A stretch of 64,000 bases of DNA. It comes from Candidatus Poribacteria bacterium. GTDB taxonomy: Bacteria; Poribacteria; WGA-4E; WGA-3G. The number at the start of each line of letters is the position of its first letter. Positions within the stretch are counted from its first letter, which is position 1. The stretch lies in the NCBI GenBank assembly GCA_022820835.1, contig JAJEET010000157.1, forward strand, positions 4,315 through 68,314, in the 5' to 3' direction. The position numbers were made by a program, and so were the translations under genes. A model generated the notes under the pieces. The model saw nothing but the letters and a program-made list of their open reading frames with translations. It made no database searches and was not told the origin of the DNA. Of this stretch, positions 1-64,000 are shown one piece after another.

Positions 1-202
1 TTGCGGACGTACTGCCACTGGATTCAATTCGCTGCGAACTGTCTTTGGGGCACATCTATAGACGGGTGAAATTTACAGATATCCGCTGATCCTACCTTAG
101 ACGCACTTGGAAGTCCTGTTTCTAACTTTAGGCGTTTTAGGAGACGTTATACAACTGGCAAGTTTTTGCAGATTCCCGATGGTTATTGTTGAAAGGAATG
201 AA

Positions 203-1051
203 ATGGCGAGAGCATTTGCCCCCGGCAACATATCGTGTGTTTTCAAGGTTATTCGGCACACCGATCCGGCGCGTATGCACTCGCTCGGCATGGGTTTCAC
301 TGTTAAAGAAGGTGTAGAGGCTACCGTTTCTGAGTATCATGAGACGGCAGTGCTGTTTAATAGAGAACATATCAACTTTCCGACGGTCTGCGCTGTTGTT
401 AATCGACTCATCCAAAACAGCGGTATCGTCGGTGTGAAGGTAGACCTTAGTTCTCCATTGCCGCTCGGTTGTGGTTTTGGACTCAGTGGTGCCGCATCGC
501 TCGCGACAGCTTACGCGCTCAATGAACTCCTGTCGGCAGACAGAGATAAAGAAGCACTTGCGATGATCGCACACGTCGCAGAGGTTGAAAACCGGACGGG
601 TTTAGGTGATGTCTGTTCACAATACCATGGGGGTTGCCTCGTTAAGCTTAAAGAGGGGTCACCTTTAACCGCTGACAGGCTACCGATTGCTGAACAGCCC
701 ATCTATTACCGTTACTTCGGACCGATTCAGACAAGCGAGGTACTCGGAAACAGAAAACAGACAATGCGTATCAATCACGCTGCGGACGTGGCACTGAACG
801 TCTTGCAAACGCTTACCGAGGCGAAACCGAGTGATGACCTCTTCAATGCATGTTGTGCCGTTTCAAAACAGTTTTCGGTGGAGAGCGGGTTGCTCAGCGA
901 TGCACGGGTCATAGATACAATTGCACGCATTGAAGCAGAAGGCGGCGTGGCATCAATGATTATGTTAGGAAACGGCGTTTTTAGTACGCACCCTTTTGAG
1001 AACTCAGTAGAGACAAAACTCGTTCATAATCCAGCACGTCTTATCTCGTAA
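203..1051 (+). CDS. GHMP-family small-molecule kinase (pantoate-kinase-like)
   Basis: ORF 107..1051. GHMP motif II PLGCGFGLSGAASLATA is present. The N-terminus MARAFAPGNISCVFKV resembles pantoate-kinase-type GHMP kinases. ATG at 203 is preferred over the TTG at 107 used by the ORF track. Confidence 0.6.
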   Translation: MARAFAPGNISCVFKVIRHTDPARMHSLGMGFTVKEGVEATVSEYHETAVLFNREHINFPTVCAVVNRLIQNSGIVGVKVDLSSPLPLGCGFGLSGAASLATAYALNELLSADRDKEALAMIAHVAEVENRTGLGDVCSQYHGGCLVKLKEGSPLTADRLPIAEQPIYYRYFGPIQTSEVLGNRKQTMRINHAADVALNVLQTLTEAKPSDDLFNACCAVSKQFSVESGLLSDARVIDTIARIEAEGGVASMIMLGNGVFSTHPFENSVETKLVHNPARLIS

Positions 1052-1089
1052 GAGCAAGACGATATCGTTCTTCGGTTGAGCAAACAACA

Positions 1090-3015
1090 ATGAGAATCGT
1101 GCTTCTCCTATTACTTTTTTCGGTATCTGTTGTTTTCGGTATAGCGGAAGCTGCAGATGTGAGTTTCGGATTTAATGGTCGTTACAAAACAGGCACGTGG
1201 GCACCATTACGAATCACAGTCCAAGGTTGGGATCGACCAACACCATTTATTGGGGATTTAGTCGTCGATGTCCGAAGTTTTTCTTCAGACGCACCTACTG
1301 AACGGTACACCTCTGAGCTGCATCTCCGCGCCACTAAAGAAAAGCAGAAAAATTTCTATGTTTATTGCCCGAAAAATGCGACACAACTCGTCGTTCAACT
1401 TGTGCCGAGAACATCCTCGAACAACACAGGGTTGGGGAATACGCAGCCGAGTGTGATACAGGAGGTTCCGTTACCGATACCGCTTTCACGTAAAGACTAT
1501 TTCGTATTGGTATTAGCACAAAGCGGTGATAAACTCAAACGATTTATTGACAAAAAACAGTTAGCTAATTCCGATGGCGCGCAGGTATACGTCGAATACC
1601 TTCAGAATTCGACCTTACTGCCACAGGATTGGATAGGCTACAGTGCAGTTGATGTTCTGGTAATCCGTAAGACGGTCTTGACAGAGAGGCGTATTTCTAA
1701 AACACAACAGAAAGCATTATTGGATTGGGTGCAGCGCGGCGGCACGCTCATTCTGTCCGGGGGTAACAACTTTAATGCCCTACAAGACAGTTTCGTGGCA
1801 TCTTTCCTTCCGGTTGAATTGAAAAGTCTAAAGAAAACGGATAGACTCCCGGACACGGTGCATGAACAACTCGGTTTTCAAGCGCGAGATAATAAAGGCA
1901 CTGTATTTGAATACATCCAATTTTCTCCGAAAGCCGGATGTGAAACGTTGATCGGTACAGAAGAACATATCTACGTTGCGAAACGGAAATTTGGAGATGG
2001 ACAGATTATCTGCCTCGCGTTTGATTACAATGCCCCACCATTTTCGGAACAGCAGGTAGGCGAAACATTCTGGCACGGGTTACTCAGTAATTATGGGAAA
2101 TCGGCGCGACACTTTATAGACCGATATGCACTTGTACTCCAACACGAAGAAAAAATTCACGAGGAATTCCTCTCAAATTCTGCCCAAACTGGTGTACATC
2201 AAATACGACTCGTAAAATTGCTGTTTGTTGCCTTACCCATCTACCTACTTAGTTTTGGTGGTTTATTGTTCTATTTTGCGAATTCAAAACAGAAGGCACG
2301 CACCTATTGGATAGGCGGATGTGTATTGGTTCTACTGTCGGTAAGCACAATTACAGTCGCGCGAAATGTATTACCGAACAGCATTACAGCAGATCGGTTG
2401 TCAATTTTATCAGTTTACCCTGAGCGGCAGCGTGCACACTTATCAAGTTATGTCTCCGTTAGGGCAGCAGCGCGGGCTGAAACATCTATCAGCTATACGA
2501 AAGGCAGTTTTATTCGTCATCAGGAAGTTGAAGACTCACGCGTCGAACATCGCCAAACAATACGGACACTCTTTCAGGATTCACAAGTTCAACTACGCGA
2601 GCTGCATGTGGATCCGTGGTATCCGACGACGTATGTGAAGGAAGTATTTTTGGATGTCTCGGAGCTCCCACGTACCCTTGAAAATGCCTGGTATGTTACA
2701 GGTAGAGAGATGACCTACTTAGGAGACGTTGCACTTGATGCCGACCCCGATCTTTCAACTGCATCACTTCAACAGCAAATCACTCCGCAGACACAGATAC
2801 CACCTGATATAGAACTGAACGGCAAGCGGAAATGGTTTGCCCGAATTCTACGGCAGGAATATGTGCTACGTCATCTGGCGGAAGAGGCGGATGCAAGCCT
2901 GCCACCCTATTTGATAGGATGGACTTCACAAGGCTTTACAAATGTGAGCATAGATGGAAACGTGAAGACGGATGATGAAACTTTAGTAATCTTTCGTCCG
3001 ACACCTAGTCTTTAG
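1090..3015 (+). CDS. Secreted/membrane protein of unknown function
   Basis: 641-aa ORF with signal-peptide-like N-terminus MRIVLLLLLFSVSVVFGIAEA. Hydrophobic helices occur mid-protein (LVKLLFVALPIYLLSFGGLLFYF, WIGGCVLVLLSVSTITV). No catalytic motif recognised. Confidence 0.6.
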   Translation: MRIVLLLLLFSVSVVFGIAEAADVSFGFNGRYKTGTWAPLRITVQGWDRPTPFIGDLVVDVRSFSSDAPTERYTSELHLRATKEKQKNFYVYCPKNATQLVVQLVPRTSSNNTGLGNTQPSVIQEVPLPIPLSRKDYFVLVLAQSGDKLKRFIDKKQLANSDGAQVYVEYLQNSTLLPQDWIGYSAVDVLVIRKTVLTERRISKTQQKALLDWVQRGGTLILSGGNNFNALQDSFVASFLPVELKSLKKTDRLPDTVHEQLGFQARDNKGTVFEYIQFSPKAGCETLIGTEEHIYVAKRKFGDGQIICLAFDYNAPPFSEQQVGETFWHGLLSNYGKSARHFIDRYALVLQHEEKIHEEFLSNSAQTGVHQIRLVKLLFVALPIYLLSFGGLLFYFANSKQKARTYWIGGCVLVLLSVSTITVARNVLPNSITADRLSILSVYPERQRAHLSSYVSVRAAARAETSISYTKGSFIRHQEVEDSRVEHRQTIRTLFQDSQVQLRELHVDPWYPTTYVKEVFLDVSELPRTLENAWYVTGREMTYLGDVALDADPDLSTASLQQQITPQTQIPPDIELNGKRKWFARILRQEYVLRHLAEEADASLPPYLIGWTSQGFTNVSIDGNVKTDDETLVIFRPTPSL

Positions 3016-3073
3016 AGAACAGTATAAATCAAAAACAGATGCTCTTTAGGTGGTTTCTACCAAGAGGAAAAAC

Positions 3074-4018
3074 ATGGATGTGCTATCGCTCGGTATTTAT
3101 GTCGTCGATGTGCTTGGACGACCGATAGATCAGTTCCCTGAAAAAGGGAAATTAGCACTCTTTGATGAACTCGAAATCCATACCGGGGGTTGTGCCAATA
3201 ACACAGCACTCGCGCTCGCGCGCTTGGGGATATCTGTCGGTGCAATGGGTAAAATTGGTACTGACACTTTCGGCGATCTGATACTGAAAACGCTTTCAGA
3301 TAACGGTGTTAACGTTACTGGTATGCGTCAGGCCTCCGACGATAGCACCTCATTTACATTTGTCGCGGTCGCCTCCGACGGAGAACGGACTTTTTATCAC
3401 TATATCGGTGCGAATGGGGCGCTCTGTGAAGGAGACCTTGATTGGGAACTCATTAAATCCGCCAAAATATTGCATATCGCCGGTGCACTTGTCATGCCAA
3501 GTTTTGACGGTACACCGATGGCAAACGTCCTCCGAGAAGCGAAGGCACACGGCATAACCACCTCACTCGACACAGTGTACGACGCAACCGGAAAATGGAT
3601 GGAGACCTTAGAGCCATGTTTGCGACACGTAGACATCTTTATGCCAAGTATTGTTGAAGCGCGACATCTCACCGGTTTATCTGAGTGCCATGAAATCGTC
3701 CAATTTTTGCGAAATAACTACGACATTGATACCATTGCCATTAAGATGGGTGAAAACGGTAGTTATGTCTCTACACCAGAAACAGAGCTTTCTGTCCCTG
3801 CTTATCCCGTCAACGTTGTCGATGGAACAGGTGCGGGAGATGCGTATGTCGCCGGTTTTCTTGCCGGTACTATTATGGGTTGGGACCTGAATGCCACTGC
3901 AGAATTGGCATCGGCAACGGGTGCAGCATGTGTCACAGCCATGGGGACCACCGCAGGCATCCAGAATCTTGAAGAGACCCTAAAAATAAAGGAGTTAACA
4001 GTAACCAGTAACCAGTAA
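3074..4018 (+). CDS. PfkB-family carbohydrate kinase
   Basis: PfkB signature DGTGAGDAYVAGFLAG near the C-terminus and a ribokinase-like N-terminus (LGIYVVDVLGRPID, TGGCANNTALAL). ATG at 3074 follows AGAGGA. The last codons and the stop lie inside repeat copy E1. Confidence 0.85.
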   Translation: MDVLSLGIYVVDVLGRPIDQFPEKGKLALFDELEIHTGGCANNTALALARLGISVGAMGKIGTDTFGDLILKTLSDNGVNVTGMRQASDDSTSFTFVAVASDGERTFYHYIGANGALCEGDLDWELIKSAKILHIAGALVMPSFDGTPMANVLREAKAHGITTSLDTVYDATGKWMETLEPCLRHVDIFMPSIVEARHLTGLSECHEIVQFLRNNYDIDTIAIKMGENGSYVSTPETELSVPAYPVNVVDGTGAGDAYVAGFLAGTIMGWDLNATAELASATGAACVTAMGTTAGIQNLEETLKIKELTVTSNQ

Positions 4019-4146
4019 CCAGTTAAGAGGCACTCGGATAAACTTTAACCAAGAACTCGCGCCTATTTTTAAATATCGGAAATCGGGTCCTTGGTTAAAT
4101 TCTCTTTTCTGGTAACTCGTAACTGGAAACTGGTAACTGTTAAAAG
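3999..4146. repeat. Composite inverted heptad-repeat element, copy E1
   Basis: Left arm is CAGTAAC x3 then CAGTTAAGAG. An inner 10-bp-stem hairpin pairs TTTAACCAAG (4044-4053) with CTTGGTTAAA (4090-4099). Right arm is CTCTTTT then CTGGTAA CTCGTAA CTGGAAA CTGGTAA CTGTTAA. Confidence 0.85.
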
Positions 4147-4151
4147 ATTAA

Positions 4152-5102
4152 ATGATCGTTCAAACAGAAAATCTATCCAAATGGTACGGCGAAGTCATGG
4201 GCGTGAATGACGTAACACTGGCAATTTACCCCGGAATAACGGGACTACTGGGTCCAAATGGTGCGGGAAAAACCAGTTTAATCAAACTGATGACGGGACA
4301 ACTCAAACCGAACCAAGGCACCGTCAAAGTGCTAAACCAAGGTGTATGGAACAACCCTGAGTTGACGCGGCGGGTCGGCTACTGCCCCGATATAGAACTC
4401 GCATACCAATTCATGAGCGGACTTGAGTTCGTCACGTTTTTCGCTACGTTAAGTGGATACGACACATCAGAGGCGGAATCCCGAACTCTACAAGCATTGG
4501 AAACGGTGGACATGTTACAGGCAAAGGATAGACCTATCGGGTCTTATAGTAAGGGGATGCGGCAACGTATCAAACTTGCACAAGCGTTAGTGCATGAACC
4601 AGAACTCCTATTTCTTGACGAACCACTCACCGGGTTAGACCCGAACGGCAGGCGACATGTCCTTGCCTTGCTAAAAGACCTCGCCGACAAAGGTATTAGC
4701 ATCATCGTTTCGAGCCATATTCTCTATGAGATTGAAGCACTAACAGAGACAATTCTGCTCATTCATCAAGGACGTATCCTTGCCGAAGGCACCATCTCCG
4801 ACATTCGCGAACTCATTGACGAACATCCACATAAAGTTTACTTGAGTACCGACGAACCGCGTCGTTTAGCGCAGGTCTGCCTCCCTTTTCCGGATATCCT
4901 GAGTGTTACCTTCGTCAACAATGGTGAAGTTGTGGACGAATCAGAAACAGACGCAGCAGGCGATATTATCATCGAAACCGCTAAGCCTGATGCTTTTTAC
5001 GCTCGTCTCCCTGAATTGCTTATCAAAAACGAGTTGAACGTTTCGCAACTCTACTCTCCTGATGACAACCTATCTTCGGTGTTTAAATACTTGGTCGGGT
5101 AG
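4152..5102 (+). CDS. ABC transporter ATP-binding protein (no permease adjacent)
   Basis: Walker A GPNGAGKTS, ABC signature YSKGMRQR, Walker B LLFLDEPLTGLD, H-loop SSHIL. Confidence 0.9.
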   Translation: MIVQTENLSKWYGEVMGVNDVTLAIYPGITGLLGPNGAGKTSLIKLMTGQLKPNQGTVKVLNQGVWNNPELTRRVGYCPDIELAYQFMSGLEFVTFFATLSGYDTSEAESRTLQALETVDMLQAKDRPIGSYSKGMRQRIKLAQALVHEPELLFLDEPLTGLDPNGRRHVLALLKDLADKGISIIVSSHILYEIEALTETILLIHQGRILAEGTISDIRELIDEHPHKVYLSTDEPRRLAQVCLPFPDILSVTFVNNGEVVDESETDAAGDIIIETAKPDAFYARLPELLIKNELNVSQLYSPDDNLSSVFKYLVG

Positions 5103-5255
5103 TTTGCCGTCCGTTCCATCCAGCAGGGACGATTTCCCAACCGCATCCGTTAAGAAAACCCAGTAGCAATTTTGGTTAAAATTGTGACCTATTACACCCT
5201 ATCGTCCATTGATAAGAAATTAATTACTTCCCATCTATCCCTCTGTGAGAATTAA

Positions 5256-5281
5256 GTAACCATCGGCTGCCAACTCGCGTC
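5256..5281 (+). promoter_or_regulatory. Candidate ECF-type promoter (GTAACC-N16-CGTC) upstream of the sigma-WD40 gene
   Basis: GTAACC at 5256-5261, a 16-nt spacer, then CGTC at 5278-5281, about 75 nt upstream of ATG 5356. It resembles the AAC / CGT core of ECF promoters. Pattern match only. Confidence 0.3.
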
Positions 5282-5355
5282 ATTATATATTGATAGCATG
5301 TAAAATACTTCATGCGTTCTCTGTTTAAGCAATTTACTACTTTCTGAGGTCCCTG

Positions 5356-8175
5356 ATGAAAAATAAAGATGTAGAATTAATAAATCGGATTCTGTCAGGT
5401 GATGATACTGCCTTTGCGAGTTTAGTTAAAAAACACGAAAAGCAGGTGCACGCGCTCGCTTGGCGGAAAATAGGTGATTTCCATATCGCTGAAGAGATTA
5501 CGCAGGACACTTTCCTTAAAGTCTATCAGAAACTTTCTACATTGAAAGACCCGAATCAGTTTTCAGGATGGCTCTATGTAATTGCCACCAACCTATGCCG
5601 CGCCTGGATTCGCAAGAAACGTTTGGAAACTGAACCGCTTGAGGATACAGAGATTGCGTCTATAGACGAAACATATTTCCGATATGTTGCAGAAGAGCGG
5701 ACGAAAGTTACAGTAGAAGCACAACGCGAAGTGGTTAAAAAGCTGCTTGCGAAGCTAAAAGAGAGTGAACGCACGGTGATGACGCTCTATTACTTTGGTG
5801 AAATGACGTGTGAAGAAATCAGCCGATTTTTAGGTGTATCTACCAGCGCGATTAAGCTCCGGCTTCACAGAGCTCGGCAACGTCTAAAAAAGGAGGAACC
5901 CATGATCCGAGAAGCACTTAACAATTTCCAATTGTCCCCTAATTTCACCGATAGTATTATGCGAGAAGTTGCACGTATCAAACCGACTGCCCCATCAGGC
6001 GGCAAACCGTTGGCACCGTGGGTGATAGGCGGGGTATCCAGTGCTTTTGTAATCCTGCTAATGCTTGGCATAGGCAACCAATACTTAGCCCGTTTCCAGC
6101 AGCCCTATAGTTTAGATGCCTCTTCTGAAACGGTGGTTGAACTGATTGATGCGCCCATTGTTCAGGATATTCAAGCGAAACCGGATGTCCGAAATCAGTT
6201 CGGAGCGAATTCTGCTGATCGCGGGAGAGGTAACGGTGCTGGACAGGAGTCGAATCAGGTTTTGTCCGATAACGGAAATTACACACAATGGGATTTACCC
6301 CCAGAAGCCGTCGCGCGTCTCGGTAAAGGCGAGATATCTGGTCATCTCACGTATTCACCGGATGGCACACGCTTGGCGGTAACCAGCTACACCGGAATTT
6401 GGATTTATGACGCACAGACGGGTGAAGAATTAGATTTTCTTAAATCTCACGGTTCAGGTGTCGAGTGGCGTACGAACAAAGAAATTGATCTACTCAGAGA
6501 ACAAGGACATTCAGGGCGTGTGATGAGCGTGAGTTTCAGTCCCGATGGAAAAACACTCGCAAGTAGCGGGAACACGATTGTCCTATGGGATGTTCCGACA
6601 GGAAAACAAAAAACAGTTCTTACAGGGCATGAACATCCACACGATGTGTGGAGCGTGAGGAGCGTGAGTTTCAGTCCCGATGGAAAAACACTCGTTAGCG
6701 GTGTCAACGTTATCGGCACTAAGGACAGTACGGTGCGACTGTGGGACGTTGCTACAGGAAAGCAGGTCTCAGAATTTACTGGACACAAGGGCGGTATCTT
6801 TAGTACAAGATTCAGTCCTGTTAACAATAATACACTCATTAGTGGAAGTGAAGAGGATTTGTGGCTATGGAATGTTGCCCTCGAAACATACGAGAAATTC
6901 AATGTAGATGTCATTGCTTTTAAAGTCGAACCTAATGGCGAAAAAGTTTTTGAGGTACCCTATGTTTTTAGCACAGGGTTTAGTCCCGATGGAAAAACAA
7001 TCGCAAGCGGACACAGAGATGGGACAGTCCGGCTATGGGACGTTGCGACAAGAAAACACAAAGCAACTCTCATAGGACATACACATTTTGTGTGGGCGGT
7101 GGCTTTCAGTCCGGATGGAAAAACAATCGCAAGTGGGAGTTGGGACGAAACAGTGCGCCTATGGGATATTGCTACCGGAAAACACAAAGCAACTCTCACA
7201 GGACATACACATAATGTTAAAGGGCTGGCATATTCTGTTGATGGAAGTACAATCGCTAGCAGCAGTTGGAATGAAGTGAGACTGTGGGACGCAACCACAG
7301 GAAAACACAAGGCAACTTTAAAAGAACATCCGGCTCGTCTTTATTCGGTTGCATATTCCTCAGATGGTAGCACCATCGCTAATGGTAGCGCAGATGGCAC
7401 AGTGCATTTATGGGACGTAACGAGAAAAAAACACAAAATAACACTGAAAGGACACACCGCCCCTGTTAGAAGCATAAGTTTTGATCCGAGTGGTGCCATA
7501 CTTGCAAGTGGTGGTGCTGACAATATGATATATCTGTGGGATATTACCACAGGGACAAAGAAAAAAACGCTCAACGGTCATACGAACAGTGTCACGAGTG
7601 TTGCCTTTGATCCGAATGGGGACATACTCGCGAGCGCGAGCGGAGCGGAGGTATGGTTATGGGATGTTGAAACGGGACAACATAAAACGACCCTCACAGC
7701 ACATAGCGATGTGGTCTATAGTGTCCGGTTTAGTCCTGATGGCAAAACAATCGCCACTGGAGGGGCAGACAAATCGGTACGACTTTGGGATGTTAAAACA
7801 GGACTGGAAAAAATAGCACTCACTGAACATTCAACAGCCGTTGGCTCTATAGACTTTAGTCCTGATGGCAAAACAATCGCAAGCACTAACGGATTCGAGT
7901 GGTGGCTTTGGGATATTGAAACAAGACAACTAAAAACAAAAGGGTACCATGGTTCTATCCGAAGTGTGAGATTTAGTCCTGATGGCAAAATACTCGCCAC
8001 CGGAGGGGCAGACCATGTCTTGCGACTGTGGGAGCCAACCACAGGACAATCAAAAGCCATATACCGCGGACATACCGGCAGTGTTGAAAGCGTGAGTTTT
8101 AGTCCGGATGGTAAAACGCTTGCAACTGGAAGTGAAGATGGAACGGTCCTGCTTTGGAGCCTCAAAAAATTTTAA
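5356..8175 (+). CDS. ECF sigma-70 factor fused via one TM helix to a double WD40 beta-propeller
   Basis: aa 1-190 carry sigma region 2 (HALAWRKIGDFHIAEEITQDTFLKVY) and the region 4 HTH (CEEISRFLGVSTSAIKLRLHRARQRL). The TM helix is PWVIGGVSSAFVILLMLGIG (about nt 6007-6070). About 14 blades follow with the recurring FSPDGKT...LWD pattern. SD GAGGT lies 6 nt upstream. Confidence 0.85.
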   Translation: MKNKDVELINRILSGDDTAFASLVKKHEKQVHALAWRKIGDFHIAEEITQDTFLKVYQKLSTLKDPNQFSGWLYVIATNLCRAWIRKKRLETEPLEDTEIASIDETYFRYVAEERTKVTVEAQREVVKKLLAKLKESERTVMTLYYFGEMTCEEISRFLGVSTSAIKLRLHRARQRLKKEEPMIREALNNFQLSPNFTDSIMREVARIKPTAPSGGKPLAPWVIGGVSSAFVILLMLGIGNQYLARFQQPYSLDASSETVVELIDAPIVQDIQAKPDVRNQFGANSADRGRGNGAGQESNQVLSDNGNYTQWDLPPEAVARLGKGEISGHLTYSPDGTRLAVTSYTGIWIYDAQTGEELDFLKSHGSGVEWRTNKEIDLLREQGHSGRVMSVSFSPDGKTLASSGNTIVLWDVPTGKQKTVLTGHEHPHDVWSVRSVSFSPDGKTLVSGVNVIGTKDSTVRLWDVATGKQVSEFTGHKGGIFSTRFSPVNNNTLISGSEEDLWLWNVALETYEKFNVDVIAFKVEPNGEKVFEVPYVFSTGFSPDGKTIASGHRDGTVRLWDVATRKHKATLIGHTHFVWAVAFSPDGKTIASGSWDETVRLWDIATGKHKATLTGHTHNVKGLAYSVDGSTIASSSWNEVRLWDATTGKHKATLKEHPARLYSVAYSSDGSTIANGSADGTVHLWDVTRKKHKITLKGHTAPVRSISFDPSGAILASGGADNMIYLWDITTGTKKKTLNGHTNSVTSVAFDPNGDILASASGAEVWLWDVETGQHKTTLTAHSDVVYSVRFSPDGKTIATGGADKSVRLWDVKTGLEKIALTEHSTAVGSIDFSPDGKTIASTNGFEWWLWDIETRQLKTKGYHGSIRSVRFSPDGKILATGGADHVLRLWEPTTGQSKAIYRGHTGSVESVSFSPDGKTLATGSEDGTVLLWSLKKF

Positions 8176-8300
8176 TTCAAGCTTCTTTGTTAATGCCCCA
8201 TATTGTCCAATTTGAAATAAGGATTGCCCATTTTTGTGCAGGTTAGAACCCTGGCATTCAGAAACCTGACACAAGCAGCGATTTCAGACATCAGCATATA

Positions 8301-8346
8301 AATGCCGAGCGTGTTCAAATCATGAACAATTCTCGGCATTTTTTAT
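8301..8346 (+). terminator. Rho-independent terminator after the sigma-WD40 gene
   Basis: AATGCCGAG (8301-8309) pairs with CTCGGCATT (8332-8340). An inner TGTTCA/TGAACA stem is present. The hairpin is followed by a T-run (TTTTTTA). Confidence 0.75.
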
Positions 8347-8483
8347 GAAATAGTCGCCCATTGCGTGCGTGGAAGGCAATGCAGAGTGATGCCATCGGCG
8401 TTTACTTATAATTGGCATCATATTTGCTATGATGCTAACAGAGGATTTGCTGTCAGAAATCGAGTCAGACAGGAGGGGAACCT

Positions 8484-11060
8484 ATGAAAAGGACGCAATT
8501 TCAGAAAGCTTTGGAAAGACCTATCAAAATTATTTCATACCCTACGCGCTTTCTTGCTGAAACTTTGATAGAAAGATTAATTTTACTGCTCTTCGTAGTC
8601 TCAATCTTTTTTTTACCGGATGCTTTTGCTCAAAGTTATACACAGTGGGATTTGCCTGAAGGGGCTAAGGCACGTCTTGGTAAGGGATACGCAGGCGATC
8701 TAAAGTTTTCCGATGATGGCAATCGTCTGATGGTTGAGAACACTGTCGGGGTTTGGGTCTACGATGCACATAGCGGTGTGGAACTGGATTTAATCACAGG
8801 AAATTTATCAGACAGTCTCGCTTTGAGTCCTGATAACAGTACCGTTGCCGGTTGGGGACCAGACGACAAGGTATACCTGTGGAACATAGCCGATAGCGAA
8901 AACAAAGTAACACTTGAAGGAAATACCTCAAGAGTCCGCAGAATGACTTTCAGCCCAGATGGTCGCACAGTTGCTGGTGGGACTTTGGATGACGAGGTAA
9001 TTCTATGGGACGTTGCCTCTGGTGTGCGCATAGCAACGCTCATTGGACACACAGGCTCAATAACTTCGCTCGCTTTTAGTCCAGACAGTACAACGCTCGC
9101 GAGCGGTAGTTGGGACGAGACGGTACGTATGTGGGATGCTGCCACGGGCACGCACAAAATTACGCTCACCAAACACACTGATGGTGTCTTTAATGTTGCG
9201 TTCAGTCCAGATGGTCACACATTGGCGAGCGCAAGCTCCAATGAAGATAAGATACACTTATGGGATGCAGTCAATGGAGCATACAAAGCAACCATTGCTA
9301 CGGATGCCTCTTGTATCGCTTTCAGTTCTGACAGTAGCACTCTGGCAAGTGGGAACTGGAGAGGCGAATTGTACTTGTGGGATGTTGTCAGTGGAACGTA
9401 TAAATCGGAGTTCATTGGGCATTCTCTACGGGGTATTAATTCGATTACATTCAGTCCAGATGGCAAAACACTCGCAAGTGCAGGTTACGACAAACTATAT
9501 CTATGGGATGTTGAAACGGGCGCGCGCAAATTATCAATTACCGGTCATACAGATGGCGTCAACTCAATTGCATTCAGCCCGGATGGCAATACGCTTGCAA
9601 GCGGGAGTCGGGAACAGATTCGTCTGTGGGATGTCAGCACAAGGACACACGCAGCGACGCTGTTTGTAGAAGATTGGACAACTAACGCCAGTTTGGCTTT
9701 CAGTCCAGATGGCAATACGCTCGCGAGTGAGGGTAGTTCCGGGATCCATCTGTGGAACGTTAGCAGCCGCACACACCGCGCAATCGTCAGAGCAGATGGG
9801 CATAAAATAAGTGGTTATGTCAGATACAGATCAATTGCTTTCAGCCCGGATGGTAGATTTCTTGCCCGTAACTCAAGTAATGGCGCGCTGCTATGGTACG
9901 CCGGACGGACCTATAAAACGGCACTCACTGGCCATACAGATGATGGCACTTCAATCGCCTTCAGTTACGATAGTCGAACGCTTGCAAGTGGTAGTGTGGA
10001 CACTATGGTGCGTCTGTGGGATGTTGATACCAATGCCCACAAAGCAACCTTCGCGGGACATACAGACAGTGTTGTGAGTGTTGCGTTTAGTCCGGATGGT
10101 AACCTCCTTGCAAGCGGCAGCGATGACAACACCATAATTCTATGGGATGTTGAGACCGGGAAACCGAAAACCACCTTCGTTGCACATACGGATGGTGTCA
10201 ATGACGTAGTGTTCAGTCCGGATGGCAATACGCTTGCGAGTTGTGGCTATCGGTATGATGCCACTGTCAAACTTTGGGATGTTGAGACGGGTGCGCTTAA
10301 AAGGACCTTCCTTGGACACACGGAAGGTATTACTGAAATTGCGTTCAGTCCGGATGGTCAAACCCTCGCGAGTAGTGGTTGGGATGACCTCATATTTTTA
10401 TGGGATTTGGCACCAGAAGTATCCGTTGGGACAGAAACTGCACAACCTGCTGAGGATGCAAATCGTGATGGTGTGGTAGACCTCCAAGATTTGGTTTTCG
10501 TTGCCTCACAATTTGGACAGCCTGGCGCAGAAAACGCTGCGGATATCAACGAAGACGGTATTGTTGACATAGCGGATATCTTGCTGGTCGCTGGTGCACT
10601 TGAGACCGGCAATGGTGCCCCATCTGCGTATTCGCGGTCAATAGAATTGCTTGCCGCTGCGGAGGTGGAACGGTGGTTAAAACAAGCACAGCACGTTAAT
10701 GACAAAGCACCTATTTTCCAAAAAGGTATCGCTGTTCTTGAAAGCCTCTTGGCTGCGCTGACTCCGAAAGAGACGGTGCTTCTGCCGAACTACCCGAACC
10801 CGTTTAATCCTGAGACGTGGATCCCGTATCAGTTGGCAGCGGATGCGGATGTGACAATCCGCATTTATGCTGCGAGTGGGGAATTGGTAAGGACGTTGGC
10901 GTTGGGATATCAATCTGCAGGCACCTATCAAAGTCGTAGCCAAGCGGCGTATTGGGATGGTAAAAATGAACTTGGAGAACCTGTGGCAAGCGGACTCTAT
11001 TTCTACACGCTGTCTGCCGAGAGGTTCACGGCGACGCGCCGGATGGTCATACGGAAATAA
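8484..11060 (+). CDS. Secreted WD40 double propeller with dockerin-like repeats and T9SS/FlgD-Ig-like C-terminal domain
   Basis: SD GGAGGGG and a signal-like hydrophobic stretch LILLLFVVSIFFLPDAFAQ. About 14 FSPDG/LWD blades. Paired EF-hand dockerin repeats DANRDGVVDLQDL and DINEDGIVDIADIL lie at about nt 10454-10600. The C-terminus has LLPNYPNPFNPETWIPYQL...GLYFYTL. Confidence 0.85.
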   Translation: MKRTQFQKALERPIKIISYPTRFLAETLIERLILLLFVVSIFFLPDAFAQSYTQWDLPEGAKARLGKGYAGDLKFSDDGNRLMVENTVGVWVYDAHSGVELDLITGNLSDSLALSPDNSTVAGWGPDDKVYLWNIADSENKVTLEGNTSRVRRMTFSPDGRTVAGGTLDDEVILWDVASGVRIATLIGHTGSITSLAFSPDSTTLASGSWDETVRMWDAATGTHKITLTKHTDGVFNVAFSPDGHTLASASSNEDKIHLWDAVNGAYKATIATDASCIAFSSDSSTLASGNWRGELYLWDVVSGTYKSEFIGHSLRGINSITFSPDGKTLASAGYDKLYLWDVETGARKLSITGHTDGVNSIAFSPDGNTLASGSREQIRLWDVSTRTHAATLFVEDWTTNASLAFSPDGNTLASEGSSGIHLWNVSSRTHRAIVRADGHKISGYVRYRSIAFSPDGRFLARNSSNGALLWYAGRTYKTALTGHTDDGTSIAFSYDSRTLASGSVDTMVRLWDVDTNAHKATFAGHTDSVVSVAFSPDGNLLASGSDDNTIILWDVETGKPKTTFVAHTDGVNDVVFSPDGNTLASCGYRYDATVKLWDVETGALKRTFLGHTEGITEIAFSPDGQTLASSGWDDLIFLWDLAPEVSVGTETAQPAEDANRDGVVDLQDLVFVASQFGQPGAENAADINEDGIVDIADILLVAGALETGNGAPSAYSRSIELLAAAEVERWLKQAQHVNDKAPIFQKGIAVLESLLAALTPKETVLLPNYPNPFNPETWIPYQLAADADVTIRIYAASGELVRTLALGYQSAGTYQSRSQAAYWDGKNELGEPVASGLYFYTLSAERFTATRRMVIRK

Positions 11061-11065
11061 AAAAA

Positions 11066-11201
11066 TAGTTTTGACCAACAACTCGTGCCTTAGTAAAAGT
11101 ATCTGTAGACGAATTGTTGATCAAAGTTATCGGTTGTCAGTTAAGAGACGGATTTGGATCCACCACAGTCCTCTTTAACGGATAACTAATGACCAATAAC
11201 C
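11066..11201. repeat. Composite inverted heptad-repeat element, copy E2 (degenerate)
   Basis: Hairpin module pairs TTTGACCAACAACTCG (11070-11085) with CGAATTGTTGATCAAA (11110-11125). It continues with TTATCGG TTGTCAG TTAAGAG, a spacer containing TGGATCCA, and CTCTTTA ACGGATA ACTAATG ACCAATA. Confidence 0.75.
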
Positions 11202-11222
11202 ATTGCATGGGAGGCTGAAGCA

Positions 11223-13754
11223 ATGAAAAGGATGCAATTTTCGATTTTAATGCTATTTCTCATTTCAATGTTCTTTCCTCTGGATACGTTTGCTCAGGAT
11301 TATACACAATGGAGTTTACCTGAGGGTGTCAAAAAGAGACTAGGGAAGGGTAGCCTATACGGTACCAGTAATATAGTGTTTTCACCGGATAGCAGCCTGC
11401 TTGCCGTTGCGAGTTCTATCGGTGTCTGGATTTACGATGGATATACCGGTAAAGAGCTGAATCTACTCACGAGGCATACGGGAGGCATTTCAAGTGTCGC
11501 GTTCAGTCCAGATGGAAAAACGCTTGTAAGTAGCAGCTCAGCAGAGTTTTACCTGTGGGATGTTGCCACAGGCGAACATAAAGCCACTTTTACCGGACAT
11601 ACAGCTAACATTACGAGTGTCGCATTCAGTCCGGATGGTAAAACGCTGGCAACTGGTGGAGATGAGAAGGAAGGGCTGATCAAGCTTTGGAATGTTGCTA
11701 CCGGTACGCTCAAATCAACACTCACAGGACATACGGACGGCATCTCAAGCGTTGTATTCAGTCCGGATGGGGAAATACTCGCAAGTAGTGGAAAGTGGTC
11801 AGACGAAACAGTGAAGCTTTGGGATGTTGCCACTGGCACCCTCAAAACGACACTCATAGGACATACGAGCGGCATTATGGATATCGCGTTTAGCCCTGAC
11901 GGGAACACACTTGCCAGTGGTGGTGATTGGTTGGACTACACAGTGCGGCTCTGGGATGTTAACAGTGGCGCGTTGAAAGCAACGCTTATCGGACACATGG
12001 GCGAGATTAAGAGCGTAACGTTCAGCCCGGATGGCAAAACCCTTGCGAGTGGTAGTGATGACGGAACGGTGTGTTTATGGGATGTTAACAGTGCCACTTA
12101 CAAAACGACGCTCTTAGCACACAGCCAAAGTGTCGTGAGTGTAGCGTTCAGCCCGGATGGCAAAACATTCGTAAGCGGGAGTTGGGACGGCACATTGATA
12201 TTATGGGATGCAGTGAGTCTCAAGCGCAGCACGACAATTACTGGACATACGGCGGATTTCTTAAGCATAGCGTTCAGTCCAGATGGTCGAACGATTGTGA
12301 GTGGGAGTTGGGATCGAACCGTACGACTGTGGGATACCACTACTGGGACCAACAGTGCCACTCTCACTGGACATATAGGTCCCATCGAATCCGTAGCGTT
12401 CAGTCCGGATGGTCGAACGGTTGCCAGTTGCAGTGGTATAGATGTCATCAATGGTTGGTTCGGAGATGATTACACGATAAGGTTATGGGACGCTGTTACT
12501 GGCAGACATAAAATGACACTTATTGGACATAAGGAGCGTGTTTATAATATCGCGTTTAGCCCGGATGGTCGTCTGCTTGCCAGTTGCGACGGGCGGCGGG
12601 ATACAAAGGTGTATTTGTGGGATACAGCCACCGGGAATCCGATAGCAACACTGAGCGGTCATAGGGACTTTGTATTCCGTGTCGTGTTTAGCTCAGATGG
12701 GAACACACTCGCCAGTGGTGGTGATTCGGAAATATACTTGTGGGACATTTCCAGCAGACAGCAGAAAATGCGTTTGACTGGGTATACGGGACGTATCTGG
12801 GCTCTTGCATTCAGTCCAGATGGGAAGACGCTCGCAAGTGGCGGAGCAGGTTCGGAGGTGCATTTGTGGGATGTTGCCTCAGGCGCGCATAAGATTGCCC
12901 TCACAGGACATACAGGCAATATCAATAGTGTGGCGTTCAGTCCGGATGGTAAAACCCTCGCAAGTAGTGGAAATTGGAAAGACAGAACAGTGCGCTTGTG
13001 GGATCCTATCAGTGGGGATCACAAATCGACGTTCATAGGATATGCCAGTGGCAATCAGAGCCTTACTTTCAGTCCGGATGGGAAGACACTCGCTGTTGCT
13101 GATATGGGTGGGACAATACTCCTATGGAAGCTTGAAACTATAGAGGAACTGCCGTTGTTGGAAGCGGATGTGAATGGTGATGGTGTCGAAGATGTTCACG
13201 ATTTGGTGCTTGTTGCGGCGAACTTCGGACAGACGGGTCCAAACGCTGCAGATGTCAATGGCGATGGCGTTGTTGACATCGCGGATCTTATCAAAGTCGC
13301 TGCTGCTTTGGATAACGCGGCAGCTGCGCCCCCCGCTGCGATGCTTAAGATAAAAAATATGCAACAGTGGCTTAGGCAAGCGCAGCAATTAGATGCGACA
13401 GATGCAACGTTACAGAGAGGTATTCACTTCCTTGAACAGCTGCTGGGGACGTTAGCACCGACAGAGACGGCATTGTTGCCGAACTATCCGAACCCATTCA
13501 ATCCAGAGACGTGGATACCGTATCAATTGGCAGAGCCTGCGAATGTAACGCTGCGTATCCATTCCGCCGATGGGACATGGGTTCGTACGCTGGCATTAGG
13601 ACATCAACCTGCTGGTATTTATCAACAACGGAACCGTGCGGCGTATTGGGATGGCAAAAATGAACTCGGTGAGCGTGTTGCGAGTGGTGTCTATTTCTAT
13701 ACGTTGAGAGCAGGGAATTTCGCGGCAACGCGAAAGATGTTAATACGGAAATAG
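11223..13754 (+). CDS. Secreted WD40 double propeller with dockerin-like repeats and T9SS/FlgD-Ig-like C-terminal domain (paralogue of 8484..11060)
   Basis: SD GGGAGG and signal peptide MKRMQFSILMLFLISMFFPLDTFAQ. About 14 blades. Dockerin repeats DVNGDGVEDVHDL and DVNGDGVVDIADL. Same C-terminal LLPNYPNPFNPETWIPYQL...GVYFYTL domain. Confidence 0.85.
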   Translation: MKRMQFSILMLFLISMFFPLDTFAQDYTQWSLPEGVKKRLGKGSLYGTSNIVFSPDSSLLAVASSIGVWIYDGYTGKELNLLTRHTGGISSVAFSPDGKTLVSSSSAEFYLWDVATGEHKATFTGHTANITSVAFSPDGKTLATGGDEKEGLIKLWNVATGTLKSTLTGHTDGISSVVFSPDGEILASSGKWSDETVKLWDVATGTLKTTLIGHTSGIMDIAFSPDGNTLASGGDWLDYTVRLWDVNSGALKATLIGHMGEIKSVTFSPDGKTLASGSDDGTVCLWDVNSATYKTTLLAHSQSVVSVAFSPDGKTFVSGSWDGTLILWDAVSLKRSTTITGHTADFLSIAFSPDGRTIVSGSWDRTVRLWDTTTGTNSATLTGHIGPIESVAFSPDGRTVASCSGIDVINGWFGDDYTIRLWDAVTGRHKMTLIGHKERVYNIAFSPDGRLLASCDGRRDTKVYLWDTATGNPIATLSGHRDFVFRVVFSSDGNTLASGGDSEIYLWDISSRQQKMRLTGYTGRIWALAFSPDGKTLASGGAGSEVHLWDVASGAHKIALTGHTGNINSVAFSPDGKTLASSGNWKDRTVRLWDPISGDHKSTFIGYASGNQSLTFSPDGKTLAVADMGGTILLWKLETIEELPLLEADVNGDGVEDVHDLVLVAANFGQTGPNAADVNGDGVVDIADLIKVAAALDNAAAAPPAAMLKIKNMQQWLRQAQQLDATDATLQRGIHFLEQLLGTLAPTETALLPNYPNPFNPETWIPYQLAEPANVTLRIHSADGTWVRTLALGHQPAGIYQQRNRAAYWDGKNELGERVASGVYFYTLRAGNFAATRKMLIRK

Positions 13755-13881
13755 TTATCAGTTTTCAGTACGATTTTTTCTACGAAAAAATCTTTCAGTT
13801 TTCAGAAAGAGACATCTGGAACTATCACAACCCTCTTTACTGATAACTGATAACTGAAAGGCGTACTCGCCGTACTGATAA

Positions 13882-13884
<3 letters not shown>
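13752..13884. repeat. Composite inverted heptad-repeat element, copy E3
   Basis: Fills the whole gap between two convergent stop codons. The termini TAGTTATCAG ... CTGATAACTA are inverted repeats. It contains two CAGTAC-hairpin-TTTCAG modules and the core AAAGAG-N21-CTCTTT. Confidence 0.85.
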
Positions 13885-15154
<1,270 letters not shown>

Positions 15155-15184
15155 ATCTTAAACAGGTCTCAGGATCTATCTTTC

Positions 15185-15454
15185 TCATTGGGACCCCATG
15201 CTGTTAAGCAACTCTATTTGCAGGCGCGTAAACTCAACAAACCGTGTATAGCGTTGTGGGATCGAGGTGTTTATTGCCTGCTCCTTTTGACGCGTCACTT
15301 CTTTATATAACCGCATTACCTCTTCGTCTCGATCGAACGGTTCGGTTATATCTAAGGACTGTGCCCCTATGTAAACCCATATCCCGAAGGTGAGCACGAT
15401 CATAAGCAACCCGACAACAATGTAAGGTCTAAAAATATTGCCAAGTCTTTTCAT
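15185..15454 (-). CDS. Small single-pass membrane protein, unknown function
   Basis: Strong SD (GGAGGAGG) lies 6 nt before ATG at 15454. TM helix YIVVGLLMIVLTFGIWVYIGA. The longer ORF-track start at 15514 overlaps the upstream gene end and lacks an SD. Confidence 0.5.
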   Translation of the reverse strand: MKRLGNIFRPYIVVGLLMIVLTFGIWVYIGAQSLDITEPFDRDEEVMRLYKEVTRQKEQAINTSIPQRYTRFVEFTRLQIELLNSMGSQ

Positions 15455-15470
15455 CTTAATCCTCCTCCTA

Positions 15471-17963
15471 TCAATGGATAATCTTCGCGTTGAGGACCGG
15501 ACTATCTTGTACAAACGGTTTGCCGTTGATTGTGGCTGAACCTCGGAATCTGAATTGATAGGTCTTATCTTCTAAGGAACCGATAGCCTTCAGTGGTACT
15601 TTGACCTCAGTTTCATTCACCGGAATCGTAATAGTTTCCGTGGTGAAACCCTCTGGCACATCAATTGGTGTGAGTGTGACAACATCCGTAAAACCGCCTT
15701 GTCGGACGATTGTTAAAGTCAGTATAGCTTCCTTTGTCACTGCCGGTGCTTCGCTGTCCGTCTTTTCGGTATCCGCGTTTGGGTTCCCTGCAATCGCTAC
15801 AGTATCTCCTTGTGGGACTGGGGTCGCGTCGCCATTCGCAGCCACAGTTGCTGGGAAAACGATGCTAAAACGCAAAGGCTCTACTGTTACAATAAAGGGG
15901 GCTTCAAGAATTGTCAGCGGAATAGCGGGGGTCGATTGGCTCACCGTCTCTCTGTCAACGCTCGCCGTGCCAACAACAGAAATATAGTTGATGCCCGGCA
16001 CCGGTACGACAGAGAACTGTTCTCTCCGCTCAAAGCTGCCGGCTCTCACCGAGAGAACTGCCTCGTTTTTACCTGCGGCAATATTGACAGCTGCTGCGGT
16101 TACACGAGGGGGCAACCCGACGACCGAAAGCCTGATGGGACCTGTGAAGTCGTCGCGCCTATTTGCTGTCACATGGAGGTTGACTGTTTTATTATGCACA
16201 ACACTCGCGTTAATCTCAGCAAGCGTCAACGTGAATTCCGGTGCTTCCATCACGGTCAAGAGCATCGGTGCAGCCGTCCGTTCCACCTGACGACTCCCGA
16301 CAGCACTGATACCTGCTACCGAGAACGGCATCAGCCCAAGCGGTGCATCCCACGGTGCAGTTACCGTAATGACAGCCTGATTTTTCCCGGCTTCAATGAC
16401 AGCGGGACTCACGTCAAATGTTTTTGGCAGTGTAGGACAGTGTAAACGGATAGGACCGCTGAGTCTATCAAGACGGCTAACGTTGACCTGTATTGTGAAG
16501 GTGCCACCGCGACTGACGCGCGGGCTATCCAAGCCAGACGGACGATTCTGGCTGTCAAGCACGACTGCACTGAGGGTAAAGTTCGGTTCCAGCGGACGGA
16601 CATTCAAGCGATATGAATAAGCATCTCCGCCTTGGTTGTTCAGGTCTCGGATAGCGATAGAATATTTCCCTGCTTGCGTGAAATTCTGTTCAATACGTGC
16701 GTCGCTGCGGCGCGCATCGTCGTTGACTGCCAAGACCTGGTCGTTCTCAGGAGCGTAAAGTGTGAGAAGCGCGTCCAACTGCGATGAGAGCCTAAGTGCC
16801 TCGACCTCAAAGACGAGAAATTGCGGTGTTTTTATCTCAAACGCAAATCGGTCAACATCCCCCTGTTTATCAATTTTCCCGTTGATCGTTATCGGTGTGT
16901 TTACAGCGTTCGCTTTATCAGCCGAATCGTTGGGTTCACTTTCCGCCATTTCTGCCAAATTTCCGATAGCAAATGGGTGCGGATTACTCGTCAATCCAGA
17001 AGGTGTCTTAACGCGTAGTGATTGCTGCCCCGTCGGCGTTTCAGCATCTATCGAGACCTGTATAGCATTCACAGTCTCAAGGTTCGCACCCGTAACAGCT
17101 ATCGTATTATCAGTTCCACGTTGTCCGCCGAGCGGAAAAATTGTCTCAAGATACGGTAACTCACCGATACTTAAACGATAACGAAATCCACCGCCGCCTT
17201 TGTAGCGGATATCCCGAAGATGTAGTGTGTATTTCCCTGCTGCCAGTGCGGTGTAATCGAGGACGGAATCCAATCCGCTGCCCTGTCCGCTGTTCGCCAC
17301 TTCAGCACCGTTAGGGTCCCGAAGAACGAGATATGAATCCAACGGAGACCCGATGCGCTGTGCCGTCACTTCACAGATAAGTCGTGCGTTCTTCTTCAGA
17401 TCAAAACTGAAAATGTCCTCATCATCAATGGATGCGATCACACCGTTGACTGTGACAGGCAACTCCAACCAATTTGACATTTCAGTCTTTTCAGTCGTCT
17501 CGTTTTCATTGACTTCCGGTAGGTTACCGATAACGAAGTTTTGTGCGTTGGAAACACCATAAGGTGTGATGATTCGGAGTTGTTGGACACCTAACGGTGC
17601 ATCGGGGGCAATTGTCAAAGAGGCAACTAACCGCACGTCGGTCGGGACCTGTCCAGAGACACCGGTGCCGTTAAATAGGACTGCTGCTTGCTGGGTCTCT
17701 TGTCTGATTTCCGCAGTGATGCCGCTCCCGCTGAACCACACGGCTGTTGCTGTGTCAAGATTCTTACCCGTGAGGGTCACTTCTACGTTTTGCCCCTGTT
17801 GCGCGCCCTGTGCGGAGACGCTCGATAGTGTAGGTACAACCTGCGCGTGTGCGAAGCCAATTGTCAGGAAAAAGATCACAAAGACGAGAACAGACTGTTT
17901 TGTTAAGGGACCAGAAAACGACGAATTAACCCATCTCCTCTGCTGAAATAACACATTAGGCAT
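15471..17963 (-). CDS. Secreted multi-domain protein with two pre-peptidase C-terminal (PPC)-like domains
   Basis: Signal peptide VLVFVIFFLTIGFAHAQ and SD GAGGTG. Two PPC-like modules are present (DDEDIFSFDL...YTLHLRDIRYKGGGGFRYRLSI and GDVDRFAFEI...YSIAIRDLNNQGGDAYSYRLNV). Ig-like repeats flank them. Confidence 0.7.
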   Translation of the reverse strand: MPNVLFQQRRWVNSSFSGPLTKQSVLVFVIFFLTIGFAHAQVVPTLSSVSAQGAQQGQNVEVTLTGKNLDTATAVWFSGSGITAEIRQETQQAAVLFNGTGVSGQVPTDVRLVASLTIAPDAPLGVQQLRIITPYGVSNAQNFVIGNLPEVNENETTEKTEMSNWLELPVTVNGVIASIDDEDIFSFDLKKNARLICEVTAQRIGSPLDSYLVLRDPNGAEVANSGQGSGLDSVLDYTALAAGKYTLHLRDIRYKGGGGFRYRLSIGELPYLETIFPLGGQRGTDNTIAVTGANLETVNAIQVSIDAETPTGQQSLRVKTPSGLTSNPHPFAIGNLAEMAESEPNDSADKANAVNTPITINGKIDKQGDVDRFAFEIKTPQFLVFEVEALRLSSQLDALLTLYAPENDQVLAVNDDARRSDARIEQNFTQAGKYSIAIRDLNNQGGDAYSYRLNVRPLEPNFTLSAVVLDSQNRPSGLDSPRVSRGGTFTIQVNVSRLDRLSGPIRLHCPTLPKTFDVSPAVIEAGKNQAVITVTAPWDAPLGLMPFSVAGISAVGSRQVERTAAPMLLTVMEAPEFTLTLAEINASVVHNKTVNLHVTANRRDDFTGPIRLSVVGLPPRVTAAAVNIAAGKNEAVLSVRAGSFERREQFSVVPVPGINYISVVGTASVDRETVSQSTPAIPLTILEAPFIVTVEPLRFSIVFPATVAANGDATPVPQGDTVAIAGNPNADTEKTDSEAPAVTKEAILTLTIVRQGGFTDVVTLTPIDVPEGFTTETITIPVNETEVKVPLKAIGSLEDKTYQFRFRGSATINGKPFVQDSPVLNAKIIH

Positions 17964-17988
17964 TGTTAATCACCTCATGTTTGAAAAG

Positions 17989-18017
17989 TTATAAAGAACA
18001 CGTAAGTCCATAGGCAA
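17989..18017 (-). promoter_or_regulatory. Sigma-70-type promoter candidate for the PPC-domain gene
   Basis: On the minus strand: TTGCCT (18012-18017), a 17-nt spacer, then TTATAA (17989-17994). Confidence 0.4.
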
Positions 18018-18303
18018 CAAACTGGGCTAGATATACGTAAAGGCACGTCGATATTCAAACTCACTTGACCGAACCGCAAGGAAAAATAAAAAAAATGGAT
18101 GCGGAATACGCTTTCGCTGGCGCAGCAACTCGGAGATTCGCTAACTCGCCCCACTCATATTCCACGTGGTAATTGGCTAAGGTATATTCAATCGGAGCGA
18201 TGAAGCCTTTGATGGAAACTTTGGTATCACCATCAATATTAAGCGCGATTTTGTTGCAGGCTGGCTTCATATCTTCCTCAGGACTTTGGAATCTCTTGAG
18301 CCA

Positions 18304-18497
18304 GCGAGTACGCAGTTAACAGTTGTCAGTACGGCGAGTACGCCTTTCAGTTTTGACCAACAACTCGTGCCTTAGTAAAAGTATCGGACTCGAGTTGTTG
18401 GTCAAAGTTAAGAGATGTTAGAATTATCACAACCCTCTTTTAACTGATAACTGATAACTGATAACTGAAAGGAATCGTACCCGATTCCGTACTGATG
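18304..18497. repeat. Composite inverted heptad-repeat element, copy E4 (most complete)
   Basis: Order of parts: CAGTAC-GGCGAGTACGCC-TTTCAG; a 16-bp perfect hairpin (18352-18367 with 18391-18406); GTTAAGAG; a spacer ending ATCACAACCCTCTTTT; AACTGAT x3; CTGAAA-GGAATCGTACCCGATTCC-GTACTG. Confidence 0.9.
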
Positions 18498-18558
18498 ACA
18501 CAATGGACAAAGGCACGAATTGATGGTCAACACGGAAGATCAGTGCTATGGTCCATAG

Positions 18559-20004
18559 TTAAAAGATTCCTACAATCGGTTCGCCTTTGACTAACTCGCG
18601 GGGTTGATCTAAATGATTGTAGACGATCGTATGCGGATCAATACCAAGCGTATGGTAGACCGTAGCGAGGATGTCGCGCGGATGCACCGGATTTTCAAGT
18701 GGTGTTGAACCTGTTTCATCAGATTTCCCGTAAACCTGTCCACCTCGGACCCCTGCGCCTGCGATCAATCCTGTGTAGCAATAGGGCCAGTGATCGCGTC
18801 CATCTGGTGCGTTGCTGTTTCCGGAGGTGCTTATCCCCATCCGTGGGGAACGCCCGAATTCACCAATCGCCAAGACAAGCGTTTCCTCTAAGAGTCCGCG
18901 TTGATCCAAGTCTTCGAGCAGTGAAGAGACGGCACTATCTAACTTCGGACAGTGAAGGTTTTTCAGCGGACCGAAGTTGGTTGCGTGCGTATCCCATGCG
19001 GTCGTGTTCGGATTACCGTTTGCGACAGAGGGCCAGTTCACCTGAACGAAACGTGTTCCTGCTTCGACTAACCGTCGAGCAAGGAGTGTGCTCTGTCCGA
19101 AAGTATGTCTACCGTAGCGATCGCGAACTTCATCGGGTTCTTGCGAAAGATCGAAAGCGTTACGAGCGCGTTGCGATAGGATGAGGTTGTACGCCTTCTC
19201 ATAATACTCGTTCAAGGCATAGGAATCCGCTACCTTGTCAATTTCGGGCATCCCGGCGTTAATCGTTTCGAGGAGATCTTTCCGGCGTTTCAGACGCACG
19301 GGCGGCACCTCTGGACGTAAACTTAAATCGTCGAGGTTAATCTCCTGATTCGGGTCTTGGAAGAGGAAGTACGGGTCGTAGGCTCTACCCAGGAAGCCGG
19401 CGTTTCCACCTTTGCCGATGATGTTACTCTCTTGCATCGGACGTGGGAGTTGAACAGCAGCGAGCATCGGTTCATCTGGTGGTCTGTAGTTGGCGATATG
19501 TGCTGCGGCGTTCGGGTGGTCAGCGGGTGAAGGCGGATCAAGTTGCCCTGACGGTGCGACTTTGTCTGGTGTTTCACCGGTAACCATCTGATACATCGCA
19601 GCGGTATGATTGAAAAGCCCTGCCGGTGTGTAACTTACGGAGCGAATCAAGCAGGCTTTGTCCATCTGCTGCGCCAAAAGCGGCATGGTTTCGGACAATT
19701 GGATGCCTTGTACATTGGTCGGAATCGGTTTAAACTCACCTCGAATGTTCGAGGGAGCTCCCGGTTTCGGGTCCCAGATGTCGAGATGGCTTGGGCCGCC
19801 TTGTAGGAATAGGAGTATGACCGAGTTGGCTTTCCCCCACCCGTTTAGCGATTTTGCGGGGTCAACTGCCGTATTCGCGTTCGCTTGGAGTGACAATACC
19901 TGTGGCAGACTAATGCCGAGCATCGCCGCACCACCGACACGTAGAAATTCACGACGTGAGAACCCGTCACATAAGCGTCCGGGTAATTGTGGTAACGATA
20001 ACAT
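18559..20004 (-). CDS. DUF1501 family protein (sulfatase-like fold) with Tat-type signal
   Basis: Twin-arginine signal SRREFLRVGGAAMLG. Family motifs LFLQGGPSHLDIWDPKP and GEFGRSPR...GRDHWP. Confidence 0.9.
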   Translation of the reverse strand: MLSLPQLPGRLCDGFSRREFLRVGGAAMLGISLPQVLSLQANANTAVDPAKSLNGWGKANSVILLFLQGGPSHLDIWDPKPGAPSNIRGEFKPIPTNVQGIQLSETMPLLAQQMDKACLIRSVSYTPAGLFNHTAAMYQMVTGETPDKVAPSGQLDPPSPADHPNAAAHIANYRPPDEPMLAAVQLPRPMQESNIIGKGGNAGFLGRAYDPYFLFQDPNQEINLDDLSLRPEVPPVRLKRRKDLLETINAGMPEIDKVADSYALNEYYEKAYNLILSQRARNAFDLSQEPDEVRDRYGRHTFGQSTLLARRLVEAGTRFVQVNWPSVANGNPNTTAWDTHATNFGPLKNLHCPKLDSAVSSLLEDLDQRGLLEETLVLAIGEFGRSPRMGISTSGNSNAPDGRDHWPYCYTGLIAGAGVRGGQVYGKSDETGSTPLENPVHPRDILATVYHTLGIDPHTIVYNHLDQPRELVKGEPIVGIF

Positions 20005-20037
20005 CTATTGTGTCCTCCGTTTTTTAGTAATAACAAT

Positions 20038-22587
20038 TTAGCGATTGAATAAGAAGGCGGGACTGTTGATTAACGCCCATAGTAAATCTTGTACGCCTTC
20101 TTCTCTCGATTCAGCGTTCGCGATATATTCAACCGCTACAGCATATTCGTTCTTCTCTGGTAACCGAGAAAGAGTTGCAAGATATAGTTCTTCAACGAGA
20201 ACTCGGTCATCTTGATTCGTTTTAATGAGTTTTGCGACACGCCCTTTTGGATCAATAAGTGCCTCTGCGACCGTGGGTCCGTTAATGAGGTTCATTGCGT
20301 GTGCGAGACTGACCTCGGTTGTGCGTTCACACTCACAAGAGGTCTCGCGTTCGGGTCTGCCAAAGAGTTTCAAAAATCCGTCATCTTTGACCTTACTATC
20401 CGGTAATTGGGCTGCGCGGAAGTCTTTGGGTACCTCTTGGAACCGTGGTCTGCTTCCTGTCGCAACACCGATAGCATCTAATAACTGTTCAGCCGTTAAA
20501 CGTCTTGCCACGGCGTGTGAGAAGTTAATCGTGTCAGACTTGTTCCACTGATTCGTCTTGATGCTCTGCTGATATGCTCGCGAACGTGTGATTGTCTTCA
20601 TGATATGCTTCATGTCAAACCCACTGTCCACGAAATCTTTCGTCAATGCATCAAGCAGTTCAGGGTTACTCGGCGGATTACTCGTTCGGATGTCGTCAAC
20701 GGGTTCAATAATCCCGCGCCCCATGAAGTAGCTCCAGATACGGTTTACGCCTGCGCGTGCGAACATTGGGTTATCCTTCGAGGTAAGCCATGTTGCGAGC
20801 GTCTGTTGCTTATTACTGACTTGTGCGGTAACTTCACCAAACGGAACAGACGGGTTAACTACTGCTAATGTTCGCGGGTGTTGTACGGCTTGAGGCGTGT
20901 AACTTGCGTAGACGATCTCATCACCGGGGAGCTGCCCTGGTTTTAATTTGACATCAGCGAAAAATGCGCCGAGTTCATAATACTGATTTTGCGTCCACTT
21001 CTCAAACGGGTGATCGTGGCACTTGTTGCAAGAGAATCGGACTCCTAAGAAGAGCTGCGTCGTGTTCTCCACAGCAGCCGTATATTCACGTGAGACCCGA
21101 AAATAGTTTGCAGCAGGATTCTGATATGTGCTTCCGTTTGCGGTGATTAGATTCCGCACGAATTCGTCGTAGGGACGGTTCTGTGCGATAGCCTGATGAA
21201 TCCACTGTCGGAAGAGCCAGACACCGCGTTCACCGAGAAATTTACGGTTAGACTGCAACAGGTCTGCCCATTTATGCGTCCAATGGTCAACAAACTCAGG
21301 CGTTTCGACGAGTGCGTCAATAAGTTTTTCGCGTTTGGTTTTAGAATCCGTGGTATCAGTAAGGAAGCTGCGAGCCTGCTCAGGTGTCGGGGGTAAGCCT
21401 GTGAGATCAAAATAGATACGGCGTACGAACTCTTCATCGGTGCAGAGATCAGATGGCAGGATTTTCATCCGTTTCAACTTATTGTGTACGTATGTATCAA
21501 TGTAGTTGTATTCAGGCGTTTCAACCCACTCGTACCCGCTCCTGTCGCCCATAACAATAATACCGTTGGTGCTGTATGCGCCTTCATATCGTGTAAGGAT
21601 AGCGGTTTCGCCGCGGCGTTCAGCAGTTACCACACCATCATCTGTAATTTTTGCGACTTCGTTGACGCTGCTCGTAAATTTTGCTTCACGGGTGACATCT
21701 CGTGTTGTACCATCGGGATAGTGCGCGATTACTATCAGTTGCTGCGCCATCCCTGGCATAGCGAGTTCAGCCGAATCCGGCATGACTTCTAACCTTTCGA
21801 CCCGCTGCGTCGTTTCGACATCAGAATTCGCGCCTTCCACTATCCATTGGCGGATGAGTTCATAATCGCGTGATTTCGGTACAATAACCTGTCCACCTTT
21901 GTGTGGTACTTCAGATGTCGGCTTCAGGAGCATTAGGCTCTGTTCCGGGAACGCTCGGTTGAAACGTCTGCCGGATATATCCTCAATCAGGAGTTCATAA
22001 TCAAAATCGGGGTCATAACCGCGGAGTGAGAGTTTGAATCCATTTTTTCCCTTCGCTGCCCCGTGGCATGTGCCGTTATTACATCCAGCGTGGCTGAGGA
22101 GCGGCATGACATCTCGCACGAAACTGACGGGTTGCGCTTCAACGCTATTGACGGTAACCGGCAATTCAGTTCTCATACCTTTAACAGTAACAACAATATT
22201 TGTTGTGCCGACGGATTCAGGGAAAATATAACCATCTTCATGTACCTTTACCGTGGTATCTGCAGGTTTCAGCACTGCCCACGGTGTTACATCCACCCAT
22301 GTACCATCTTTCGTCTTACCGGACACAAGTACACGTCTACCGTCGCGTGCATGCTCTAATGTCAGCGCTTCTGGATGGACCTTCAATTCCGTTAAAGCGA
22401 CGCTTGCAATCCATTCCTCTGCTGTCGGAATTTTAGTACTCTCGGGCTGCGCCATCTCACTCCGCGCTGTTAATTGGAACGCGAAGCAGACAGAGAATGC
22501 AACAAGGAGCACTGTTACAAAGTTAGACCTGGGTTTCATCAAAAATTCGGCGTAGGTACCTCCGACTATAGTTGACGGAGTAGACAC
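20038..22587 (-). CDS. PSCyt2/DUF1549 + DUF1553 (PSD1) protein with Ig-like domain
   Basis: Motifs CHGAAKGKNGFKLSLRGYDP (DUF1549) and FLGVRFSCNKCHDHPFEKWTQNQYYELGAFFA (DUF1553). The GTG start at 22587 has AAGGAGG 3 nt upstream. An alternative ATG at 22539 begins the signal peptide MKPRSNFVTVLLVAF. Confidence 0.9.
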   Translation of the reverse strand: MSTPSTIVGGTYAEFLMKPRSNFVTVLLVAFSVCFAFQLTARSEMAQPESTKIPTAEEWIASVALTELKVHPEALTLEHARDGRRVLVSGKTKDGTWVDVTPWAVLKPADTTVKVHEDGYIFPESVGTTNIVVTVKGMRTELPVTVNSVEAQPVSFVRDVMPLLSHAGCNNGTCHGAAKGKNGFKLSLRGYDPDFDYELLIEDISGRRFNRAFPEQSLMLLKPTSEVPHKGGQVIVPKSRDYELIRQWIVEGANSDVETTQRVERLEVMPDSAELAMPGMAQQLIVIAHYPDGTTRDVTREAKFTSSVNEVAKITDDGVVTAERRGETAILTRYEGAYSTNGIIVMGDRSGYEWVETPEYNYIDTYVHNKLKRMKILPSDLCTDEEFVRRIYFDLTGLPPTPEQARSFLTDTTDSKTKREKLIDALVETPEFVDHWTHKWADLLQSNRKFLGERGVWLFRQWIHQAIAQNRPYDEFVRNLITANGSTYQNPAANYFRVSREYTAAVENTTQLFLGVRFSCNKCHDHPFEKWTQNQYYELGAFFADVKLKPGQLPGDEIVYASYTPQAVQHPRTLAVVNPSVPFGEVTAQVSNKQQTLATWLTSKDNPMFARAGVNRIWSYFMGRGIIEPVDDIRTSNPPSNPELLDALTKDFVDSGFDMKHIMKTITRSRAYQQSIKTNQWNKSDTINFSHAVARRLTAEQLLDAIGVATGSRPRFQEVPKDFRAAQLPDSKVKDDGFLKLFGRPERETSCECERTTEVSLAHAMNLINGPTVAEALIDPKGRVAKLIKTNQDDRVLVEELYLATLSRLPEKNEYAVAVEYIANAESREEGVQDLLWALINSPAFLFNR

Positions 22588-22685
22588 CGACCTCCTTATT
22601 AAATCTTCTGTTGTTTTTCGATGAGGTGTTCACTCAGTTTTTCTCACGCCTCATACACTATTTATTATCAATTCTGCGCCAAAAT

Positions 22686-23585
22686 CTACGTAAGATCCCA
22701 GAGTAGGACGGAGTTGTCTTCACTGCCACTTGCGAGTACATTCCCATCAGATGCATATAGGACATTCCTGACACTCCTTGTGTGTCCAGCGAGTGCACCT
22801 TTAGGTTCGCCTGTTTCTGCGTCCCACAGCCGCACTGTCTCGTCGCGCCCGCCGCTCGCGATCGTGTTGCCATCTGGGGAATATGCGACGCTCCAGACGT
22901 AGCCGACATGTCCTGTAAGCGTTGTCATTAAGCTGTTTTCAAACGTATTCCACAACCGAATTGTCCCGTCAATACTGCCACTTGCAAGTGTGCTTCCATC
23001 TGGGGCATACGCGACGGAGTTGACGATATCTTTATGTCCTGTGAGCGTGGTTTTGTGCCTACCAGTCGCAGCATCCCAGAGGACGAGGGTGTCATCTCCA
23101 CTTCCGGCAGTGAGCGTGCTGCCATCTGGGGAATACACAAGACCTCTAACGGAACTTGTATGTCCTTCAAGGACGTTTTTTGCGTCTCCGGTGTTCGCGT
23201 CCCACAGACGTACGGTGCCATCGGGACCTCCACTTGCAACTGTGGTCCCGTCTGGTGAATAGACGACGCTTCTCACAGCATCCGTATGTCCTTTGAGCGT
23301 GGCTGTTGGTGCGCCGCCGGCAGCATCCCACAGAATGATTGTGTTATCTACCCCGCCACTTGCGACAGCCGTGCCATCCGGTGAAAAGGCGACACACCTG
23401 ACATACTCCTTATGCTCCACGAGGAGATTAAGTCCTAAACCACTATCTACATCGTATATCCAAACGCCGATGTCGCAGGCAACTGCAAGTTGCGCTCCAT
23501 CAGGTGAGAAGGCGATATCTCCAGTTAGATTTCCTTGATCAAGTCGTGCTTTGACCCCTTTAGGTAAATTCAATTGTGCATCCAT
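22686..23585 (-). CDS. Stand-alone seven-bladed WD40 protein (no signal peptide, no C-terminal domains)
   Basis: Seven (F/Y)SPDG...LWD blades. It starts directly at the LPKGVKARLDQG motif that follows the signal/TM segment in the three large paralogues. Confidence 0.85.
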   Translation of the reverse strand: MDAQLNLPKGVKARLDQGNLTGDIAFSPDGAQLAVACDIGVWIYDVDSGLGLNLLVEHKEYVRCVAFSPDGTAVASGGVDNTIILWDAAGGAPTATLKGHTDAVRSVVYSPDGTTVASGGPDGTVRLWDANTGDAKNVLEGHTSSVRGLVYSPDGSTLTAGSGDDTLVLWDAATGRHKTTLTGHKDIVNSVAYAPDGSTLASGSIDGTIRLWNTFENSLMTTLTGHVGYVWSVAYSPDGNTIASGGRDETVRLWDAETGEPKGALAGHTRSVRNVLYASDGNVLASGSEDNSVLLWDLT

Positions 23586-23592
23586 ATTTTAA

Positions 23593-23622
23593 AGTATCCA
23601 ATGCGTAAATTATTCCTTTCAA
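23593..23622 (-). promoter_or_regulatory. Sigma-70-type promoter implying a leaderless WD40 mRNA
   Basis: On the minus strand: TTGAAA (23617-23622), an 18-nt spacer, then GATACT (23593-23598). Only 7 nt separate the -10 box from ATG 23585, and there is no SD. Confidence 0.4.
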
Positions 23623-23689
23623 GTATAGCATGCAAGCCAAAACCTGCGATAATTACTGTTTATTTTACGATTTATATAATTGCGTACAT

Positions 23690-23762
23690 GTGACGTGTTA
23701 AAGTGACGTTTTAAACGTCACAGTGACGTGCATAAGTCAAGTGGGCAGTGAAGAAATGACGT
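23690..23762. promoter_or_regulatory. Cluster of five TGACGT hexamers including a perfect 19-bp palindrome
   Basis: TGACGT occurs at 23691, 23704, 23724 and 23757, with ACGTCA at 23715. GTGACGTTT-T-AAACGTCAC (23703-23721) is a perfect palindrome. Confidence 0.5.
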
Positions 23763-23811
23763 TTTTTCCAAATTTCTTAATGTTATTCGTTTCACTTGAG
23801 AGACTTTAGGG

Positions 23812-24630
23812 CTACTTCTGACCTTTCAATTCTCCCCACACTATCGGCAACTTATGACCAGCGGTAACATCTGCGAATTCGGATTCGCTTGCCAACCAGT
23901 TAATCACATTTTCTGTAAGTTTCTCTATATGATCAATACTCTCGTTGTTCTTATGGAAATTCGGGAGTCGCCAGTTCATATTGAAGACTTTACCGTCGCC
24001 GGCTTCCCAGTAGCCGAACGCTGCAATCCTATCCGTGTAATCGGTACCGCCCTCCCAAGCATGCGCAAGCGTCGTAAAATTCTTCCAAATCGTGTCGAAA
24101 TAGTCACCACTGACTGGATATCCGGTTGAGTTGACCTGAATCCAATCCTCGACTTTCGGTGCTTTTCCATCAACATTTTCAAGTCCGTCTACCAATCCGA
24201 GTTCCAGCGTCTCTTTGAGGACGATAATACCGACCCTACTTCCATCGTTCTCAACGGGTCCAAATTTCCGTGGTTCTGCGTTCTCTAATCCTAACGGCGT
24301 AGCATAGCGAATCGCTGCGCCTGTCAGCAGGACTGCGCCGCCGCTTTCAGCGTAGTCTAAGAAGGCATTAATTTCTGCGTCGGATAACCCGCCTGGATCG
24401 GCATCACCATCGTGCCACCAGACGACACCGAACTGCTTGAATGTGGCACTCTTCAAATCCGCCTTAGCGAGTTGCTTAGTTTTGAACGTCTTTTCCGCGA
24501 ACTCTAATGCTGGTGCGGTAAAATCGCCTTTGTCGCCGAGATAGACGAACCCGACTTCGACCGCTGCGTTACCAATACTTATACCAAAACAGAGAAGAAA
24601 TGTCAAATAAATTACGATTTTCCGTTCCAT
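23812..24630 (-). CDS. Secreted protein of unknown function
   Basis: ATG 24630 is preceded by GGAGGG and lies downstream of the predicted promoter. Signal peptide MERKIVIYLTFLLCFGISIGNA. The ORF-track start at 24672 lies upstream of the predicted -10 box. Confidence 0.6.
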   Translation of the reverse strand: MERKIVIYLTFLLCFGISIGNAAVEVGFVYLGDKGDFTAPALEFAEKTFKTKQLAKADLKSATFKQFGVVWWHDGDADPGGLSDAEINAFLDYAESGGAVLLTGAAIRYATPLGLENAEPRKFGPVENDGSRVGIIVLKETLELGLVDGLENVDGKAPKVEDWIQVNSTGYPVSGDYFDTIWKNFTTLAHAWEGGTDYTDRIAAFGYWEAGDGKVFNMNWRLPNFHKNNESIDHIEKLTENVINWLASESEFADVTAGHKLPIVWGELKGQK

Positions 24631-24662
24631 GCTTGTTCCCTCCGATTTTCTATAGTCTATAG

Positions 24663-24691
24663 ATAGTATCATGCAATCACGTTTTTGTCAA
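24663..24691 (-). promoter_or_regulatory. Sigma-70-type promoter for 23812..24630
   Basis: On the minus strand: TTGACA (24686-24691), a 17-nt spacer, then TACTAT (24663-24668). Confidence 0.6.
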
Positions 24692-24859
24692 AGCGTTTAG
24701 TAGCAAAGCGTATGTAAACATCTTGTCAATTGTCGTCTAAATCAAGGATTTCGCGGGTCGGAAAATACTTTGCACAGGCTAATATCCTATGCCACAGGGC
24801 CGTCCTTATAGATAATCAAGCGTCAAAAATTTTACATATCCAAATTCGTATGTTTTTGC

Positions 24860-25651
24860 CTATAAAGGCAAGTCTGGGTTATTGTGGCATTCATGAAGCC
24901 GTTGACTTGCGGCTTTTACGAAGTCGGGTTGAATCTCGAATCCGATGAAATCCCGCTGATGCCGCTTACAGACCACCGGACAAGTGCCGACACCAACAAA
25001 TGGATCGAGGACCAGATCTCCTGGTGATGAACTCGCCAATACGATTCGCTCGATTAACTTCTCCGGTTTCTGGATCGTATTAAGTGCCTTCCGACTGACC
25101 AATTCCTTCGACTTATAAGTTAACTGTTTTATATCGCCCCAGACATCTCCGGGATTTTTCCCTTTCGGATTGTATTTCGTTCTTCCAAACTTCCCATTCG
25201 TCACAGATGGCACATTTTCACACCGAAGCCGATGCTCTAACTCAACAAGTTGCGAAATCCTGATCGCATCAAGGTTATAGCACTTCGGTCTTTCACCTTT
25301 GACGAAATAGCAGATGATGTCGTAGTTGTTGGTGTAACTGATTCTACCTTGTGCAAGCCGACTCGGTTGATACCACACAATCTTTGAGCGGAGATTCAGG
25401 AATTTGCGATAATCTATAAAGTCGATACAATCCGGTTTGCCGAACAGATAGAGTGCGCAGCCCTCTTTCAGTTTCTGTGCAAACTTTTCAATGAGCGCGA
25501 GGTTAAATTCCTGAATTGAGGGTATTTGGTCCCATGGTTCATTTGTTACACCATACGGTCCATCACACACAATTAGATCTACCGATGCATCTTCTATTTT
25601 ATTCAATAGTGTAAACGTGTTGCCACAATAGATGGTGTTGCGTTCAAGCAT
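24860..25651 (-). CDS. Beta-class N6-adenine/N4-cytosine DNA methyltransferase (solitary)
   Basis: Motif IV variant DLIVCDGPYG lies near the N-terminus. TIQKPEKLIERIV and motif I LVLDPFVGVGT lie near the C-terminus. The order IV then I indicates beta class. Confidence 0.85.
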   Translation of the reverse strand: MLERNTIYCGNTFTLLNKIEDASVDLIVCDGPYGVTNEPWDQIPSIQEFNLALIEKFAQKLKEGCALYLFGKPDCIDFIDYRKFLNLRSKIVWYQPSRLAQGRISYTNNYDIICYFVKGERPKCYNLDAIRISQLVELEHRLRCENVPSVTNGKFGRTKYNPKGKNPGDVWGDIKQLTYKSKELVSRKALNTIQKPEKLIERIVLASSSPGDLVLDPFVGVGTCPVVCKRHQRDFIGFEIQPDFVKAASQRLHECHNNPDLPL

Positions 25652-25675
25652 AATACGGCAAAGCGTCCTATCAGT

Positions 25676-27160
25676 TTACATCGGTCCGACGCGTTGCGGT
25701 CCTATGTCCATAGCGAACATGGATGCGTCAAAATTCCGTTTTAACAGATCCATCTTGATGCCTTGTTTGTCGGGTGCGTGCCAGAGATTGTCAAACTCGT
25801 CTGGGTCTTCAATTAGGTCGTAGAGTTCTCCCTCCTCATGTCCATGGTAGACTGCCAATTTATAACGTTTATCGCGATACATTGTTGCATAAGAGTGATT
25901 GCGACCATTGACAGCATCATAGTACTCACATCGAACGAAATCGCGGTGATGGTTTGGATCCGCTTCACCTCGGAGGATAGGCAGTAGCGAACGTCCGTGC
26001 ATGCCTTCAGGCGGTGTTAATCCTGCTAATTCCAAGAGTGTCGGCGTCTTGTCAATGAGTTCAACGAGCGCATCGCTCTTGAGGCCGCTTACAAACTGAT
26101 CCTGCCATACGAAGATCAGCGGCACCCTGACTAAACCTTCGTAAAAACGGCACCCTTTCTGAATGAGTCCGTGGTCGCCGAGCGTTTCGCCGTGGTCGCT
26201 GGTAAAGATGACAACCGTGTTTTCCCGTTGCCCTGTCTCGTCAAGCGTTTCGAGAATCCTACCGAGCTGCTCATCAATGAGTTGGATCATGGCGTAATAG
26301 GCGGCTTTGAGCGTCTTGGCATCTCTGGTGCCGACTGGATTCGTCTCTCGGTGCGATGTCCGTGCTGTCTGTCCGTTGGCAGGAACGAGCGCGGAACCGG
26401 GCAAGATCGGATTCCGGATATCTAATTCATCTGGTGTTCGGACTTTGGATTGAAAATCGACGGCTTGTAATCGGGTCTGCTGTTCAAGGTCGCTGTCTCG
26501 GAAAAGTGGCTCAGGCATCTCCACTGGATTGAGTTGTTCTCTGTGTGTCTGCGGTGGATTGAACGGTGGATGCGGATCGTAGATGTTGACGCTCGCGAGC
26601 CACGGACAATTGCGTTCCTCACGAATGAACGCAATTGTCTTTTCCGCACACCATGTCGTTTGATGCAATTCTGCGGGTACACCCTCTGGATTCCGGTTCA
26701 ATTCGCCGAGGATGTATCCCTTTGAACGGACCCAATCAGCGTAATCGTGTCCTTGTTCCCAATCGTCTCGTGGCGCATGGCTGTATTGCCAGTAGCGGTA
26801 TCCGTCGTCTGCGCGCGGTTCTATTCGACGGTAAGCACTTGCGAGATGAAGTTTGCCAATAAGCCCGCAATCATAGCCGATGTCAGCGAGGGTGCGTGTC
26901 ACAAGTGGATACACGCTTGGGAAAAAATCGTTTCCGTTGCGATTTGCGTGTGTTGCGTTCGGGTACATACCCGTGAGAAAACTCGCACGACTCGGTGTGC
27001 AAATAGGACTTTGACAATAGGCGTGTGTGAACGCGACCCCATCGGCTACAAGGCTATCAATGTTCGGTGTTGACAGGTATGGATTCCCCAATGCCCCGAT
27101 TGTGTCGTAGCGTTGCTGATCAGTGCAAACCCAGAGAATATTGGGAGCTGTAGCATCCAT
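25676..27160 (-). CDS. Cys-type (formylglycine) sulfatase, no signal peptide
   Basis: N-terminus NILWVCTDQQRYD, FGly motif CTPSRASFLTG, and FTSDHGE. Confidence 0.9.
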   Translation of the reverse strand: MDATAPNILWVCTDQQRYDTIGALGNPYLSTPNIDSLVADGVAFTHAYCQSPICTPSRASFLTGMYPNATHANRNGNDFFPSVYPLVTRTLADIGYDCGLIGKLHLASAYRRIEPRADDGYRYWQYSHAPRDDWEQGHDYADWVRSKGYILGELNRNPEGVPAELHQTTWCAEKTIAFIREERNCPWLASVNIYDPHPPFNPPQTHREQLNPVEMPEPLFRDSDLEQQTRLQAVDFQSKVRTPDELDIRNPILPGSALVPANGQTARTSHRETNPVGTRDAKTLKAAYYAMIQLIDEQLGRILETLDETGQRENTVVIFTSDHGETLGDHGLIQKGCRFYEGLVRVPLIFVWQDQFVSGLKSDALVELIDKTPTLLELAGLTPPEGMHGRSLLPILRGEADPNHHRDFVRCEYYDAVNGRNHSYATMYRDKRYKLAVYHGHEEGELYDLIEDPDEFDNLWHAPDKQGIKMDLLKRNFDASMFAMDIGPQRVGPM

Positions 27161-27352
27161 CGGTCAACCTCTTCGTGTGTACTATTGAGCCGTTGCGCTA
27201 AATCCGGTCTCTTTAACGATGTTGGCGAGGTCTTCAGCAGTCGCGGTATTTTTTCGGACTTTAATGATTGCTTGATCGGGCAAAGAGACTTCAACACTGA
27301 TAACACTTTGGTGTTGTGAAAGTGCATCCTGCACTTTTGTAACGCACGCCCC

Positions 27353-28804
27353 TCACGTCATCCCTGTTACAACGAGCGAGACATCCGCGCTTGCAGTTGC
27401 TTCAATCGGCACGGACATAAAGGCGTTGATCAGTTTTCCGGAGGCGGCATCAAATACTCGGATCTTCCCGTCGAAACCGCCTGCGGCGACCTGTGTGCCG
27501 TTCGGATGGAACGAGACAGCGAAAACGGCTACGGCATCCGCCTGCGTCGTTAGGACCCGTTTTCCGTCTGCTACGTTATAGATCCGCACCTCACCTGCGG
27601 CACTACCGATAGCGATACGCGTGCCATCCGCCGAGAATGCGACGGCTTCAATCGACCCTGCTTGCGCTTCAAACGCGCGAATGAGGTTAAAATCGGTGTT
27701 GCCGACATCCCTTCGGATTTCACGGAAGATTTTGTAGAGCCTCGGTATCCGGTCTTCACCGCCGCTTATTACCTGTTCGGCAGCTGGATGCCGTGCGATG
27801 GTGTTGATCTCTCCGTAACCTTTGTTACTGGAGTTAATGTCATCGACGAAAGAGCCAGTATTCACCTCAACCAATTTGAGGGCGGTATCACGTCCGGCAC
27901 TCACGAAATGTGAGCCGTCCGTAGAAAAGACGGTACCGAAGACCCAATCGCTATGGTTATCAAATTTGACAAGTTCTTTTTCGTCCTCAACGGATAGGAC
28001 GCGCACTGTTTGATCTGAGCATCCGAAAGCGACGCGACTGGCATCAGGTGAGAAAGAGAGTCCATAAATTGTATCGTAGCTGGAGCGTATGGCTTTGATG
28101 AGCGTGTTGGTTGCGGTATCCCAGAGTTGTACTTCGCCGAATTGTGCGGGGGATCCGCCAGCCACCCCTAAAATTTTGCCATCCGCCGAATAGGTAAGCG
28201 ACTGTATTCGGCGTGCCTTGCCTACGAGTCGCGCTTTGAGTTCAAAATCCACTGGGTCATACAACAAAACTTCATGGAAACCAGAGATGGCAAGCGTACT
28301 ACCGTCAGGCGAATAGGCGACAGCAGAAACGACAGGTGGGACTGTGTAAGTTGGGTAGTTTCCTTCACCCATATCATCAACTTCGGCGGGTGTATCGTCA
28401 TGTGCGCCTTCAAGGATCCACCGCCGAAAAAGTTTGACCTCTTCAGCGGAGAGCGGTTCCATGTTTTGTGGCATCGCGGGTTCATCGCCAGAGATGAGTT
28501 CAATAAGGAGACTGTCGTCGGGTTTGCCCGGGATGATTGTTGTATCACCCGCCATCCCGCCTTGTTTGAGATCGGTATAGGTTGTGACAATCAAGCCGCC
28601 GTTTGGATCACCTGGGTGATGGCATCCCTGGCAACTCCGTTTGAGGATCGGGACGATTTGTGAGTGGTAACTCACGGGTGTGTCTCCAGCATGGTTGTCT
28701 GCTGCTACCAGCGGGAGCAACATCACAGAACAGAGCATGTACACGATTAGATGGACTGTAAACTTTGATCTCAATATGTTCATATCCGTCAGAAACCCTC
28801 CCAT
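27353..28804 (-). CDS. Planctomycete-type cytochrome c (PSCyt1) domain fused to a WD40 propeller
   Basis: Haem motif SCQGCHHPG with the downstream IPGKPDDSLLIELI...MP. WD40-like blades follow (AYSPDG, TYSADG, SFSPDA, AFSADG). A hydrophobic signal is present. An alternative ATG lies at 28783. Confidence 0.85.
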   Translation of the reverse strand: MGGFLTDMNILRSKFTVHLIVYMLCSVMLLPLVAADNHAGDTPVSYHSQIVPILKRSCQGCHHPGDPNGGLIVTTYTDLKQGGMAGDTTIIPGKPDDSLLIELISGDEPAMPQNMEPLSAEEVKLFRRWILEGAHDDTPAEVDDMGEGNYPTYTVPPVVSAVAYSPDGSTLAISGFHEVLLYDPVDFELKARLVGKARRIQSLTYSADGKILGVAGGSPAQFGEVQLWDTATNTLIKAIRSSYDTIYGLSFSPDASRVAFGCSDQTVRVLSVEDEKELVKFDNHSDWVFGTVFSTDGSHFVSAGRDTALKLVEVNTGSFVDDINSSNKGYGEINTIARHPAAEQVISGGEDRIPRLYKIFREIRRDVGNTDFNLIRAFEAQAGSIEAVAFSADGTRIAIGSAAGEVRIYNVADGKRVLTTQADAVAVFAVSFHPNGTQVAAGGFDGKIRVFDAASGKLINAFMSVPIEATASADVSLVVTGMT

Positions 28805-28868
28805 TTACCAAGGTGAGGTATTATAGTTCGCCGTGTAAAAATGTTGCACTTGACATATTTTCTTCATA

Positions 28869-28898
28869 ATTATATCACATTTTTATAATGTAATTCAA
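28869..28898 (-). promoter_or_regulatory. Sigma-70-type promoter for the cytochrome-WD40 gene
   Basis: On the minus strand: TTGAAT (28893-28898), an 18-nt spacer, then TATAAT (28869-28874). Confidence 0.5.
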
Positions 28899-29492
28899 GA
28901 AAAAATCGGATTCAACCCTAGAGAACGTTATTTTTCACTAACGTGAACTTGAAAATAAATCTGTAGGTTGGGTTGAGCGGTAAATACACACTAAAAACCG
29001 TATAATTTGGACAAATATGCCGCTTTTCAAGGCACTTTCTGCATAAATAGCGGTAGCGAAACCCAACATCCCACTTTTATCAAACTCACGTTTCACTAAG
29101 TTCTGTAACAGCGGAAACAGGCGTAAAATCCCTATACCCTTTCAGAACGCAACCCAAACAGAGGAAAAATTGTCCCCCGTTTGCGAAAATAAAAAAGAAA
29201 TTTGCTTCTCTACATTATATATGTTACCATATATATACTAATTTAATTATATTAACTAATCAAAAATATAAAAATAACCCGTCACCCACACAAAGGCGGA
29301 CAAAACGTAGACTCGGTTAAAACGAAAACCCTCTTGCCTAACGACTCACAGCCACCACAAACCCAAATCGAAAATGTTACACTTTTCGCCTTTTTTTCAA
29401 TTACGAACCCATAACACAATCGCCTTTGAACCCTTACATCGACTAAGCTTATCGCAATGGCACATCCATACCCAATGTTACAAAAGTATGAC

Positions 29493-29599
29493 GCAGATTT
29501 TTGCGTACAAAAAAAATTAAAGTGCCTTTATGACAAAAATCACAACAGCAGATTTTTGCGTACAAAAAAAATTAAAGTGCCTCTATGACAAAAATCACA
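29493..29599. repeat. Tandem direct repeat, 2 copies, period 55 bp
   Basis: GCAGATTTTTGCGTACAAAAAAAATTAAAGTGCCT[T/C]TATGACAAAAATCACA at 29493-29544 and again at 29548-29599, with one mismatch. Confidence 0.9.
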
Positions 29600-29780
29600 G
29601 CTTCGTTCAACCACAATAGACCTCTAAAAACAGCTTTACAAGGCAATCCTAACATCTGTTCGGGAACCTTAACGGGAAAACACTCCCAACTTTTCATAAC
29701 TTCTAATGTGATCAAATTGTCCAAACTACTGCACACTATAGTGCTGATATCAACACAGACCTAAAAAACGCTGATTTTCA

Positions 29781-29809
29781 TTGACACATTCTGAAAAATA
29801 CGATATACT
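29781..29809 (+). promoter_or_regulatory. Sigma-70-type promoter for the YceI-like gene
   Basis: TTGACA (29781-29786), a 17-nt spacer, then TATACT (29804-29809). Confidence 0.7.
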
Positions 29810-29887
29810 TGTTTCGTTGTTTTGTTCTTATGTAACAGACACATTTTTTACCAAAATTTCACGCCAAAAAAGGAGATAATTTTTTCA

Positions 29888-30511
29888 ATGAAAACGGACT
29901 TAGGACGGAACCTGCAAATTTTCAGTGTCGGAAGCCTTGTACTTTTACTACTTCTCGGTTTTGCTGGAATTACGCAACCTATGAGTGTAACGCCGTATGA
30001 AGTTGACACCGCACATTCAATGATACTTTTTCGTGCAAAACATAATGGCGTTACTTACAATTACGGCAGATTCAACGAATTCAAGGGCATGATCGCGATG
30101 GGCTCAAAGGATGCAGGCGGTCATACTGAGGGGTACATGGTGGAATTTGAGGTTAAAGCAGCGAGCGTTGATACCGGCAACGAAAAACGCGACCAACATC
30201 TCAGAAGTTCCGATTTCTTCAGTGCGAAACAGTTTCCTGTGATTACCTTCAAAAGCACGAAAGTCAAAGCGAAGGAAGGAAAAGAAGATGTGCTGGAGGT
30301 CACAGGCGATCTTGAATTACACGGTGTAAAAAAATCAATCACAGTGGATGTCGAAATTACGGGACGTGCGACAGGTAGAGACGGCGAATCTCTCATCGGA
30401 TTTGAGAGTATCTTTACGATTAAGCGGAGTGAATTCGGGATGACTTACGGAATGGGAGGTATCAGCGACGACATCCGACTTATCGTCAGTATTGAGGCGA
30501 AACACAAATAG
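29888..30511 (+). CDS. YceI-like periplasmic protein
   Basis: SD AGGAG sits 12 nt upstream of ATG 29888. A signal peptide is present. YceI-like pattern YEVDTAHSMILFRAKHNGVTYNYGRFNEFKG...LELHGVKKSI. Confidence 0.8.
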   Translation: MKTDLGRNLQIFSVGSLVLLLLLGFAGITQPMSVTPYEVDTAHSMILFRAKHNGVTYNYGRFNEFKGMIAMGSKDAGGHTEGYMVEFEVKAASVDTGNEKRDQHLRSSDFFSAKQFPVITFKSTKVKAKEGKEDVLEVTGDLELHGVKKSITVDVEITGRATGRDGESLIGFESIFTIKRSEFGMTYGMGGISDDIRLIVSIEAKHK

Positions 30512-30565
30512 GTGCGCGTTGCCGATGCGCTACGAACGCATTTGCTCTGAAAAACTTTCGTTGGT

Positions 30566-30602
30566 GAGGTTGCTTAGCGGAAACGCCTAAGCAAAACACC
30601 TC
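30566..30602 (+). other. Hairpin with GAAA tetraloop between the YceI-like and membrane genes
   Basis: GAGGTTGCTTAGCG-GAAA-CGCCTAAGCAA..CCTC forms about 14 bp with one bulge and one internal loop. There is no trailing T-run. Confidence 0.35.
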
Positions 30603-30621
30603 GCCAATAGGGATATCAGCG

Positions 30622-31527
30622 ATGTCAATATTCAAGCAGCTTGCCCTCGGTTTACTCCTACCGGCTATTGTTGGTGGTGGGGTCTTCATATTCTCAAAAA
30701 TCCTTACCTCTAAAAGAGAACGCGAGCAGACCGTTGAAGGGGACGGTTTGTCTTTGGGATGGCTTGTCGGCATCGCGCTGAGTGTCGGTTATATTGTCGG
30801 TTACATCGGTTTAGAAGGAATTCCGCCGTTTCCACCACGAGAAGGTGTGCATTGGCTCTGCTATCTCGCGCTTATTGGACTTATCTTAGGTGTCTTTTGG
30901 CATCTCGCGCGATTCGGACGCTTGATTGCACAGGTAGTCGTATCCATCGTTATACCGCGCCTGCTTTTGAGTTCAATGTTTAAGTACAATTGGGGACAGG
31001 TTGAAGGCATCATCTGGTGGGTATGCCTCGCCGTTGTGATCTTCATCTTTTGGAACAGAGTCCAACAGAGCTTCACCCTATTACCATCGGGTGGTTGGAG
31101 TCCGTTTGTCTACTTCGGACTCTCTGGTGGAACTGCGTTAATTCTTGCGGTCTCTGGCAGTCTACGCTTAGCACAGCACGCTGGTATTCTGACAGCACCT
31201 TTTGCAGCGATCTGGATTATCACGCTTTTTCTACAGTCTGACGACAAAGTACCTGTGTTTCCAATCAGTGCCTCCCCAGTCATAGGACTTACGTTAGCAG
31301 GCATCTGGATGAACGGCTATTTTTATGAAGAAGTTCCGGTAATGAGTGCTGTGCTGCTATTGCTCTCGTTATTCTTAACACCCGTTGGACGAATAGGAGC
31401 AATTCAGAGGTTGGGCGGCAGACGTTCCGCTTTTGTTCAGGTAGCAGCTATTGCGTTGCCGGTTCTTATCGCAATAGGTATTGCGCTCGCGCTTTCCGGA
31501 CTCTTCGGCGAAAACAGTGGCTATTAG
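30622..31527 (+). CDS. Polytopic membrane protein, unknown function
   Basis: 301 aa with about 8-9 hydrophobic helices. No motif recognised. Confidence 0.7.
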   Translation: MSIFKQLALGLLLPAIVGGGVFIFSKILTSKREREQTVEGDGLSLGWLVGIALSVGYIVGYIGLEGIPPFPPREGVHWLCYLALIGLILGVFWHLARFGRLIAQVVVSIVIPRLLLSSMFKYNWGQVEGIIWWVCLAVVIFIFWNRVQQSFTLLPSGGWSPFVYFGLSGGTALILAVSGSLRLAQHAGILTAPFAAIWIITLFLQSDDKVPVFPISASPVIGLTLAGIWMNGYFYEEVPVMSAVLLLLSLFLTPVGRIGAIQRLGGRRSAFVQVAAIALPVLIAIGIALALSGLFGENSGY

Positions 31528-31995
31528 ATACGAACAAATCAATGGGTGGATATGTCTAAATAGTTGGAGTTTTCTGCCCGATTTCGTGCAATCGGGTGTG
31601 ATATATGCCCAATTTTGTGCGATTTTACTATATACTTTGCCAACAAAACCGCTAATAGAATGGCACAGAATTTGCTATATGCTATACGTTAGGTGTGAAT
31701 CTCAATTTGATAGTAAAGTGCACAATAGCGAGGTTCATGAAGTTTCAGAAAATATTTCGGTAACAAACGGGCAATAAATTGCCCTACTACAAACGGGTGG
31801 GCTCGTCGTGCGATTCTGCGGCGTACACGCCCAAATGCGAAGTGCATTATCGCACGTTCCGACATTACCGAATTAATAAATTAAACTTCATCAAACCTCG
31901 CCTGCAGTAGGGTTGTTGAAGTGAGGTTACAAATCTCGCTTGCAGTGTGGATGCGGAGAAGGATTTTCAAAAGACAACAATGACCGGAGGTAAAG

Positions 31996-34900
31996 ATGAA
32001 CTTCATACGGACTCTGAATTTTGGCGTACTTTTTAAGCCGACACTCGTTGTTAGGAGCCTTGCCATAGGTTTTCTGCTCGGTGTCCTGTTCCTTTTTAAC
32101 GGCTGTGTCAAGATGGAGGCGACGCGGAAAGCGGATTGGGAGACACATTTCACGGATCTCCACTTTGTCAACCACAGACAGGGCTGGATTGTCGGCGAAG
32201 GTGGTCTGATAATTCACACTGCGGACGGCGGAAAAACATGGACACAGCAGGAAGTTGATACAACAAGTCCAGGATTTCGTATGCCTGATGCCTCGTTGGA
32301 TTTCAAAGCAGTTTATTTTACAAACGCGGACTACGGTTGGGCAGTCGGCGATGAAGGGTTAATAGCAACAACTGACGATGGCGGTAGACACTGGACACTG
32401 CAAAAGAGTGGTACCTCCGCGATGCTCCTCGATGTGTATTTTGCGAACTCAAAAGAGGGTTGGATTGTTGGCGAAGACTCGGATGTTCTCTACACTCAAA
32501 ACGGTGGAAAAGAGTGGAAACGCTTCGAGTACGTTAGCGAATTTATGCTTAACGGAGTCTGGTTCGTTAATGATTCAAAAGGATGGGTTGTCGGGACGCA
32601 CGATAGAATTTTTCACACGCAGAACGGTGGCGAAGCGTGGCGAGAACAGAGCAACCGCTTTGAAGGTGAACGCGATCGCATGATTAATGACAACAAGCAG
32701 GTCTTTTTCGTTAGCGACAACGAAGGTTGGATCGTTGGCAGCGACGGTTCTATCTTCCATACGACAAATAGCGGTATCAATTGGACGCGTCAAGACAGCC
32801 GTATCCCGCTGATTAATGGACACGTCCGAGATACTATCAATAGCATCCACTTCACAGATGAAAATTACGGGATCGCCGTGGCGGATGTCGGTTTCATCAC
32901 ACGGACACAAGACGGTGGCGACAATTGGCAATTGATGGAGAGCGGGACCGAGAACAATTTGACGGGTATCCAGTTTACGACACCGACAGAGGCGTGGGCA
33001 GTTGGATGGTTTGGTACAATTCTGCACACAACGGATGCGGGTGCGACATGGGAAATGACAAGCGGTACGACAGCGAACGATTTGCAGAATGTCCAGTTTA
33101 CGGATGCCAACCGTGCAATTGCAGTTGGTAGACGCGGCACGATGGCGATGAGCAACGATGGTGGACAGACATGGACTGAACTTGAAACGGATATCTGGGA
33201 CGGTATCTGGAACATCTATTTCGCGACGGATAAACACGGTTGGGCAGTCGGTGATCGCGGTCTGATCGTCCACACCAACGATGGCGGTACGAATTGGGAA
33301 CGTCAGCGTGGACCTTCTTCATTCTCACTCCGTGCTGTTCACTTTGTGAGTCCTGAAGTCGGTTGGATCGTCGGGGACCTCGGTAGTATCATACATACGA
33401 TTGATGGCGGTAAAACGTGGCTGCCACAAACAGCGACAGGCGATTTTCTCTCTTTGATGCTGAAGGGTGTGTTCTTTCTTGATGAGAAGAGGGGTTGGGC
33501 GATCGGATGGCCCGGTGTCTGCCTCGCGACAGAAGACGGTGGTTTGACTTGGAGGCAACAGACCACCGGTACCTTCAACGAGCTTTACGGGGTCTATTTT
33601 GCAGACGAAAATACGGGATGGATTGTTGGGCAGTTCGGAGAGATCCTACACACAAAAGACGGTGGACAGAGATGGAATTTCCAACGTAGCGGTACACAAG
33701 AGAATCTGAATAAACTCTATTTTGCGGACGCGCAGCACGGTTTAGTCGTGGGCGATAACGGCGTGATGCTGACCACTATCAATGGTGGAAAAAAGTGGGA
33801 AATGCAGGAGAGCGGTACCGAAAACGATCTGTACGGTCTTGCGCTCTCACCTGATGGTGTTGTCGCTGTTGGTAAGGGTGGTATCGCGATGCGATACTCA
33901 ATTGAAGAGGCGCAATTACCTGCTAAATTACCGCCGGTTGCAGAGGAACCCGAAGTTGTCGCGGAAGTTGAGGTACAAGTTGAACCTGTTGTCTATCATT
34001 GGGACATTATCCGTCAAGCGGCATGGCGTACCAATTTCTCGGATACGCATTTCGTAGACACGGAAAACGGATGGGCAGTCGGGTCAGACGGTGCCATCGC
34101 CCAGACAACAGACGGTGGGCAAACGTGGCTCCCACAACACAGCGGTGTCAGTGAAAATTTGCGTGAAGTGGACTTCGTTGACGCGAAACACGGTAGAGTG
34201 CTCGGTTCTGGTGTCTTACTCCAGACTGAAGACGGCGGCGAAACGTGGAAACCGATTCTTCAATCAGCGAAGCAGAACTTGCCACGCGTCAGCACGATGC
34301 ATTTCCTTAACGCTAACGAGGGATGGCTCGGTGCCTCAATTGGTCAAGTCCTGCATACGACGGATGCCGGAAAGACGTGGAAAATCCAAAAAACTGGCAC
34401 GACAATGGCGAGCATCACGGACATACATTTCATCAACAGTCAGGTAGGTTGGGCAGTGACACCGCAACGTCGAGATGGTGGGTTCATTCTGCATACTGTT
34501 GACGGTGGTGACTATTGGAAGATTCAGGCAAAGACGAATCAAGTGGGTGTCGCTGTCCACTTTGCCGATGAAAACAACGGTTGGGTGGTTCTCGGTAACG
34601 GGAACTCTTTGTTGACTGAAGATGGCGGCGAAACTTGGAAATTGCGAACCACGTCCCAAAGCGCGCGTGGTTTGCAGCGAGTTACCTTCCGTTCTGATAC
34701 GTACGCTTGGGGACTCGGCGGTGGCGGTGCCTATATCACCGAAGACCAAGGCGTAACTTGGAAATCCGTTCCTGTTCGTACAGGCGACAATACAGAAGAC
34801 AATCTGTTCGCTATGTTTATGGAACAGGCTAATCCGGAGTTCTCTGAAGAACCTGAAACGGAAATGGAAGAGGAGACAGAAGAAGAGGCAACAGAGGGAC

Positions 34901-36102
34901 CGACATTAACATACGATGAAACACCAGAAGAAATTCAAAATCGGGTTCGAGCGCAGAGACAACGTCCAGGGCGTCTTGCCCCTGAAGGCGAACTCCCACC
35001 GAATGCAGAAAGTGTGAACCGTCCGCCGCCAACACAACAACCGCCGCCACCTCCTGAACCTCGAAGGCGTAGACGCGGCGGAGGTCGTCGAATTGCGAGC
35101 GTGTACTTCCTTGATGCGGAACACGCATGGGCAGTCGGTAGTGCCGGTAGTATCTATCGCTCCGCAGACGGTGGTGAGACATGGGAACGTCAACTCGGTG
35201 AACAGCAGACTAACAATTTCCGAGAGGTGCTATTCTACGACGACAAAAACGGTTGGATAGCAGGCGACGGTGGTGTGCTGTGGGAAACCCAAGACGGTGG
35301 ACAGACATGGGAGACGATTTCGAGTCGGACGCGTCAACGGTTCATCGGTGTCCACTTCGCAAGCTTAGAACCGAAATGGGGTTGGGCGATGCAACGTGAC
35401 GGCACCGTGTTGTATACAACAGACGGCGATACATGGACAGCAGGTGACACACCTGAACGTCCGCCGTTTATGGAAGGCGATCCACCGGGTAATTTTTCAC
35501 TGAGCGATGTCGCTTTTGGCAAGTTCTCTGAAGGTTGGGCAGTCGGTCAATTTGGGGATATTATCCACAACAAAGACGGCGGTCCGACATGGACACCACA
35601 GCGAACGACTGCGAACGACAGGCTCCTGAGTGTGGATATGAAATTCGCGCCGCTCGGTTGGGCGGTCGGACAAGGTGGTGTCGTCCAACGGACTATCAAC
35701 GGTGGCGAATATTGGAAGATGCATGAAACTGGAGTCACCTACGATCTCAACGCTGTTTTCTTCATCACAAAACGGAAGGGATGGGCGGCTGGTGAGTCCG
35801 GTATCGTGTTAAGGACGATCGACGGTGGTTTTACGTGGGAACCTAAACTAACCGGCATTCCGCAAGACCTCCACGGTGTCGTTGCGATTTCCGAACAGGA
35901 GGTGTACGCGGTCGGCAATGAAGGGACGATTGTCCATTCGAGCGATGGCGGTGAGACGTGGGAACAGGAGCACACCGACATCGACAATAACCTGTATGTT
36001 ATCACGCGTTCCAAAGATGGTAAAGCGTTGTGGGTTGTTGGACAATGGGGTGTTGTGCTGCGTCGGAAGTTAGAGACACCGGAGCAGATGTCAATGCGGT
36101 AA
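31996..36102 (+). CDS. Giant lipoprotein with about 26 BNR/Ycf48-like blades (several tandem beta-propellers)
   Basis: SD GGAGG and lipobox-like LFLFNGC. About 26 repeats of the (T/S)xDGGxTW motif are grouped 13 + 6 + 7. Two linkers separate the groups (about 33895-34040 and 34829-35095). Confidence 0.85.
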   Translation: MNFIRTLNFGVLFKPTLVVRSLAIGFLLGVLFLFNGCVKMEATRKADWETHFTDLHFVNHRQGWIVGEGGLIIHTADGGKTWTQQEVDTTSPGFRMPDASLDFKAVYFTNADYGWAVGDEGLIATTDDGGRHWTLQKSGTSAMLLDVYFANSKEGWIVGEDSDVLYTQNGGKEWKRFEYVSEFMLNGVWFVNDSKGWVVGTHDRIFHTQNGGEAWREQSNRFEGERDRMINDNKQVFFVSDNEGWIVGSDGSIFHTTNSGINWTRQDSRIPLINGHVRDTINSIHFTDENYGIAVADVGFITRTQDGGDNWQLMESGTENNLTGIQFTTPTEAWAVGWFGTILHTTDAGATWEMTSGTTANDLQNVQFTDANRAIAVGRRGTMAMSNDGGQTWTELETDIWDGIWNIYFATDKHGWAVGDRGLIVHTNDGGTNWERQRGPSSFSLRAVHFVSPEVGWIVGDLGSIIHTIDGGKTWLPQTATGDFLSLMLKGVFFLDEKRGWAIGWPGVCLATEDGGLTWRQQTTGTFNELYGVYFADENTGWIVGQFGEILHTKDGGQRWNFQRSGTQENLNKLYFADAQHGLVVGDNGVMLTTINGGKKWEMQESGTENDLYGLALSPDGVVAVGKGGIAMRYSIEEAQLPAKLPPVAEEPEVVAEVEVQVEPVVYHWDIIRQAAWRTNFSDTHFVDTENGWAVGSDGAIAQTTDGGQTWLPQHSGVSENLREVDFVDAKHGRVLGSGVLLQTEDGGETWKPILQSAKQNLPRVSTMHFLNANEGWLGASIGQVLHTTDAGKTWKIQKTGTTMASITDIHFINSQVGWAVTPQRRDGGFILHTVDGGDYWKIQAKTNQVGVAVHFADENNGWVVLGNGNSLLTEDGGETWKLRTTSQSARGLQRVTFRSDTYAWGLGGGGAYITEDQGVTWKSVPVRTGDNTEDNLFAMFMEQANPEFSEEPETEMEEETEEEATEGPTLTYDETPEEIQNRVRAQRQRPGRLAPEGELPPNAESVNRPPPTQQPPPPPEPRRRRRGGGRRIASVYFLDAEHAWAVGSAGSIYRSADGGETWERQLGEQQTNNFREVLFYDDKNGWIAGDGGVLWETQDGGQTWETISSRTRQRFIGVHFASLEPKWGWAMQRDGTVLYTTDGDTWTAGDTPERPPFMEGDPPGNFSLSDVAFGKFSEGWAVGQFGDIIHNKDGGPTWTPQRTTANDRLLSVDMKFAPLGWAVGQGGVVQRTINGGEYWKMHETGVTYDLNAVFFITKRKGWAAGESGIVLRTIDGGFTWEPKLTGIPQDLHGVVAISEQEVYAVGNEGTIVHSSDGGETWEQEHTDIDNNLYVITRSKDGKALWVVGQWGVVLRRKLETPEQMSMR

Positions 36103-36123
36103 CATGGATTGAAAGTGAAAAAC

Positions 36124-36152
36124 TTGACGTGTCCAACAAGAGATGCTATACT
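36124..36152 (+). promoter_or_regulatory. Sigma-70-type promoter giving a (near-)leaderless C5-methyltransferase mRNA
   Basis: TTGACG (36124-36129), a 17-nt spacer, then TATACT (36147-36152). ATG 36162 lies 9 nt after the -10 box, with no SD. Confidence 0.6.
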
Positions 36153-36161
36153 TTACGCACA

Positions 36162-37430
36162 ATGAACGATTTTAACTTTATTGACCTCTTTGCTGGTATC
36201 GGTGGGATTCGCATTCCGTTTGAAAAGCTAGGCGGAACGTGTATGTTTAGTGCTGAATGGGATAAATATGCCCAACAGACCTACGCACATAACTTTGGCG
36301 AGACACCTGCTGGTGACATCACCAAGATTGACGAATCCGATATCCCGGATCACGATATTTTATTAGCAGGTTTTCCATGCCAACCCTTTAGCATTATTGG
36401 GGATAAACAGGGTTTTGAAGACACGCGCGGCACCCTGTTTTTTGACATCGTTCGGATTTTGAAGAAGAAGCAGCCGAGGGCGTTTCTCCTTGAAAATGTC
36501 AAGCAGTTGCTTACACATGACAAGGGACAAACCTTCGCGGTTATACAAGAACAATTGTCACGATTGGGCTATACCACCTATCACGAGGTGTTGAATGCTC
36601 TGGACTTCGGACTGCCACAAAAGCGGGAACGGATTTTCATTGTTGGATTTCGCGAACCGATAGCGTTTGCGTTTCCGAAGCCTATAGGTGCATATAAACC
36701 GCTCTCAGAGGTATTAGAACCTGACGAAATGGTTGAACCGAGTCTGTTTGCATCAGAACGCATCCAAAAGTCCCGACGTGAAAAGTGCAAAGGCACACCG
36801 TTTTTTCCATCCATTTGGCATGAAAACAAGGGCGGCAATATTTCAGTTTTGCCCTTTTCGTGTGCGCTAAGAGCCGGTGCCTCCTATAACTATCTTTTGG
36901 TGAACGGTATTCGGCGGCTCTCGCGTAGGGAAATGCTGCGTCTACAAGGGTTTCCTGAAGACTTCGAGATTATAGGCAACACGATGCAGATTAGAAAACA
37001 GACTGGAAACAGTGTCGCTGTGCCTGTTGTCCACGCTATCGCAGAAAAAATGCTGCAGGCATTACGACAACGTAAGCCAATGATACGCCTCGAGGAACAA
37101 TTGCTTCTTTTTGAAAACAGAATCAATGCTTATACCCATTCCGCAGATCGAATAATTATCGTCTGTAAGGAATCTGAGAAAGATATTCTTGTATCCGTCC
37201 TACAACAATTTGGCAGTGCCAATCGAATCCAGAGCATAATAACCGAGGATGAGCTCGATGAATGGTACGAGAAAGCCTTGCGCGGACAATCGTCTGAGCT
37301 AATTGGCACTAAGATATTGCAAAAAATCGCAAATGAAATAAAAGTTGAATCCCCTTCAACTACCTCAGAATTTGACGATTTTTTCAAAGAGCGTGGCTAT
37401 GACCAGTTATCACCTATTGATTTTTGGTAA
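36162..37430 (+). CDS. DNA (cytosine-5) methyltransferase with a 117-aa C-terminal extension
   Basis: Motif I FIDLFAGIGG, motif IV GFPCQPFS, motif VI LLENV, motif VIII QKRERIFIVG, motif X GNSVAVPV. The tail (nt 37077-37427) matches nothing I recognise. The ORF-track start at 36030 overlaps the upstream gene. Confidence 0.9.
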   Translation: MNDFNFIDLFAGIGGIRIPFEKLGGTCMFSAEWDKYAQQTYAHNFGETPAGDITKIDESDIPDHDILLAGFPCQPFSIIGDKQGFEDTRGTLFFDIVRILKKKQPRAFLLENVKQLLTHDKGQTFAVIQEQLSRLGYTTYHEVLNALDFGLPQKRERIFIVGFREPIAFAFPKPIGAYKPLSEVLEPDEMVEPSLFASERIQKSRREKCKGTPFFPSIWHENKGGNISVLPFSCALRAGASYNYLLVNGIRRLSRREMLRLQGFPEDFEIIGNTMQIRKQTGNSVAVPVVHAIAEKMLQALRQRKPMIRLEEQLLLFENRINAYTHSADRIIIVCKESEKDILVSVLQQFGSANRIQSIITEDELDEWYEKALRGQSSELIGTKILQKIANEIKVESPSTTSEFDDFFKERGYDQLSPIDFW

Positions 37431-37460
37431 CCTTAGATTTGGTAATTAGAAAGTTAAAAA

Positions 37461-38435
37461 ATGAGATTAAAATCCAGTAAGGCATTCCTTATTTCAGTTC
37501 TCTTGCATCTCGGTATTGGGGTGCTTGGTCTTTTCTATTGGTTTGGCACGGCACCGATGCGTGAGGATTCAAGTATCAATGCGCTGTTTGTCAGGGAAGA
37601 GAAGCCGAAAGTCAGACGCGTAACGCCGCCGAAGCGTGCACAACTTGTCCAGAAAAGGACACGCGCTACAAGCCAGCAACGCCTCAAAATCCTCACAAGT
37701 AACGCACCTGTCAGCGACCGAGGTGTGGTTTCTGCAGCGGATCCCGCGCCGTTCCAGCAGTTTGAGAGCGAAACTCTCGGTGAACCTATCGGACCGACGG
37801 CAACAGCAGTTGATTTCAACGATGTCCCGCGCGTCCAAAAGGTCATTGAAAGTCCGTTTGTCAAAAAGGAAAAGGTTGAAACCCGCTATAAGAGCCGGTT
37901 AGTGAAGTTTATTGAAGCGCAAGAGGGACCCCAGCGGATTGTCTATTGCGTGGACCTGTCGACCAGTATGCAAAATCTTCCACCATACAAACTTAAGAAG
38001 GTCATAGATCTCATGCGTGACTCGCTGACCTTCCTTGAACCACACGACAGTTTCAATATCGTGGCATTCAGCACGGAATTGGTCGTTTATCAGGAAAACT
38101 TTGTTCCTGTGAGTGATGAAACAGTCGCTGCGTCGTCGAACCATCTCGCCGACATCCAATCCCACATCCACACAAAAGGGACAGATCACGATATGCTAAC
38201 GGCATTGACAGAAATCGCTAAAACGGGTCCGACGCTTGTCGTCCTCTTTAGCGATGGCATTCCTACGACTATCGAGGGACCGGATCCGACGCTTGTTGGT
38301 CAATACGCCACAGGTAATGGTCGCATCTTCGCTATGGGTACCGGGATGTCTCCAAATTTTCCGGGTGCCGTCATGTTGAAACGCCTTGCCACTGTGAGCC
38401 AGGGAGATTTGTGGCTGGTTGATCGAGGCAGATAA
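37461..38435 (+). CDS. Membrane-anchored von Willebrand factor A (vWA) domain protein
   Basis: TonB-like N-terminal TM helix AFLISVLLHLGIGVLGLFYWF and a Pro/charged linker. vWA domain with MIDAS DLSTS (VYCVDLSTSM) and VVLFSDGIPT. Confidence 0.8.
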   Translation: MRLKSSKAFLISVLLHLGIGVLGLFYWFGTAPMREDSSINALFVREEKPKVRRVTPPKRAQLVQKRTRATSQQRLKILTSNAPVSDRGVVSAADPAPFQQFESETLGEPIGPTATAVDFNDVPRVQKVIESPFVKKEKVETRYKSRLVKFIEAQEGPQRIVYCVDLSTSMQNLPPYKLKKVIDLMRDSLTFLEPHDSFNIVAFSTELVVYQENFVPVSDETVAASSNHLADIQSHIHTKGTDHDMLTALTEIAKTGPTLVVLFSDGIPTTIEGPDPTLVGQYATGNGRIFAMGTGMSPNFPGAVMLKRLATVSQGDLWLVDRGR

Positions 38436-40277
38436 ATGGAAAACAGGATGCCTGATGCCAGCCTTGTACGTGCTGAAGATATTGCGCAAGGTCTGTATCC
38501 ACATCAAATAGAGGGTATTGCCTTCCTGCTGGGTCGTCGTCGTGCGCTGCTTGCCGATGATATGGGACTCGGCAAAACGCGTCAGTCCATTATTGCGATG
38601 GTTGAGGCGGAGGCTGAAGGTCCTTATCTTGTGATCTGTCCTGCCTCTATCAAACGCAACTGGACGCGCGAAATTGAAATCGTTTTTCCAGATGCCGAAC
38701 CTGCCATTGTTGGTACCGCGCCACTCCCACCTATAGATTACCGTGGTTGGATTATTGTCAACTATGAACTCCTGGGTAAAAACCTTGACCAACTCCTTGA
38801 ATTTGACTGGAAAGGCGTTGTTTTTGACGAAGCACATTATCTAAAAAATTACCAGAGTCAGCGAAGTCGAAACGCCTCAAAACTGGTTAAGGAGATAAAA
38901 CGTGACCTTGTTGTTCATGCGCTAACAGGGACGCCAATGACAAGCCGTCCTCGCGACCTTTTTCCGCTGTTGCAGATTCTGGATCATCCGCTCGGCAAGA
39001 GTTTCTTCAGTTTTGCCAAACGTTATTGTGAGGCGTATCAAGGCGATTTCGGGTTGGTGGCAGATGGTGCGAGCAACATCGAGGAATTGACAGTGCAACT
39101 ACACGGTGTCATGCTGCGCCGTACAAAAGATGAAGTGTTAGACCTTCCACCTAAGATACGAACCTGGATGGACGTTGAACTGCACCCTTACGCCATCGAG
39201 CACTTTAATCGGTTGGTACAAAACTTCATATCCAAATTTGACGCGCCTGAAGCTATTGATGGGACACCAGAATCCGTGGGGCTATCATCAGACCACCGCA
39301 ATGAATTAGATGATTCAATAGACACTACAGATTTAGGAACTGGCATGGGTAGGCTCACCCAAGTGCGTCGAGCGATTGCATTTGTCAAATGCCGTCACAC
39401 CATTAAATTCGTGGAAAATGCGCTGGAACAAGGCGAAAAGGTAATTATTTTTACATCCTTCCTGAATACAATGCAGCGTTTCCAAAGGCATTTCAAGGAT
39501 CGAGCGGTTTATGTTTCGGGTGAAGTTCCTGTTCACGAGCGACAGAATAGGGTTGACCGCTTTCAAAATGATGACGATCTCAAACTTTTCATAGCCAACA
39601 TGCATATAGCAGGTGTTGGTATCAATCTCACTGCGGCGCGCCAGATCGTTTTTAACGATTTAGATTGGGTGCCTGCTAACCACTGGCAAGCAGAAGATCG
39701 CGCGTATCGCATCGGTCAGACAGGGACCGTTAATGTCACCTATATGATTGCGACTGGAACTGTTGATTCGTTCGTGAAGACAGTCTTAGAAACAAAAGCA
39801 GCGTTGATGGATTCCATTGTTGAAGGATCAATTTTGATACCGGGAGGAGAGGCGACCCTTCAGTTAGATGTTCTCAGTGAGCTCAAGCGTATGATGAATG
39901 CGTTGTCTGTCCAAACGACTGAACTCGAAGAATCCGAAATCCATGATGTGCTTCAGAAAGCAGGGGACGCGTATCTTGAAGAGAACGCAGCACATCTCCA
40001 TGAAGCGACGCGCGCGCGGCTGCGTCCGTATTCCGAAGAAGCTATCCGCACGTTAGCACAAGTCCTTACGGGTCCCGAACGGAGCATCTATCACGCTGAG
40101 AGTTCATCACAGAAAGGCAAGTTTTATACGCTGGAGGTTATTGGTGTTGATGTAACGTGTGACTGTCCGGGTTTTACGCACCGTGGCAGTTGCCGACATG
40201 TTCGTCCACTGAAATCTGCCCTCGTTGCTGACAAACCGTTGCCGAAAGGGTATAAGCAAGTTTCACCGAAAAAGTGA
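38436..40277 (+). CDS. SNF2-family helicase/translocase with C-terminal SWIM zinc finger
   Basis: Motif I LADDMGLGKT, motif II DEAHYLKN, motif III LTGTP, motif VI QAEDRAYRIGQ. SWIM motif CDCPGFTHRGSCRHV at nt 40158-40199. The ATG abuts the vWA stop (TAAATG). Confidence 0.9.
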   Translation: MENRMPDASLVRAEDIAQGLYPHQIEGIAFLLGRRRALLADDMGLGKTRQSIIAMVEAEAEGPYLVICPASIKRNWTREIEIVFPDAEPAIVGTAPLPPIDYRGWIIVNYELLGKNLDQLLEFDWKGVVFDEAHYLKNYQSQRSRNASKLVKEIKRDLVVHALTGTPMTSRPRDLFPLLQILDHPLGKSFFSFAKRYCEAYQGDFGLVADGASNIEELTVQLHGVMLRRTKDEVLDLPPKIRTWMDVELHPYAIEHFNRLVQNFISKFDAPEAIDGTPESVGLSSDHRNELDDSIDTTDLGTGMGRLTQVRRAIAFVKCRHTIKFVENALEQGEKVIIFTSFLNTMQRFQRHFKDRAVYVSGEVPVHERQNRVDRFQNDDDLKLFIANMHIAGVGINLTAARQIVFNDLDWVPANHWQAEDRAYRIGQTGTVNVTYMIATGTVDSFVKTVLETKAALMDSIVEGSILIPGGEATLQLDVLSELKRMMNALSVQTTELEESEIHDVLQKAGDAYLEENAAHLHEATRARLRPYSEEAIRTLAQVLTGPERSIYHAESSSQKGKFYTLEVIGVDVTCDCPGFTHRGSCRHVRPLKSALVADKPLPKGYKQVSPKK

Positions 40278-40283
40278 TAGGAC

Positions 40284-41117
40284 TTAGTAATTTCTAATAA
40301 ACAATTCTTTTCCTTTCGCAGCACTATCCTTCCGATAATTGTTCATACCATATTGGAGTGTCCATTCTTGAATTTCGGCAAAATCAAAGAGCTCCCTGAT
40401 AGTAGATGAATCATCATAGGTAATCAGCCATCTGTGTGGACACTTCTTCATATTCTCAGCGAATTGTGCGTGGTCAAAGGTGGTATGCAGTTCGCCTCTC
40501 ACTCCGTATAGTTTCGAGCCAGCTGCTTTCCAATAGGGCGGGTCCAGAAAAATGAACACATCGTCGCCGTCTTGGAAAAGTGTGTTCGTGTAATCTGTGT
40601 TTGTGATTTTGACACCGGAAAGATGGGGTGAGATATTTTTGACGCGTTCTATGGACGATTCCGTGAAACGTTTCTCGTAAGCGGATTGTGAGTATCCACC
40701 AGAATCCACGACACCGGAGAAGGTAATGCGATTGAGGACGAAGAATCGCACCGCGCGTTGAAACTCACAGAGTAGGGCCCGATTTTGGTTTAGTTGATCT
40801 TTTACCTGTGTTAGTTCCTCAAACAAGGCGCGCCCGTCTACAGTAGTTGTGTACGTCTCTGTCAGGACCTCAACCAAGTTTGAGCCATTATCTCTTACCT
40901 GTTTCCAGAAACAGTAGAGATCGTAGTTGAGGTCGTTGATCCAGTAGGACTTGATATGCTCTTGAAAGAGGCTCCGAAGTGCAAAAAAGACAGACCCTCC
41001 ACCGACGAAAGGCTCACGAAATTCGGATATATTCACGGGAATAAGGGGTAGAATCTGTTTTAGAGCTCTGGATTTACCCCCTGGGTACCGCAGTGGACTT
41101 TTTGCTATTTTAGCCAT
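40284..41117 (-). CDS. Dam-like (D12 class) N6-adenine DNA methyltransferase
   Basis: N-terminus LRYPGGKSRAL, FxGxG-like motif FVGGGSVFF, catalytic motif FLDPPYW. The start overlaps the upstream endonuclease ORF by 8 nt. Confidence 0.9.
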   Translation of the reverse strand: MAKIAKSPLRYPGGKSRALKQILPLIPVNISEFREPFVGGGSVFFALRSLFQEHIKSYWINDLNYDLYCFWKQVRDNGSNLVEVLTETYTTTVDGRALFEELTQVKDQLNQNRALLCEFQRAVRFFVLNRITFSGVVDSGGYSQSAYEKRFTESSIERVKNISPHLSGVKITNTDYTNTLFQDGDDVFIFLDPPYWKAAGSKLYGVRGELHTTFDHAQFAENMKKCPHRWLITYDDSSTIRELFDFAEIQEWTLQYGMNNYRKDSAAKGKELFIRNY

Positions 41118-42252
41118 GATGACCTGTTATCCATATTTCTAATTTGTTATTTTCACGTGCTTCTTGGTTAAGCGAAATCAGCCTTTTTTGATATGTTTGT
41201 GTCAAGCGATTTTCTGCACAAAAATCAAAAATATCCTCTGTAGCACAAGGCAAAAACAGGCTGCCAACGAGATTACCCGTTAGTTTTAGTCGGGTCGTGA
41301 ACTCGACGTTTCTTCTCCGATCAACTGCGACTTCTTCCATATTTGCAAAAAGAATCAGTTTGAACAGCCCGTCCTTTATATCATTTTCAGATGGAAGTTG
41401 TCCTCTGCTACTATTCTTGGATTCTTGTATCACTAATGCGTCGTCTTCCCAATAAACTTCATCGGCTGTTAGATAATACTGCCCACCAAGATAGTTTGAA
41501 ATACGGAAAACGCTTTTAGCATTTTTTTCGAGGGATTCAAGGAGGTGTGTCGTTACAGATTCTCTATGAGCAGCCTCGTACGAGCGCGGGAGGGTTGCTT
41601 CCTTAAAGCATGTTAGACTGAAACAACCATCCGCCTTAAATTTCTCAAGAGTCTGCAAGTGATTCTTTGGACTGTGAACGGCGACATTTTTCTCTTGAGA
41701 TATTTTCTTGTATCCAGCAACGGCACTCAGATAAATTGGCTCAAAATCCTTTTCAAAATGCGTTGTGTTCCAATGTAACGCTGTCATCTGATACCGACTT
41801 ACTTCAAGCAATTTTTCATGCACGGCTTCAGCATTCAGGATCTGATCGGTAATTCGGTCTGTTGTACCAGATTTTTTCTCAGCATCCTCGTACCACGCCA
41901 AGATGATATAGATGTTTAGGAGATTCATCCATGAAAACGTGATGAAGTTAATCCGGTCATTGTTTTGTGTTCCTGCTCCTTCGTCTTTGATAATCGGAAT
42001 AATCGTGACCTTTTTTGTGTTAAGATGATATGTGTTATAAATCCGAGCAAATGGGTAAGAACGTGTTCGTTTCGGCGAAACCCATTTTGAAAATGCCAGA
42101 TTATTTTCTGCTCTCCCTAAATTAATCAGTCCGTACGCTTGCGCTTGGTTTACATTAAATTGTGTTATATCGTACACCTTTAGTGTATCTGGACCGAGAC
42201 ACGGTGTGTATCTTACATCTCTAACAAAACCTTCAAGGGAGAGATTTGTCAT
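41110..42252 (-). CDS. Candidate type II restriction endonuclease (PD-(D/E)xK-like)
   Basis: Sits immediately upstream of, and overlaps, the Dam-like methyltransferase. Candidate catalytic motif D-x12-E-S-K (TADEVYWEDDALVIQESK, nt 41416-41463). ATG 42252 has SD AAGGAAG. An alternative ATG at 42300 lies 11 nt after the -10 box. Confidence 0.55.
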   Translation of the reverse strand: MTNLSLEGFVRDVRYTPCLGPDTLKVYDITQFNVNQAQAYGLINLGRAENNLAFSKWVSPKRTRSYPFARIYNTYHLNTKKVTIIPIIKDEGAGTQNNDRINFITFSWMNLLNIYIILAWYEDAEKKSGTTDRITDQILNAEAVHEKLLEVSRYQMTALHWNTTHFEKDFEPIYLSAVAGYKKISQEKNVAVHSPKNHLQTLEKFKADGCFSLTCFKEATLPRSYEAAHRESVTTHLLESLEKNAKSVFRISNYLGGQYYLTADEVYWEDDALVIQESKNSSRGQLPSENDIKDGLFKLILFANMEEVAVDRRRNVEFTTRLKLTGNLVGSLFLPCATEDIFDFCAENRLTQTYQKRLISLNQEARENNKLEIWITGHHG

Positions 42253-42311
42253 TGAATACTTCCTTAGGGAAAAATTATGGGTGTTTAACTCAGAACACAT
42301 CTGCTATTTAA

Positions 42312-42340
42312 AGTATAACATGCCTCGCTTTAATTTTCAA
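42312..42340 (-). promoter_or_regulatory. Sigma-70-type promoter for the R-M operon
   Basis: On the minus strand: TTGAAA (42335-42340), a 17-nt spacer, then TATACT (42312-42317). Confidence 0.65.
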
Positions 42341-42372
42341 ATATTCATCTTTTCGTTATTCTAATTTTCTGC

Positions 42373-42401
42373 TTGACTTCTGGCTGGAAATCTCTTAAAA
42401 T
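42373..42401 (+). promoter_or_regulatory. Sigma-70-type promoter for the sulfatase gene
   Basis: TTGACT (42373-42378), a 17-nt spacer, then TAAAAT (42396-42401). Confidence 0.6.
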
Positions 42402-42441
42402 GAGGTAAGCCAAATCTGAACAGAGAGAGGAAAGCAGAGAT

Positions 42442-43809
42442 ATGCCACAAGACACAAATCAACCGAATGTTATTGTTTTTTTCACTGATCAACAGCGGTG
42501 GGACACCTCCGGTTTGCACGGTAACCCACTTGATCTGACCCCGAACTTTGACCGAATGGCACAGCACGGGACACATGTCCGGCGTTCGTTTACGTGCCAA
42601 CCTGTTTGCGGACCCGCGCGTTCATGCCTCCAAACGGGGTTATATGCGACTCGCACGGGCTGCTTCCGAAACGGTATTCCGCTGTCTCCGAACCTCAAGA
42701 CGCTTGCACACCATTTCGGCGAAGCAGGCTACGCCACCGGATATATCGGTAAGTGGCACCTCTATAGCGGGGGTGGTACTGGACCGGGCCCTGTGCCTGC
42801 GGAGCATCGCGGCGGGTATGATTACTGGTTAGCGTCCAATGTCCTCGAATTCACCTCCGATGCGTATCAGACGACCCTCTATGATAACGACAATAAACCG
42901 GTCGACCTTCCGGGTTATCGCGTAGACGCGCTCACCGACGCGGTTATCCGCTATGTCGATGGGCATCAAAACGAGCCTTTTTACCTCTTTACGTCATACA
43001 TCGAGCCGCACCACCAGAACCATTTGGACGATTACCCTCCACCGGACGGCTATCGAGAACGGTATACCGGGAAGTGGATACCGCCGGATCTCGCCGCGCT
43101 CGGTGGTTCGACACACCAGCATTTAGGCGGTTACTACGGTATGGTGAAAAGGTTGGACGAAGCACTCGGTCGTCTTCTGGATGCACTCAAGAGTCTACAT
43201 TTGCTCGACAATACGATCATCCTGTTTACCTCCGATCATGGGTGCCATTTCAAGACCCGTAACAGCGAATACAAACGTTCGTGCCATGAGAGTTCTATCC
43301 GTGTGCCGACTGCGTTCCACGGTGCTGAGTTCATGGGTGGCGGACAGATTCAAGACCTTGTCAGTCTTGTAGATCTCCCACCAACGCTGCTTGATGCAGC
43401 AGGTTTGGAAGTGCCTGCGGAGATGCAAGGTCGGTCGATTATGCCGTTGGTGCGTGGGGAAACAGAGGACTGGCCAGAGGAGGTCTTCGTTCAGATTAGC
43501 GAGGCACAGGTCGGACGCGCAGTTCGGACGCAACGCTGGAAATACGGTGTGGATGCACCGAATAGGGGCGGCGGTAAAGACGCTGGTTCAGATCGGTATG
43601 TGGAACAGTATCTTTATGATCTTCAGGCAGATCCATACGAGTTGCGGAATCTTGTTGGACTTCAATCGCATGAACCGGTTGCTGAGGTGATGCGTGAACG
43701 GCTCATTCGGCGGATGTTAGAGGCGGGTGAAGAGGCTCCGACGATTGAACCGGCACCGACACAACGGAGCGGACAGCGGAGTGTAACTGAAGCGGAGGCG
43801 AGAAATTAG
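42442..43809 (+). CDS. Cys-type sulfatase, no signal peptide
   Basis: N-terminus NVIVFFTDQQRWD, FGly motif CGPARSCLQTG, and FTSDHG. Confidence 0.9.
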   Translation: MPQDTNQPNVIVFFTDQQRWDTSGLHGNPLDLTPNFDRMAQHGTHVRRSFTCQPVCGPARSCLQTGLYATRTGCFRNGIPLSPNLKTLAHHFGEAGYATGYIGKWHLYSGGGTGPGPVPAEHRGGYDYWLASNVLEFTSDAYQTTLYDNDNKPVDLPGYRVDALTDAVIRYVDGHQNEPFYLFTSYIEPHHQNHLDDYPPPDGYRERYTGKWIPPDLAALGGSTHQHLGGYYGMVKRLDEALGRLLDALKSLHLLDNTIILFTSDHGCHFKTRNSEYKRSCHESSIRVPTAFHGAEFMGGGQIQDLVSLVDLPPTLLDAAGLEVPAEMQGRSIMPLVRGETEDWPEEVFVQISEAQVGRAVRTQRWKYGVDAPNRGGGKDAGSDRYVEQYLYDLQADPYELRNLVGLQSHEPVAEVMRERLIRRMLEAGEEAPTIEPAPTQRSGQRSVTEAEARN

Positions 43810-44422
43810 CATTGTATAAGTATGCCGCCCTTACAGGGCTATATTCTTCTCTGTCATAGGTACCCACAACCTGAAGGTTGGGGCTTGTGCTTCATAGCGA
43901 CCGCGGTTTTCTCAGAGAGTCCACCGTCTTATTATCGCTCCACAATAGCTGCCAAGCCAGCTATGCACCGAAGTGCCTGATCTTATGCGACATGTGATTT
44001 TTCAACGGGTGCGGTTTTGACACCTGCTACCCTATACATGCAACGGATACCCGAAGGGCTTTGTCAATATAGAGGTGTGCGGGCTTTTACGTGATTGTCT
44101 CAATCAACGAGCGTTCCGACAACGCATCAATCACAACCTATGCCGAACACTGTTATATTAGACGATTTGTTTTGAAAAAAGTTTAGGTTATTTGGACTAT
44201 CAACCCCTGTGCCGTCTACATCCCGCAAGCTAAAGCATGGGGATTTGACGGAAGAGTGTTAACGCTTTTCTATAAATATACCGTCCTTACAGGACTAAAG
44301 TAGCATTTGAAGCACCCCAGGTTTCCGCGTAAAATCCGGTGTAGTTGCAAATCACATTTGCTGGGTCTGGGAATCAGAATTTCGGAAAGCGTGTACGGAG
44401 TAGAAAGGTTTAAAATCAAAAA

Positions 44423-45568
44423 ATGAAAATTACAGATGTAAAAACCCTTGTCATGGGGACGAGTTGGCGGAACTTAACGTTTGTCAAAGTTGAAACCGAC
44501 GAAGGATTGACCGGCATTAGCGAGGTGCGGATGAACAACCGTACGGATGCGCTTGTTGCCTATATTGACGGTGCGAAGAAGCGGCATGTTATTGGTAGCG
44601 ATCCGTTCAATACAGAAGACCTTTACCAACGACTCTTTCGGGATGACTATGGTCGTGCTGGTGAAATTGTCGCAACCGGCATTAGCATTATTGAGATCGC
44701 GTGTTGGGATATTATCGGCAAAGCATTGAACCAACCCGTCTACCGATTGCTCGGTGGTGCCTGTCGCGATAAGATTAAGGCGTATGCGAACGGTTGGTAT
44801 CGCGTTGAACGCGCACCGGAAGAGTTCCACGCTGCAGCGAAAAGGGTGCTTGAAAAAGGGTATCGGGCACTGAAGTTTGATCCGTTCGGTGCAGGCTATT
44901 ACGAACTTTCTTATGAGGAGAAGTTGAAGTCTGTCGGACTTGTTGAAGCGGTGCGTGATGCTGTTGGTCCCGATGTTGAGATCCTCGTTGAGATGCACGG
45001 TCGGTTTAGTCCGTATACGGCGATTGAAATTGCCGCCGAATTGGAAAAGTTCCAACCGAGTTGGGTTGAGGAGCCTGTGCCGCCGGACAACATCGCCGCG
45101 CTTGCCAAAGCGGCTGACAAGATTAACCTTCCTGTCGCCACGGGTGAACGACTCCACAATAAGTATGAGTATCGTGAGTTAATTAACCTACAAGCAGCGG
45201 ATATCTTACAGCCAGACATTACGCAGACGGGTGGCTTCTTGGAAACCAAGAAAATCGCAGCGATGGGGGATATGTGCTATATGACCGTTGCACCGCATAA
45301 CGTTGGGGGCCCTGTTTCCACAGCAACCGCCTTGCATTTCGCGGCTTGCACGACGAACTTTAAGATTCAAGAACATTTTAACGATTTCTCTGAAGCATGG
45401 GTTAAAGAGGCCGCGACGGGATGCCCGGAAGTGATTAACGGTTACTTCAGTTTGCCTGATGGACCTGGACTCGGTATGGAACTCAATGAGGATCTCATTG
45501 CTGAACACCCGTATCGGGAAGGTTCGTTCAATCTTTGGGAAGACGACTGGCACAAGCGCGAGTATTAG
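44423..45568 (+). CDS. Enolase-superfamily enzyme (mandelate racemase / galactonate dehydratase-like)
   Basis: N-terminus MKITDVKT...FVKVETDEGLTGISE. Metal-ligand region EMHGRF...VEEP...GERL. Typical length of 381 aa. Confidence 0.85.
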   Translation: MKITDVKTLVMGTSWRNLTFVKVETDEGLTGISEVRMNNRTDALVAYIDGAKKRHVIGSDPFNTEDLYQRLFRDDYGRAGEIVATGISIIEIACWDIIGKALNQPVYRLLGGACRDKIKAYANGWYRVERAPEEFHAAAKRVLEKGYRALKFDPFGAGYYELSYEEKLKSVGLVEAVRDAVGPDVEILVEMHGRFSPYTAIEIAAELEKFQPSWVEEPVPPDNIAALAKAADKINLPVATGERLHNKYEYRELINLQAADILQPDITQTGGFLETKKIAAMGDMCYMTVAPHNVGGPVSTATALHFAACTTNFKIQEHFNDFSEAWVKEAATGCPEVINGYFSLPDGPGLGMELNEDLIAEHPYREGSFNLWEDDWHKREY

Positions 45569-45719
45569 TCAGAACTGTGATTGAGAGATTTGTGTGGAAA
45601 ACTTGAATTTCGGAAGCATTGTATGGTACCCTTTCAAACAGAAACATTGAAAACAAAAAACATGACCACGCAATACTTTTGAAATATTCCCTGATTCAGC
45701 AGTTCTGAGGAGAAAGAAC

Positions 45720-46133
45720 ATGAGACATACAACAGAAATTGAACTCGCAAACCTGGAAGACGTGGCTTTGGCAAACAGAGGTATCATCGCCCGCGAAGAG
45801 GTTCGCCGTATCACTATTGAAGATGCCCTCGTGGATACAGGGGCGACACGACTCTGTTTACCGAAACCTATCATCGAACAACTCGGTTTGACCCCGTTCG
45901 GCAATGCAAAGGCGCGAACCGCGGCTGGTATCGTAGACCGGATTATTTATTCGGAAGTCCGGTTTACGATATTAGCACGGGAAGGATCTCTTCCAGTAAC
46001 CGACCTGCCAGCGGATGCCCCCGTCCTTGTTGGACACATGGTCTTAGAACAATTGGACCTCTGCTTAGACATCAGAAAAGGTCTCATCTATAATCCAGAT
46101 CATGGTGACGACTGGATTGAAGATGCATGGTAA
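45720..46133 (+). CDS. Retropepsin-like (clan AA) aspartic protease
   Basis: SD GAGGAG and active-site-like ALVDTGATRLCLP. Small size of 137 aa. Confidence 0.65.
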   Translation: MRHTTEIELANLEDVALANRGIIAREEVRRITIEDALVDTGATRLCLPKPIIEQLGLTPFGNAKARTAAGIVDRIIYSEVRFTILAREGSLPVTDLPADAPVLVGHMVLEQLDLCLDIRKGLIYNPDHGDDWIEDAW

Positions 46134-46153
46134 AAAGCGACCTGCCTTTTTAA

Positions 46154-47422
<1,269 letters not shown>

Positions 47423-47481
47423 ATAACACGTAGAAGGCGTAGGGTGTTGCTTCTGAACGGATTACTACGTACTGCTTGTGT

Positions 47482-47506
47482 CAGGCGGGGTTCCAAACCC
47501 CGCCTG
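47482..47506. terminator. GC-rich hairpin between convergent genes (possible bidirectional terminator)
   Basis: CAGGCGGGG-TTCCAAA-CCCCGCCTG forms a 9-bp perfect stem. There is no clear T-run on either side. Confidence 0.45.
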
Positions 47507-47552
47507 CCGATGTGTTCGCGTAAGTCCGATGCCGATGTGTTCGCGTAAGTCC
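47506..47552. repeat. 22-bp direct repeat, 2 copies, period 25
   Basis: GCCGATGTGTTCGCGTAAGTCC at 47506-47527 and again at 47531-47552. Confidence 0.9.
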
Positions 47553-47566
47553 TACTAAAAATGGTA

Positions 47567-48583
47567 TTACAATCGCTCCTGTAAGAACTTGATGCCGGTT
47601 TCCAGATTGATTTCATGCTCACCTTGAAAATGATCCAGTACTAATCTATCCCTTCGTCCTGATGCATCGTAGATTTTTTCTACCTGTCTGAATGCCTGTA
47701 ACGCATCTGCCTCAATAAAACACATATCGTCCGAGCCGATTTGCGCCATACACGACCGTGGTGCGATAAGCCCTGCTACCTCGGCGATGTCGCCTGCTTT
47801 CCGAAGTCCGAACATGAACTGTGAACCACAGGTATTCCCACGACCCCGATCATTCAATGCATCCGTTAACGTGCTGAGATAACAGACGATGACCGCTGCC
47901 TTGACGCGTTGATCCAAAGCGGAGATGTAGGTTGTCATGGTGCCACCGAAGGAACACCCCATACACCCCAACCGATGACTGTCAACTTCGGGACGCGATT
48001 GGAGGTAATCTAAGCATCGCTGTCCATCGGAGATGTTGAGCCGTAGGAGTTGGTATCCGAAGTATCCGAAGGCGAGATAGGCGACGTTGCATCCGTCACG
48101 ACTCGGTCGTCGGACCCATTCATCACGGTCCTTTCGCTCACCGAAACACCGCCAATCCGGTGCGAGTGTTACAAACCCACGCTTTGTCAACTCAACTGCG
48201 TACTGTTTTTGATAGTCGTCTACAATTCCAACTGCGCCATCTTTACCGATCCCGTGTCCGTGTGCACAGAGTACGGCGGGGGCGGGATTCTCTGCGTTTG
48301 CGCCGTCTGGCGTTAAGATGTATGCTGAGATTGAAGAAAACGGGTCGGGGTTAAAGATAATTTTTTCTCGCGTGTAGCCGTCAAGTTGTGTGTGTTCCAA
48401 GACTTCCACCTCCAACGGCAACGGTTTTGGTGCTGGTCCGAGGTCTTTAAGGAGATTTTGCCGGAATCTCGTCTGCCATTCTTCCCAGTCGCGCTTGTTT
48501 GTGCCGTCAAAATGGAGGGGTGGTGTTGCTCTTAGAAGTTGTTCAACGCCTTGCTCTGCTGTCAAAAAACGTTGTACTGCCAT
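47567..48583 (-). CDS. Alpha/beta hydrolase (dienelactone hydrolase / acetyl esterase-like)
   Basis: SD AAGGAGA and nucleophile elbow GCSFGG. The HGHG region lies upstream. Confidence 0.7.
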   Translation of the reverse strand: MAVQRFLTAEQGVEQLLRATPPLHFDGTNKRDWEEWQTRFRQNLLKDLGPAPKPLPLEVEVLEHTQLDGYTREKIIFNPDPFSSISAYILTPDGANAENPAPAVLCAHGHGIGKDGAVGIVDDYQKQYAVELTKRGFVTLAPDWRCFGERKDRDEWVRRPSRDGCNVAYLAFGYFGYQLLRLNISDGQRCLDYLQSRPEVDSHRLGCMGCSFGGTMTTYISALDQRVKAAVIVCYLSTLTDALNDRGRGNTCGSQFMFGLRKAGDIAEVAGLIAPRSCMAQIGSDDMCFIEADALQAFRQVEKIYDASGRRDRLVLDHFQGEHEINLETGIKFLQERL

Positions 48584-48851
48584 AACTGCGTCTCCTTTGG
48601 TTAGTTATACTATATCGCCTAAGATTTCCACTTCCTTATCTATACCGGAAAAGAAATTAAAAGTCAAGTGTTATTGCTTTTTAAGGGGTAGTCAGCAATA
48701 TAGCCCGTAGGTTGGGTTGAATGGAACTGGAAAGGCAGAGAAGCGTTTGTTGGCAACAAAACGCTTTACTTTCGCTGTGTTTTTCGGTATAATAGGTAAA
48801 AATAGGAAGAGAGAAGCGGAGGGTGCCTCCAACTTAATGGAGAAAAATTTT

Positions 48852-50255
48852 ATGGAACTTTACGAAGCCGTCAGTCCACTGGATTTCAGATACTATGGCG
48901 GCGATCCAGATTTTATGAAACGGTTGCTGCCTTATGTCTCTGAAGCGGGATACGTTACGTCCCAGGCGAAGGTAGAGGCGGCGTTGGTACGGACTTTGGC
49001 AAACTACGGTATCTGCTCATCAGCGATCGCCGATGAAGTGGAAGCGGCAGTGGATTTGGTAACAGCGGAAGAAGTATACGAGGAGCAGTCGCGGATTCGA
49101 CACAACATCCGCTCACTTGTTAATGTCATCCGTCGAAAGATTAGTCCAGAAGCGCGTCCGTATGTGCATCTGTTCGCCACTTCAGCGGACATTTTGGATA
49201 CTGCGACCGCGTTGCGGTTCAAGGCGTTGACTGAAAATGTTATTATTCCTGATCTAATTGCGCTGGTGCAGCAACTTATCACGTTGGCACGTGAAAATGC
49301 TGAGACAGTACAAATCGGTAGGACACACGGACAACACGCCGAACCGACAACATTTGGTTATTCCTTAGCACTTTATATCAGCCGTCTCGGCACTCGGATT
49401 GAGAAGATTCATGAGGCGGGTCAAAATCTGCGAGGTCAATTTTCAGGTGCGGTTGGTGCGTTTAATGGACTGACACTGATTCATGAACATCCCGAACAGA
49501 TTGAAGCAGATTTTCTTGCACTGCTGGGTTTACGACCATCCGATACGCATACCTCAACACAGTGTGTTGAACCGGAATTTATCTCGGATTTGGCATATCA
49601 GGTTACGGCAGCGTATACTGTGCTTGCGAACTTTGCCGATGATATGCGGCACCTCTACCGTACCGAAATCGCCGAAGTGGGTCGGAAATACAACCCGCAG
49701 CTGGTGGGTTCATCAACGATGCCGCACAAAGTGAACCCGGAGGCATACGAGAACATCAAAAGTCTGTGGAAGGCGTTTGTGCCACGTATGCAGACCGTCT
49801 TTATGGATAGTATTTTAGAGCATCAACGCGACCTGACGAATTCGGCATCCAGTCGCTTTTTGACGGAATTATTCACGGCGTTTGATTATGCGATTTATCG
49901 ACTTCGACGCGCGTTGGACGAGATGGATGTCAAGGCAGACAACATGCGACGCAATCTTGGACTCAGCGCGGAGGATACGATTGCGGAACCGATCTACCTG
50001 TTAATGGCATACTACGGATTTCCGGATGCGTACGATCACACCCGAAAATTAATAGGGCAAGTACATCAGACGGGAAAGAGTTTAACGACGCTATTGTGGG
50101 AAGATAAGACGTTCCAACCTTTCTTGGAAAAGTTGACGGAACCGCAGCGTGCTGCACTACGAGATCCAACAAATTATATCGGTGCTTCGGTTCGACGGAC
50201 GCACGCGACATGCGACGAATGGGAGAAACGGATTTTTAATTTACCTTGTGGTTAA
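48852..50255 (+). CDS. purB: Adenylosuccinate lyase-like fumarate-lyase family enzyme
   Basis: N-terminus VSPLDFRYYG and family signature GSSTMPHKVNP. ATG 48852 has GGAGA 9 nt upstream. ATG 48837 is an alternative. The ORF-track start at 48717 lies inside repeat-like leader sequence. Confidence 0.8.
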   Translation: MELYEAVSPLDFRYYGGDPDFMKRLLPYVSEAGYVTSQAKVEAALVRTLANYGICSSAIADEVEAAVDLVTAEEVYEEQSRIRHNIRSLVNVIRRKISPEARPYVHLFATSADILDTATALRFKALTENVIIPDLIALVQQLITLARENAETVQIGRTHGQHAEPTTFGYSLALYISRLGTRIEKIHEAGQNLRGQFSGAVGAFNGLTLIHEHPEQIEADFLALLGLRPSDTHTSTQCVEPEFISDLAYQVTAAYTVLANFADDMRHLYRTEIAEVGRKYNPQLVGSSTMPHKVNPEAYENIKSLWKAFVPRMQTVFMDSILEHQRDLTNSASSRFLTELFTAFDYAIYRLRRALDEMDVKADNMRRNLGLSAEDTIAEPIYLLMAYYGFPDAYDHTRKLIGQVHQTGKSLTTLLWEDKTFQPFLEKLTEPQRAALRDPTNYIGASVRRTHATCDEWEKRIFNLPCG

Positions 50256-50452
50256 ACTTCGTGCGTTTAGATGTTTGTGTGCGTTCCATAAATCCGCACT
50301 CCACTTCGTTACGTGCTACAGTTGCTGAAACTTTTTAGAGTGGACTTTTAATTTACCTTGCGGTTAAACTTCGTGCGTTTAGATGTTTGTGCGTTCCATA
50401 AATCCGCACTCCACTTCGTTACGTGCTACAGTTGCTGAAACTTTTTAGAGTG
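50230..50452. repeat. Tandem duplication of about 112 bp that includes the last 26 nt of purB
   Basis: Copy 1 is 50230-50341 and copy 2 is 50342-50451. They differ by 2 substitutions and one 2-nt indel. Confidence 0.95.
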
Positions 50453-50462
50453 AGGTAAAAAA

Positions 50463-51941
50463 ATGTTTGATATCACCTATTTAGGACGGCGATGTTTCCG
50501 TTTCATTCAACGCTATCCACGTACATCTACCATCGTTAGTTTATCACTGGTTTTCTGTATCGGTATTTGGATTGGTATTTGGGTGGGTCGGACAAGTCCA
50601 TCTTGGCTTGGAAATACAATAACTGATACTATCCGGTCTCACATCAAGCCGGAACAGAGCGATGTAACAAAATCGGTTGCTCACGGAATTGTGCATCGAC
50701 AGATATTAGACAATGGTGTGCTGACGAACATCCTTGCGGTATCACCGGATGCTGCGGATATCCGCCCGTACCGTGCGCTGAGTGCGGGTATCGGAACAGA
50801 ATCGTTGGTATCGCTTGCGCGTCGGCACAAGGCATTCGCTGCGATCAATGGCGGTTTTTTTGAAATGTCAGGCACGTTTCGTGGAGAGTCTGTCGGTGCG
50901 CTGAAAATTGATGGCGAATGGATGAGTGAACCGGAACAGGGTAGAGCCGTCATCGGATTTAGAACAGTTGACGGAAAAATTGAGTCGTACATTGATAGAA
51001 TTGCCTTACTGCTGAAACTCGTCTTGCCGAACGGGGAGACGTTACCAATTGACGGTATGAATCGGAGTCGTGGTAGGAACGAAATAATTGTTTACCGCCC
51101 ACATTTCCATGCAGTAACGTTGACAACACCCGATGGTGTAGAGGTTGCTGTAAGAGACGGAATAGTAACCAGTATCTACAATAAACAAGGAAACTCACGC
51201 ATCCCAGCAGACGGTTATATCCTATCCGCAAGTGGTAGGAAACGTGCGGATCTATTGGAGCGCATCAAGCAAGGCGATGTTGTCGAGATTCGTGAGAGGG
51301 TAATCCCTGAACGTGTCGGTGATAGTAATTTATGGGCAAGTTTCGAGCACATTATCGGTGGCGGTCCGTTGCTTTTACGAGATGGTGTTGCCTCTCTGAC
51401 GCAAGCGTACGAGCGTGAGGGTTTTGATCAAGCGTTTCACAGTTTTTGGCATCCGCGCACAGCAATTGGTAAAAAAGCAGATGGTACGCTCTTCTTTGTA
51501 ACAATAACGGCAGCAGAGGCAGGAGTGCGACGCGGTGTTATATTACCCCGACTCTCGGAACTGTTTCTGGAATGGGGTGCAACGGATGCGCTTAATCTCG
51601 ATGGTGGTAATTCATCAATGTTGGTTATTCAAAATGAAGTTGTGAGTGTCAATAAGGTGGATGCTGCTGCGAAGCCTGGCGCGAAGGATCAATCACAACG
51701 GGTTTCGCGTGGCAGACCGAGTCCAGGATCCGTGGATCGGCCACGACAGGCTTCGCGGGGTAGACCGAGTCCAGGATCTATGAATAGACCACAACAAGCT
51801 TCGCGGGGTAAACCGACTCCAGAAGGGGTGCGAGCGGCGCGGAACATGAAGCCTGCTGTCGGGAATCGTCGAATTCGTCCGATGCCGCAGCAACAGGGAC
51901 GCGCAATTGCAGATGCTATCTTGATTTTTTCCAAATCTTAG
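50463..51941 (+). CDS. Phosphodiester glycosidase family (DUF2233/NAGPA-like) protein with repetitive basic C-terminal tail
   Basis: TM/signal anchor, then motifs AAINGGFF and ALNLDGGNSS. The tail has a 16-aa tandem repeat SRGRPSPGS(V/M)(D/N)RP(R/Q)QA. Confidence 0.75.
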   Translation: MFDITYLGRRCFRFIQRYPRTSTIVSLSLVFCIGIWIGIWVGRTSPSWLGNTITDTIRSHIKPEQSDVTKSVAHGIVHRQILDNGVLTNILAVSPDAADIRPYRALSAGIGTESLVSLARRHKAFAAINGGFFEMSGTFRGESVGALKIDGEWMSEPEQGRAVIGFRTVDGKIESYIDRIALLLKLVLPNGETLPIDGMNRSRGRNEIIVYRPHFHAVTLTTPDGVEVAVRDGIVTSIYNKQGNSRIPADGYILSASGRKRADLLERIKQGDVVEIRERVIPERVGDSNLWASFEHIIGGGPLLLRDGVASLTQAYEREGFDQAFHSFWHPRTAIGKKADGTLFFVTITAAEAGVRRGVILPRLSELFLEWGATDALNLDGGNSSMLVIQNEVVSVNKVDAAAKPGAKDQSQRVSRGRPSPGSVDRPRQASRGRPSPGSMNRPQQASRGKPTPEGVRAARNMKPAVGNRRIRPMPQQQGRAIADAILIFSKS

Positions 51942-51948
51942 TGTATAA
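51920..51948 (+). promoter_or_regulatory. Sigma-70-type promoter with extended -10 for the DUF4159 cluster
   Basis: TTGATT (51920-51925), a 17-nt spacer ending TG, then TATAAT (51943-51948). It overlaps the stop of the upstream gene. Confidence 0.7.
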
Positions 51949-52059
51949 TGTAAGAGAAGATCAGAAATTGACTAAAAATTTGAGGCAAAACTGAGACCAT
52001 GCCTCCAGCATGATGTACACACTCGAAAAAAAAGAGGTCGGAATAGGAGGAAAAAAACT

Positions 52060-52971
52060 GTGTTAAAGAATAGTGAAATCCTGGAATCTATTGGAGCGAA
52101 CCGAACACCTGATGTAGCATCAAAATCAAATCTCCTATCGAGGCGATCCTTTTTCAAAGGTTCTGTTGGACTTGCTGCCTCCGCTATTGCCGCGGGTGGT
52201 CTAATCCTGCCCGCCCAGGGACAATTTGGCGGCGGGTTCCGAGAATATATCCCGTACGATGCGACTCGCGATATTCATTACGGTACACGATACGGGGTGA
52301 TTGAGCACCACTACCCTGAGATGAATCCGACTGGCGAGAAGTTCACTTTTGTGCGACTCAAGTACCCGGGTGGCGATTGGTACACAAATATTGTTAACTA
52401 TTATCGCTGGCAATCGGATCTGAAATTCACAGAGATTCTGGCGGCGAATACGACAATTGACGTTGAGGTGCGTGAACACCCGCAATATGTCGATATAGAT
52501 GATGAAGGGCTCTTTGCGTATCCGTTCCTCTTTATGACGGGCCACCGCGGGATACGGCTTTCCAACGCACAGGTGCGTAAACTGCGAGATTATTTTGAGC
52601 GTGGTGGTTTCCTTCACGTTGAAGATTGTGATGCGCGCTTGAATGGTGGCCGCGGTGGTTTGCGCCCGCACGTGCATGAGATGCTACGCAAAGTTTTCCC
52701 GGAAAAGAAGTTGGAACGTTTAGATATAAGTCATCCGATTTATCACACGCTTTATGACCATGATGAGTACCTCGGCGGCGATAAATTTATTCCGGGTATC
52801 TGCGATCACGATGAAGCGATTATGAACGGCGATCGCGTGATGGTTTATTTTTGTCCGAGCGATCTGAATTGTGCGTGGGAAGGTAGGGATTGCAGTCCGA
52901 GGCGCGAGGAGCAGAGAGTCTGGGCATTTGAACAAGGGATGAACGTTGTCGCTTATGCGCTGTCACGATAA
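52060..52971 (+). CDS. DUF4159-like protein with Tat signal
   Basis: GTG start with AGGAGG 9 nt upstream. Twin-arginine signal SRRSFFKGSVGLAASAIAAG. DUF4159-type motif FTFVRLKYPGGDWYT. Confidence 0.75.
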   Translation: MLKNSEILESIGANRTPDVASKSNLLSRRSFFKGSVGLAASAIAAGGLILPAQGQFGGGFREYIPYDATRDIHYGTRYGVIEHHYPEMNPTGEKFTFVRLKYPGGDWYTNIVNYYRWQSDLKFTEILAANTTIDVEVREHPQYVDIDDEGLFAYPFLFMTGHRGIRLSNAQVRKLRDYFERGGFLHVEDCDARLNGGRGGLRPHVHEMLRKVFPEKKLERLDISHPIYHTLYDHDEYLGGDKFIPGICDHDEAIMNGDRVMVYFCPSDLNCAWEGRDCSPRREEQRVWAFEQGMNVVAYALSR

Positions 52972-52995
52972 CGACTAAAAAACGAGGGAAAAATT

Positions 52996-54879
52996 ATGAA
53001 AAAACATTTTAGACTGTCTTGTAAGTTACACCCAAAACGGACGTTGTTCTGTCTCGTGCCGTTGCTCATTTTTCTTGCTTTGCATGCAAATGGGCAAGAA
53101 CTCTTCTCAGATGCTGTGGGCCCCGTTACAGTTCAAGAAGTGACCGCGACAACACCATGGACAGTGCCCTATATCACATGGGGTGGCGAAGCGGCACTTT
53201 TCCACGCGAACGGTGGGGTGACGACTCGTCCGGGTACCATCATGGCAGAACTCGGTATGAATCTGAAGTTAGTGCCGGGTGATAATTTCGAGCAACAGGT
53301 CCGCGACTATCTTTCGGGCAAAACGCCATTCCTACGGGGTACGTTCAGAATGATTGCCCAGGCAAGCGAAGTTATAGGCAAGGATGTCCGTACAAAACCG
53401 GTTATCTTTGGACAATTGACTTGGTCAGCAGGTGACCATTTCGTTGGTCGTTCTAACATCCGTAAAATCTCTGATCTCCGTGGTAAAAAGATCGCCATAC
53501 AAAAGGGTGGTCCACACGTAGGCATGCTCTATGATATGTTAAAGACTGCGCGTCTCTCAAAGTCACAGGTAGAAATTGTCTGGGTGGATGAGTTAACCGG
53601 CGCGAAAGGACCTGCCGAACGTTTCCGAAACGACGCGACGATCGCTGGATGCTTTGTCATAACGCCGGATATGATTGGATTGACAGGCGGTCCTGAAAAC
53701 ACGGGTACAGGTGCTGAAGGGACAGTCAAAGATGCCCGGGTCGTTGTTAGTACTGCGACGCTTTCTCGTTCTATTGCTGATGTCTATGCTTGTCGCAAAG
53801 ATTTCTATGATGATTATAAACCGTTTGTAGAACGCTTTTTCGCCGGTTATTTAAAAGGTGCCGAAGAGGTCGTGACTCTGAAGAAAGCCTACGAAAAGGG
53901 TGGATCGCAAAAATACACGCAGCTCCTGACGACGATGCAGAACATCTACGGCAAAGAGGTGCTGCCCACGCTTGAAGAGGATGCGCACGGCTTAATTGCA
54001 GATTGTACGTTCGTTGGGCAACCCGGCAATATATCCTTCTTCAACGATCCGAGCAACACGATTACTGGGTTTGAAGGCTTCAACAAAGCCGGATTGGATA
54101 TGGCAACAAATTGGGGTTTTGCGAAACAGAGATATGCCATGATTCCGTCCGATTTAGATTTTAATTCATCAATCTTTAAGAATCTTCTAACGACGACCGT
54201 AACGGCTCCGACACAGTTGAAACAGACGCGTTTCAAAAAAGAGACCGTTCGTGCAGAGATTGAATCGTTCAATGAAGATGCTGTGTTAGACGAAAAGACG
54301 CTGATCTCGTTCACAATTCAATTTGATGCGAACCAAGACTCTTTTAGTGATGCCCAGTACCGCGAAGAATTTGATAGGGTTGTTGAATTGGCTTCAAAAT
54401 TCGGGAATGCTGCGATTGCGATAAAAGGACACAGTGACCCCTCTCGAACCCTGAGTGTATTAGTTAAAACCGGACTCAGTACAGGTATTCTGAGACGGAC
54501 AGGTACGCGCGGAAACTACAAATATTTTATGGACGGCAAAACGTTTAGTTTAGAAGACACTGCCAACTTAATCCGTCTCATCCAACAGAAGAAGTTTGAT
54601 GATGGCACTAATATCGAGAGTCCGTATCAGGTAATGCGAGCTGCTTTGAAGCTTTCTGAGCAGCGGGGTCAAGCGGTTAAAGATGCGATTATCGCTTATG
54701 CGCGTCGTAAAAACGCCCGCATTGATCCAGAACAGATTGTGCCGGTAGGTGTTGGGATTAAAGAGCCTGTAATAGCAAAGCCGACGAGTCCGGAGGAAGC
54801 GGCAGAAAATCGGCGTGTTGAATTCGCACTGATTAAAGTTTCAGCGGAAGCGGTCGCAGTGTCGGACTTCGATTTTTAG
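52996..54879 (+). CDS. Secreted periplasmic-binding-protein-like domain fused to an OmpA-like peptidoglycan-binding domain
   Basis: Signal peptide. PBP type-2-like region (GKKIAIQKGGPHVGMLYDMLK). C-terminal OmpA_C pattern IKGHSDPS...LSEQRGQAVKDAI...NRRVEFALI. Confidence 0.7.
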   Translation: MKKHFRLSCKLHPKRTLFCLVPLLIFLALHANGQELFSDAVGPVTVQEVTATTPWTVPYITWGGEAALFHANGGVTTRPGTIMAELGMNLKLVPGDNFEQQVRDYLSGKTPFLRGTFRMIAQASEVIGKDVRTKPVIFGQLTWSAGDHFVGRSNIRKISDLRGKKIAIQKGGPHVGMLYDMLKTARLSKSQVEIVWVDELTGAKGPAERFRNDATIAGCFVITPDMIGLTGGPENTGTGAEGTVKDARVVVSTATLSRSIADVYACRKDFYDDYKPFVERFFAGYLKGAEEVVTLKKAYEKGGSQKYTQLLTTMQNIYGKEVLPTLEEDAHGLIADCTFVGQPGNISFFNDPSNTITGFEGFNKAGLDMATNWGFAKQRYAMIPSDLDFNSSIFKNLLTTTVTAPTQLKQTRFKKETVRAEIESFNEDAVLDEKTLISFTIQFDANQDSFSDAQYREEFDRVVELASKFGNAAIAIKGHSDPSRTLSVLVKTGLSTGILRRTGTRGNYKYFMDGKTFSLEDTANLIRLIQQKKFDDGTNIESPYQVMRAALKLSEQRGQAVKDAIIAYARRKNARIDPEQIVPVGVGIKEPVIAKPTSPEEAAENRRVEFALIKVSAEAVAVSDFDF

Positions 54880-54881
54880 CA

Positions 54882-54960
54882 GGAATAGCAGTCAGCCATC
54901 AGCCATCGGAAACTGTCAGTAAAAGAAGTTCGTTTTGATGGATCCAATAGCTGATGGTTC
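54882..54960. repeat. Composite inverted heptad-repeat element, copy E6 (short)
   Basis: GGAATAG CAGTCAG CCATCAG CCATCGG AAACTGTCAGTAAAAG ... AGCTGATGGTTC. Confidence 0.7.
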
Positions 54961-54982
54961 CATGACATAGATAGGGTACCTT

Positions 54983-55912
54983 ATGAAATATATTATGGCA
55001 GCCGGATCCGGCACACGATTTATTTTTTTCGTGAGTCTGTTCGTTTTTGGTCTCCAGATTTGCAGTGCTGACGATGATATTCATAAGGATAACATCGTCG
55101 TGATTCTTGATGCCTCCGGCTCAATGCAGGAAAAGTTTAGTAGCGACCAGACGAAGTCGAAGATGGAAGCAGCGAAGGCGGCACTACTGGAAGTCCTCTC
55201 GAAAGTTCCAGACGGTACACAGATCGGATTACTGGTGTTTAGCGGTGCCAATATCCAAAACGAATGGGTGTATGCGTTGGGACCGAAGGACACACAAAGA
55301 TTGACAGCAGCGATTCAGTTACCACAACCGGGTGGTAATACACCGCTGGGGCGATATATCCGAATCGGTGCGAACCGTCTTCTTGAACAGCGCGAAAAAC
55401 AGTATAACTACGGAAACTATCGGCTATTAATTGTTACAGACGGCGAGGCTTCGGATGCCGACAAAGTCAGACATTACACTCCTGAAATCCTTAATCGGCA
55501 AATCCGCGTTGACGTGATTGGTGTCGATATGACGACCAATCACATGTTGGCAAATTTTGTAGATAGTTACCGCAAGGCAGACAATCCGGGTGAGTTGGTG
55601 GCGGCAGTCTCTGAGATTCTTGCGGAAACAGCCGATACGGGTACAGATGTCAGTGGTGAAGATGCATTTGAATACATTGCCCCGCTTTCAGACGAAATCG
55701 CCGCCGATTTAATTCAACGTCTTACAACGCCTCCGAGTAATGCGTCAATCGCTATAAAACCGACGGAGACACGCCCTTCACAACCAACACCACCGAGACA
55801 AACACCGGCCCCACAGCGGCAGGATACTGAAAACCGAGGCATGCTATGGTTTATTTTTCTCTTGGTCGTAATAACCGTTGCCGGTTTCTTGGTTTTCAGA
55901 AATAGGAAATAG
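54983..55912 (+). CDS. vWA domain protein with N-terminal signal and C-terminal TM anchor
   Basis: MIDAS DASGS (VVILDASGSM) and LLIVTDGEASD. A Pro-rich linker precedes the C-terminal helix MLWFIFLLVVITVAGFLVF. Confidence 0.85.
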   Translation: MKYIMAAGSGTRFIFFVSLFVFGLQICSADDDIHKDNIVVILDASGSMQEKFSSDQTKSKMEAAKAALLEVLSKVPDGTQIGLLVFSGANIQNEWVYALGPKDTQRLTAAIQLPQPGGNTPLGRYIRIGANRLLEQREKQYNYGNYRLLIVTDGEASDADKVRHYTPEILNRQIRVDVIGVDMTTNHMLANFVDSYRKADNPGELVAAVSEILAETADTGTDVSGEDAFEYIAPLSDEIAADLIQRLTTPPSNASIAIKPTETRPSQPTPPRQTPAPQRQDTENRGMLWFIFLLVVITVAGFLVFRNRK

Positions 55913-55916
55913 AACT

Positions 55917-57512
55917 ATGGACGCAGGTAAGAAAAAACGGATCATCATCGCAGCAGCAAGTTGGCTGATTATCATTGGTATAATCGGGTTGGTCTACAAA
56001 TTTGTTGTTGAACCATGGCTCCGCGGTGATCTCGTTAAAGAGACGAGTACACAACGGTATGCCCACACTATCAAAGTTGCGCACGACTCGTTTCCGGGTT
56101 ATGCGGTGCTGCGTTCTACTGCTGTTCAGAATCTTTTGGATCGTCAAGGGATTAAACTCACGTTCATTGATGATAAAGCCGACTATGTAGGTCGAGCGCG
56201 TGCGCTGAAAAGTGGTAAAGTTCAGATGGCGGTGTTCACTATTGATGCTTATCTGAAGGCGGGTAGCGTGATTGGTGAATTTCCGGGTTCAATTGTCCTC
56301 GTGATTGATGAATCTAAAGGTGCGGATGCGATCGTTGCGCACAAGCGCGGTGTTCCGCAGATACCGAATTTGAGCAATCCGAGAGCACGTATTGTGCTGA
56401 CCCCAGATTCTCCGAGTGAAACGCTGGCACGGATTATGATCAACAAGATGAGTCTTCCGAGTTTACCTTCATCGTGGGCAGTGGAAACAAATGGTGCTGA
56501 AGATGCCTACAAGAAGCTCAAGTCGGCTGACCCGGATGATCCATATGCCTATGTCCTTTGGGAACCGTATGTAACAAAAGCACTCACTATTGATGGTGTG
56601 CATCTGCTGCTGGACAGTTCAAAACTGAAAGGCTATATCGTTGATGTGTTAGTGGTTCAGCGTGGATTTTTGGATTCCCAACGTGAACTCGTCACGCACG
56701 TTGTCCAAGCCTATCTTCGTGCCAACTATGATTACAACAACCAACCGAATGGTTTAGCCGCCTTGATCCAGGCGGATGCGAAGCAGTATGGTGACCCGCT
56801 TAACCGAAATGAGACGGATAAATTAGTCAAGGGTATCGAGTGGCGTAACACAGTTGAGAATTACGCGCATTTCGGTGTGATTTCCTCGACGGAATCGAAA
56901 GGGACAGAACGTCTTGAAACGATGATCGCTAAAATTACGCAGGTGCTGGTGCAGACGAATTCAATCCCTACGGATCCAGTATCAGGAAATTACGAGCAGC
57001 TCTTCTTTGAGGGTATTTTGCGCTCACTTCATCACGATAAGTTTCACCCTGGCATGTTGAGTGCAAGTGATAACGATGGATTAGGTGATATTTTCGCTGG
57101 TTCAACGCCGATGGAACAGGTACGAGAAGAAGCTGTGCTGAATCCACTTTCTGACACAAACTGGAACACACTTGCACCTGTAGCGGCGATGAAAGTAGAT
57201 CCGATTCAATTCGGACGTGGAAATGCTCGGATTCTTCCAGGCAGTGAACGCGCGTTGAAAGAACTCGCTGCAAATTTGAAATCGTTTCCGCAGTACTATC
57301 TCAGAGTGGTAGGACACACGCGTCAGGAAGGGGATCCGGAGGCGAACCGGGTTCTTGCTTCACAACGTGCTGAGGCTGCGGCGCAAGCATTGAGAAACTT
57401 TGGCATCGCAAATCATCGTATCCGCGCGATTGCGAGTACCCGTACCTCTACGCAGATGCGTGGGGCAGCAGCTCAAAGTGTTACATTCGAGCTCCTTGGC
57501 AAGCCGTATTGA
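55917..57512 (+). CDS. Membrane-anchored PBP-like domain fused to an OmpA/MotB-like C-terminal domain
   Basis: ATG 55917 lies 4 nt after the vWA stop. TM helix IIIAAASWLIIIGIIGLVY. C-terminus LRVVGHTRQEGDPEANRVLASQRAEAAAQAL. Confidence 0.7.
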   Translation: MDAGKKKRIIIAAASWLIIIGIIGLVYKFVVEPWLRGDLVKETSTQRYAHTIKVAHDSFPGYAVLRSTAVQNLLDRQGIKLTFIDDKADYVGRARALKSGKVQMAVFTIDAYLKAGSVIGEFPGSIVLVIDESKGADAIVAHKRGVPQIPNLSNPRARIVLTPDSPSETLARIMINKMSLPSLPSSWAVETNGAEDAYKKLKSADPDDPYAYVLWEPYVTKALTIDGVHLLLDSSKLKGYIVDVLVVQRGFLDSQRELVTHVVQAYLRANYDYNNQPNGLAALIQADAKQYGDPLNRNETDKLVKGIEWRNTVENYAHFGVISSTESKGTERLETMIAKITQVLVQTNSIPTDPVSGNYEQLFFEGILRSLHHDKFHPGMLSASDNDGLGDIFAGSTPMEQVREEAVLNPLSDTNWNTLAPVAAMKVDPIQFGRGNARILPGSERALKELAANLKSFPQYYLRVVGHTRQEGDPEANRVLASQRAEAAAQALRNFGIANHRIRAIASTRTSTQMRGAAAQSVTFELLGKPY

Positions 57513-57636
<124 letters not shown>

Positions 57637-57645
57637 TAAAAGACA

Positions 57646-58419
57646 TTGATTGATCGGAAATTGTTTCGGAGAAAATTCTTACTCCATCTTCTCGGTAACC
57701 CTTCCGTTGTCTTCCCTTTTGCTGGTGGGGTCTCCATCGCCTTTGCATCCTGGATACTCAATTTAGAACCGCAAATTCTCTATCTATTCGGCAGTGCTAT
57801 CCTCAGTACCTTAGTTCCTATCGGTGCTCTGATTAGCAAGTGGGCAACAGGTACAGACGATATAGCGCAACAGGTTCATCGCGAGATTCTTCAGGAAGTG
57901 CAGCACGATCAAGAGACGGAGCTCAACACTCTACACGAACAGCTTGAAACCGATGGCGATGCTCGGACAGAAACGATGCTTGGAGAACTCCGTACCTTGC
58001 ACAAATCGTTTCAGGAGGAAGCTGGTGGCGACGGATGGATGGGTTCACTTCCTATTAGCGTTAGGGCTGACATCACCGACAAAGTTTCAGAACTTTTTAC
58101 ACAAGCTGTGCATTGCCTGAAAGATTCACTTAAGATGCATCAAAAATCAACGGAGACACAACTCGGAACTACCGTCAAAAATGTCCTGCAACAACACCGC
58201 GAACAACAGATTAAAGACGTTCAGCAGACGATTATTCAACTTTCACATCTTTATGCCCGGGTACTAACACTCAATCCTGAAAGCGATGAGACTGAACTCA
58301 CACGGCTGCGCACTGAACTTGATGAGAGTCTCGCTTTTGCGAAACAGGTTGATGCAAAGATACGTGAACTAACACCAGCACAGAATTACGACACGCTTGA
58401 AAATAAAGATAAAGAGTAA
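57646..58419 (+). CDS. Two-TM protein with long coiled-coil tail, unknown function
   Basis: The ORF opens with TTG, and there is no in-frame ATG before the TM helices. Helices VVFPFAGGVSIAFASWIL and LYLFGSAILSTLVPIGALI. The remainder is Q/E/L-rich. The next gene starts 12 nt downstream. Confidence 0.5.
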   Translation: MIDRKLFRRKFLLHLLGNPSVVFPFAGGVSIAFASWILNLEPQILYLFGSAILSTLVPIGALISKWATGTDDIAQQVHREILQEVQHDQETELNTLHEQLETDGDARTETMLGELRTLHKSFQEEAGGDGWMGSLPISVRADITDKVSELFTQAVHCLKDSLKMHQKSTETQLGTTVKNVLQQHREQQIKDVQQTIIQLSHLYARVLTLNPESDETELTRLRTELDESLAFAKQVDAKIRELTPAQNYDTLENKDKE

Positions 58420-58431
58420 AGGACGAAATTT

Positions 58432-60213
58432 ATGGAAGTTCGCATACGGCACTACGACAACATTCCCAGTTACTGGGAACCTGTTTTAGAACGTTTAAAG
58501 CAACTTGAAGATCTCACACAGCAAATTAAGAAAACAAAAAAGGAACGACAAAACACTTCAAACGAGACACTCCAAACGTTCTATACACAGCACGATGCGT
58601 TGCTTGCGGATACACGTTCTTGTTTGCAACACGTGCGATCCGACTGTGATGAGGCGATCTTAGATACCGCGTTTGTTGAGGCTGTCTGGTTGGCTCTCGA
58701 ACACTATCCATCCCTGGTACATCATCCAGAAATAGAAAATTTAGATACCGCTGGTTCTAAAATCTTTACACTCTTTAAGCCGGATGCCCCAGCATCTATG
58801 GAACTGCGCGAGAAACTCAAAAGTGCACTCCAACACGCATTCAATCTGGATTCGGAAACAGTAGGCAGGCTTAATCGGGAACTGTCCCTACGCACGCGTC
58901 CACTCCACTATCGGCATCAAATTATGAAGAGTTTAGAGAGACACTTCAACTTGGTGTCAGATAATTCGAAATTGGACGCGGATATTTTACAACTCTTTCA
59001 GTACGTTTATCCGGGTGCGCCGTTTGAAGTTGGTGAGGTAAGGTTGGTGAAAACATCTTCCGCGCTCTATTTTTGCCTTCCGACTGAACCAACGGAGAAG
59101 GCACAAGAAGCCAAGCAGAATGTGGAAAACAGCACGTCAGAACATTCCAAATCCGATTATGAAAAATTTCTCCGAAAAATTTGGGAAGTAGAACCTTTTG
59201 CACACTTCCCAGTGTTCGGAACCTTTAATGCAGAAGATTTGGACCTAACCCTGCGTCAGGGGATCGTCGCTGATACCGAACTGCCTCTGGAGTTGATTAC
59301 GTCAACATTGACACGGATGATAGGTGTGCTGCCTTTAGCAGAACTTGACAAATACCTAATCCACGATACTTGGGGACACCAGTGGCAGGAAAGTTTACTC
59401 GATTTCGAGGTGCCCTACACGGCATTGACATTATTCCAACGCCCGCTCTCTTTAGCGGAAACGGCATCCGTTTTCGGGAAGCAGACTTCATTCGCTGACA
59501 CATTTTTCAAAACAGAGGCAGGAAAAATGGAACTTGATCCTATCAAACTACAGCAATTTATTGACGCGGAATTATACGAGCGCGGAATTATAGCCTTTAC
59601 CCCTATTCTTGCAGAATTGTTGGCGGATGTCGTAGAATACAAGTTCTTAGAACTCTATCCTGAACAGGAACATCTACTGCCGAGTTCTTCCTTGCTCAAA
59701 GCGTTTCCGAGTAAACTGGATTTGACCCTCGCAGACTTGCGCACCTGTTTTGTACACGCCTCCGAAGTTTTTCAAAATTGGATTACCTCCGCGTCAACAC
59801 AACAAGACTTACATGCCGAAATCTGTGAGAAACTTGATGTTCCGAACGATGCGTTGAAACATAAGGAACTTTCGGAAATCCTTAGCACTGCGGTTGAACT
59901 CTGTAAGGCGCAGCTGCACGCTTTTTACCAGCCAGAATGGGCTTGGGAACGAACCGAAGACGGTTTCTTAAAGCCGAATGCGTTTAGTTTAGCAGCCCTG
60001 AATTTTCTACGAATTCACACTGCTCTTATTCACACTTACGAAGAGCTATCAAAGATTGAGACCCGGTATGGTTTCAAAGATATTCTGGTGTTGTCAATGG
60101 GTACTTTCTTTGAAAGAAATCCACAACAGAACATCTGGCAGCTTGACAGTTTTTTAACAGAAGCGTTTTTTCCACGTTGGGAAAAATTGAATGCGGTGGA
60201 ACTGAGTTCTTGA
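58432..60213 (+). CDS. Hypothetical 593-aa protein
   Basis: Long ORF with consistent codon usage and SD-like AAGGA. No motif recognised apart from an HDTWGH stretch. Confidence 0.7.
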   Translation: MEVRIRHYDNIPSYWEPVLERLKQLEDLTQQIKKTKKERQNTSNETLQTFYTQHDALLADTRSCLQHVRSDCDEAILDTAFVEAVWLALEHYPSLVHHPEIENLDTAGSKIFTLFKPDAPASMELREKLKSALQHAFNLDSETVGRLNRELSLRTRPLHYRHQIMKSLERHFNLVSDNSKLDADILQLFQYVYPGAPFEVGEVRLVKTSSALYFCLPTEPTEKAQEAKQNVENSTSEHSKSDYEKFLRKIWEVEPFAHFPVFGTFNAEDLDLTLRQGIVADTELPLELITSTLTRMIGVLPLAELDKYLIHDTWGHQWQESLLDFEVPYTALTLFQRPLSLAETASVFGKQTSFADTFFKTEAGKMELDPIKLQQFIDAELYERGIIAFTPILAELLADVVEYKFLELYPEQEHLLPSSSLLKAFPSKLDLTLADLRTCFVHASEVFQNWITSASTQQDLHAEICEKLDVPNDALKHKELSEILSTAVELCKAQLHAFYQPEWAWERTEDGFLKPNAFSLAALNFLRIHTALIHTYEELSKIETRYGFKDILVLSMGTFFERNPQQNIWQLDSFLTEAFFPRWEKLNAVELSS

Positions 60214-60265
60214 GTGATCGGCAGATACTGTTGTACGCGCTTGATACGATGATTACGGACTCAGG

Positions 60266-61651
60266 TCACGGATTGCTTCCGCGATGTGAGTGCAGTTTTT
60301 CACGCATACGTTCGTAAGCGAGGTTCGCGCCAGCGATGTTACCCGCAGCTGGTCCTATCTGGAGTTGCGCGATAGTGCCGGAACCGAAAAGATCCTGCAC
60401 CGGTTGGAGTTGTAAATCGTCATCCAGACATGGTAAACCTCGGACGATCGGAATCTGGTATTTTGTGATTAATTCCGCTAAAAATCCGTAACGACGTAGA
60501 TCAAATTGATATCCCGTTGCCAAAATGACGCGAGACACATTTGTGATGGTGGTTCGCGTCGTTTCAATTTTCAACCTTTGTGCCGATGGAGATTCTTCTG
60601 TTGAAACGATGTTATGGATACAGGTTTTAGGATACAGATCAATGTTTGAAGCACTTACTAACGTCTCCATAATATTAGGGGTGATGCTTCCTTCGCCTCT
60701 ATTTTGCTGAATGATGTCGTAGCGCCGCCTAAAATTGGTCTCGTTTGCGAATTCGGTGAGTGCCTTGGGACCTAACCAGATCGGTGGAAAATCAAATTGC
60801 TCCATCTTCAGCTCTTTCCGCGCGATTAACACCACGTGATGCCCCTGCTCGCTGAGACTTTTAGCGAGTGTTCCCGCCGTTAATCCACCTCCAACGATAA
60901 CAATTTTACCACCAGTGTGTTGCCCATCTTTATTAGAATCGACTGTAAATTGCGATGCGTGTAGAATCGTTTTAGGATATTTGCGTTGCCACTGTGCAAA
61001 CTCCGGCGGTACATAAGCACAGTCGTCAGCTCCGATGGCGAGGACGACACAACTGCTCCGAAACCCGGTATTGTTCGTTGAGATGAGTCGGAACGGAAAT
61101 CTGCCCGCGCTTTTGTCCCATCGTAATTTTTCCACCTCAAACTGATGATAGACCTTGTATGCTGCGAGTTCAGTAAGTATCGTCGTGCAGAAATCCCGAA
61201 AGAGTTGGGTGGAAGGCTGCGAGTATGGAGGTGCTAACTCATCCTCTCGGTTGTGGTGCTCTGCGTATTCAACAACACCGAGTGCATCCGGTGTAATGTG
61301 ATGAACAGCTGGAGATCGGAGGAAGGTCATCCCTTGGCGTTCTGTTTTGTGTTTCCATTGTGTAAGCGGGAGTGGATAGCGATCAAGAATTACGAGGCGG
61401 TTCGCTGCTGTCGGTATTTCGCGGAGCAGTCGAAGTGCGATAGACACACCGTGTATGCCACCACCGACAATGGTAATGGGGATATTCCGGTGTGCTAAGT
61501 AGTTTTCAGTTTTCAGTTGTCGGTTGTCGTTGGGAATGGCTTTCAGCTTTCGGCTTTCGGAAACCGTCAGTAAAAGGGTTTCGGATTCGCCAGACCCTTT
61601 TTCTATTAATGGCTGATGGTTGATGGAAACTGATGGCTGATGGCTCGTCAT
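60266..61651 (-). CDS. FAD/NAD(P)-binding oxidoreductase (two Rossmann motifs; N-hydroxylating monooxygenase-like)
   Basis: ITIVGGGIHGVS and IVIVGGGLTAGT. The first 50 codons are encoded by repeat copy E7, so the true start is uncertain. Confidence 0.7.
   Translation of the reverse strand: MTSHQPSVSINHQPLIEKGSGESETLLLTVSESRKLKAIPNDNRQLKTENYLAHRNIPITIVGGGIHGVSIALRLLREIPTAANRLVILDRYPLPLTQWKHKTERQGMTFLRSPAVHHITPDALGVVEYAEHHNREDELAPPYSQPSTQLFRDFCTTILTELAAYKVYHQFEVEKLRWDKSAGRFPFRLISTNNTGFRSSCVVLAIGADDCAYVPPEFAQWQRKYPKTILHASQFTVDSNKDGQHTGGKIVIVGGGLTAGTLAKSLSEQGHHVVLIARKELKMEQFDFPPIWLGPKALTEFANETNFRRRYDIIQQNRGEGSITPNIMETLVSASNIDLYPKTCIHNIVSTEESPSAQRLKIETTRTTITNVSRVILATGYQFDLRRYGFLAELITKYQIPIVRGLPCLDDDLQLQPVQDLFGSGTIAQLQIGPAAGNIAGANLAYERMREKLHSHRGSNP
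61500..61645. repeat. Composite inverted heptad-repeat element, copy E7
   Basis: TAGTTTT CAGTTTT CAGTTGT ... CGGAAACCGTCAGTAAAAG, a stem GGGT..ACCC, then CTTTTTC ... GGCTGAT GGTTGAT GGAAACT GATGGCT GATGGC. Confidence 0.85.
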
Positions 61652-61663
61652 TAGATGAAAAAC

Positions 61664-62497
61664 TTAATCGGTGTTGGGTCCGGGTAGATGGAAACTTTTA
61701 AGCGCGAAGGTCTCTGAAAACAACTCTTCGGTTGCCCGGTAGCGGCTGTATCTGTATTGGACGATACCGATAGCGGGTGCGACCCAGTAAATTGCGGGTG
61801 GACTAATCAAGAAAATCGAGGGATCGGCACTATCACCGTAAACGATCTCTTCGTGTACGACATACGTCGTATAACTTCCGGCAGGTACAGTAACCTGTAC
61901 ATCCTTCTCTGCGACATAACGCGTGACTTTCACGGGTATACCTACAGTTTTCTCAAAAACGACCCATTGCTTTCCGACTTGCAGCGGAAAATCCCAGAGA
62001 CGGCGCGGCGGGAAATGTTTCTTGTGTTGGACAATAACGGTAGCGGCAGAGGATGGCACGAAAATATCGAAAGCGGATTCCTCCAATGCTTGTGCGGTCT
62101 TTGAGAAGTAGGTCGCAAAGATCGGGAGCGGGAATACATCTAGGAATTCAGCATCTAATCGTAGATAAAAAGCATTTGCGACCAAGTGATCAATAGCCTG
62201 CCAGTTGAATTGGTCAGTATCAACGGGGTTAAGTTCGCTGACAGTCATCTGCCGATGCGTTGTTCCACTGATATCGCGTGTTCCTTCAACACGGCGTGTG
62301 AATTCCTGATCGGTGTTCACGTTGACATAAGTCCATGCGGAGCCAGTATCTGTCGGGAAGTCAATCGCGTGGAGTCGTCCGGTAGTATTCGGCGGCGGCA
62401 GCGTGATTTCGCCGTGCGGGTCAACGAGTCCTTCGTCGCCGCAACTGGAAAGGAGTAGCAGGAGAATGGCTATCAGCCATCGGCTTTCGGAAACCAT
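61664..62497 (-). CDS. Putative lipoprotein, unknown function
   Basis: ATG 62497 gives MVSESRWLIAILLLLLSSCGDE, which is lipobox-like (LSSC), but there is no SD. The ORF stays open upstream to ATG 62647, which overlaps the preceding stop (TAATG). Confidence 0.55.
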   Translation of the reverse strand: MVSESRWLIAILLLLLSSCGDEGLVDPHGEITLPPPNTTGRLHAIDFPTDTGSAWTYVNVNTDQEFTRRVEGTRDISGTTHRQMTVSELNPVDTDQFNWQAIDHLVANAFYLRLDAEFLDVFPLPIFATYFSKTAQALEESAFDIFVPSSAATVIVQHKKHFPPRRLWDFPLQVGKQWVVFEKTVGIPVKVTRYVAEKDVQVTVPAGSYTTYVVHEEIVYGDSADPSIFLISPPAIYWVAPAIGIVQYRYSRYRATEELFSETFALKSFHLPGPNTD

Positions 62498-62642
62498 CAG
62501 CAAAACGGCTTTCGGAAACCTTCGGCTGACGGCTTTCAGGAAAGAAAAGAGGCGTTTTATAACGCTTGCGTTTTTGCTGGCAGCTGGCGACTGATGACTA
62601 ACTGCTAATGACTGATGACCGATGGCTGATGGTTGATGGTTG
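62465..62642. repeat. Composite inverted heptad-repeat element, copy E9
   Basis: Left arm heptads contain GGCTTTCGGAAACC units. Centre is AAAGAAAAGAG-GCGTTTTATAACGC. Right arm is CTGGCAG CTGGCGA CTGATGA CTAACTG CTAATGA CTGATGA CCGATGG CTGATGG TTGATGG. Confidence 0.85.
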
Positions 62643-62646
62643 TTCA

Positions 62647-63999
62647 TTATTTCACCACACAAAATTTGCCGGTGCTTTGGAACCCGTTTCCGTCGGTTGC
62701 TCGGAAAAAGTAGAGTCCGGTGCAGACCATTTCACCGCGTGCGTTTGTGCAATCCCATTCGGAAGCGTTATTGAGTACTTTGACCAAACTTCCGAAAGCG
62801 TCGTATATTTCAACGGTTAATCCCTTCGGATAGAACGACAGATATTTTCCCTGTGCAACATAGAGTGGATTGGGTGCGACAGTGACAATCCGTTCTGCGC
62901 TATTCGCAATATAGTTGAAGGTTTGTCCTTGCCAGATTTGGGTGCCTGTCACACCAGAGGGTGTCTGTCCTCGAATTTTGTAAAGATAGATACCTGTCGG
63001 CGGAAATCCGTTAGTGCGAAGCGTTCCGATCCACTTTGTCGCTGTCTCCTGTCTGAGAAAGACGGTATAACCGTCTTTACTGGGACTTTCTACTGTTAGG
63101 TTTGGTGCGCTTTGTAGCGGTTGTGTGCTTTGCACTTCAACCTGCCATTCACCAGTGCCGCTCGGTTGCGTCCGAATGAAAAACGCGGGTGCTCCGTTCA
63201 CTGCGTCAATCTCTGGAACGATACTGTTCGGCACAATACTCGGCGTACCCATAATACCCATTGCGTCAACAGGTACAACGGCGTAATAATAGTGGTATTC
63301 GCTATCAATATTGATCGCTTCAAAGACAGTTGTGTCTTCAAATCGGGTTTGCGTGATGTTTACGCGTCCGACGATCTCTATATCGTCTTCAGGGATACCG
63401 TTTTCGTCCCGGTCAGCGGCGGCGAGGACTTCATCGGAATTCTGAAAGGGTTGTGGTACATCTGTTTCGCTCTGTAAGAGGTAGCGTTTTCTGACAATCA
63501 CCACGTCACGAATACCGGTCGGATTGCTAACTTCCCATGTCACGACGGGGCCAGTGTTACCTTGGGAGACGGTAGCGTTGGAAAGTATCCCTGTCGGCGG
63601 TGCGCCTGCTGTATAACTGACAGCCCCTCCGAAAGTTCCACCGGGGATTATAACCTGTTCGACATCGGGATGCATATTGATTAGAACGAGCGTAATTTCC
63701 TGAATATCTCCGCCGAAATCTTTGAAGGTCATCTGTGCTTCTTGGGAACGTTGATAGGTGAACGCCTCTTTGATTTCAGTTGTGCCATTTTGTTTTCTGA
63801 CGATAAATTTGGCAGCCCATCCGCGCAGTCCGGTAAATGTGTGTCGATCTAATTCTGACTGAATTTTTTCTCGATCAGTATGCGTTAGGCTCCGCATATC
63901 TATTGGTGCGAGGTCTGCGCCATTAATTTTGACTGCGAATTCAGGCATAACACCGGCGGGTCGGAAAACGATGTACCTTGATGCAAAATGCTCAGGCAT
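62647..63999 (-). CDS. Secreted multi-domain protein with T9SS/FlgD-Ig-like C-terminal domain (5' end may lie beyond the window)
   Basis: The long ORF reaches the window edge. C-terminus APNPLYVAQGKYLSFYP...GLYFFRA...GKFCVVK resembles the CTD of the WD40 paralogues. Confidence 0.7.
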   Translation of the reverse strand: MPEHFASRYIVFRPAGVMPEFAVKINGADLAPIDMRSLTHTDREKIQSELDRHTFTGLRGWAAKFIVRKQNGTTEIKEAFTYQRSQEAQMTFKDFGGDIQEITLVLINMHPDVEQVIIPGGTFGGAVSYTAGAPPTGILSNATVSQGNTGPVVTWEVSNPTGIRDVVIVRKRYLLQSETDVPQPFQNSDEVLAAADRDENGIPEDDIEIVGRVNITQTRFEDTTVFEAINIDSEYHYYYAVVPVDAMGIMGTPSIVPNSIVPEIDAVNGAPAFFIRTQPSGTGEWQVEVQSTQPLQSAPNLTVESPSKDGYTVFLRQETATKWIGTLRTNGFPPTGIYLYKIRGQTPSGVTGTQIWQGQTFNYIANSAERIVTVAPNPLYVAQGKYLSFYPKGLTVEIYDAFGSLVKVLNNASEWDCTNARGEMVCTGLYFFRATDGNGFQSTGKFCVVK

Positions 64000-64000
64000 G

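Follow-up and report, generated by a model that had tools for sequence, protein, structure and literature searches.

A probably mobile family of miniature palindromic repeats in one clade of Candidatus Poribacteria

A hairpin with 16-bp arms that recurs in a 64,000-nt stretch of Candidatus Poribacteria DNA (GenBank assembly GCA_022820835.1, contig JAJEET010000157.1; this whole stretch is called the window) probably belongs to a family of miniature palindromic repeats, not described before, of one Candidatus Poribacteria clade, which is mobile or cassette-like and in which matched arms are needed for, or made by, propagation. Considering that insertions are polymorphic between related genomes, that orientation is random, that some copies lie in coding sequences and that orthologous copies differ by uncompensated changes, the constraint on the hairpin most likely acts on the propagation of the element as DNA. 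An earlier note on the same DNA had observed compensatory base changes between copies and had read them as selection on the structure, as RNA or cruciform. The observation stands, and selection on structure is the right reading at the level of the family, with propagation as its likely beneficiary rather than a per-locus RNA or cruciform. A literature search found no paper on repeats in Poribacteria.

Anatomy of the hairpin modules in the window

The hairpin modules of the window, their scores with the covariance model (CM) of the family and a relic are the following:

4044 to 4099, plus strand: hairpin module E1, 56 nt, CM score 60.3 bits; 5′ arm at 4044-4059 (TTTAACCAAGAACTCG), 24-nt class B loop at 4060-4083 (CGCCTATTTTTAAATATCGGAAAT), 3′ arm at 4084-4099 (CGGGTCCTTGGTTAAA)
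11070 to 11125, plus strand: hairpin module E2, CM score 75.9 bits; 5′ arm at 11070-11085, class A loop at 11086-11109 (..TATCTGTAGA), 3′ arm at 11110-11125 (CGAATTGTTGATCAAA)
18352 to 18406, plus strand: hairpin module E4, 55 nt, CM score 76.6 bits; 5′ arm at 18352-18367 (TTTGACCAACAACTCG), 23-nt loop at 18368-18390, 3′ arm at 18391-18406 (CGAGTTGTTGGTCAAA)
18496 to 18531, minus strand: relic of an older, diverged module, consisting of a 5′ arm (GTTGACCATCAATTCG) and 20 nt of loop

The earlier note had placed a module of about 57 nt at E1, E2 and E4; sequence reading and a mismatch search bore out its coordinates, and the actual length is 55-56 nt. Reading of 18352-18406 confirmed the perfect 16-bp stem that it had described in E4, and both of the compensated changes that it had listed for E1 relative to E4 are present (G4 to A with C to T, and C10 to G with G to C). 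Its claim that E2 and E4 share the 5′ arm plus 34 nt of loop was too generous: the two 5′ arms are identical, and the shared prefix is 34 nt in total, made up of the 16-nt arm and 18 nt of loop. The E1 stem can be extended to 16 positions with an A.C mismatch at position 11 and a U.G pair at position 14. In E2, two G-to-A changes in the 3′ arm leave two uncompensated C.A mismatches on the plus strand, which become G.U pairs when read on the minus strand.

When up to 3 mismatches were allowed, the arm matched six places in the window against 1.08 expected, a count that was reached in none of 100 shuffles; the relic arm at 18516-18531 (minus strand) was one of the 3-mismatch matches. Folded as RNA, the plus strands of the three modules gave −26.2, −17.4 and −13.8 kcal/mol (z = −7.0, −3.8 and −3.3 against shuffles), and all three folded far beyond shuffles on both strands (z from −3.3 to −7.0). 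A scan of the whole window with Rfam 15 at gathering scores returned 0 matches, and a permissive Rfam scan of E4 returned only sub-threshold noise, in the form of hits to the model of a plant miRNA hairpin that reached 19.8 bits where the gathering score is 90.

The modules lie in mosaics of nested repeats

The modules are embedded in composite elements, none of which is assigned to a strand:

3999 to 4143: composite element E1, made up of (CAGTAAC)n, TTAAGAG, the hairpin, CTCTTTT and (CTGGTAA)n
11061 to 11200: composite element E2, made up of the hairpin, heptamers, GTTAAGAG-N23-CTCTTTAAC and heptamers
13756 to 13886: composite element E3, made up of heptamers, a small hairpin (GATTTTTTC-TAC-GAAAAAATC), an AAGAG..CTCTTT frame and a GGCGTACTCGCC small hairpin
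18318 to 18495: composite element E4, made up of heptamers, a small hairpin (GGCGAGTACGCC), the large hairpin, GTTAAGAG-N20-CTCTTTTAAC, (TAACTGA)4 and a small terminator-like hairpin

E3 contained no large hairpin module and gave no CM match. The building blocks of these mosaics are tandem heptamers (CAGTTAT-like), a small hairpin (CAGTAC-stem-TTTCAG) and a GTTAAGAG...CTCTTTTAAC frame with variable content; the large hairpin lies within or outside this frame and in both orientations relative to the heptamers, and two modules are adjacent in L018. The positions of the smaller blocks in the window are:

3999-4023, 4109-4143, 13839-13857, 15019-15149, 18441-18468, 54892-54907, 57518-57549, 61501-61645 and 62472-62642: heptamer arrays
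4024-4108, 11139-11176, 13809-13838 and 18407-18445, and many loci elsewhere: frame module GTTAAGAG ... CTCTTTTAAC, with 8-10 bp inverted ends
13771-13798, 13859-13875, 18330-18345 and 18471-18488: small hairpins in a CAGTAC...TTTCAGT frame

Tandem heptamers fill many intergenic regions, with units that vary by site (CAGTAAC, CTGGTAA, ACTGATA, TAACTGA, AGTTTCC, TCAGCCA, GCTGATG and similar), and the arrays on opposite sides of an element are inverted; at the kinase/ABC site of L201-L227 the intergenic regions are short and lack heptamer arrays. What the GTTAAGAG ... CTCTTTTAAC frame encloses is highly variable and measures 20 to more than 60 nt, and at orthologous sites the frame is kept and its content swapped, as at the E1 site, where it holds the hairpin in the window and a GGAAGG/CCTTCC-rich insert in L148 and L165. 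The small hairpins have compensated stem variants of their own (GATTTTTTC/GAAAAAATC, GGTTTTTC/GAAAAACC, GGCG/CGCC and GGAATCG/CGATTCC), and the one at 18471-18488 (minus strand), just downstream of the gene at 18559-20004 (minus strand), was flagged as terminator-like. In a subfamily with the flank ..TTCCGT next to the module, the module always lies in the loop of an outer palindrome (L031, L032, L027, L102, L151 at 16523 and L165 at 15482), and the stem of this outer palindrome also covaries (CCGTTTT/AAAACGG, CGATTT/AAATCG, CACTGGTCT/AGACCAGTG).

Two further kinds of repeat were noted in the window. Three large tandem genes (5356-8175, 8484-11060 and 11223-13754) are full of 126-nt WD40-like repeats (families D1-D16, with 22686-23585 listed alongside); a C-terminal segment of 300 nt is conserved between the second and the third (10666-10965 and 13360-13659, 69% identical), and the synteny of these genes is variable, one or more of them being missing in some relatives. 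Intergenic tandem duplications, unrelated to the hairpin family, lie at 50230-50452 (110 nt × 2, 96% matches), 29493-29599 (55 nt × 1.9, 98%) and 47505-47552 (25 nt × 1.9, 100%).

The family across Poribacteria genomes

About 160 two-armed copies were extracted from public genomes, in about 30 Poribacteria assemblies. A degenerate 20-mer that spans the 5′ arm and runs into the start of the loop matched more than 110 stretches in a species-representative genome collection, and a loop-only pattern, which left the arms free, matched 81 stretches, nearly all of them in Candidatus Poribacteria MAGs or chromosomes. The few scan matches outside Poribacteria lacked the arms and were chance matches; no two-armed copy was found in another phylum. 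The host genomes are those of sponge-symbiont Poribacteria. We also ran the covariance model (R1) on 1.57 Mb chosen without regard to the module, namely 80 loci around the orthologue of an ABC-ATPase gene together with the window. It returned about 20 distinct copies, all of them where the ATPase is at least 84% identical to that of the window, and found zero modules in 27 more distant Poribacteria loci (L201-L227).

The consensus of the family consists of two 16-bp inverted arms (TTTGACCAASAACTCG) around an asymmetric, conserved loop of 23-27 nt, which begins with YGCCTT, ends with TAT..GG/GTAG and falls into three main classes. GTAG is present only in the class A loop (..TATCTGTAGA) and is missing from classes B (..CGGAAAT) and C/D (..CGGAGT). 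The arms, which are not palindromic in themselves, vary at few positions, and both the arm sequence and the asymmetric loop are highly conserved within this AT-rich family. The unit is bounded on both sides by the 16-bp arms, and what is gained or lost measures about 52-56 bp. In a set of 78-nt variants the inner 3′ arm is swapped for a 26-nt segment (TGTTTTTGCTTGGGTGTTTCTTCTAA), which may be another tiny repeat nested in the hairpin; a similar motif, GTTTTTGCTTGGGTGTTTC, recurs elsewhere. The variants were found at the following places:

L011, 4354-4431: 78-nt variant
L057, 2271-2348: 78-nt variant
L071, 3081-3158: 78-nt variant
L080, 1422-1499: 78-nt variant
L167 and L191, intergenic regions: further 78-nt variants

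Gain and loss at orthologous sites

These elements make the intergenic regions of Poribacteria hypervariable. The kinase/ABC intergenic region, which holds E1 in the window, varies in length among 80 genomes, the shortest being about 10 bp and the longest more than 250 bp; the hairpin was seen in the window only and was absent from the orthologous region of all 80 related genomes. At this site the window shares its heptamers and its TTAAGAG...CTCTTTTCTGG frame with the closest relatives, L148 and L165, in which the insert is a different one. The site of E2 provided the cleanest comparison of a filled and an empty site (alignment A5), with the sister genome L150 (OZ244821.1) showing the same composite element, flanks 91% identical to those of the window and a clean gap instead of the hairpin:

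11073 to 11124, plus strand: E2 indel, 52 nt present in the window and missing in L150

The 52-nt unit is flanked by AGTTTT and AGTYATCGG, with the insertion following TTTT, and comparison with the empty L150 site revealed no duplicated target bases in this one clean pair. The ends of the element are defined by the same single pair; when L151 and L154 were compared with empty orthologues, and L169 with L155, the junctions differed, and the flanks of other copies vary (..NGT, ..AAC or ..GC). Elements of the IS200/IS605 type leave no target duplication, insert 3′ of a fixed tetra- or pentanucleotide and show a replication-linked strand bias. On complete chromosomes, whose 3-9 copies each give such a comparison little power, the orientation of the modules followed no clear two-block replichore pattern.

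The E4 module was absent from the orthologous sites of L165, L151, L149 and L175, where the CM identified an older, degenerate, full-length module instead. In the window, the composite element E4 replaced about 140 nt, including half of the older module, of which the relic at 18496-18531 is what remains. Since the event at this site was a replacement and not a simple insertion, part of the turnover could stem from recombination or cassette exchange. The site orthologous to E3 held a module in L169 only, and the relatives were without it.

Copies inside protein-coding genes

Although the copies are mostly intergenic and lie in heptamer mosaics, some are in frame within genes. Crude ORF calls placed 32 modules in ORFs, and a copy was accepted as coding only when Pfam domains were present on both sides or when an orthologue alignment supported it. 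The proteins that host in-frame copies are a RecD2-like helicase, a DUF4350-like protein, a PSCyt2/PSD1 protein and a TPR/FG-GAP protein. In L151 and L154 the module lies within the orthologue of the window ORF at 1090-3015 and adds 17 aa (NARTSLNIGNRVLGQSE) that are missing from the window protein and from about 25 other orthologues, the proteins otherwise aligning end to end. In L056 and L083 it separates the HHH_RecD2 domain of the helicase from its AAA_19 domain and is translated as TNNSSTDTFAKARVVGQ, directly before the conserved AIYLAPFYYAE. The copy in L082 is situated between PSCyt2 and PSD1, and that in L136 between TPR and FG-GAP repeats.

Arms covary between paralogues but not between orthologues

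The earlier note had proposed that all copies be aligned and tested for covariation, and the outcome of this check was strong covariation of the arms across the family. In an alignment of 72 non-redundant copies (A1), 96% of the stem cells were paired and 9 of the 16 pairs had changed on both sides; the observed covariation values were attained by 0-1 of 500 shuffled controls, and slid controls paired at 23-48%. A second sample of 61 unique true copies, anchored on the loop and therefore unbiased as to the arms, had at least 14 of 16 positions paired in every copy. Position 4 of the stem was G-C in 53 copies and A-T in 8, with zero G.T or A.C intermediates; position 9 was A-T in 52 and T-A in 7; position 10 was C-G in 33 and G-C in 25; and single double changes were found at positions 5, 8, 12 and 16. 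The paired states of positions 4, 9 and 10 occurred with the three loop classes in nearly all combinations, and all three positions were paired in 126 of 137 unique copies. The interpretation in the earlier note was thus supported in part: complementarity of the arms is kept family-wide far beyond chance, whereas the claim that structure rather than sequence is under selection found no support, the sequences of arms and loop being highly conserved themselves.

By contrast, when copies were grouped as orthologues by the homology of their flanks (22 groups, 56 copies), pairwise comparison revealed 47 single-sided stem differences and 0 compensated ones. Position 4 was mismatched in both L151 and L154, as A.C in one and G.G in the other. 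Matched states in many combinations among paralogues, combined with 47 to 0 among orthologues, indicate that complementarity belongs to the proliferating lineages, those from which new copies arise, and is not restored at resident loci. Between orthologues, the 3′ arm diverged by 4.4% per site against 10% in the flanks, in a sample biased to intact copies, and the stems of one old group of orthologues differed mostly by transitions that preserve G.T pairs; these two observations could point to some weak constraint at resident loci.

Stem position 6 showed a recurrent uncompensated change of its own, GGTCAAA to GATCAAA in the 3′ arm (C.A), which was present in 8-10 unique copies including E2 and gives rise to a GATC site; it may mark a subfamily or reflect a mutational hotspot.

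Alternatives to selection on propagation

If each copy acted as a functional RNA at its locus, whether as a stabiliser of mRNA 3′ ends, an RNase processing site or a terminator-like signal, as proposed for REPs, selection would bear on the RNA structure. Consistent with this, most copies lie between tandem genes, at a median of about 23 nt past the stop codon when co-oriented, and the folds are very stable in both orientations. The modules also sit within long assembled metatranscriptome contigs, which do not reveal transcript ends, and are therefore transcribed, repeat depth being inflated by paralogues in RNA and DNA runs alike. The slow divergence of the 3′ arm relative to the flanks points the same way, and so does a slight, non-significant sense-strand excess of G.U over A.C (26 to 17, p = 0.22; when the modules were read in their own forward direction, the counts were 23 G.U and 32 A.C, p = 0.28). 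The placement in tandem, convergent and divergent intergenic regions (97/7/6) is roughly as expected from the baseline (1488/198/118), however, and orientation is random despite the conserved asymmetric loop, with 49 of the copies between tandem genes co-directed and 48 opposed. Intrinsic terminators have a GC-rich stem, a loop of 3-8 nt and a 3′ U-tract. The module has TTT at its 5′ side, AAA at its 3′ side and no U-tract, its loop is 23-24 nt in the window copies and 23-27 nt in the family, and a terminator scan did not flag the large hairpins of E1, E2 and E4; it was accordingly rejected as an intrinsic terminator. Moreover, it matches no Rfam family, several copies are translated within coding sequences, the window copies are all missing from sister genomes that retain the same genes, and orthologous copies differ by uncompensated changes only. 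A functional RNA at each locus is thus unlikely, and the role at transcript ends that the earlier note implied does not agree with the balanced orientation, the absence of a significant G.U excess, the unlike-terminator anatomy, the translated copies and the 47-to-0 count. When transcribed, the hairpin will form as RNA too, whichever its orientation, probably as a side effect.

Matched changes might also arise without any selection, if intrastrand template switching or quasipalindrome correction copied one arm onto the other. Such copying would account for the missing G.T and A.C intermediates between the 53 G-C and 8 A-T copies at position 4, for the changes at positions 9 and 10, which are transversions (A-T to T-A, C-G to G-C) with no wobble route, and for the shuffling of compensated states over all loop classes. 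We nevertheless regard it as improbable, given that mismatches persist in resident copies (C.A at position 6 in 8-10 copies, two in E2, and position 4 in L151 and L154) and that no arm-to-arm correction was seen in the 22 orthologous groups. These persistent mismatches indicate that correction, if any, is tied to copying and is not continuous, in which case it merges with propagation of the element as DNA. Very improbable, in turn, is a DNA regulatory site, in the form either of a dimer operator on the two arms or of a portable sigma-70 promoter (TTGACC, 17 nt, TAnnnT) directed opposite to the window's plus strand. Such a promoter can be read by eye in every loop class, the arm giving TTGACC and a TA-rich hexamer following 16-17 nt downstream (TACTTT, TATTTA, or TATAAT in L032 and L027); E4 is directed at a small ORF about 100 nt downstream, and Correia and other MITEs are known to carry promoters (PMC10969869). 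A promoter scan did not call the modules of E1, E2 and E4, though, and E1 and E2 are wrongly directed; promoters in about half of the copies would be directed antisense at the 3′ end of the gene next to them; 24 bp between the arms and copies in coding regions do not fit an operator; and divergent promoter regions are not enriched (6 of 110 copies against 118 of 1804 in the baseline).

A proposed model of propagation by matched arms

The reading that we prefer remains that of a miniature repeat constrained by its propagation as DNA. Its copies are gained and lost at orthologous sites, lie in either orientation, are nested in other repeats, insert in frame into coding sequences and decay in place. 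No transposase or RAYT gene was found beside or between copies, the nine ORFs between close module pairs being housekeeping genes. We propose that the making of a new copy either depends on pairing of the arms or restores it. In its most likely form, this step would involve a folded single-stranded DNA hairpin recognised by a transposase or recombinase, as in the REP/REPIN-RAYT and IS200/IS605 systems (PMC3116915, PMC3733652), and the conserved asymmetric loop would serve as a sequence-specific recognition feature. If copying requires folded arms, proliferation is restricted to subfamilies whose arms match; compensation at positions 4, 9 and 10 would then distinguish proliferating lineages from one another and would not reflect repair at the locus. 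Resident copies, for their part, gather uncompensated substitutions. In a variant of this model, one arm would be copied from the other during propagation, which would explain the missing intermediates at position 4.

A bolder interpretation, which we consider doubtful, is that the family represents a distinct class of single-hairpin mobile elements of about 52 bp, with no target duplication or GTAG-type tag, in which a putative enzyme of the host or the element reads the folded single-stranded hairpin together with its asymmetric loop and regenerates copies with matched arms; with the heptamer arrays, such elements would drive the turnover of intergenic regions and occasionally add peptides to proteins. 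If this were true, compensation would be built into the copying step.

Compensatory changes in a repeated hairpin need not, then, imply a functional RNA, and selection on propagation can be told apart from selection at the locus by setting paralogues, with their many compensated differences, against orthologues, with 0 of 47. The elements break metagenome assemblies and put peptides into conserved proteins such as the RecD2-like helicase, which makes them relevant to MAG annotation and strain typing. With them, an uncultivated phylum of sponge symbionts joins the short list of lineages with seemingly mobile hairpin repeats, and the CM and the roughly 160 copies are available as a resource.

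Comparison with known systems

The cyanobacterial small dispersed repeats (SDRs), reportedly described by Elhai et al. in 2008, are said to be 21-27 nt long, to occur in Nostocaceae and to be nested in heptamer STRR arrays. The Poribacteria family is alike in being tiny and seemingly mobile, in encoding no protein and in being nested in heptamer arrays and in other such repeats; it differs in being a 52-56 bp hairpin of Poribacteria as opposed to a 21-27 nt repeat of Nostocaceae. The Poribacteria heptamer arrays themselves resemble cyanobacterial STRR arrays.

The likeness to REPs and REPINs, which RAYTs, Y1 transposases of the IS200/IS605 type, mobilise, lies in short interspersed palindromes that are mostly extragenic and sometimes intragenic, occur in both orientations and form clusters or mosaics (PMC3116915, PMC3733652). 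REPs occur inside genes, often those for replication and repair (PMC3733652). REPIN hairpins show frequent compensatory changes, which have been read as evidence of single-stranded DNA hairpins (PMC3116915), and such changes preserve the hairpin across copies of the Poribacteria family too; its one clean insertion without target-site duplication may be offered as a further likeness. On the other hand, the Poribacteria stem is 16 bp and its loop 23-27 nt, as compared to 5-13 bp and 2-20 nt in REPs. Beyond one end of their stem, REPs carry GTAG or CGTC as a conserved tetranucleotide (PMC3733652), and neither is conserved outside the Poribacteria stem. A REPIN consists of two inverted REPs, whereas the Poribacteria arms are not palindromes themselves; the family is AT-rich and not GC-rich, and no RAYT was found among the nine ORFs between close pairs.

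The Rickettsia palindromic elements (RPEs) are selfish palindromes that enter unrelated protein-coding genes in frame and become translated (PMC10969869), and the Poribacteria element likewise has copies that are in frame and translated. RPEs are about 100-150 bp long, belong to Rickettsia and have no sequence similarity to it, whereas the Poribacteria unit is 52-56 bp and mostly intergenic. With MITEs (Correia, ERIC, BOX) and BIMEs it has in common a non-coding nature, terminal inverted repeats, nested intergenic clusters and a modular composition (BOX, BIME), and such elements may incidentally influence transcripts (PMC10969869); its length is roughly half that of the smallest typical MITEs, it shows no target-site duplication at the E2/L150 site and it is not known to share its ends with a parent IS. 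Two other candidates were rejected: integron attC sites, which have AAC..GTT where the module has GTT..AAC outside, and CIRCE-like operators, whose conserved cores do not fit. The element therefore works like the miniature repeats of the REPIN, RPE and SDR types, while departing from each of them in part of what defines its members.

Follow-up and report, generated by a model that had tools for sequence, protein, structure and literature searches.

Heptanucleotide repeats and related palindromic elements

STRR heptamers have been used as targets for the fingerprinting of cyanobacteria since 1990. The canonical units are reportedly CCCCAGT, TTGGTCA and CAACAGT, set out by Mazel in 1990, and their hosts are said to be heterocystous or filamentous cyanobacteria. 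Small dispersed repeats (SDR) nested in the heptamer repeats of Nostoc punctiforme were reportedly described by Elhai et al. in 2008. The REP/BIME/REPIN elements consist of a conserved imperfect palindrome of 20-40 nt with a GTAG or CGTC head and have a cognate RAYT (Y1 HUH transposase).

Heptamer repeats are over-represented in bacteria, and the cyanobacterial STRR are a described example. In Anabaena, Nostoc and Lyngbya, hairpins of 7-bp STRR are situated between hupS and hupL, and transcript stability, termination or translational coupling have been proposed as their possible roles (PMC2670836). Heptamer repeats near recF and recO of Nostoc alter the expression of a reporter via a partner. 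For the indels in 7-nt steps seen in Cyanothece, polymerase slippage has been offered as the explanation. Beggiatoaceae, 15 cyanobacteria and 5 Bacteroidetes harbour TAACTGA as an abundant direct repeat between genes (MacGregor 2015, PMC4679880). Most occurrences are found just ahead of a start codon, and strains differ by 7-nt indels; a Beggiatoaceae genome contains 169 direct TAACTGA sets and 1 inverted set, and regulation of the translation initiation of the downstream gene has been proposed (PMC4679880). In Xanthomonas, GGGAATC heptamers form 70-75 convergent inverted, stem-loop-capable pairs per genome, located near the end of the upstream ORF (Rehm 2015, PMC4692102). Arrays of this unit and of the Nostoc unit GGGGA(T/C)T are 89-93% intergenic, and their length varies among related species (PMC4692102).

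Here, we analysed a 64,000-nt stretch of Candidatus Poribacteria DNA, referred to below as the window, in which nine intergenic loci composed of tandem 7-nt repeats form hairpins in the gaps between genes. A sequence-only reading had presented them as an undescribed family. However, intergenic heptanucleotide tandem repeats are already a described class, comprising STRR, TAACTGA and the inverted heptamers of Xanthomonas, and the elements are members of this wider class. They are not STRR sensu stricto, because they have another host and lack the canonical units as tandems. With a probability of roughly 0.6, we regard them as members of the STRR-type heptanucleotide-repeat class in Candidatus Poribacteria that act as inter-cistronic punctuation. 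They are no new kind of system, and they place useful constraints on the question of STRR function.

Nine hairpin-forming loci in the window

All nine loci picked out by the sequence-only reading were found where it had placed them, with the features it had ascribed to them, and its view that they form a genuine repeat family with one common architecture is supported. Tandem Repeats Finder (TRF) called period-7 arrays at every locus except 11066 (eight of nine). When self-match windows (at least 19/21) were counted for periods 4-12, 26 were found for period 7 and 0 for each other period. The pattern CAG-N4-CAG-N4-CAG occurs 14 times in the window, compared with 0.32 expected from dinucleotide-preserving shuffles (shuffle maximum 2); 13 of the 14 matches lie inside the nine loci, those on the + strand in left arms and those on the - strand in right arms. 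Period 7 is the sole short period enriched in the window.

The elements and their parts are as follows; z denotes the fold score relative to dinucleotide shuffles.

3999..4146, element 1, between pfkB and an ABC ATPase gene, both on the + strand; z -5.8
3999-4029, element 1 5' arm, (CAGTAAC)x3 plus CAGTTAAGAG
4016-4018, stop codon of pfkB, within the third unit of the element 1 5' arm
4044-4099, element 1 interior, diverged nested 57-nt hairpin
4102-4139, element 1 3' arm, CTCTT plus CTGGTAA-type units
11066..11201, element 2, between two WD40 genes on the + strand; z -4.1
11069-11126, element 2, nested 57-nt hairpin, of which 37 nt are 100% identical to 18351-18387
11127-11201, element 2 heptad part, short heptad hairpin with the core TTAAGAG...CTCTTTAA
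13747..13888, element 3, convergent gap between WD40b (+) and TGT (-); z -8.2 / -9.5
Element 3 termini, inverted repeats GGAAATAG...CTATTCC, with the TAG stop codons of both genes inside them
13806-13838, element 3 core
13766-13798 (+) and 13854-13877 (-), element 3 mini-hairpins
15019..15154, element 4, between an 89-aa gene and TGT, both on the - strand; weak hairpin, z -0.1 / -1.3
Element 4 units, GC-type, CAGCxxT / GGCTTTC-type, with an orthologue in locus L166
18304..18497, element 5, the exemplar, downstream of DUF1501 (-); z -8.4
Element 5 5' arm, CAGTTAACAGTTGTCAG
18327-18350 and 18465-18494, element 5 mini-hairpins
18351-18407, element 5 nested 57-nt hairpin
18408-18443, element 5 core, TTAAGAG...ATCACAACCCTCTTTTAA
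18444-18467, element 5 3' arm, (CTGATAA)x3, equal to TAACTGA units
18507-18532, near element 5, additional half copy of the 57-nt hairpin
20007..20037, collapsed element remnant in the PSCyt2/PSD1 / DUF1501 gap, reading ATTGTTATTA/CTAAAAAACGGAGG on the minus strand (gene orientation)
54882..54961, element 6, between two + strand genes, short GC-type heptad hairpin; z -2.4 / -3.5
Element 6 sequence, GGAATAG CAGTCAG CCATCAG ... GCTGATGG
57513..57637, element 7, immediately after the TGA stop codon of an OmpA-domain gene (+); z -4.7
Element 7 build, GGAATAG followed by (TTTCCAG)x4, then a core with AATCACAACGCTCTT at its end, then CTGG/CTGA units as the 3' arm
61500..61645, element 8, flanked by two minus-strand genes, CAGTTTT mixed with GGCTTTC/CTGATGG units
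62464..62642, element 9, between two minus-strand genes, GC-type heptad palindrome; z -7.2 / -5.7

Long hairpin folds are present at seven of the nine loci, with z values of -4 to -9, while loci 15019 and 61500 make poor hairpins (z -0.1 to -3.2). At 61500, folding is far better on the + strand than on the - strand. Since the Pfam domain begins only at residue 59 of the long ORF, element 8 lies upstream of the true gene start. Elements 8 and 9 share 42 nt at 88% identity.

The heptad units seen include CAGTAAC, CAGTTAT, CAGTTTC, CAGCCAT and TTATAAG. Both the unit sequence and the copy number vary at every locus, and the columns of an alignment across loci are not homologous. Tandem TAACTGA is found in the window at 18441-18468 (4.0 copies) and at 13839-13857 (2.7 copies, TRF consensus ACTGATA). 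The motif ATCACAAC[CG]CTCTT, which had been noticed in three copies, indeed occurs exactly three times in the window, at 13824, 18426 and 57588.

Two statements about the placement of the elements had to be corrected. Five copies had been said to begin with GGAA(A)TAG at or just after a stop codon; instead, four elements begin with it (13747, 15019, 54882 and 57513), and the one at 15019 adjoins the start codon of the minus-strand TGT gene, not a stop codon. Likewise, the occupation of most gene-end gaps was an overstatement: the elements fill 9 of the 25 gaps of at least 90 nt in the window, with none from 18.5 to 54.9 kb. The latter stretch contains a restriction-modification-like island.

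The 64-kb window encodes no transposase or cas gene, as the sequence-only reading had said, and no RAYT. A CRISPR array is not a suitable description either, as proposed earlier, the elements being 7-nt units without spacers and cas genes being absent from the window. Nor are the elements ERIC or classical REP. There is no conserved REP-like sequence, and the arms are variable heptads. A search of Rfam, suggested as a check, matched no family, with no hit at gathering thresholds in the window and none at E<=1 in 3900-18700. No tRNA or tmRNA was found in the window.

Composite anatomy

The heptad arms are closed by an AAGAG/CTCTT stem, and the elements contain smaller, nested hairpins. A family of 57-nt hairpins, TTTTGACCAACAACTCG...CGAGTTGTTGGTCAAAG, has two copies at 11069-11126 and 18351-18407, besides the diverged copy in element 1 and the half copy beyond element 5. 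Mini-hairpins of 24-33 nt with the layout CAGTAC-stem-loop-stem-TTTCAG occupy the four positions given for elements 3 and 5. The initial parsing of the arms and spacers therefore needs to be amended: at 3999, 11066, 13752 and 18304, separate nested hairpins make up the "20-40 nt spacers" and some of the arm sequence.

A complete element is an imperfect palindrome of 80-200 bp. Its 5' arm consists of tandem 7-nt units with (C/A/T)AG and its 3' arm of the complementary run, and the two meet at a short AAGAG/CTCTT-like stem with a loop of 15-40 nt. Smaller hairpin repeats are often inserted in the arms, and the whole element usually takes up the space between the stop codon of the preceding gene and the ribosome-binding site of the following one.

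Occurrence among Poribacteria

The genes of the window include PSCyt2/PSD1, DUF1501 (PVC-type) and many WD40 proteins. Every relative of the TGT locus at 83-91% amino-acid identity belongs to a Candidatus Poribacteria MAG. A cyanobacterial source of the window, which the WD40 genes and heptamers might suggest, was rejected in view of these relatives and the PVC-type genes. In addition, a 212-kb metagenome scaffold (L001), which includes the TGT protein, is 99.4% identical to window positions 4144-25004. Their presence in independent assemblies shows that the elements are no assembly artefact. Metagenome contigs scanned with the TGT protein yielded no poribacterial locus (best identity 64%) and served as a negative control.

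For comparison, 250 kb from ten poribacterial loci were used, all from one syntenic neighbourhood, the TGT locus; the source assemblies include multi-megabase contigs. This DNA contains 53 period-7 arrays, or 2.1 per 10 kb, while periods 5, 6 and 8-11 reach 0-0.16 per 10 kb. In 157 non-poribacterial control loci (2.18 Mb), the period-7 rate is 0.28 per 10 kb. Not one of the 53 is found within a gene interior, even though coding sequence makes up about 90% of the ten loci. Among gaps of at least 50 nt, arrays are borne by 33 of 108 tandem, 3 of 9 convergent and 0 of 4 divergent gaps, the divergent sample being too small for a test of gene-end specificity. Array-bearing gaps fold markedly better than others, with z below -3 in 83% (median -5.3) versus 21% (median -1.4; p = 1e-10).

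Typically, an element begins at the upstream stop codon, or overlaps it, and comes to within a few bases of the SD or start codon of the following gene. Stop codons often lie inside the elements. Alongside this, the length of TGT ranges from 375 to 395 aa among the relatives, and pfkB in the window carries a 9-codon extension with its stop codon within element 1. Protein C-termini are altered by the elements, which are also likely hot spots of misassembly and annotation errors in MAGs. The unit types are genome-specific, with TTATAAG in L167 and L002 and CAGTTAT and CAGTAAC in the window.

Turnover at orthologous sites

Comparison of the window with the 99.4%-identical scaffold revealed a sole multi-base indel in 20.9 kb, namely one TAACTGA unit at 18440 in the right arm of the exemplar. 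In other species, the orthologous gaps usually hold a heptad palindrome, often made of different units. Where the window has CAGTTAT/ATAACTG, L002 has AAGTTAT/ATAACTT, both arms being altered together. The site between PSCyt and DUF1501 carries AT-type units in some genomes and GC-type units in others; it is filled in most relatives examined, and the seemingly empty site in the window is the collapsed remnant listed above. The comparison of filled and empty sites, suggested earlier as a mobility check, thus uncovered filled, collapsed and replaced states at orthologous sites. The nested repeats also vary: a 57-nt hairpin is inserted in an arm of L164, and the same arm is without the insert in L166 and L167.

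The genes of L002 and L167 are 88-90% identical, and the gaps between them are a mosaic. In the gap between TGT and WD40b, the element is inverted end to end between the two genomes, its flanks being unchanged. Another element is 94-100% identical, compared with 80-96% for its flanking genes, and four other orthologous gaps contain unrelated elements. Within L167, an all-against-all BLAST of the gaps found one pair sharing 128 nt at 96.9% identity and another sharing 53 nt at 100%, the unique core included.

Combined, the elements grow and shrink by whole 7-nt units, flip, are copied between gaps, and are replaced or collapse, with the site usually still occupied. This pattern of turnover therefore resembles the behaviour of resident palindromic repeats of the REP/BIME/REPIN type, and not that of a sequence-specific or conserved RNA gene.

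Arm polarity and viral contigs

The arms follow a polarity rule, with CAG-type units on the 5' arm and CTG-type units on the 3' arm. Since a perfect palindrome is identical on both strands, the CAG-left/CTG-right order is a real structural property. In the poribacterial loci, adjacent pairs of arrays run from AG-type to CT-type in 13:0 cases when typed automatically, and in 15:0 cases after two pairs were retyped by eye. In IMG/VR, the pattern (CAGTNNN)x3-CAG, gap 20-50, CTG-(NNNACTG)x3 matched 87 stretches, whereas the everted control pattern had 0 matches. Around CAGT arrays there, a partner ACTG array was found downstream 275 times and upstream 0 times; solitary arrays are common as well. 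The fixed polarity suggests a putative trans-acting factor that reads or propagates the heptads.

Some viral contigs with a GC content of 0.57-0.62 contain roughly one such hairpin per kb. Viral contig L190 encodes MuA-like and MuB-like transposition proteins, Gam and an endolysin, and has a hairpin at almost every gene boundary. A related prophage, whose MuA is 82% identical, carries only solitary (CAGTAGC)n arrays, one before each SD. No close cultured phage was found for these high-GC Mu-like phages, and the neighbouring host genes (TusA, DsrE, FlpD, Hdr-like) give a mere hint at the host. Other viral contigs, with a GC content of about 0.51, possess the poribacterial AAGAG/CTCTT core.

Relation to the described systems

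The elements resemble STRR in having several tandem 7-nt unit types per genome that are dispersed and intergenic, with inverted arrays giving inter-cistronic hairpins. In contrast to STRR, they occur in the phylum Poribacteria and not in heterocystous cyanobacteria, and CCCCAGT, TTGGTCA and CAACAGT are absent from the window as tandems. A direct comparison was possible with 150 kb of Nostoc punctiforme plasmids. On pNPUN01, the same composite architecture and polarity were found at 957-1094, 44799-44889 and 46622-46822, where the units are CAGGAGT...ACTCCTG, GAGTAAT...ATTACTC and GGCAGGA...TCCTGCC. A fourth plasmid composite has different anchors and adjoins solitary arrays. While this Nostoc sample comprises 4 composites and several solitary arrays in 150 kb, the paired form with a recurrent AAGAG/CTCTT core is dominant in Poribacteria.

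With the TAACTGA repeats, the elements share an identical unit, the intergenic location, a "forward" array that ends just before a start codon and 7-nt indels between strains. Here, however, the arrays come in palindromic pairs, and TAACTGA is one unit among many. The taxa reported in the TAACTGA survey do not include Poribacteria (PMC4679880). A BLAST search of an element against plasmids gave only a 22-nt TAACTGA match, a solitary array before a start codon on a Stanieria plasmid. Like the Xanthomonas and Nostoc heptamers, the elements are intergenic, lie near the end of the upstream ORF, form convergent inverted pairs and vary in length between relatives. Unlike them, they have a core stem and nested hairpins, features not described for those G-rich, quadruplex-forming heptamers, and neither GGGAATC nor GGGGA(T/C)T is found in the window.

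The likeness to REP/BIME/REPIN lies in extragenic palindromes at gene ends or between cistrons, doublets of fixed orientation, the lack of coding capacity, and a long stay at orthologous sites with occasional spread. The elements differ by their variable heptad arms, the lack of a conserved 20-40-nt sequence or GTAG/CGTC head, and a window without RAYT. The tiny hairpins inside the heptamer arrays and inside each other (the 24-33-nt mini-hairpins and the 57-nt family) are similar to what is reported of the SDR. With regard to MITEs, GGAATAG...CTATTCC ends occur in some copies, and there are intragenomic copies and filled and empty sites; no target-site duplication or parent IS was seen.

The occurrence in Poribacteria and phages and the strict arm polarity are absent from the papers searched and seem to be unreported there. 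Poribacteria are an uncultured phylum unrelated to cyanobacteria, with the same hairpin architecture. Owing to this wide phyletic spread, a co-occurrence search for the responsible protein becomes feasible. For the old question of STRR function, the presence in Poribacteria and phages, the polarity and the rapid flipping, copying and resizing provide fresh handles.

Possible function and alternative explanations

As inter-cistronic punctuation, the elements would protect, process or insulate the neighbouring cistrons. They may do so at the level of DNA, as a cruciform or single-strand hairpin, or in the polycistronic transcript, and a putative trans-acting factor would account for the polarity. 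No mobilising enzyme was found among the proteins of the window.

A canonical intrinsic terminator was considered and rejected. No T-tract follows the main hairpins, whose A-rich tails lead into the SD, and the terminator pattern has 13 matches versus 13.9 expected, which equals the shuffle level. The same holds for promoter-like matches and thus for a promoter. These observations also weigh on the broader, rather unlikely proposal that the elements are selected RNA structures of the sense transcript, namely factor-independent terminators, attenuators or 3'-end stabilisers, in which the heptads are a mere by-product of slippage. Strict gene-end placement beginning at stop codons, the strong fold z-scores and the occupation of sites across species despite sequence change are all in line with this proposal. 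Further, the literature on STRR hairpins proposes transcript stability or termination (PMC2670836), and the T-rich tails of the mini-hairpins (TTTCAGTTTT) are oriented as they would first be met by incoming transcripts. However, many elements lie between probably co-transcribed genes, such as PSCyt2/PSD1-DUF1501, and in the Mu-like phage region hairpins separate nearly all genes. The wobble asymmetry does not support selection on sense RNA: of 33 tandem gaps, 22 have the better fold on the strand opposite the genes and 11 on the sense strand (p = 0.07), and phage contigs show the same opposite-strand trend (30 vs 8, from non-independent contigs and crude ORF calls). Both orientations are found at one site, which fits any symmetric model and lends the sense-RNA proposal no specific support.

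Alternatively, the arms could be arrays of binding sites for a protein (cold-shock-domain, S1, CsrA-like or nucleoid) that reads the heptads on single-stranded RNA or DNA or on duplex DNA and regulates the translation initiation of the downstream gene. This would agree with the TAACTGA-type "forward" 3' arm, whose end is a few bases short of the SD or start, as in Beggiatoaceae, and with the solitary forward array directly before a start codon on the Stanieria plasmid. A strict unit orientation relative to the dyad is expected of oriented sites, and genome-specific units, as in L167/L002 and the window, point in the same direction. Nevertheless, we consider this quite improbable: each genome uses many units, with AT-type and GC-type together, hairpin pairing would occlude the sites, the solitary arrays of related prophages have the opposite (CAGT) sense orientation, and no candidate protein was found. 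Neutral by-products, without mobility or function, would arise if replication slippage, known to favour 7-nt units, were combined with intrastrand template switching that homogenises quasi-palindromes in gaps free of counter-selection. Indels in 7-nt steps, attributed in the literature to slippage in Cyanothece, fast turnover, and a strict exclusion from coding DNA, expected when the unit is not a multiple of 3, are compatible with such an origin. It leaves unexplained the strict 5'-CAG/3'-CTG polarity, where everted pairs would be expected but are 0 of 15 and 0 among the viral matches, as well as the recurrent AAGAG/CTCTT core. A purely neutral slippage origin is disfavoured and in our view highly improbable, because neither this polarity, nor the near-identical copies of 53-128 nt with a unique core at unlinked gaps, nor the greater conservation of elements than of flanking genes (94-100% vs 80-96%) follows from it.

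The idea that the arms supply stop codons in all frames was dropped for lack of generality: it is true of TAACTGA, CAGTAAC and CAGTAGC, but fails for CAGTTTC, CAGTTTT and CAGCCAT.

A more far-reaching version, which we regard as unlikely, is that the CAG(T)-anchored heptad palindromes constitute one cross-phylum system, embracing the cyanobacterial STRRs, Poribacteria, and high-GC hosts with their Mu-like phages. The 5'-CAGT...ACTG-3' polarity would then stem from dedicated, putative trans-acting machinery (a heptad-binding protein, a hairpin-specific nuclease or a transposase), and phages would copy the elements of their hosts to punctuate their own operons.

Stop codons and protein C-termini

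The stop codons of pfkB (3050-4018) and TGT (13882-15012), two genes adjoining heptad elements in the window, lie within or at these elements. Compared with its counterpart in the poribacterial relative locus L002, pfkB of the window is extended by nine codons, and TGT varies in length from 375 to 395 aa among poribacterial orthologues that are 87-95% identical (protein set P0001-P0120). Thus, the repeats reshape the C-termini of proteins.

Heptad hairpins in Mu-like phages

CAGT-heptad hairpins were found at nearly all gene boundaries in Mu-like phage contigs with a GC content of ~0.6, namely the IMG/VR viral contig L190 (UViG_3300025506_000008) and the comparison contigs L235, L242 and L249. 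A prophage with an 82% identical MuA possesses only solitary (CAGTAGC)n arrays, situated 5' of each SD, and adjoins the host genes TusA, DsrE, FlpD and Hdr-like. This phage and prophage observation also covers the comparison contigs L360 and L361.

Other features of the window

No heptad element was found throughout 18.5-54.9 kb of the window. The features considered here are as follows.

5356-8175, large WD40 paralogue
8484-11060, large WD40 paralogue
11223-13754, large WD40 paralogue
17967-18270 (-), decayed gene
18071-18087, further site of the TTACCTTGCGGTTA/GAACCGCAAGG(A/T)AAAAT motif
22686-23585, additional WD40 gene
27353-28804, additional WD40 gene
29493-29599, 55-nt tandem repeat, 1.9 copies, 98% identical
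36030-42300, restriction-modification or defence-like island
47482-47552, GC-rich hairpin CAGGCGGGGTTCCAAACCCCGCCTG in a convergent gap
50230-50452, 110-nt tandem repeat with motif TTACCTTGCGGTTA, two copies, 96% identical

Among the products of the island is a fusion of a C5 cytosine methylase with a HaeII-endonuclease-like C-terminal fragment. The island also encodes one protein each of the VWA, SNF2 helicase and D12 adenine methylase types, as well as a 396-aa protein lacking annotation.

The five WD40 beta-propeller genes fall into the ranges 5356-13754 and 22686-28804, and the gene content of this block differs among relatives. The gene at 5356 shows sigma-70 region 2/4 matches in the annotation of the sister metagenome contig L001 and contains an internal 126-nt DNA repeat at 6982-7269; the gene at 27353 carries a PSCyt1 domain.

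The decayed gene matches no more than the initial ~90 codons of a gene of ~540 aa, of which the copy in the comparison locus L004 is intact, and is frameshifted relative to L001 (99.4% identical) by a 1-nt indel at 18087.

The complement of TTACCTTGCGGTTA, GAACCGCAAGG(A/T)AAAAT, was found again in several poribacterial gaps, directly 5' of start codons, with further motif sites in L004 (12400-12430) and L002 (5503-5697). Within the window, it occurs four times versus 0.38 expected (≤3 mismatches). This motif may be part of a promoter or of a 5'-UTR; alternatively, it may constitute a second repeat family.

The GC-rich hairpin is followed by two copies of a 25-nt direct repeat, TGCCGATGTGTTCGCGTAAGTCCGA; the same hairpin is nested within a heptad element of L002 (~9910-9945), and the motif GCGTAAGTCC was found again in other gaps. 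The 55-nt tandem repeat is located in a divergent, AT-rich and unusually long gap of 1017 nt (28805-29821).
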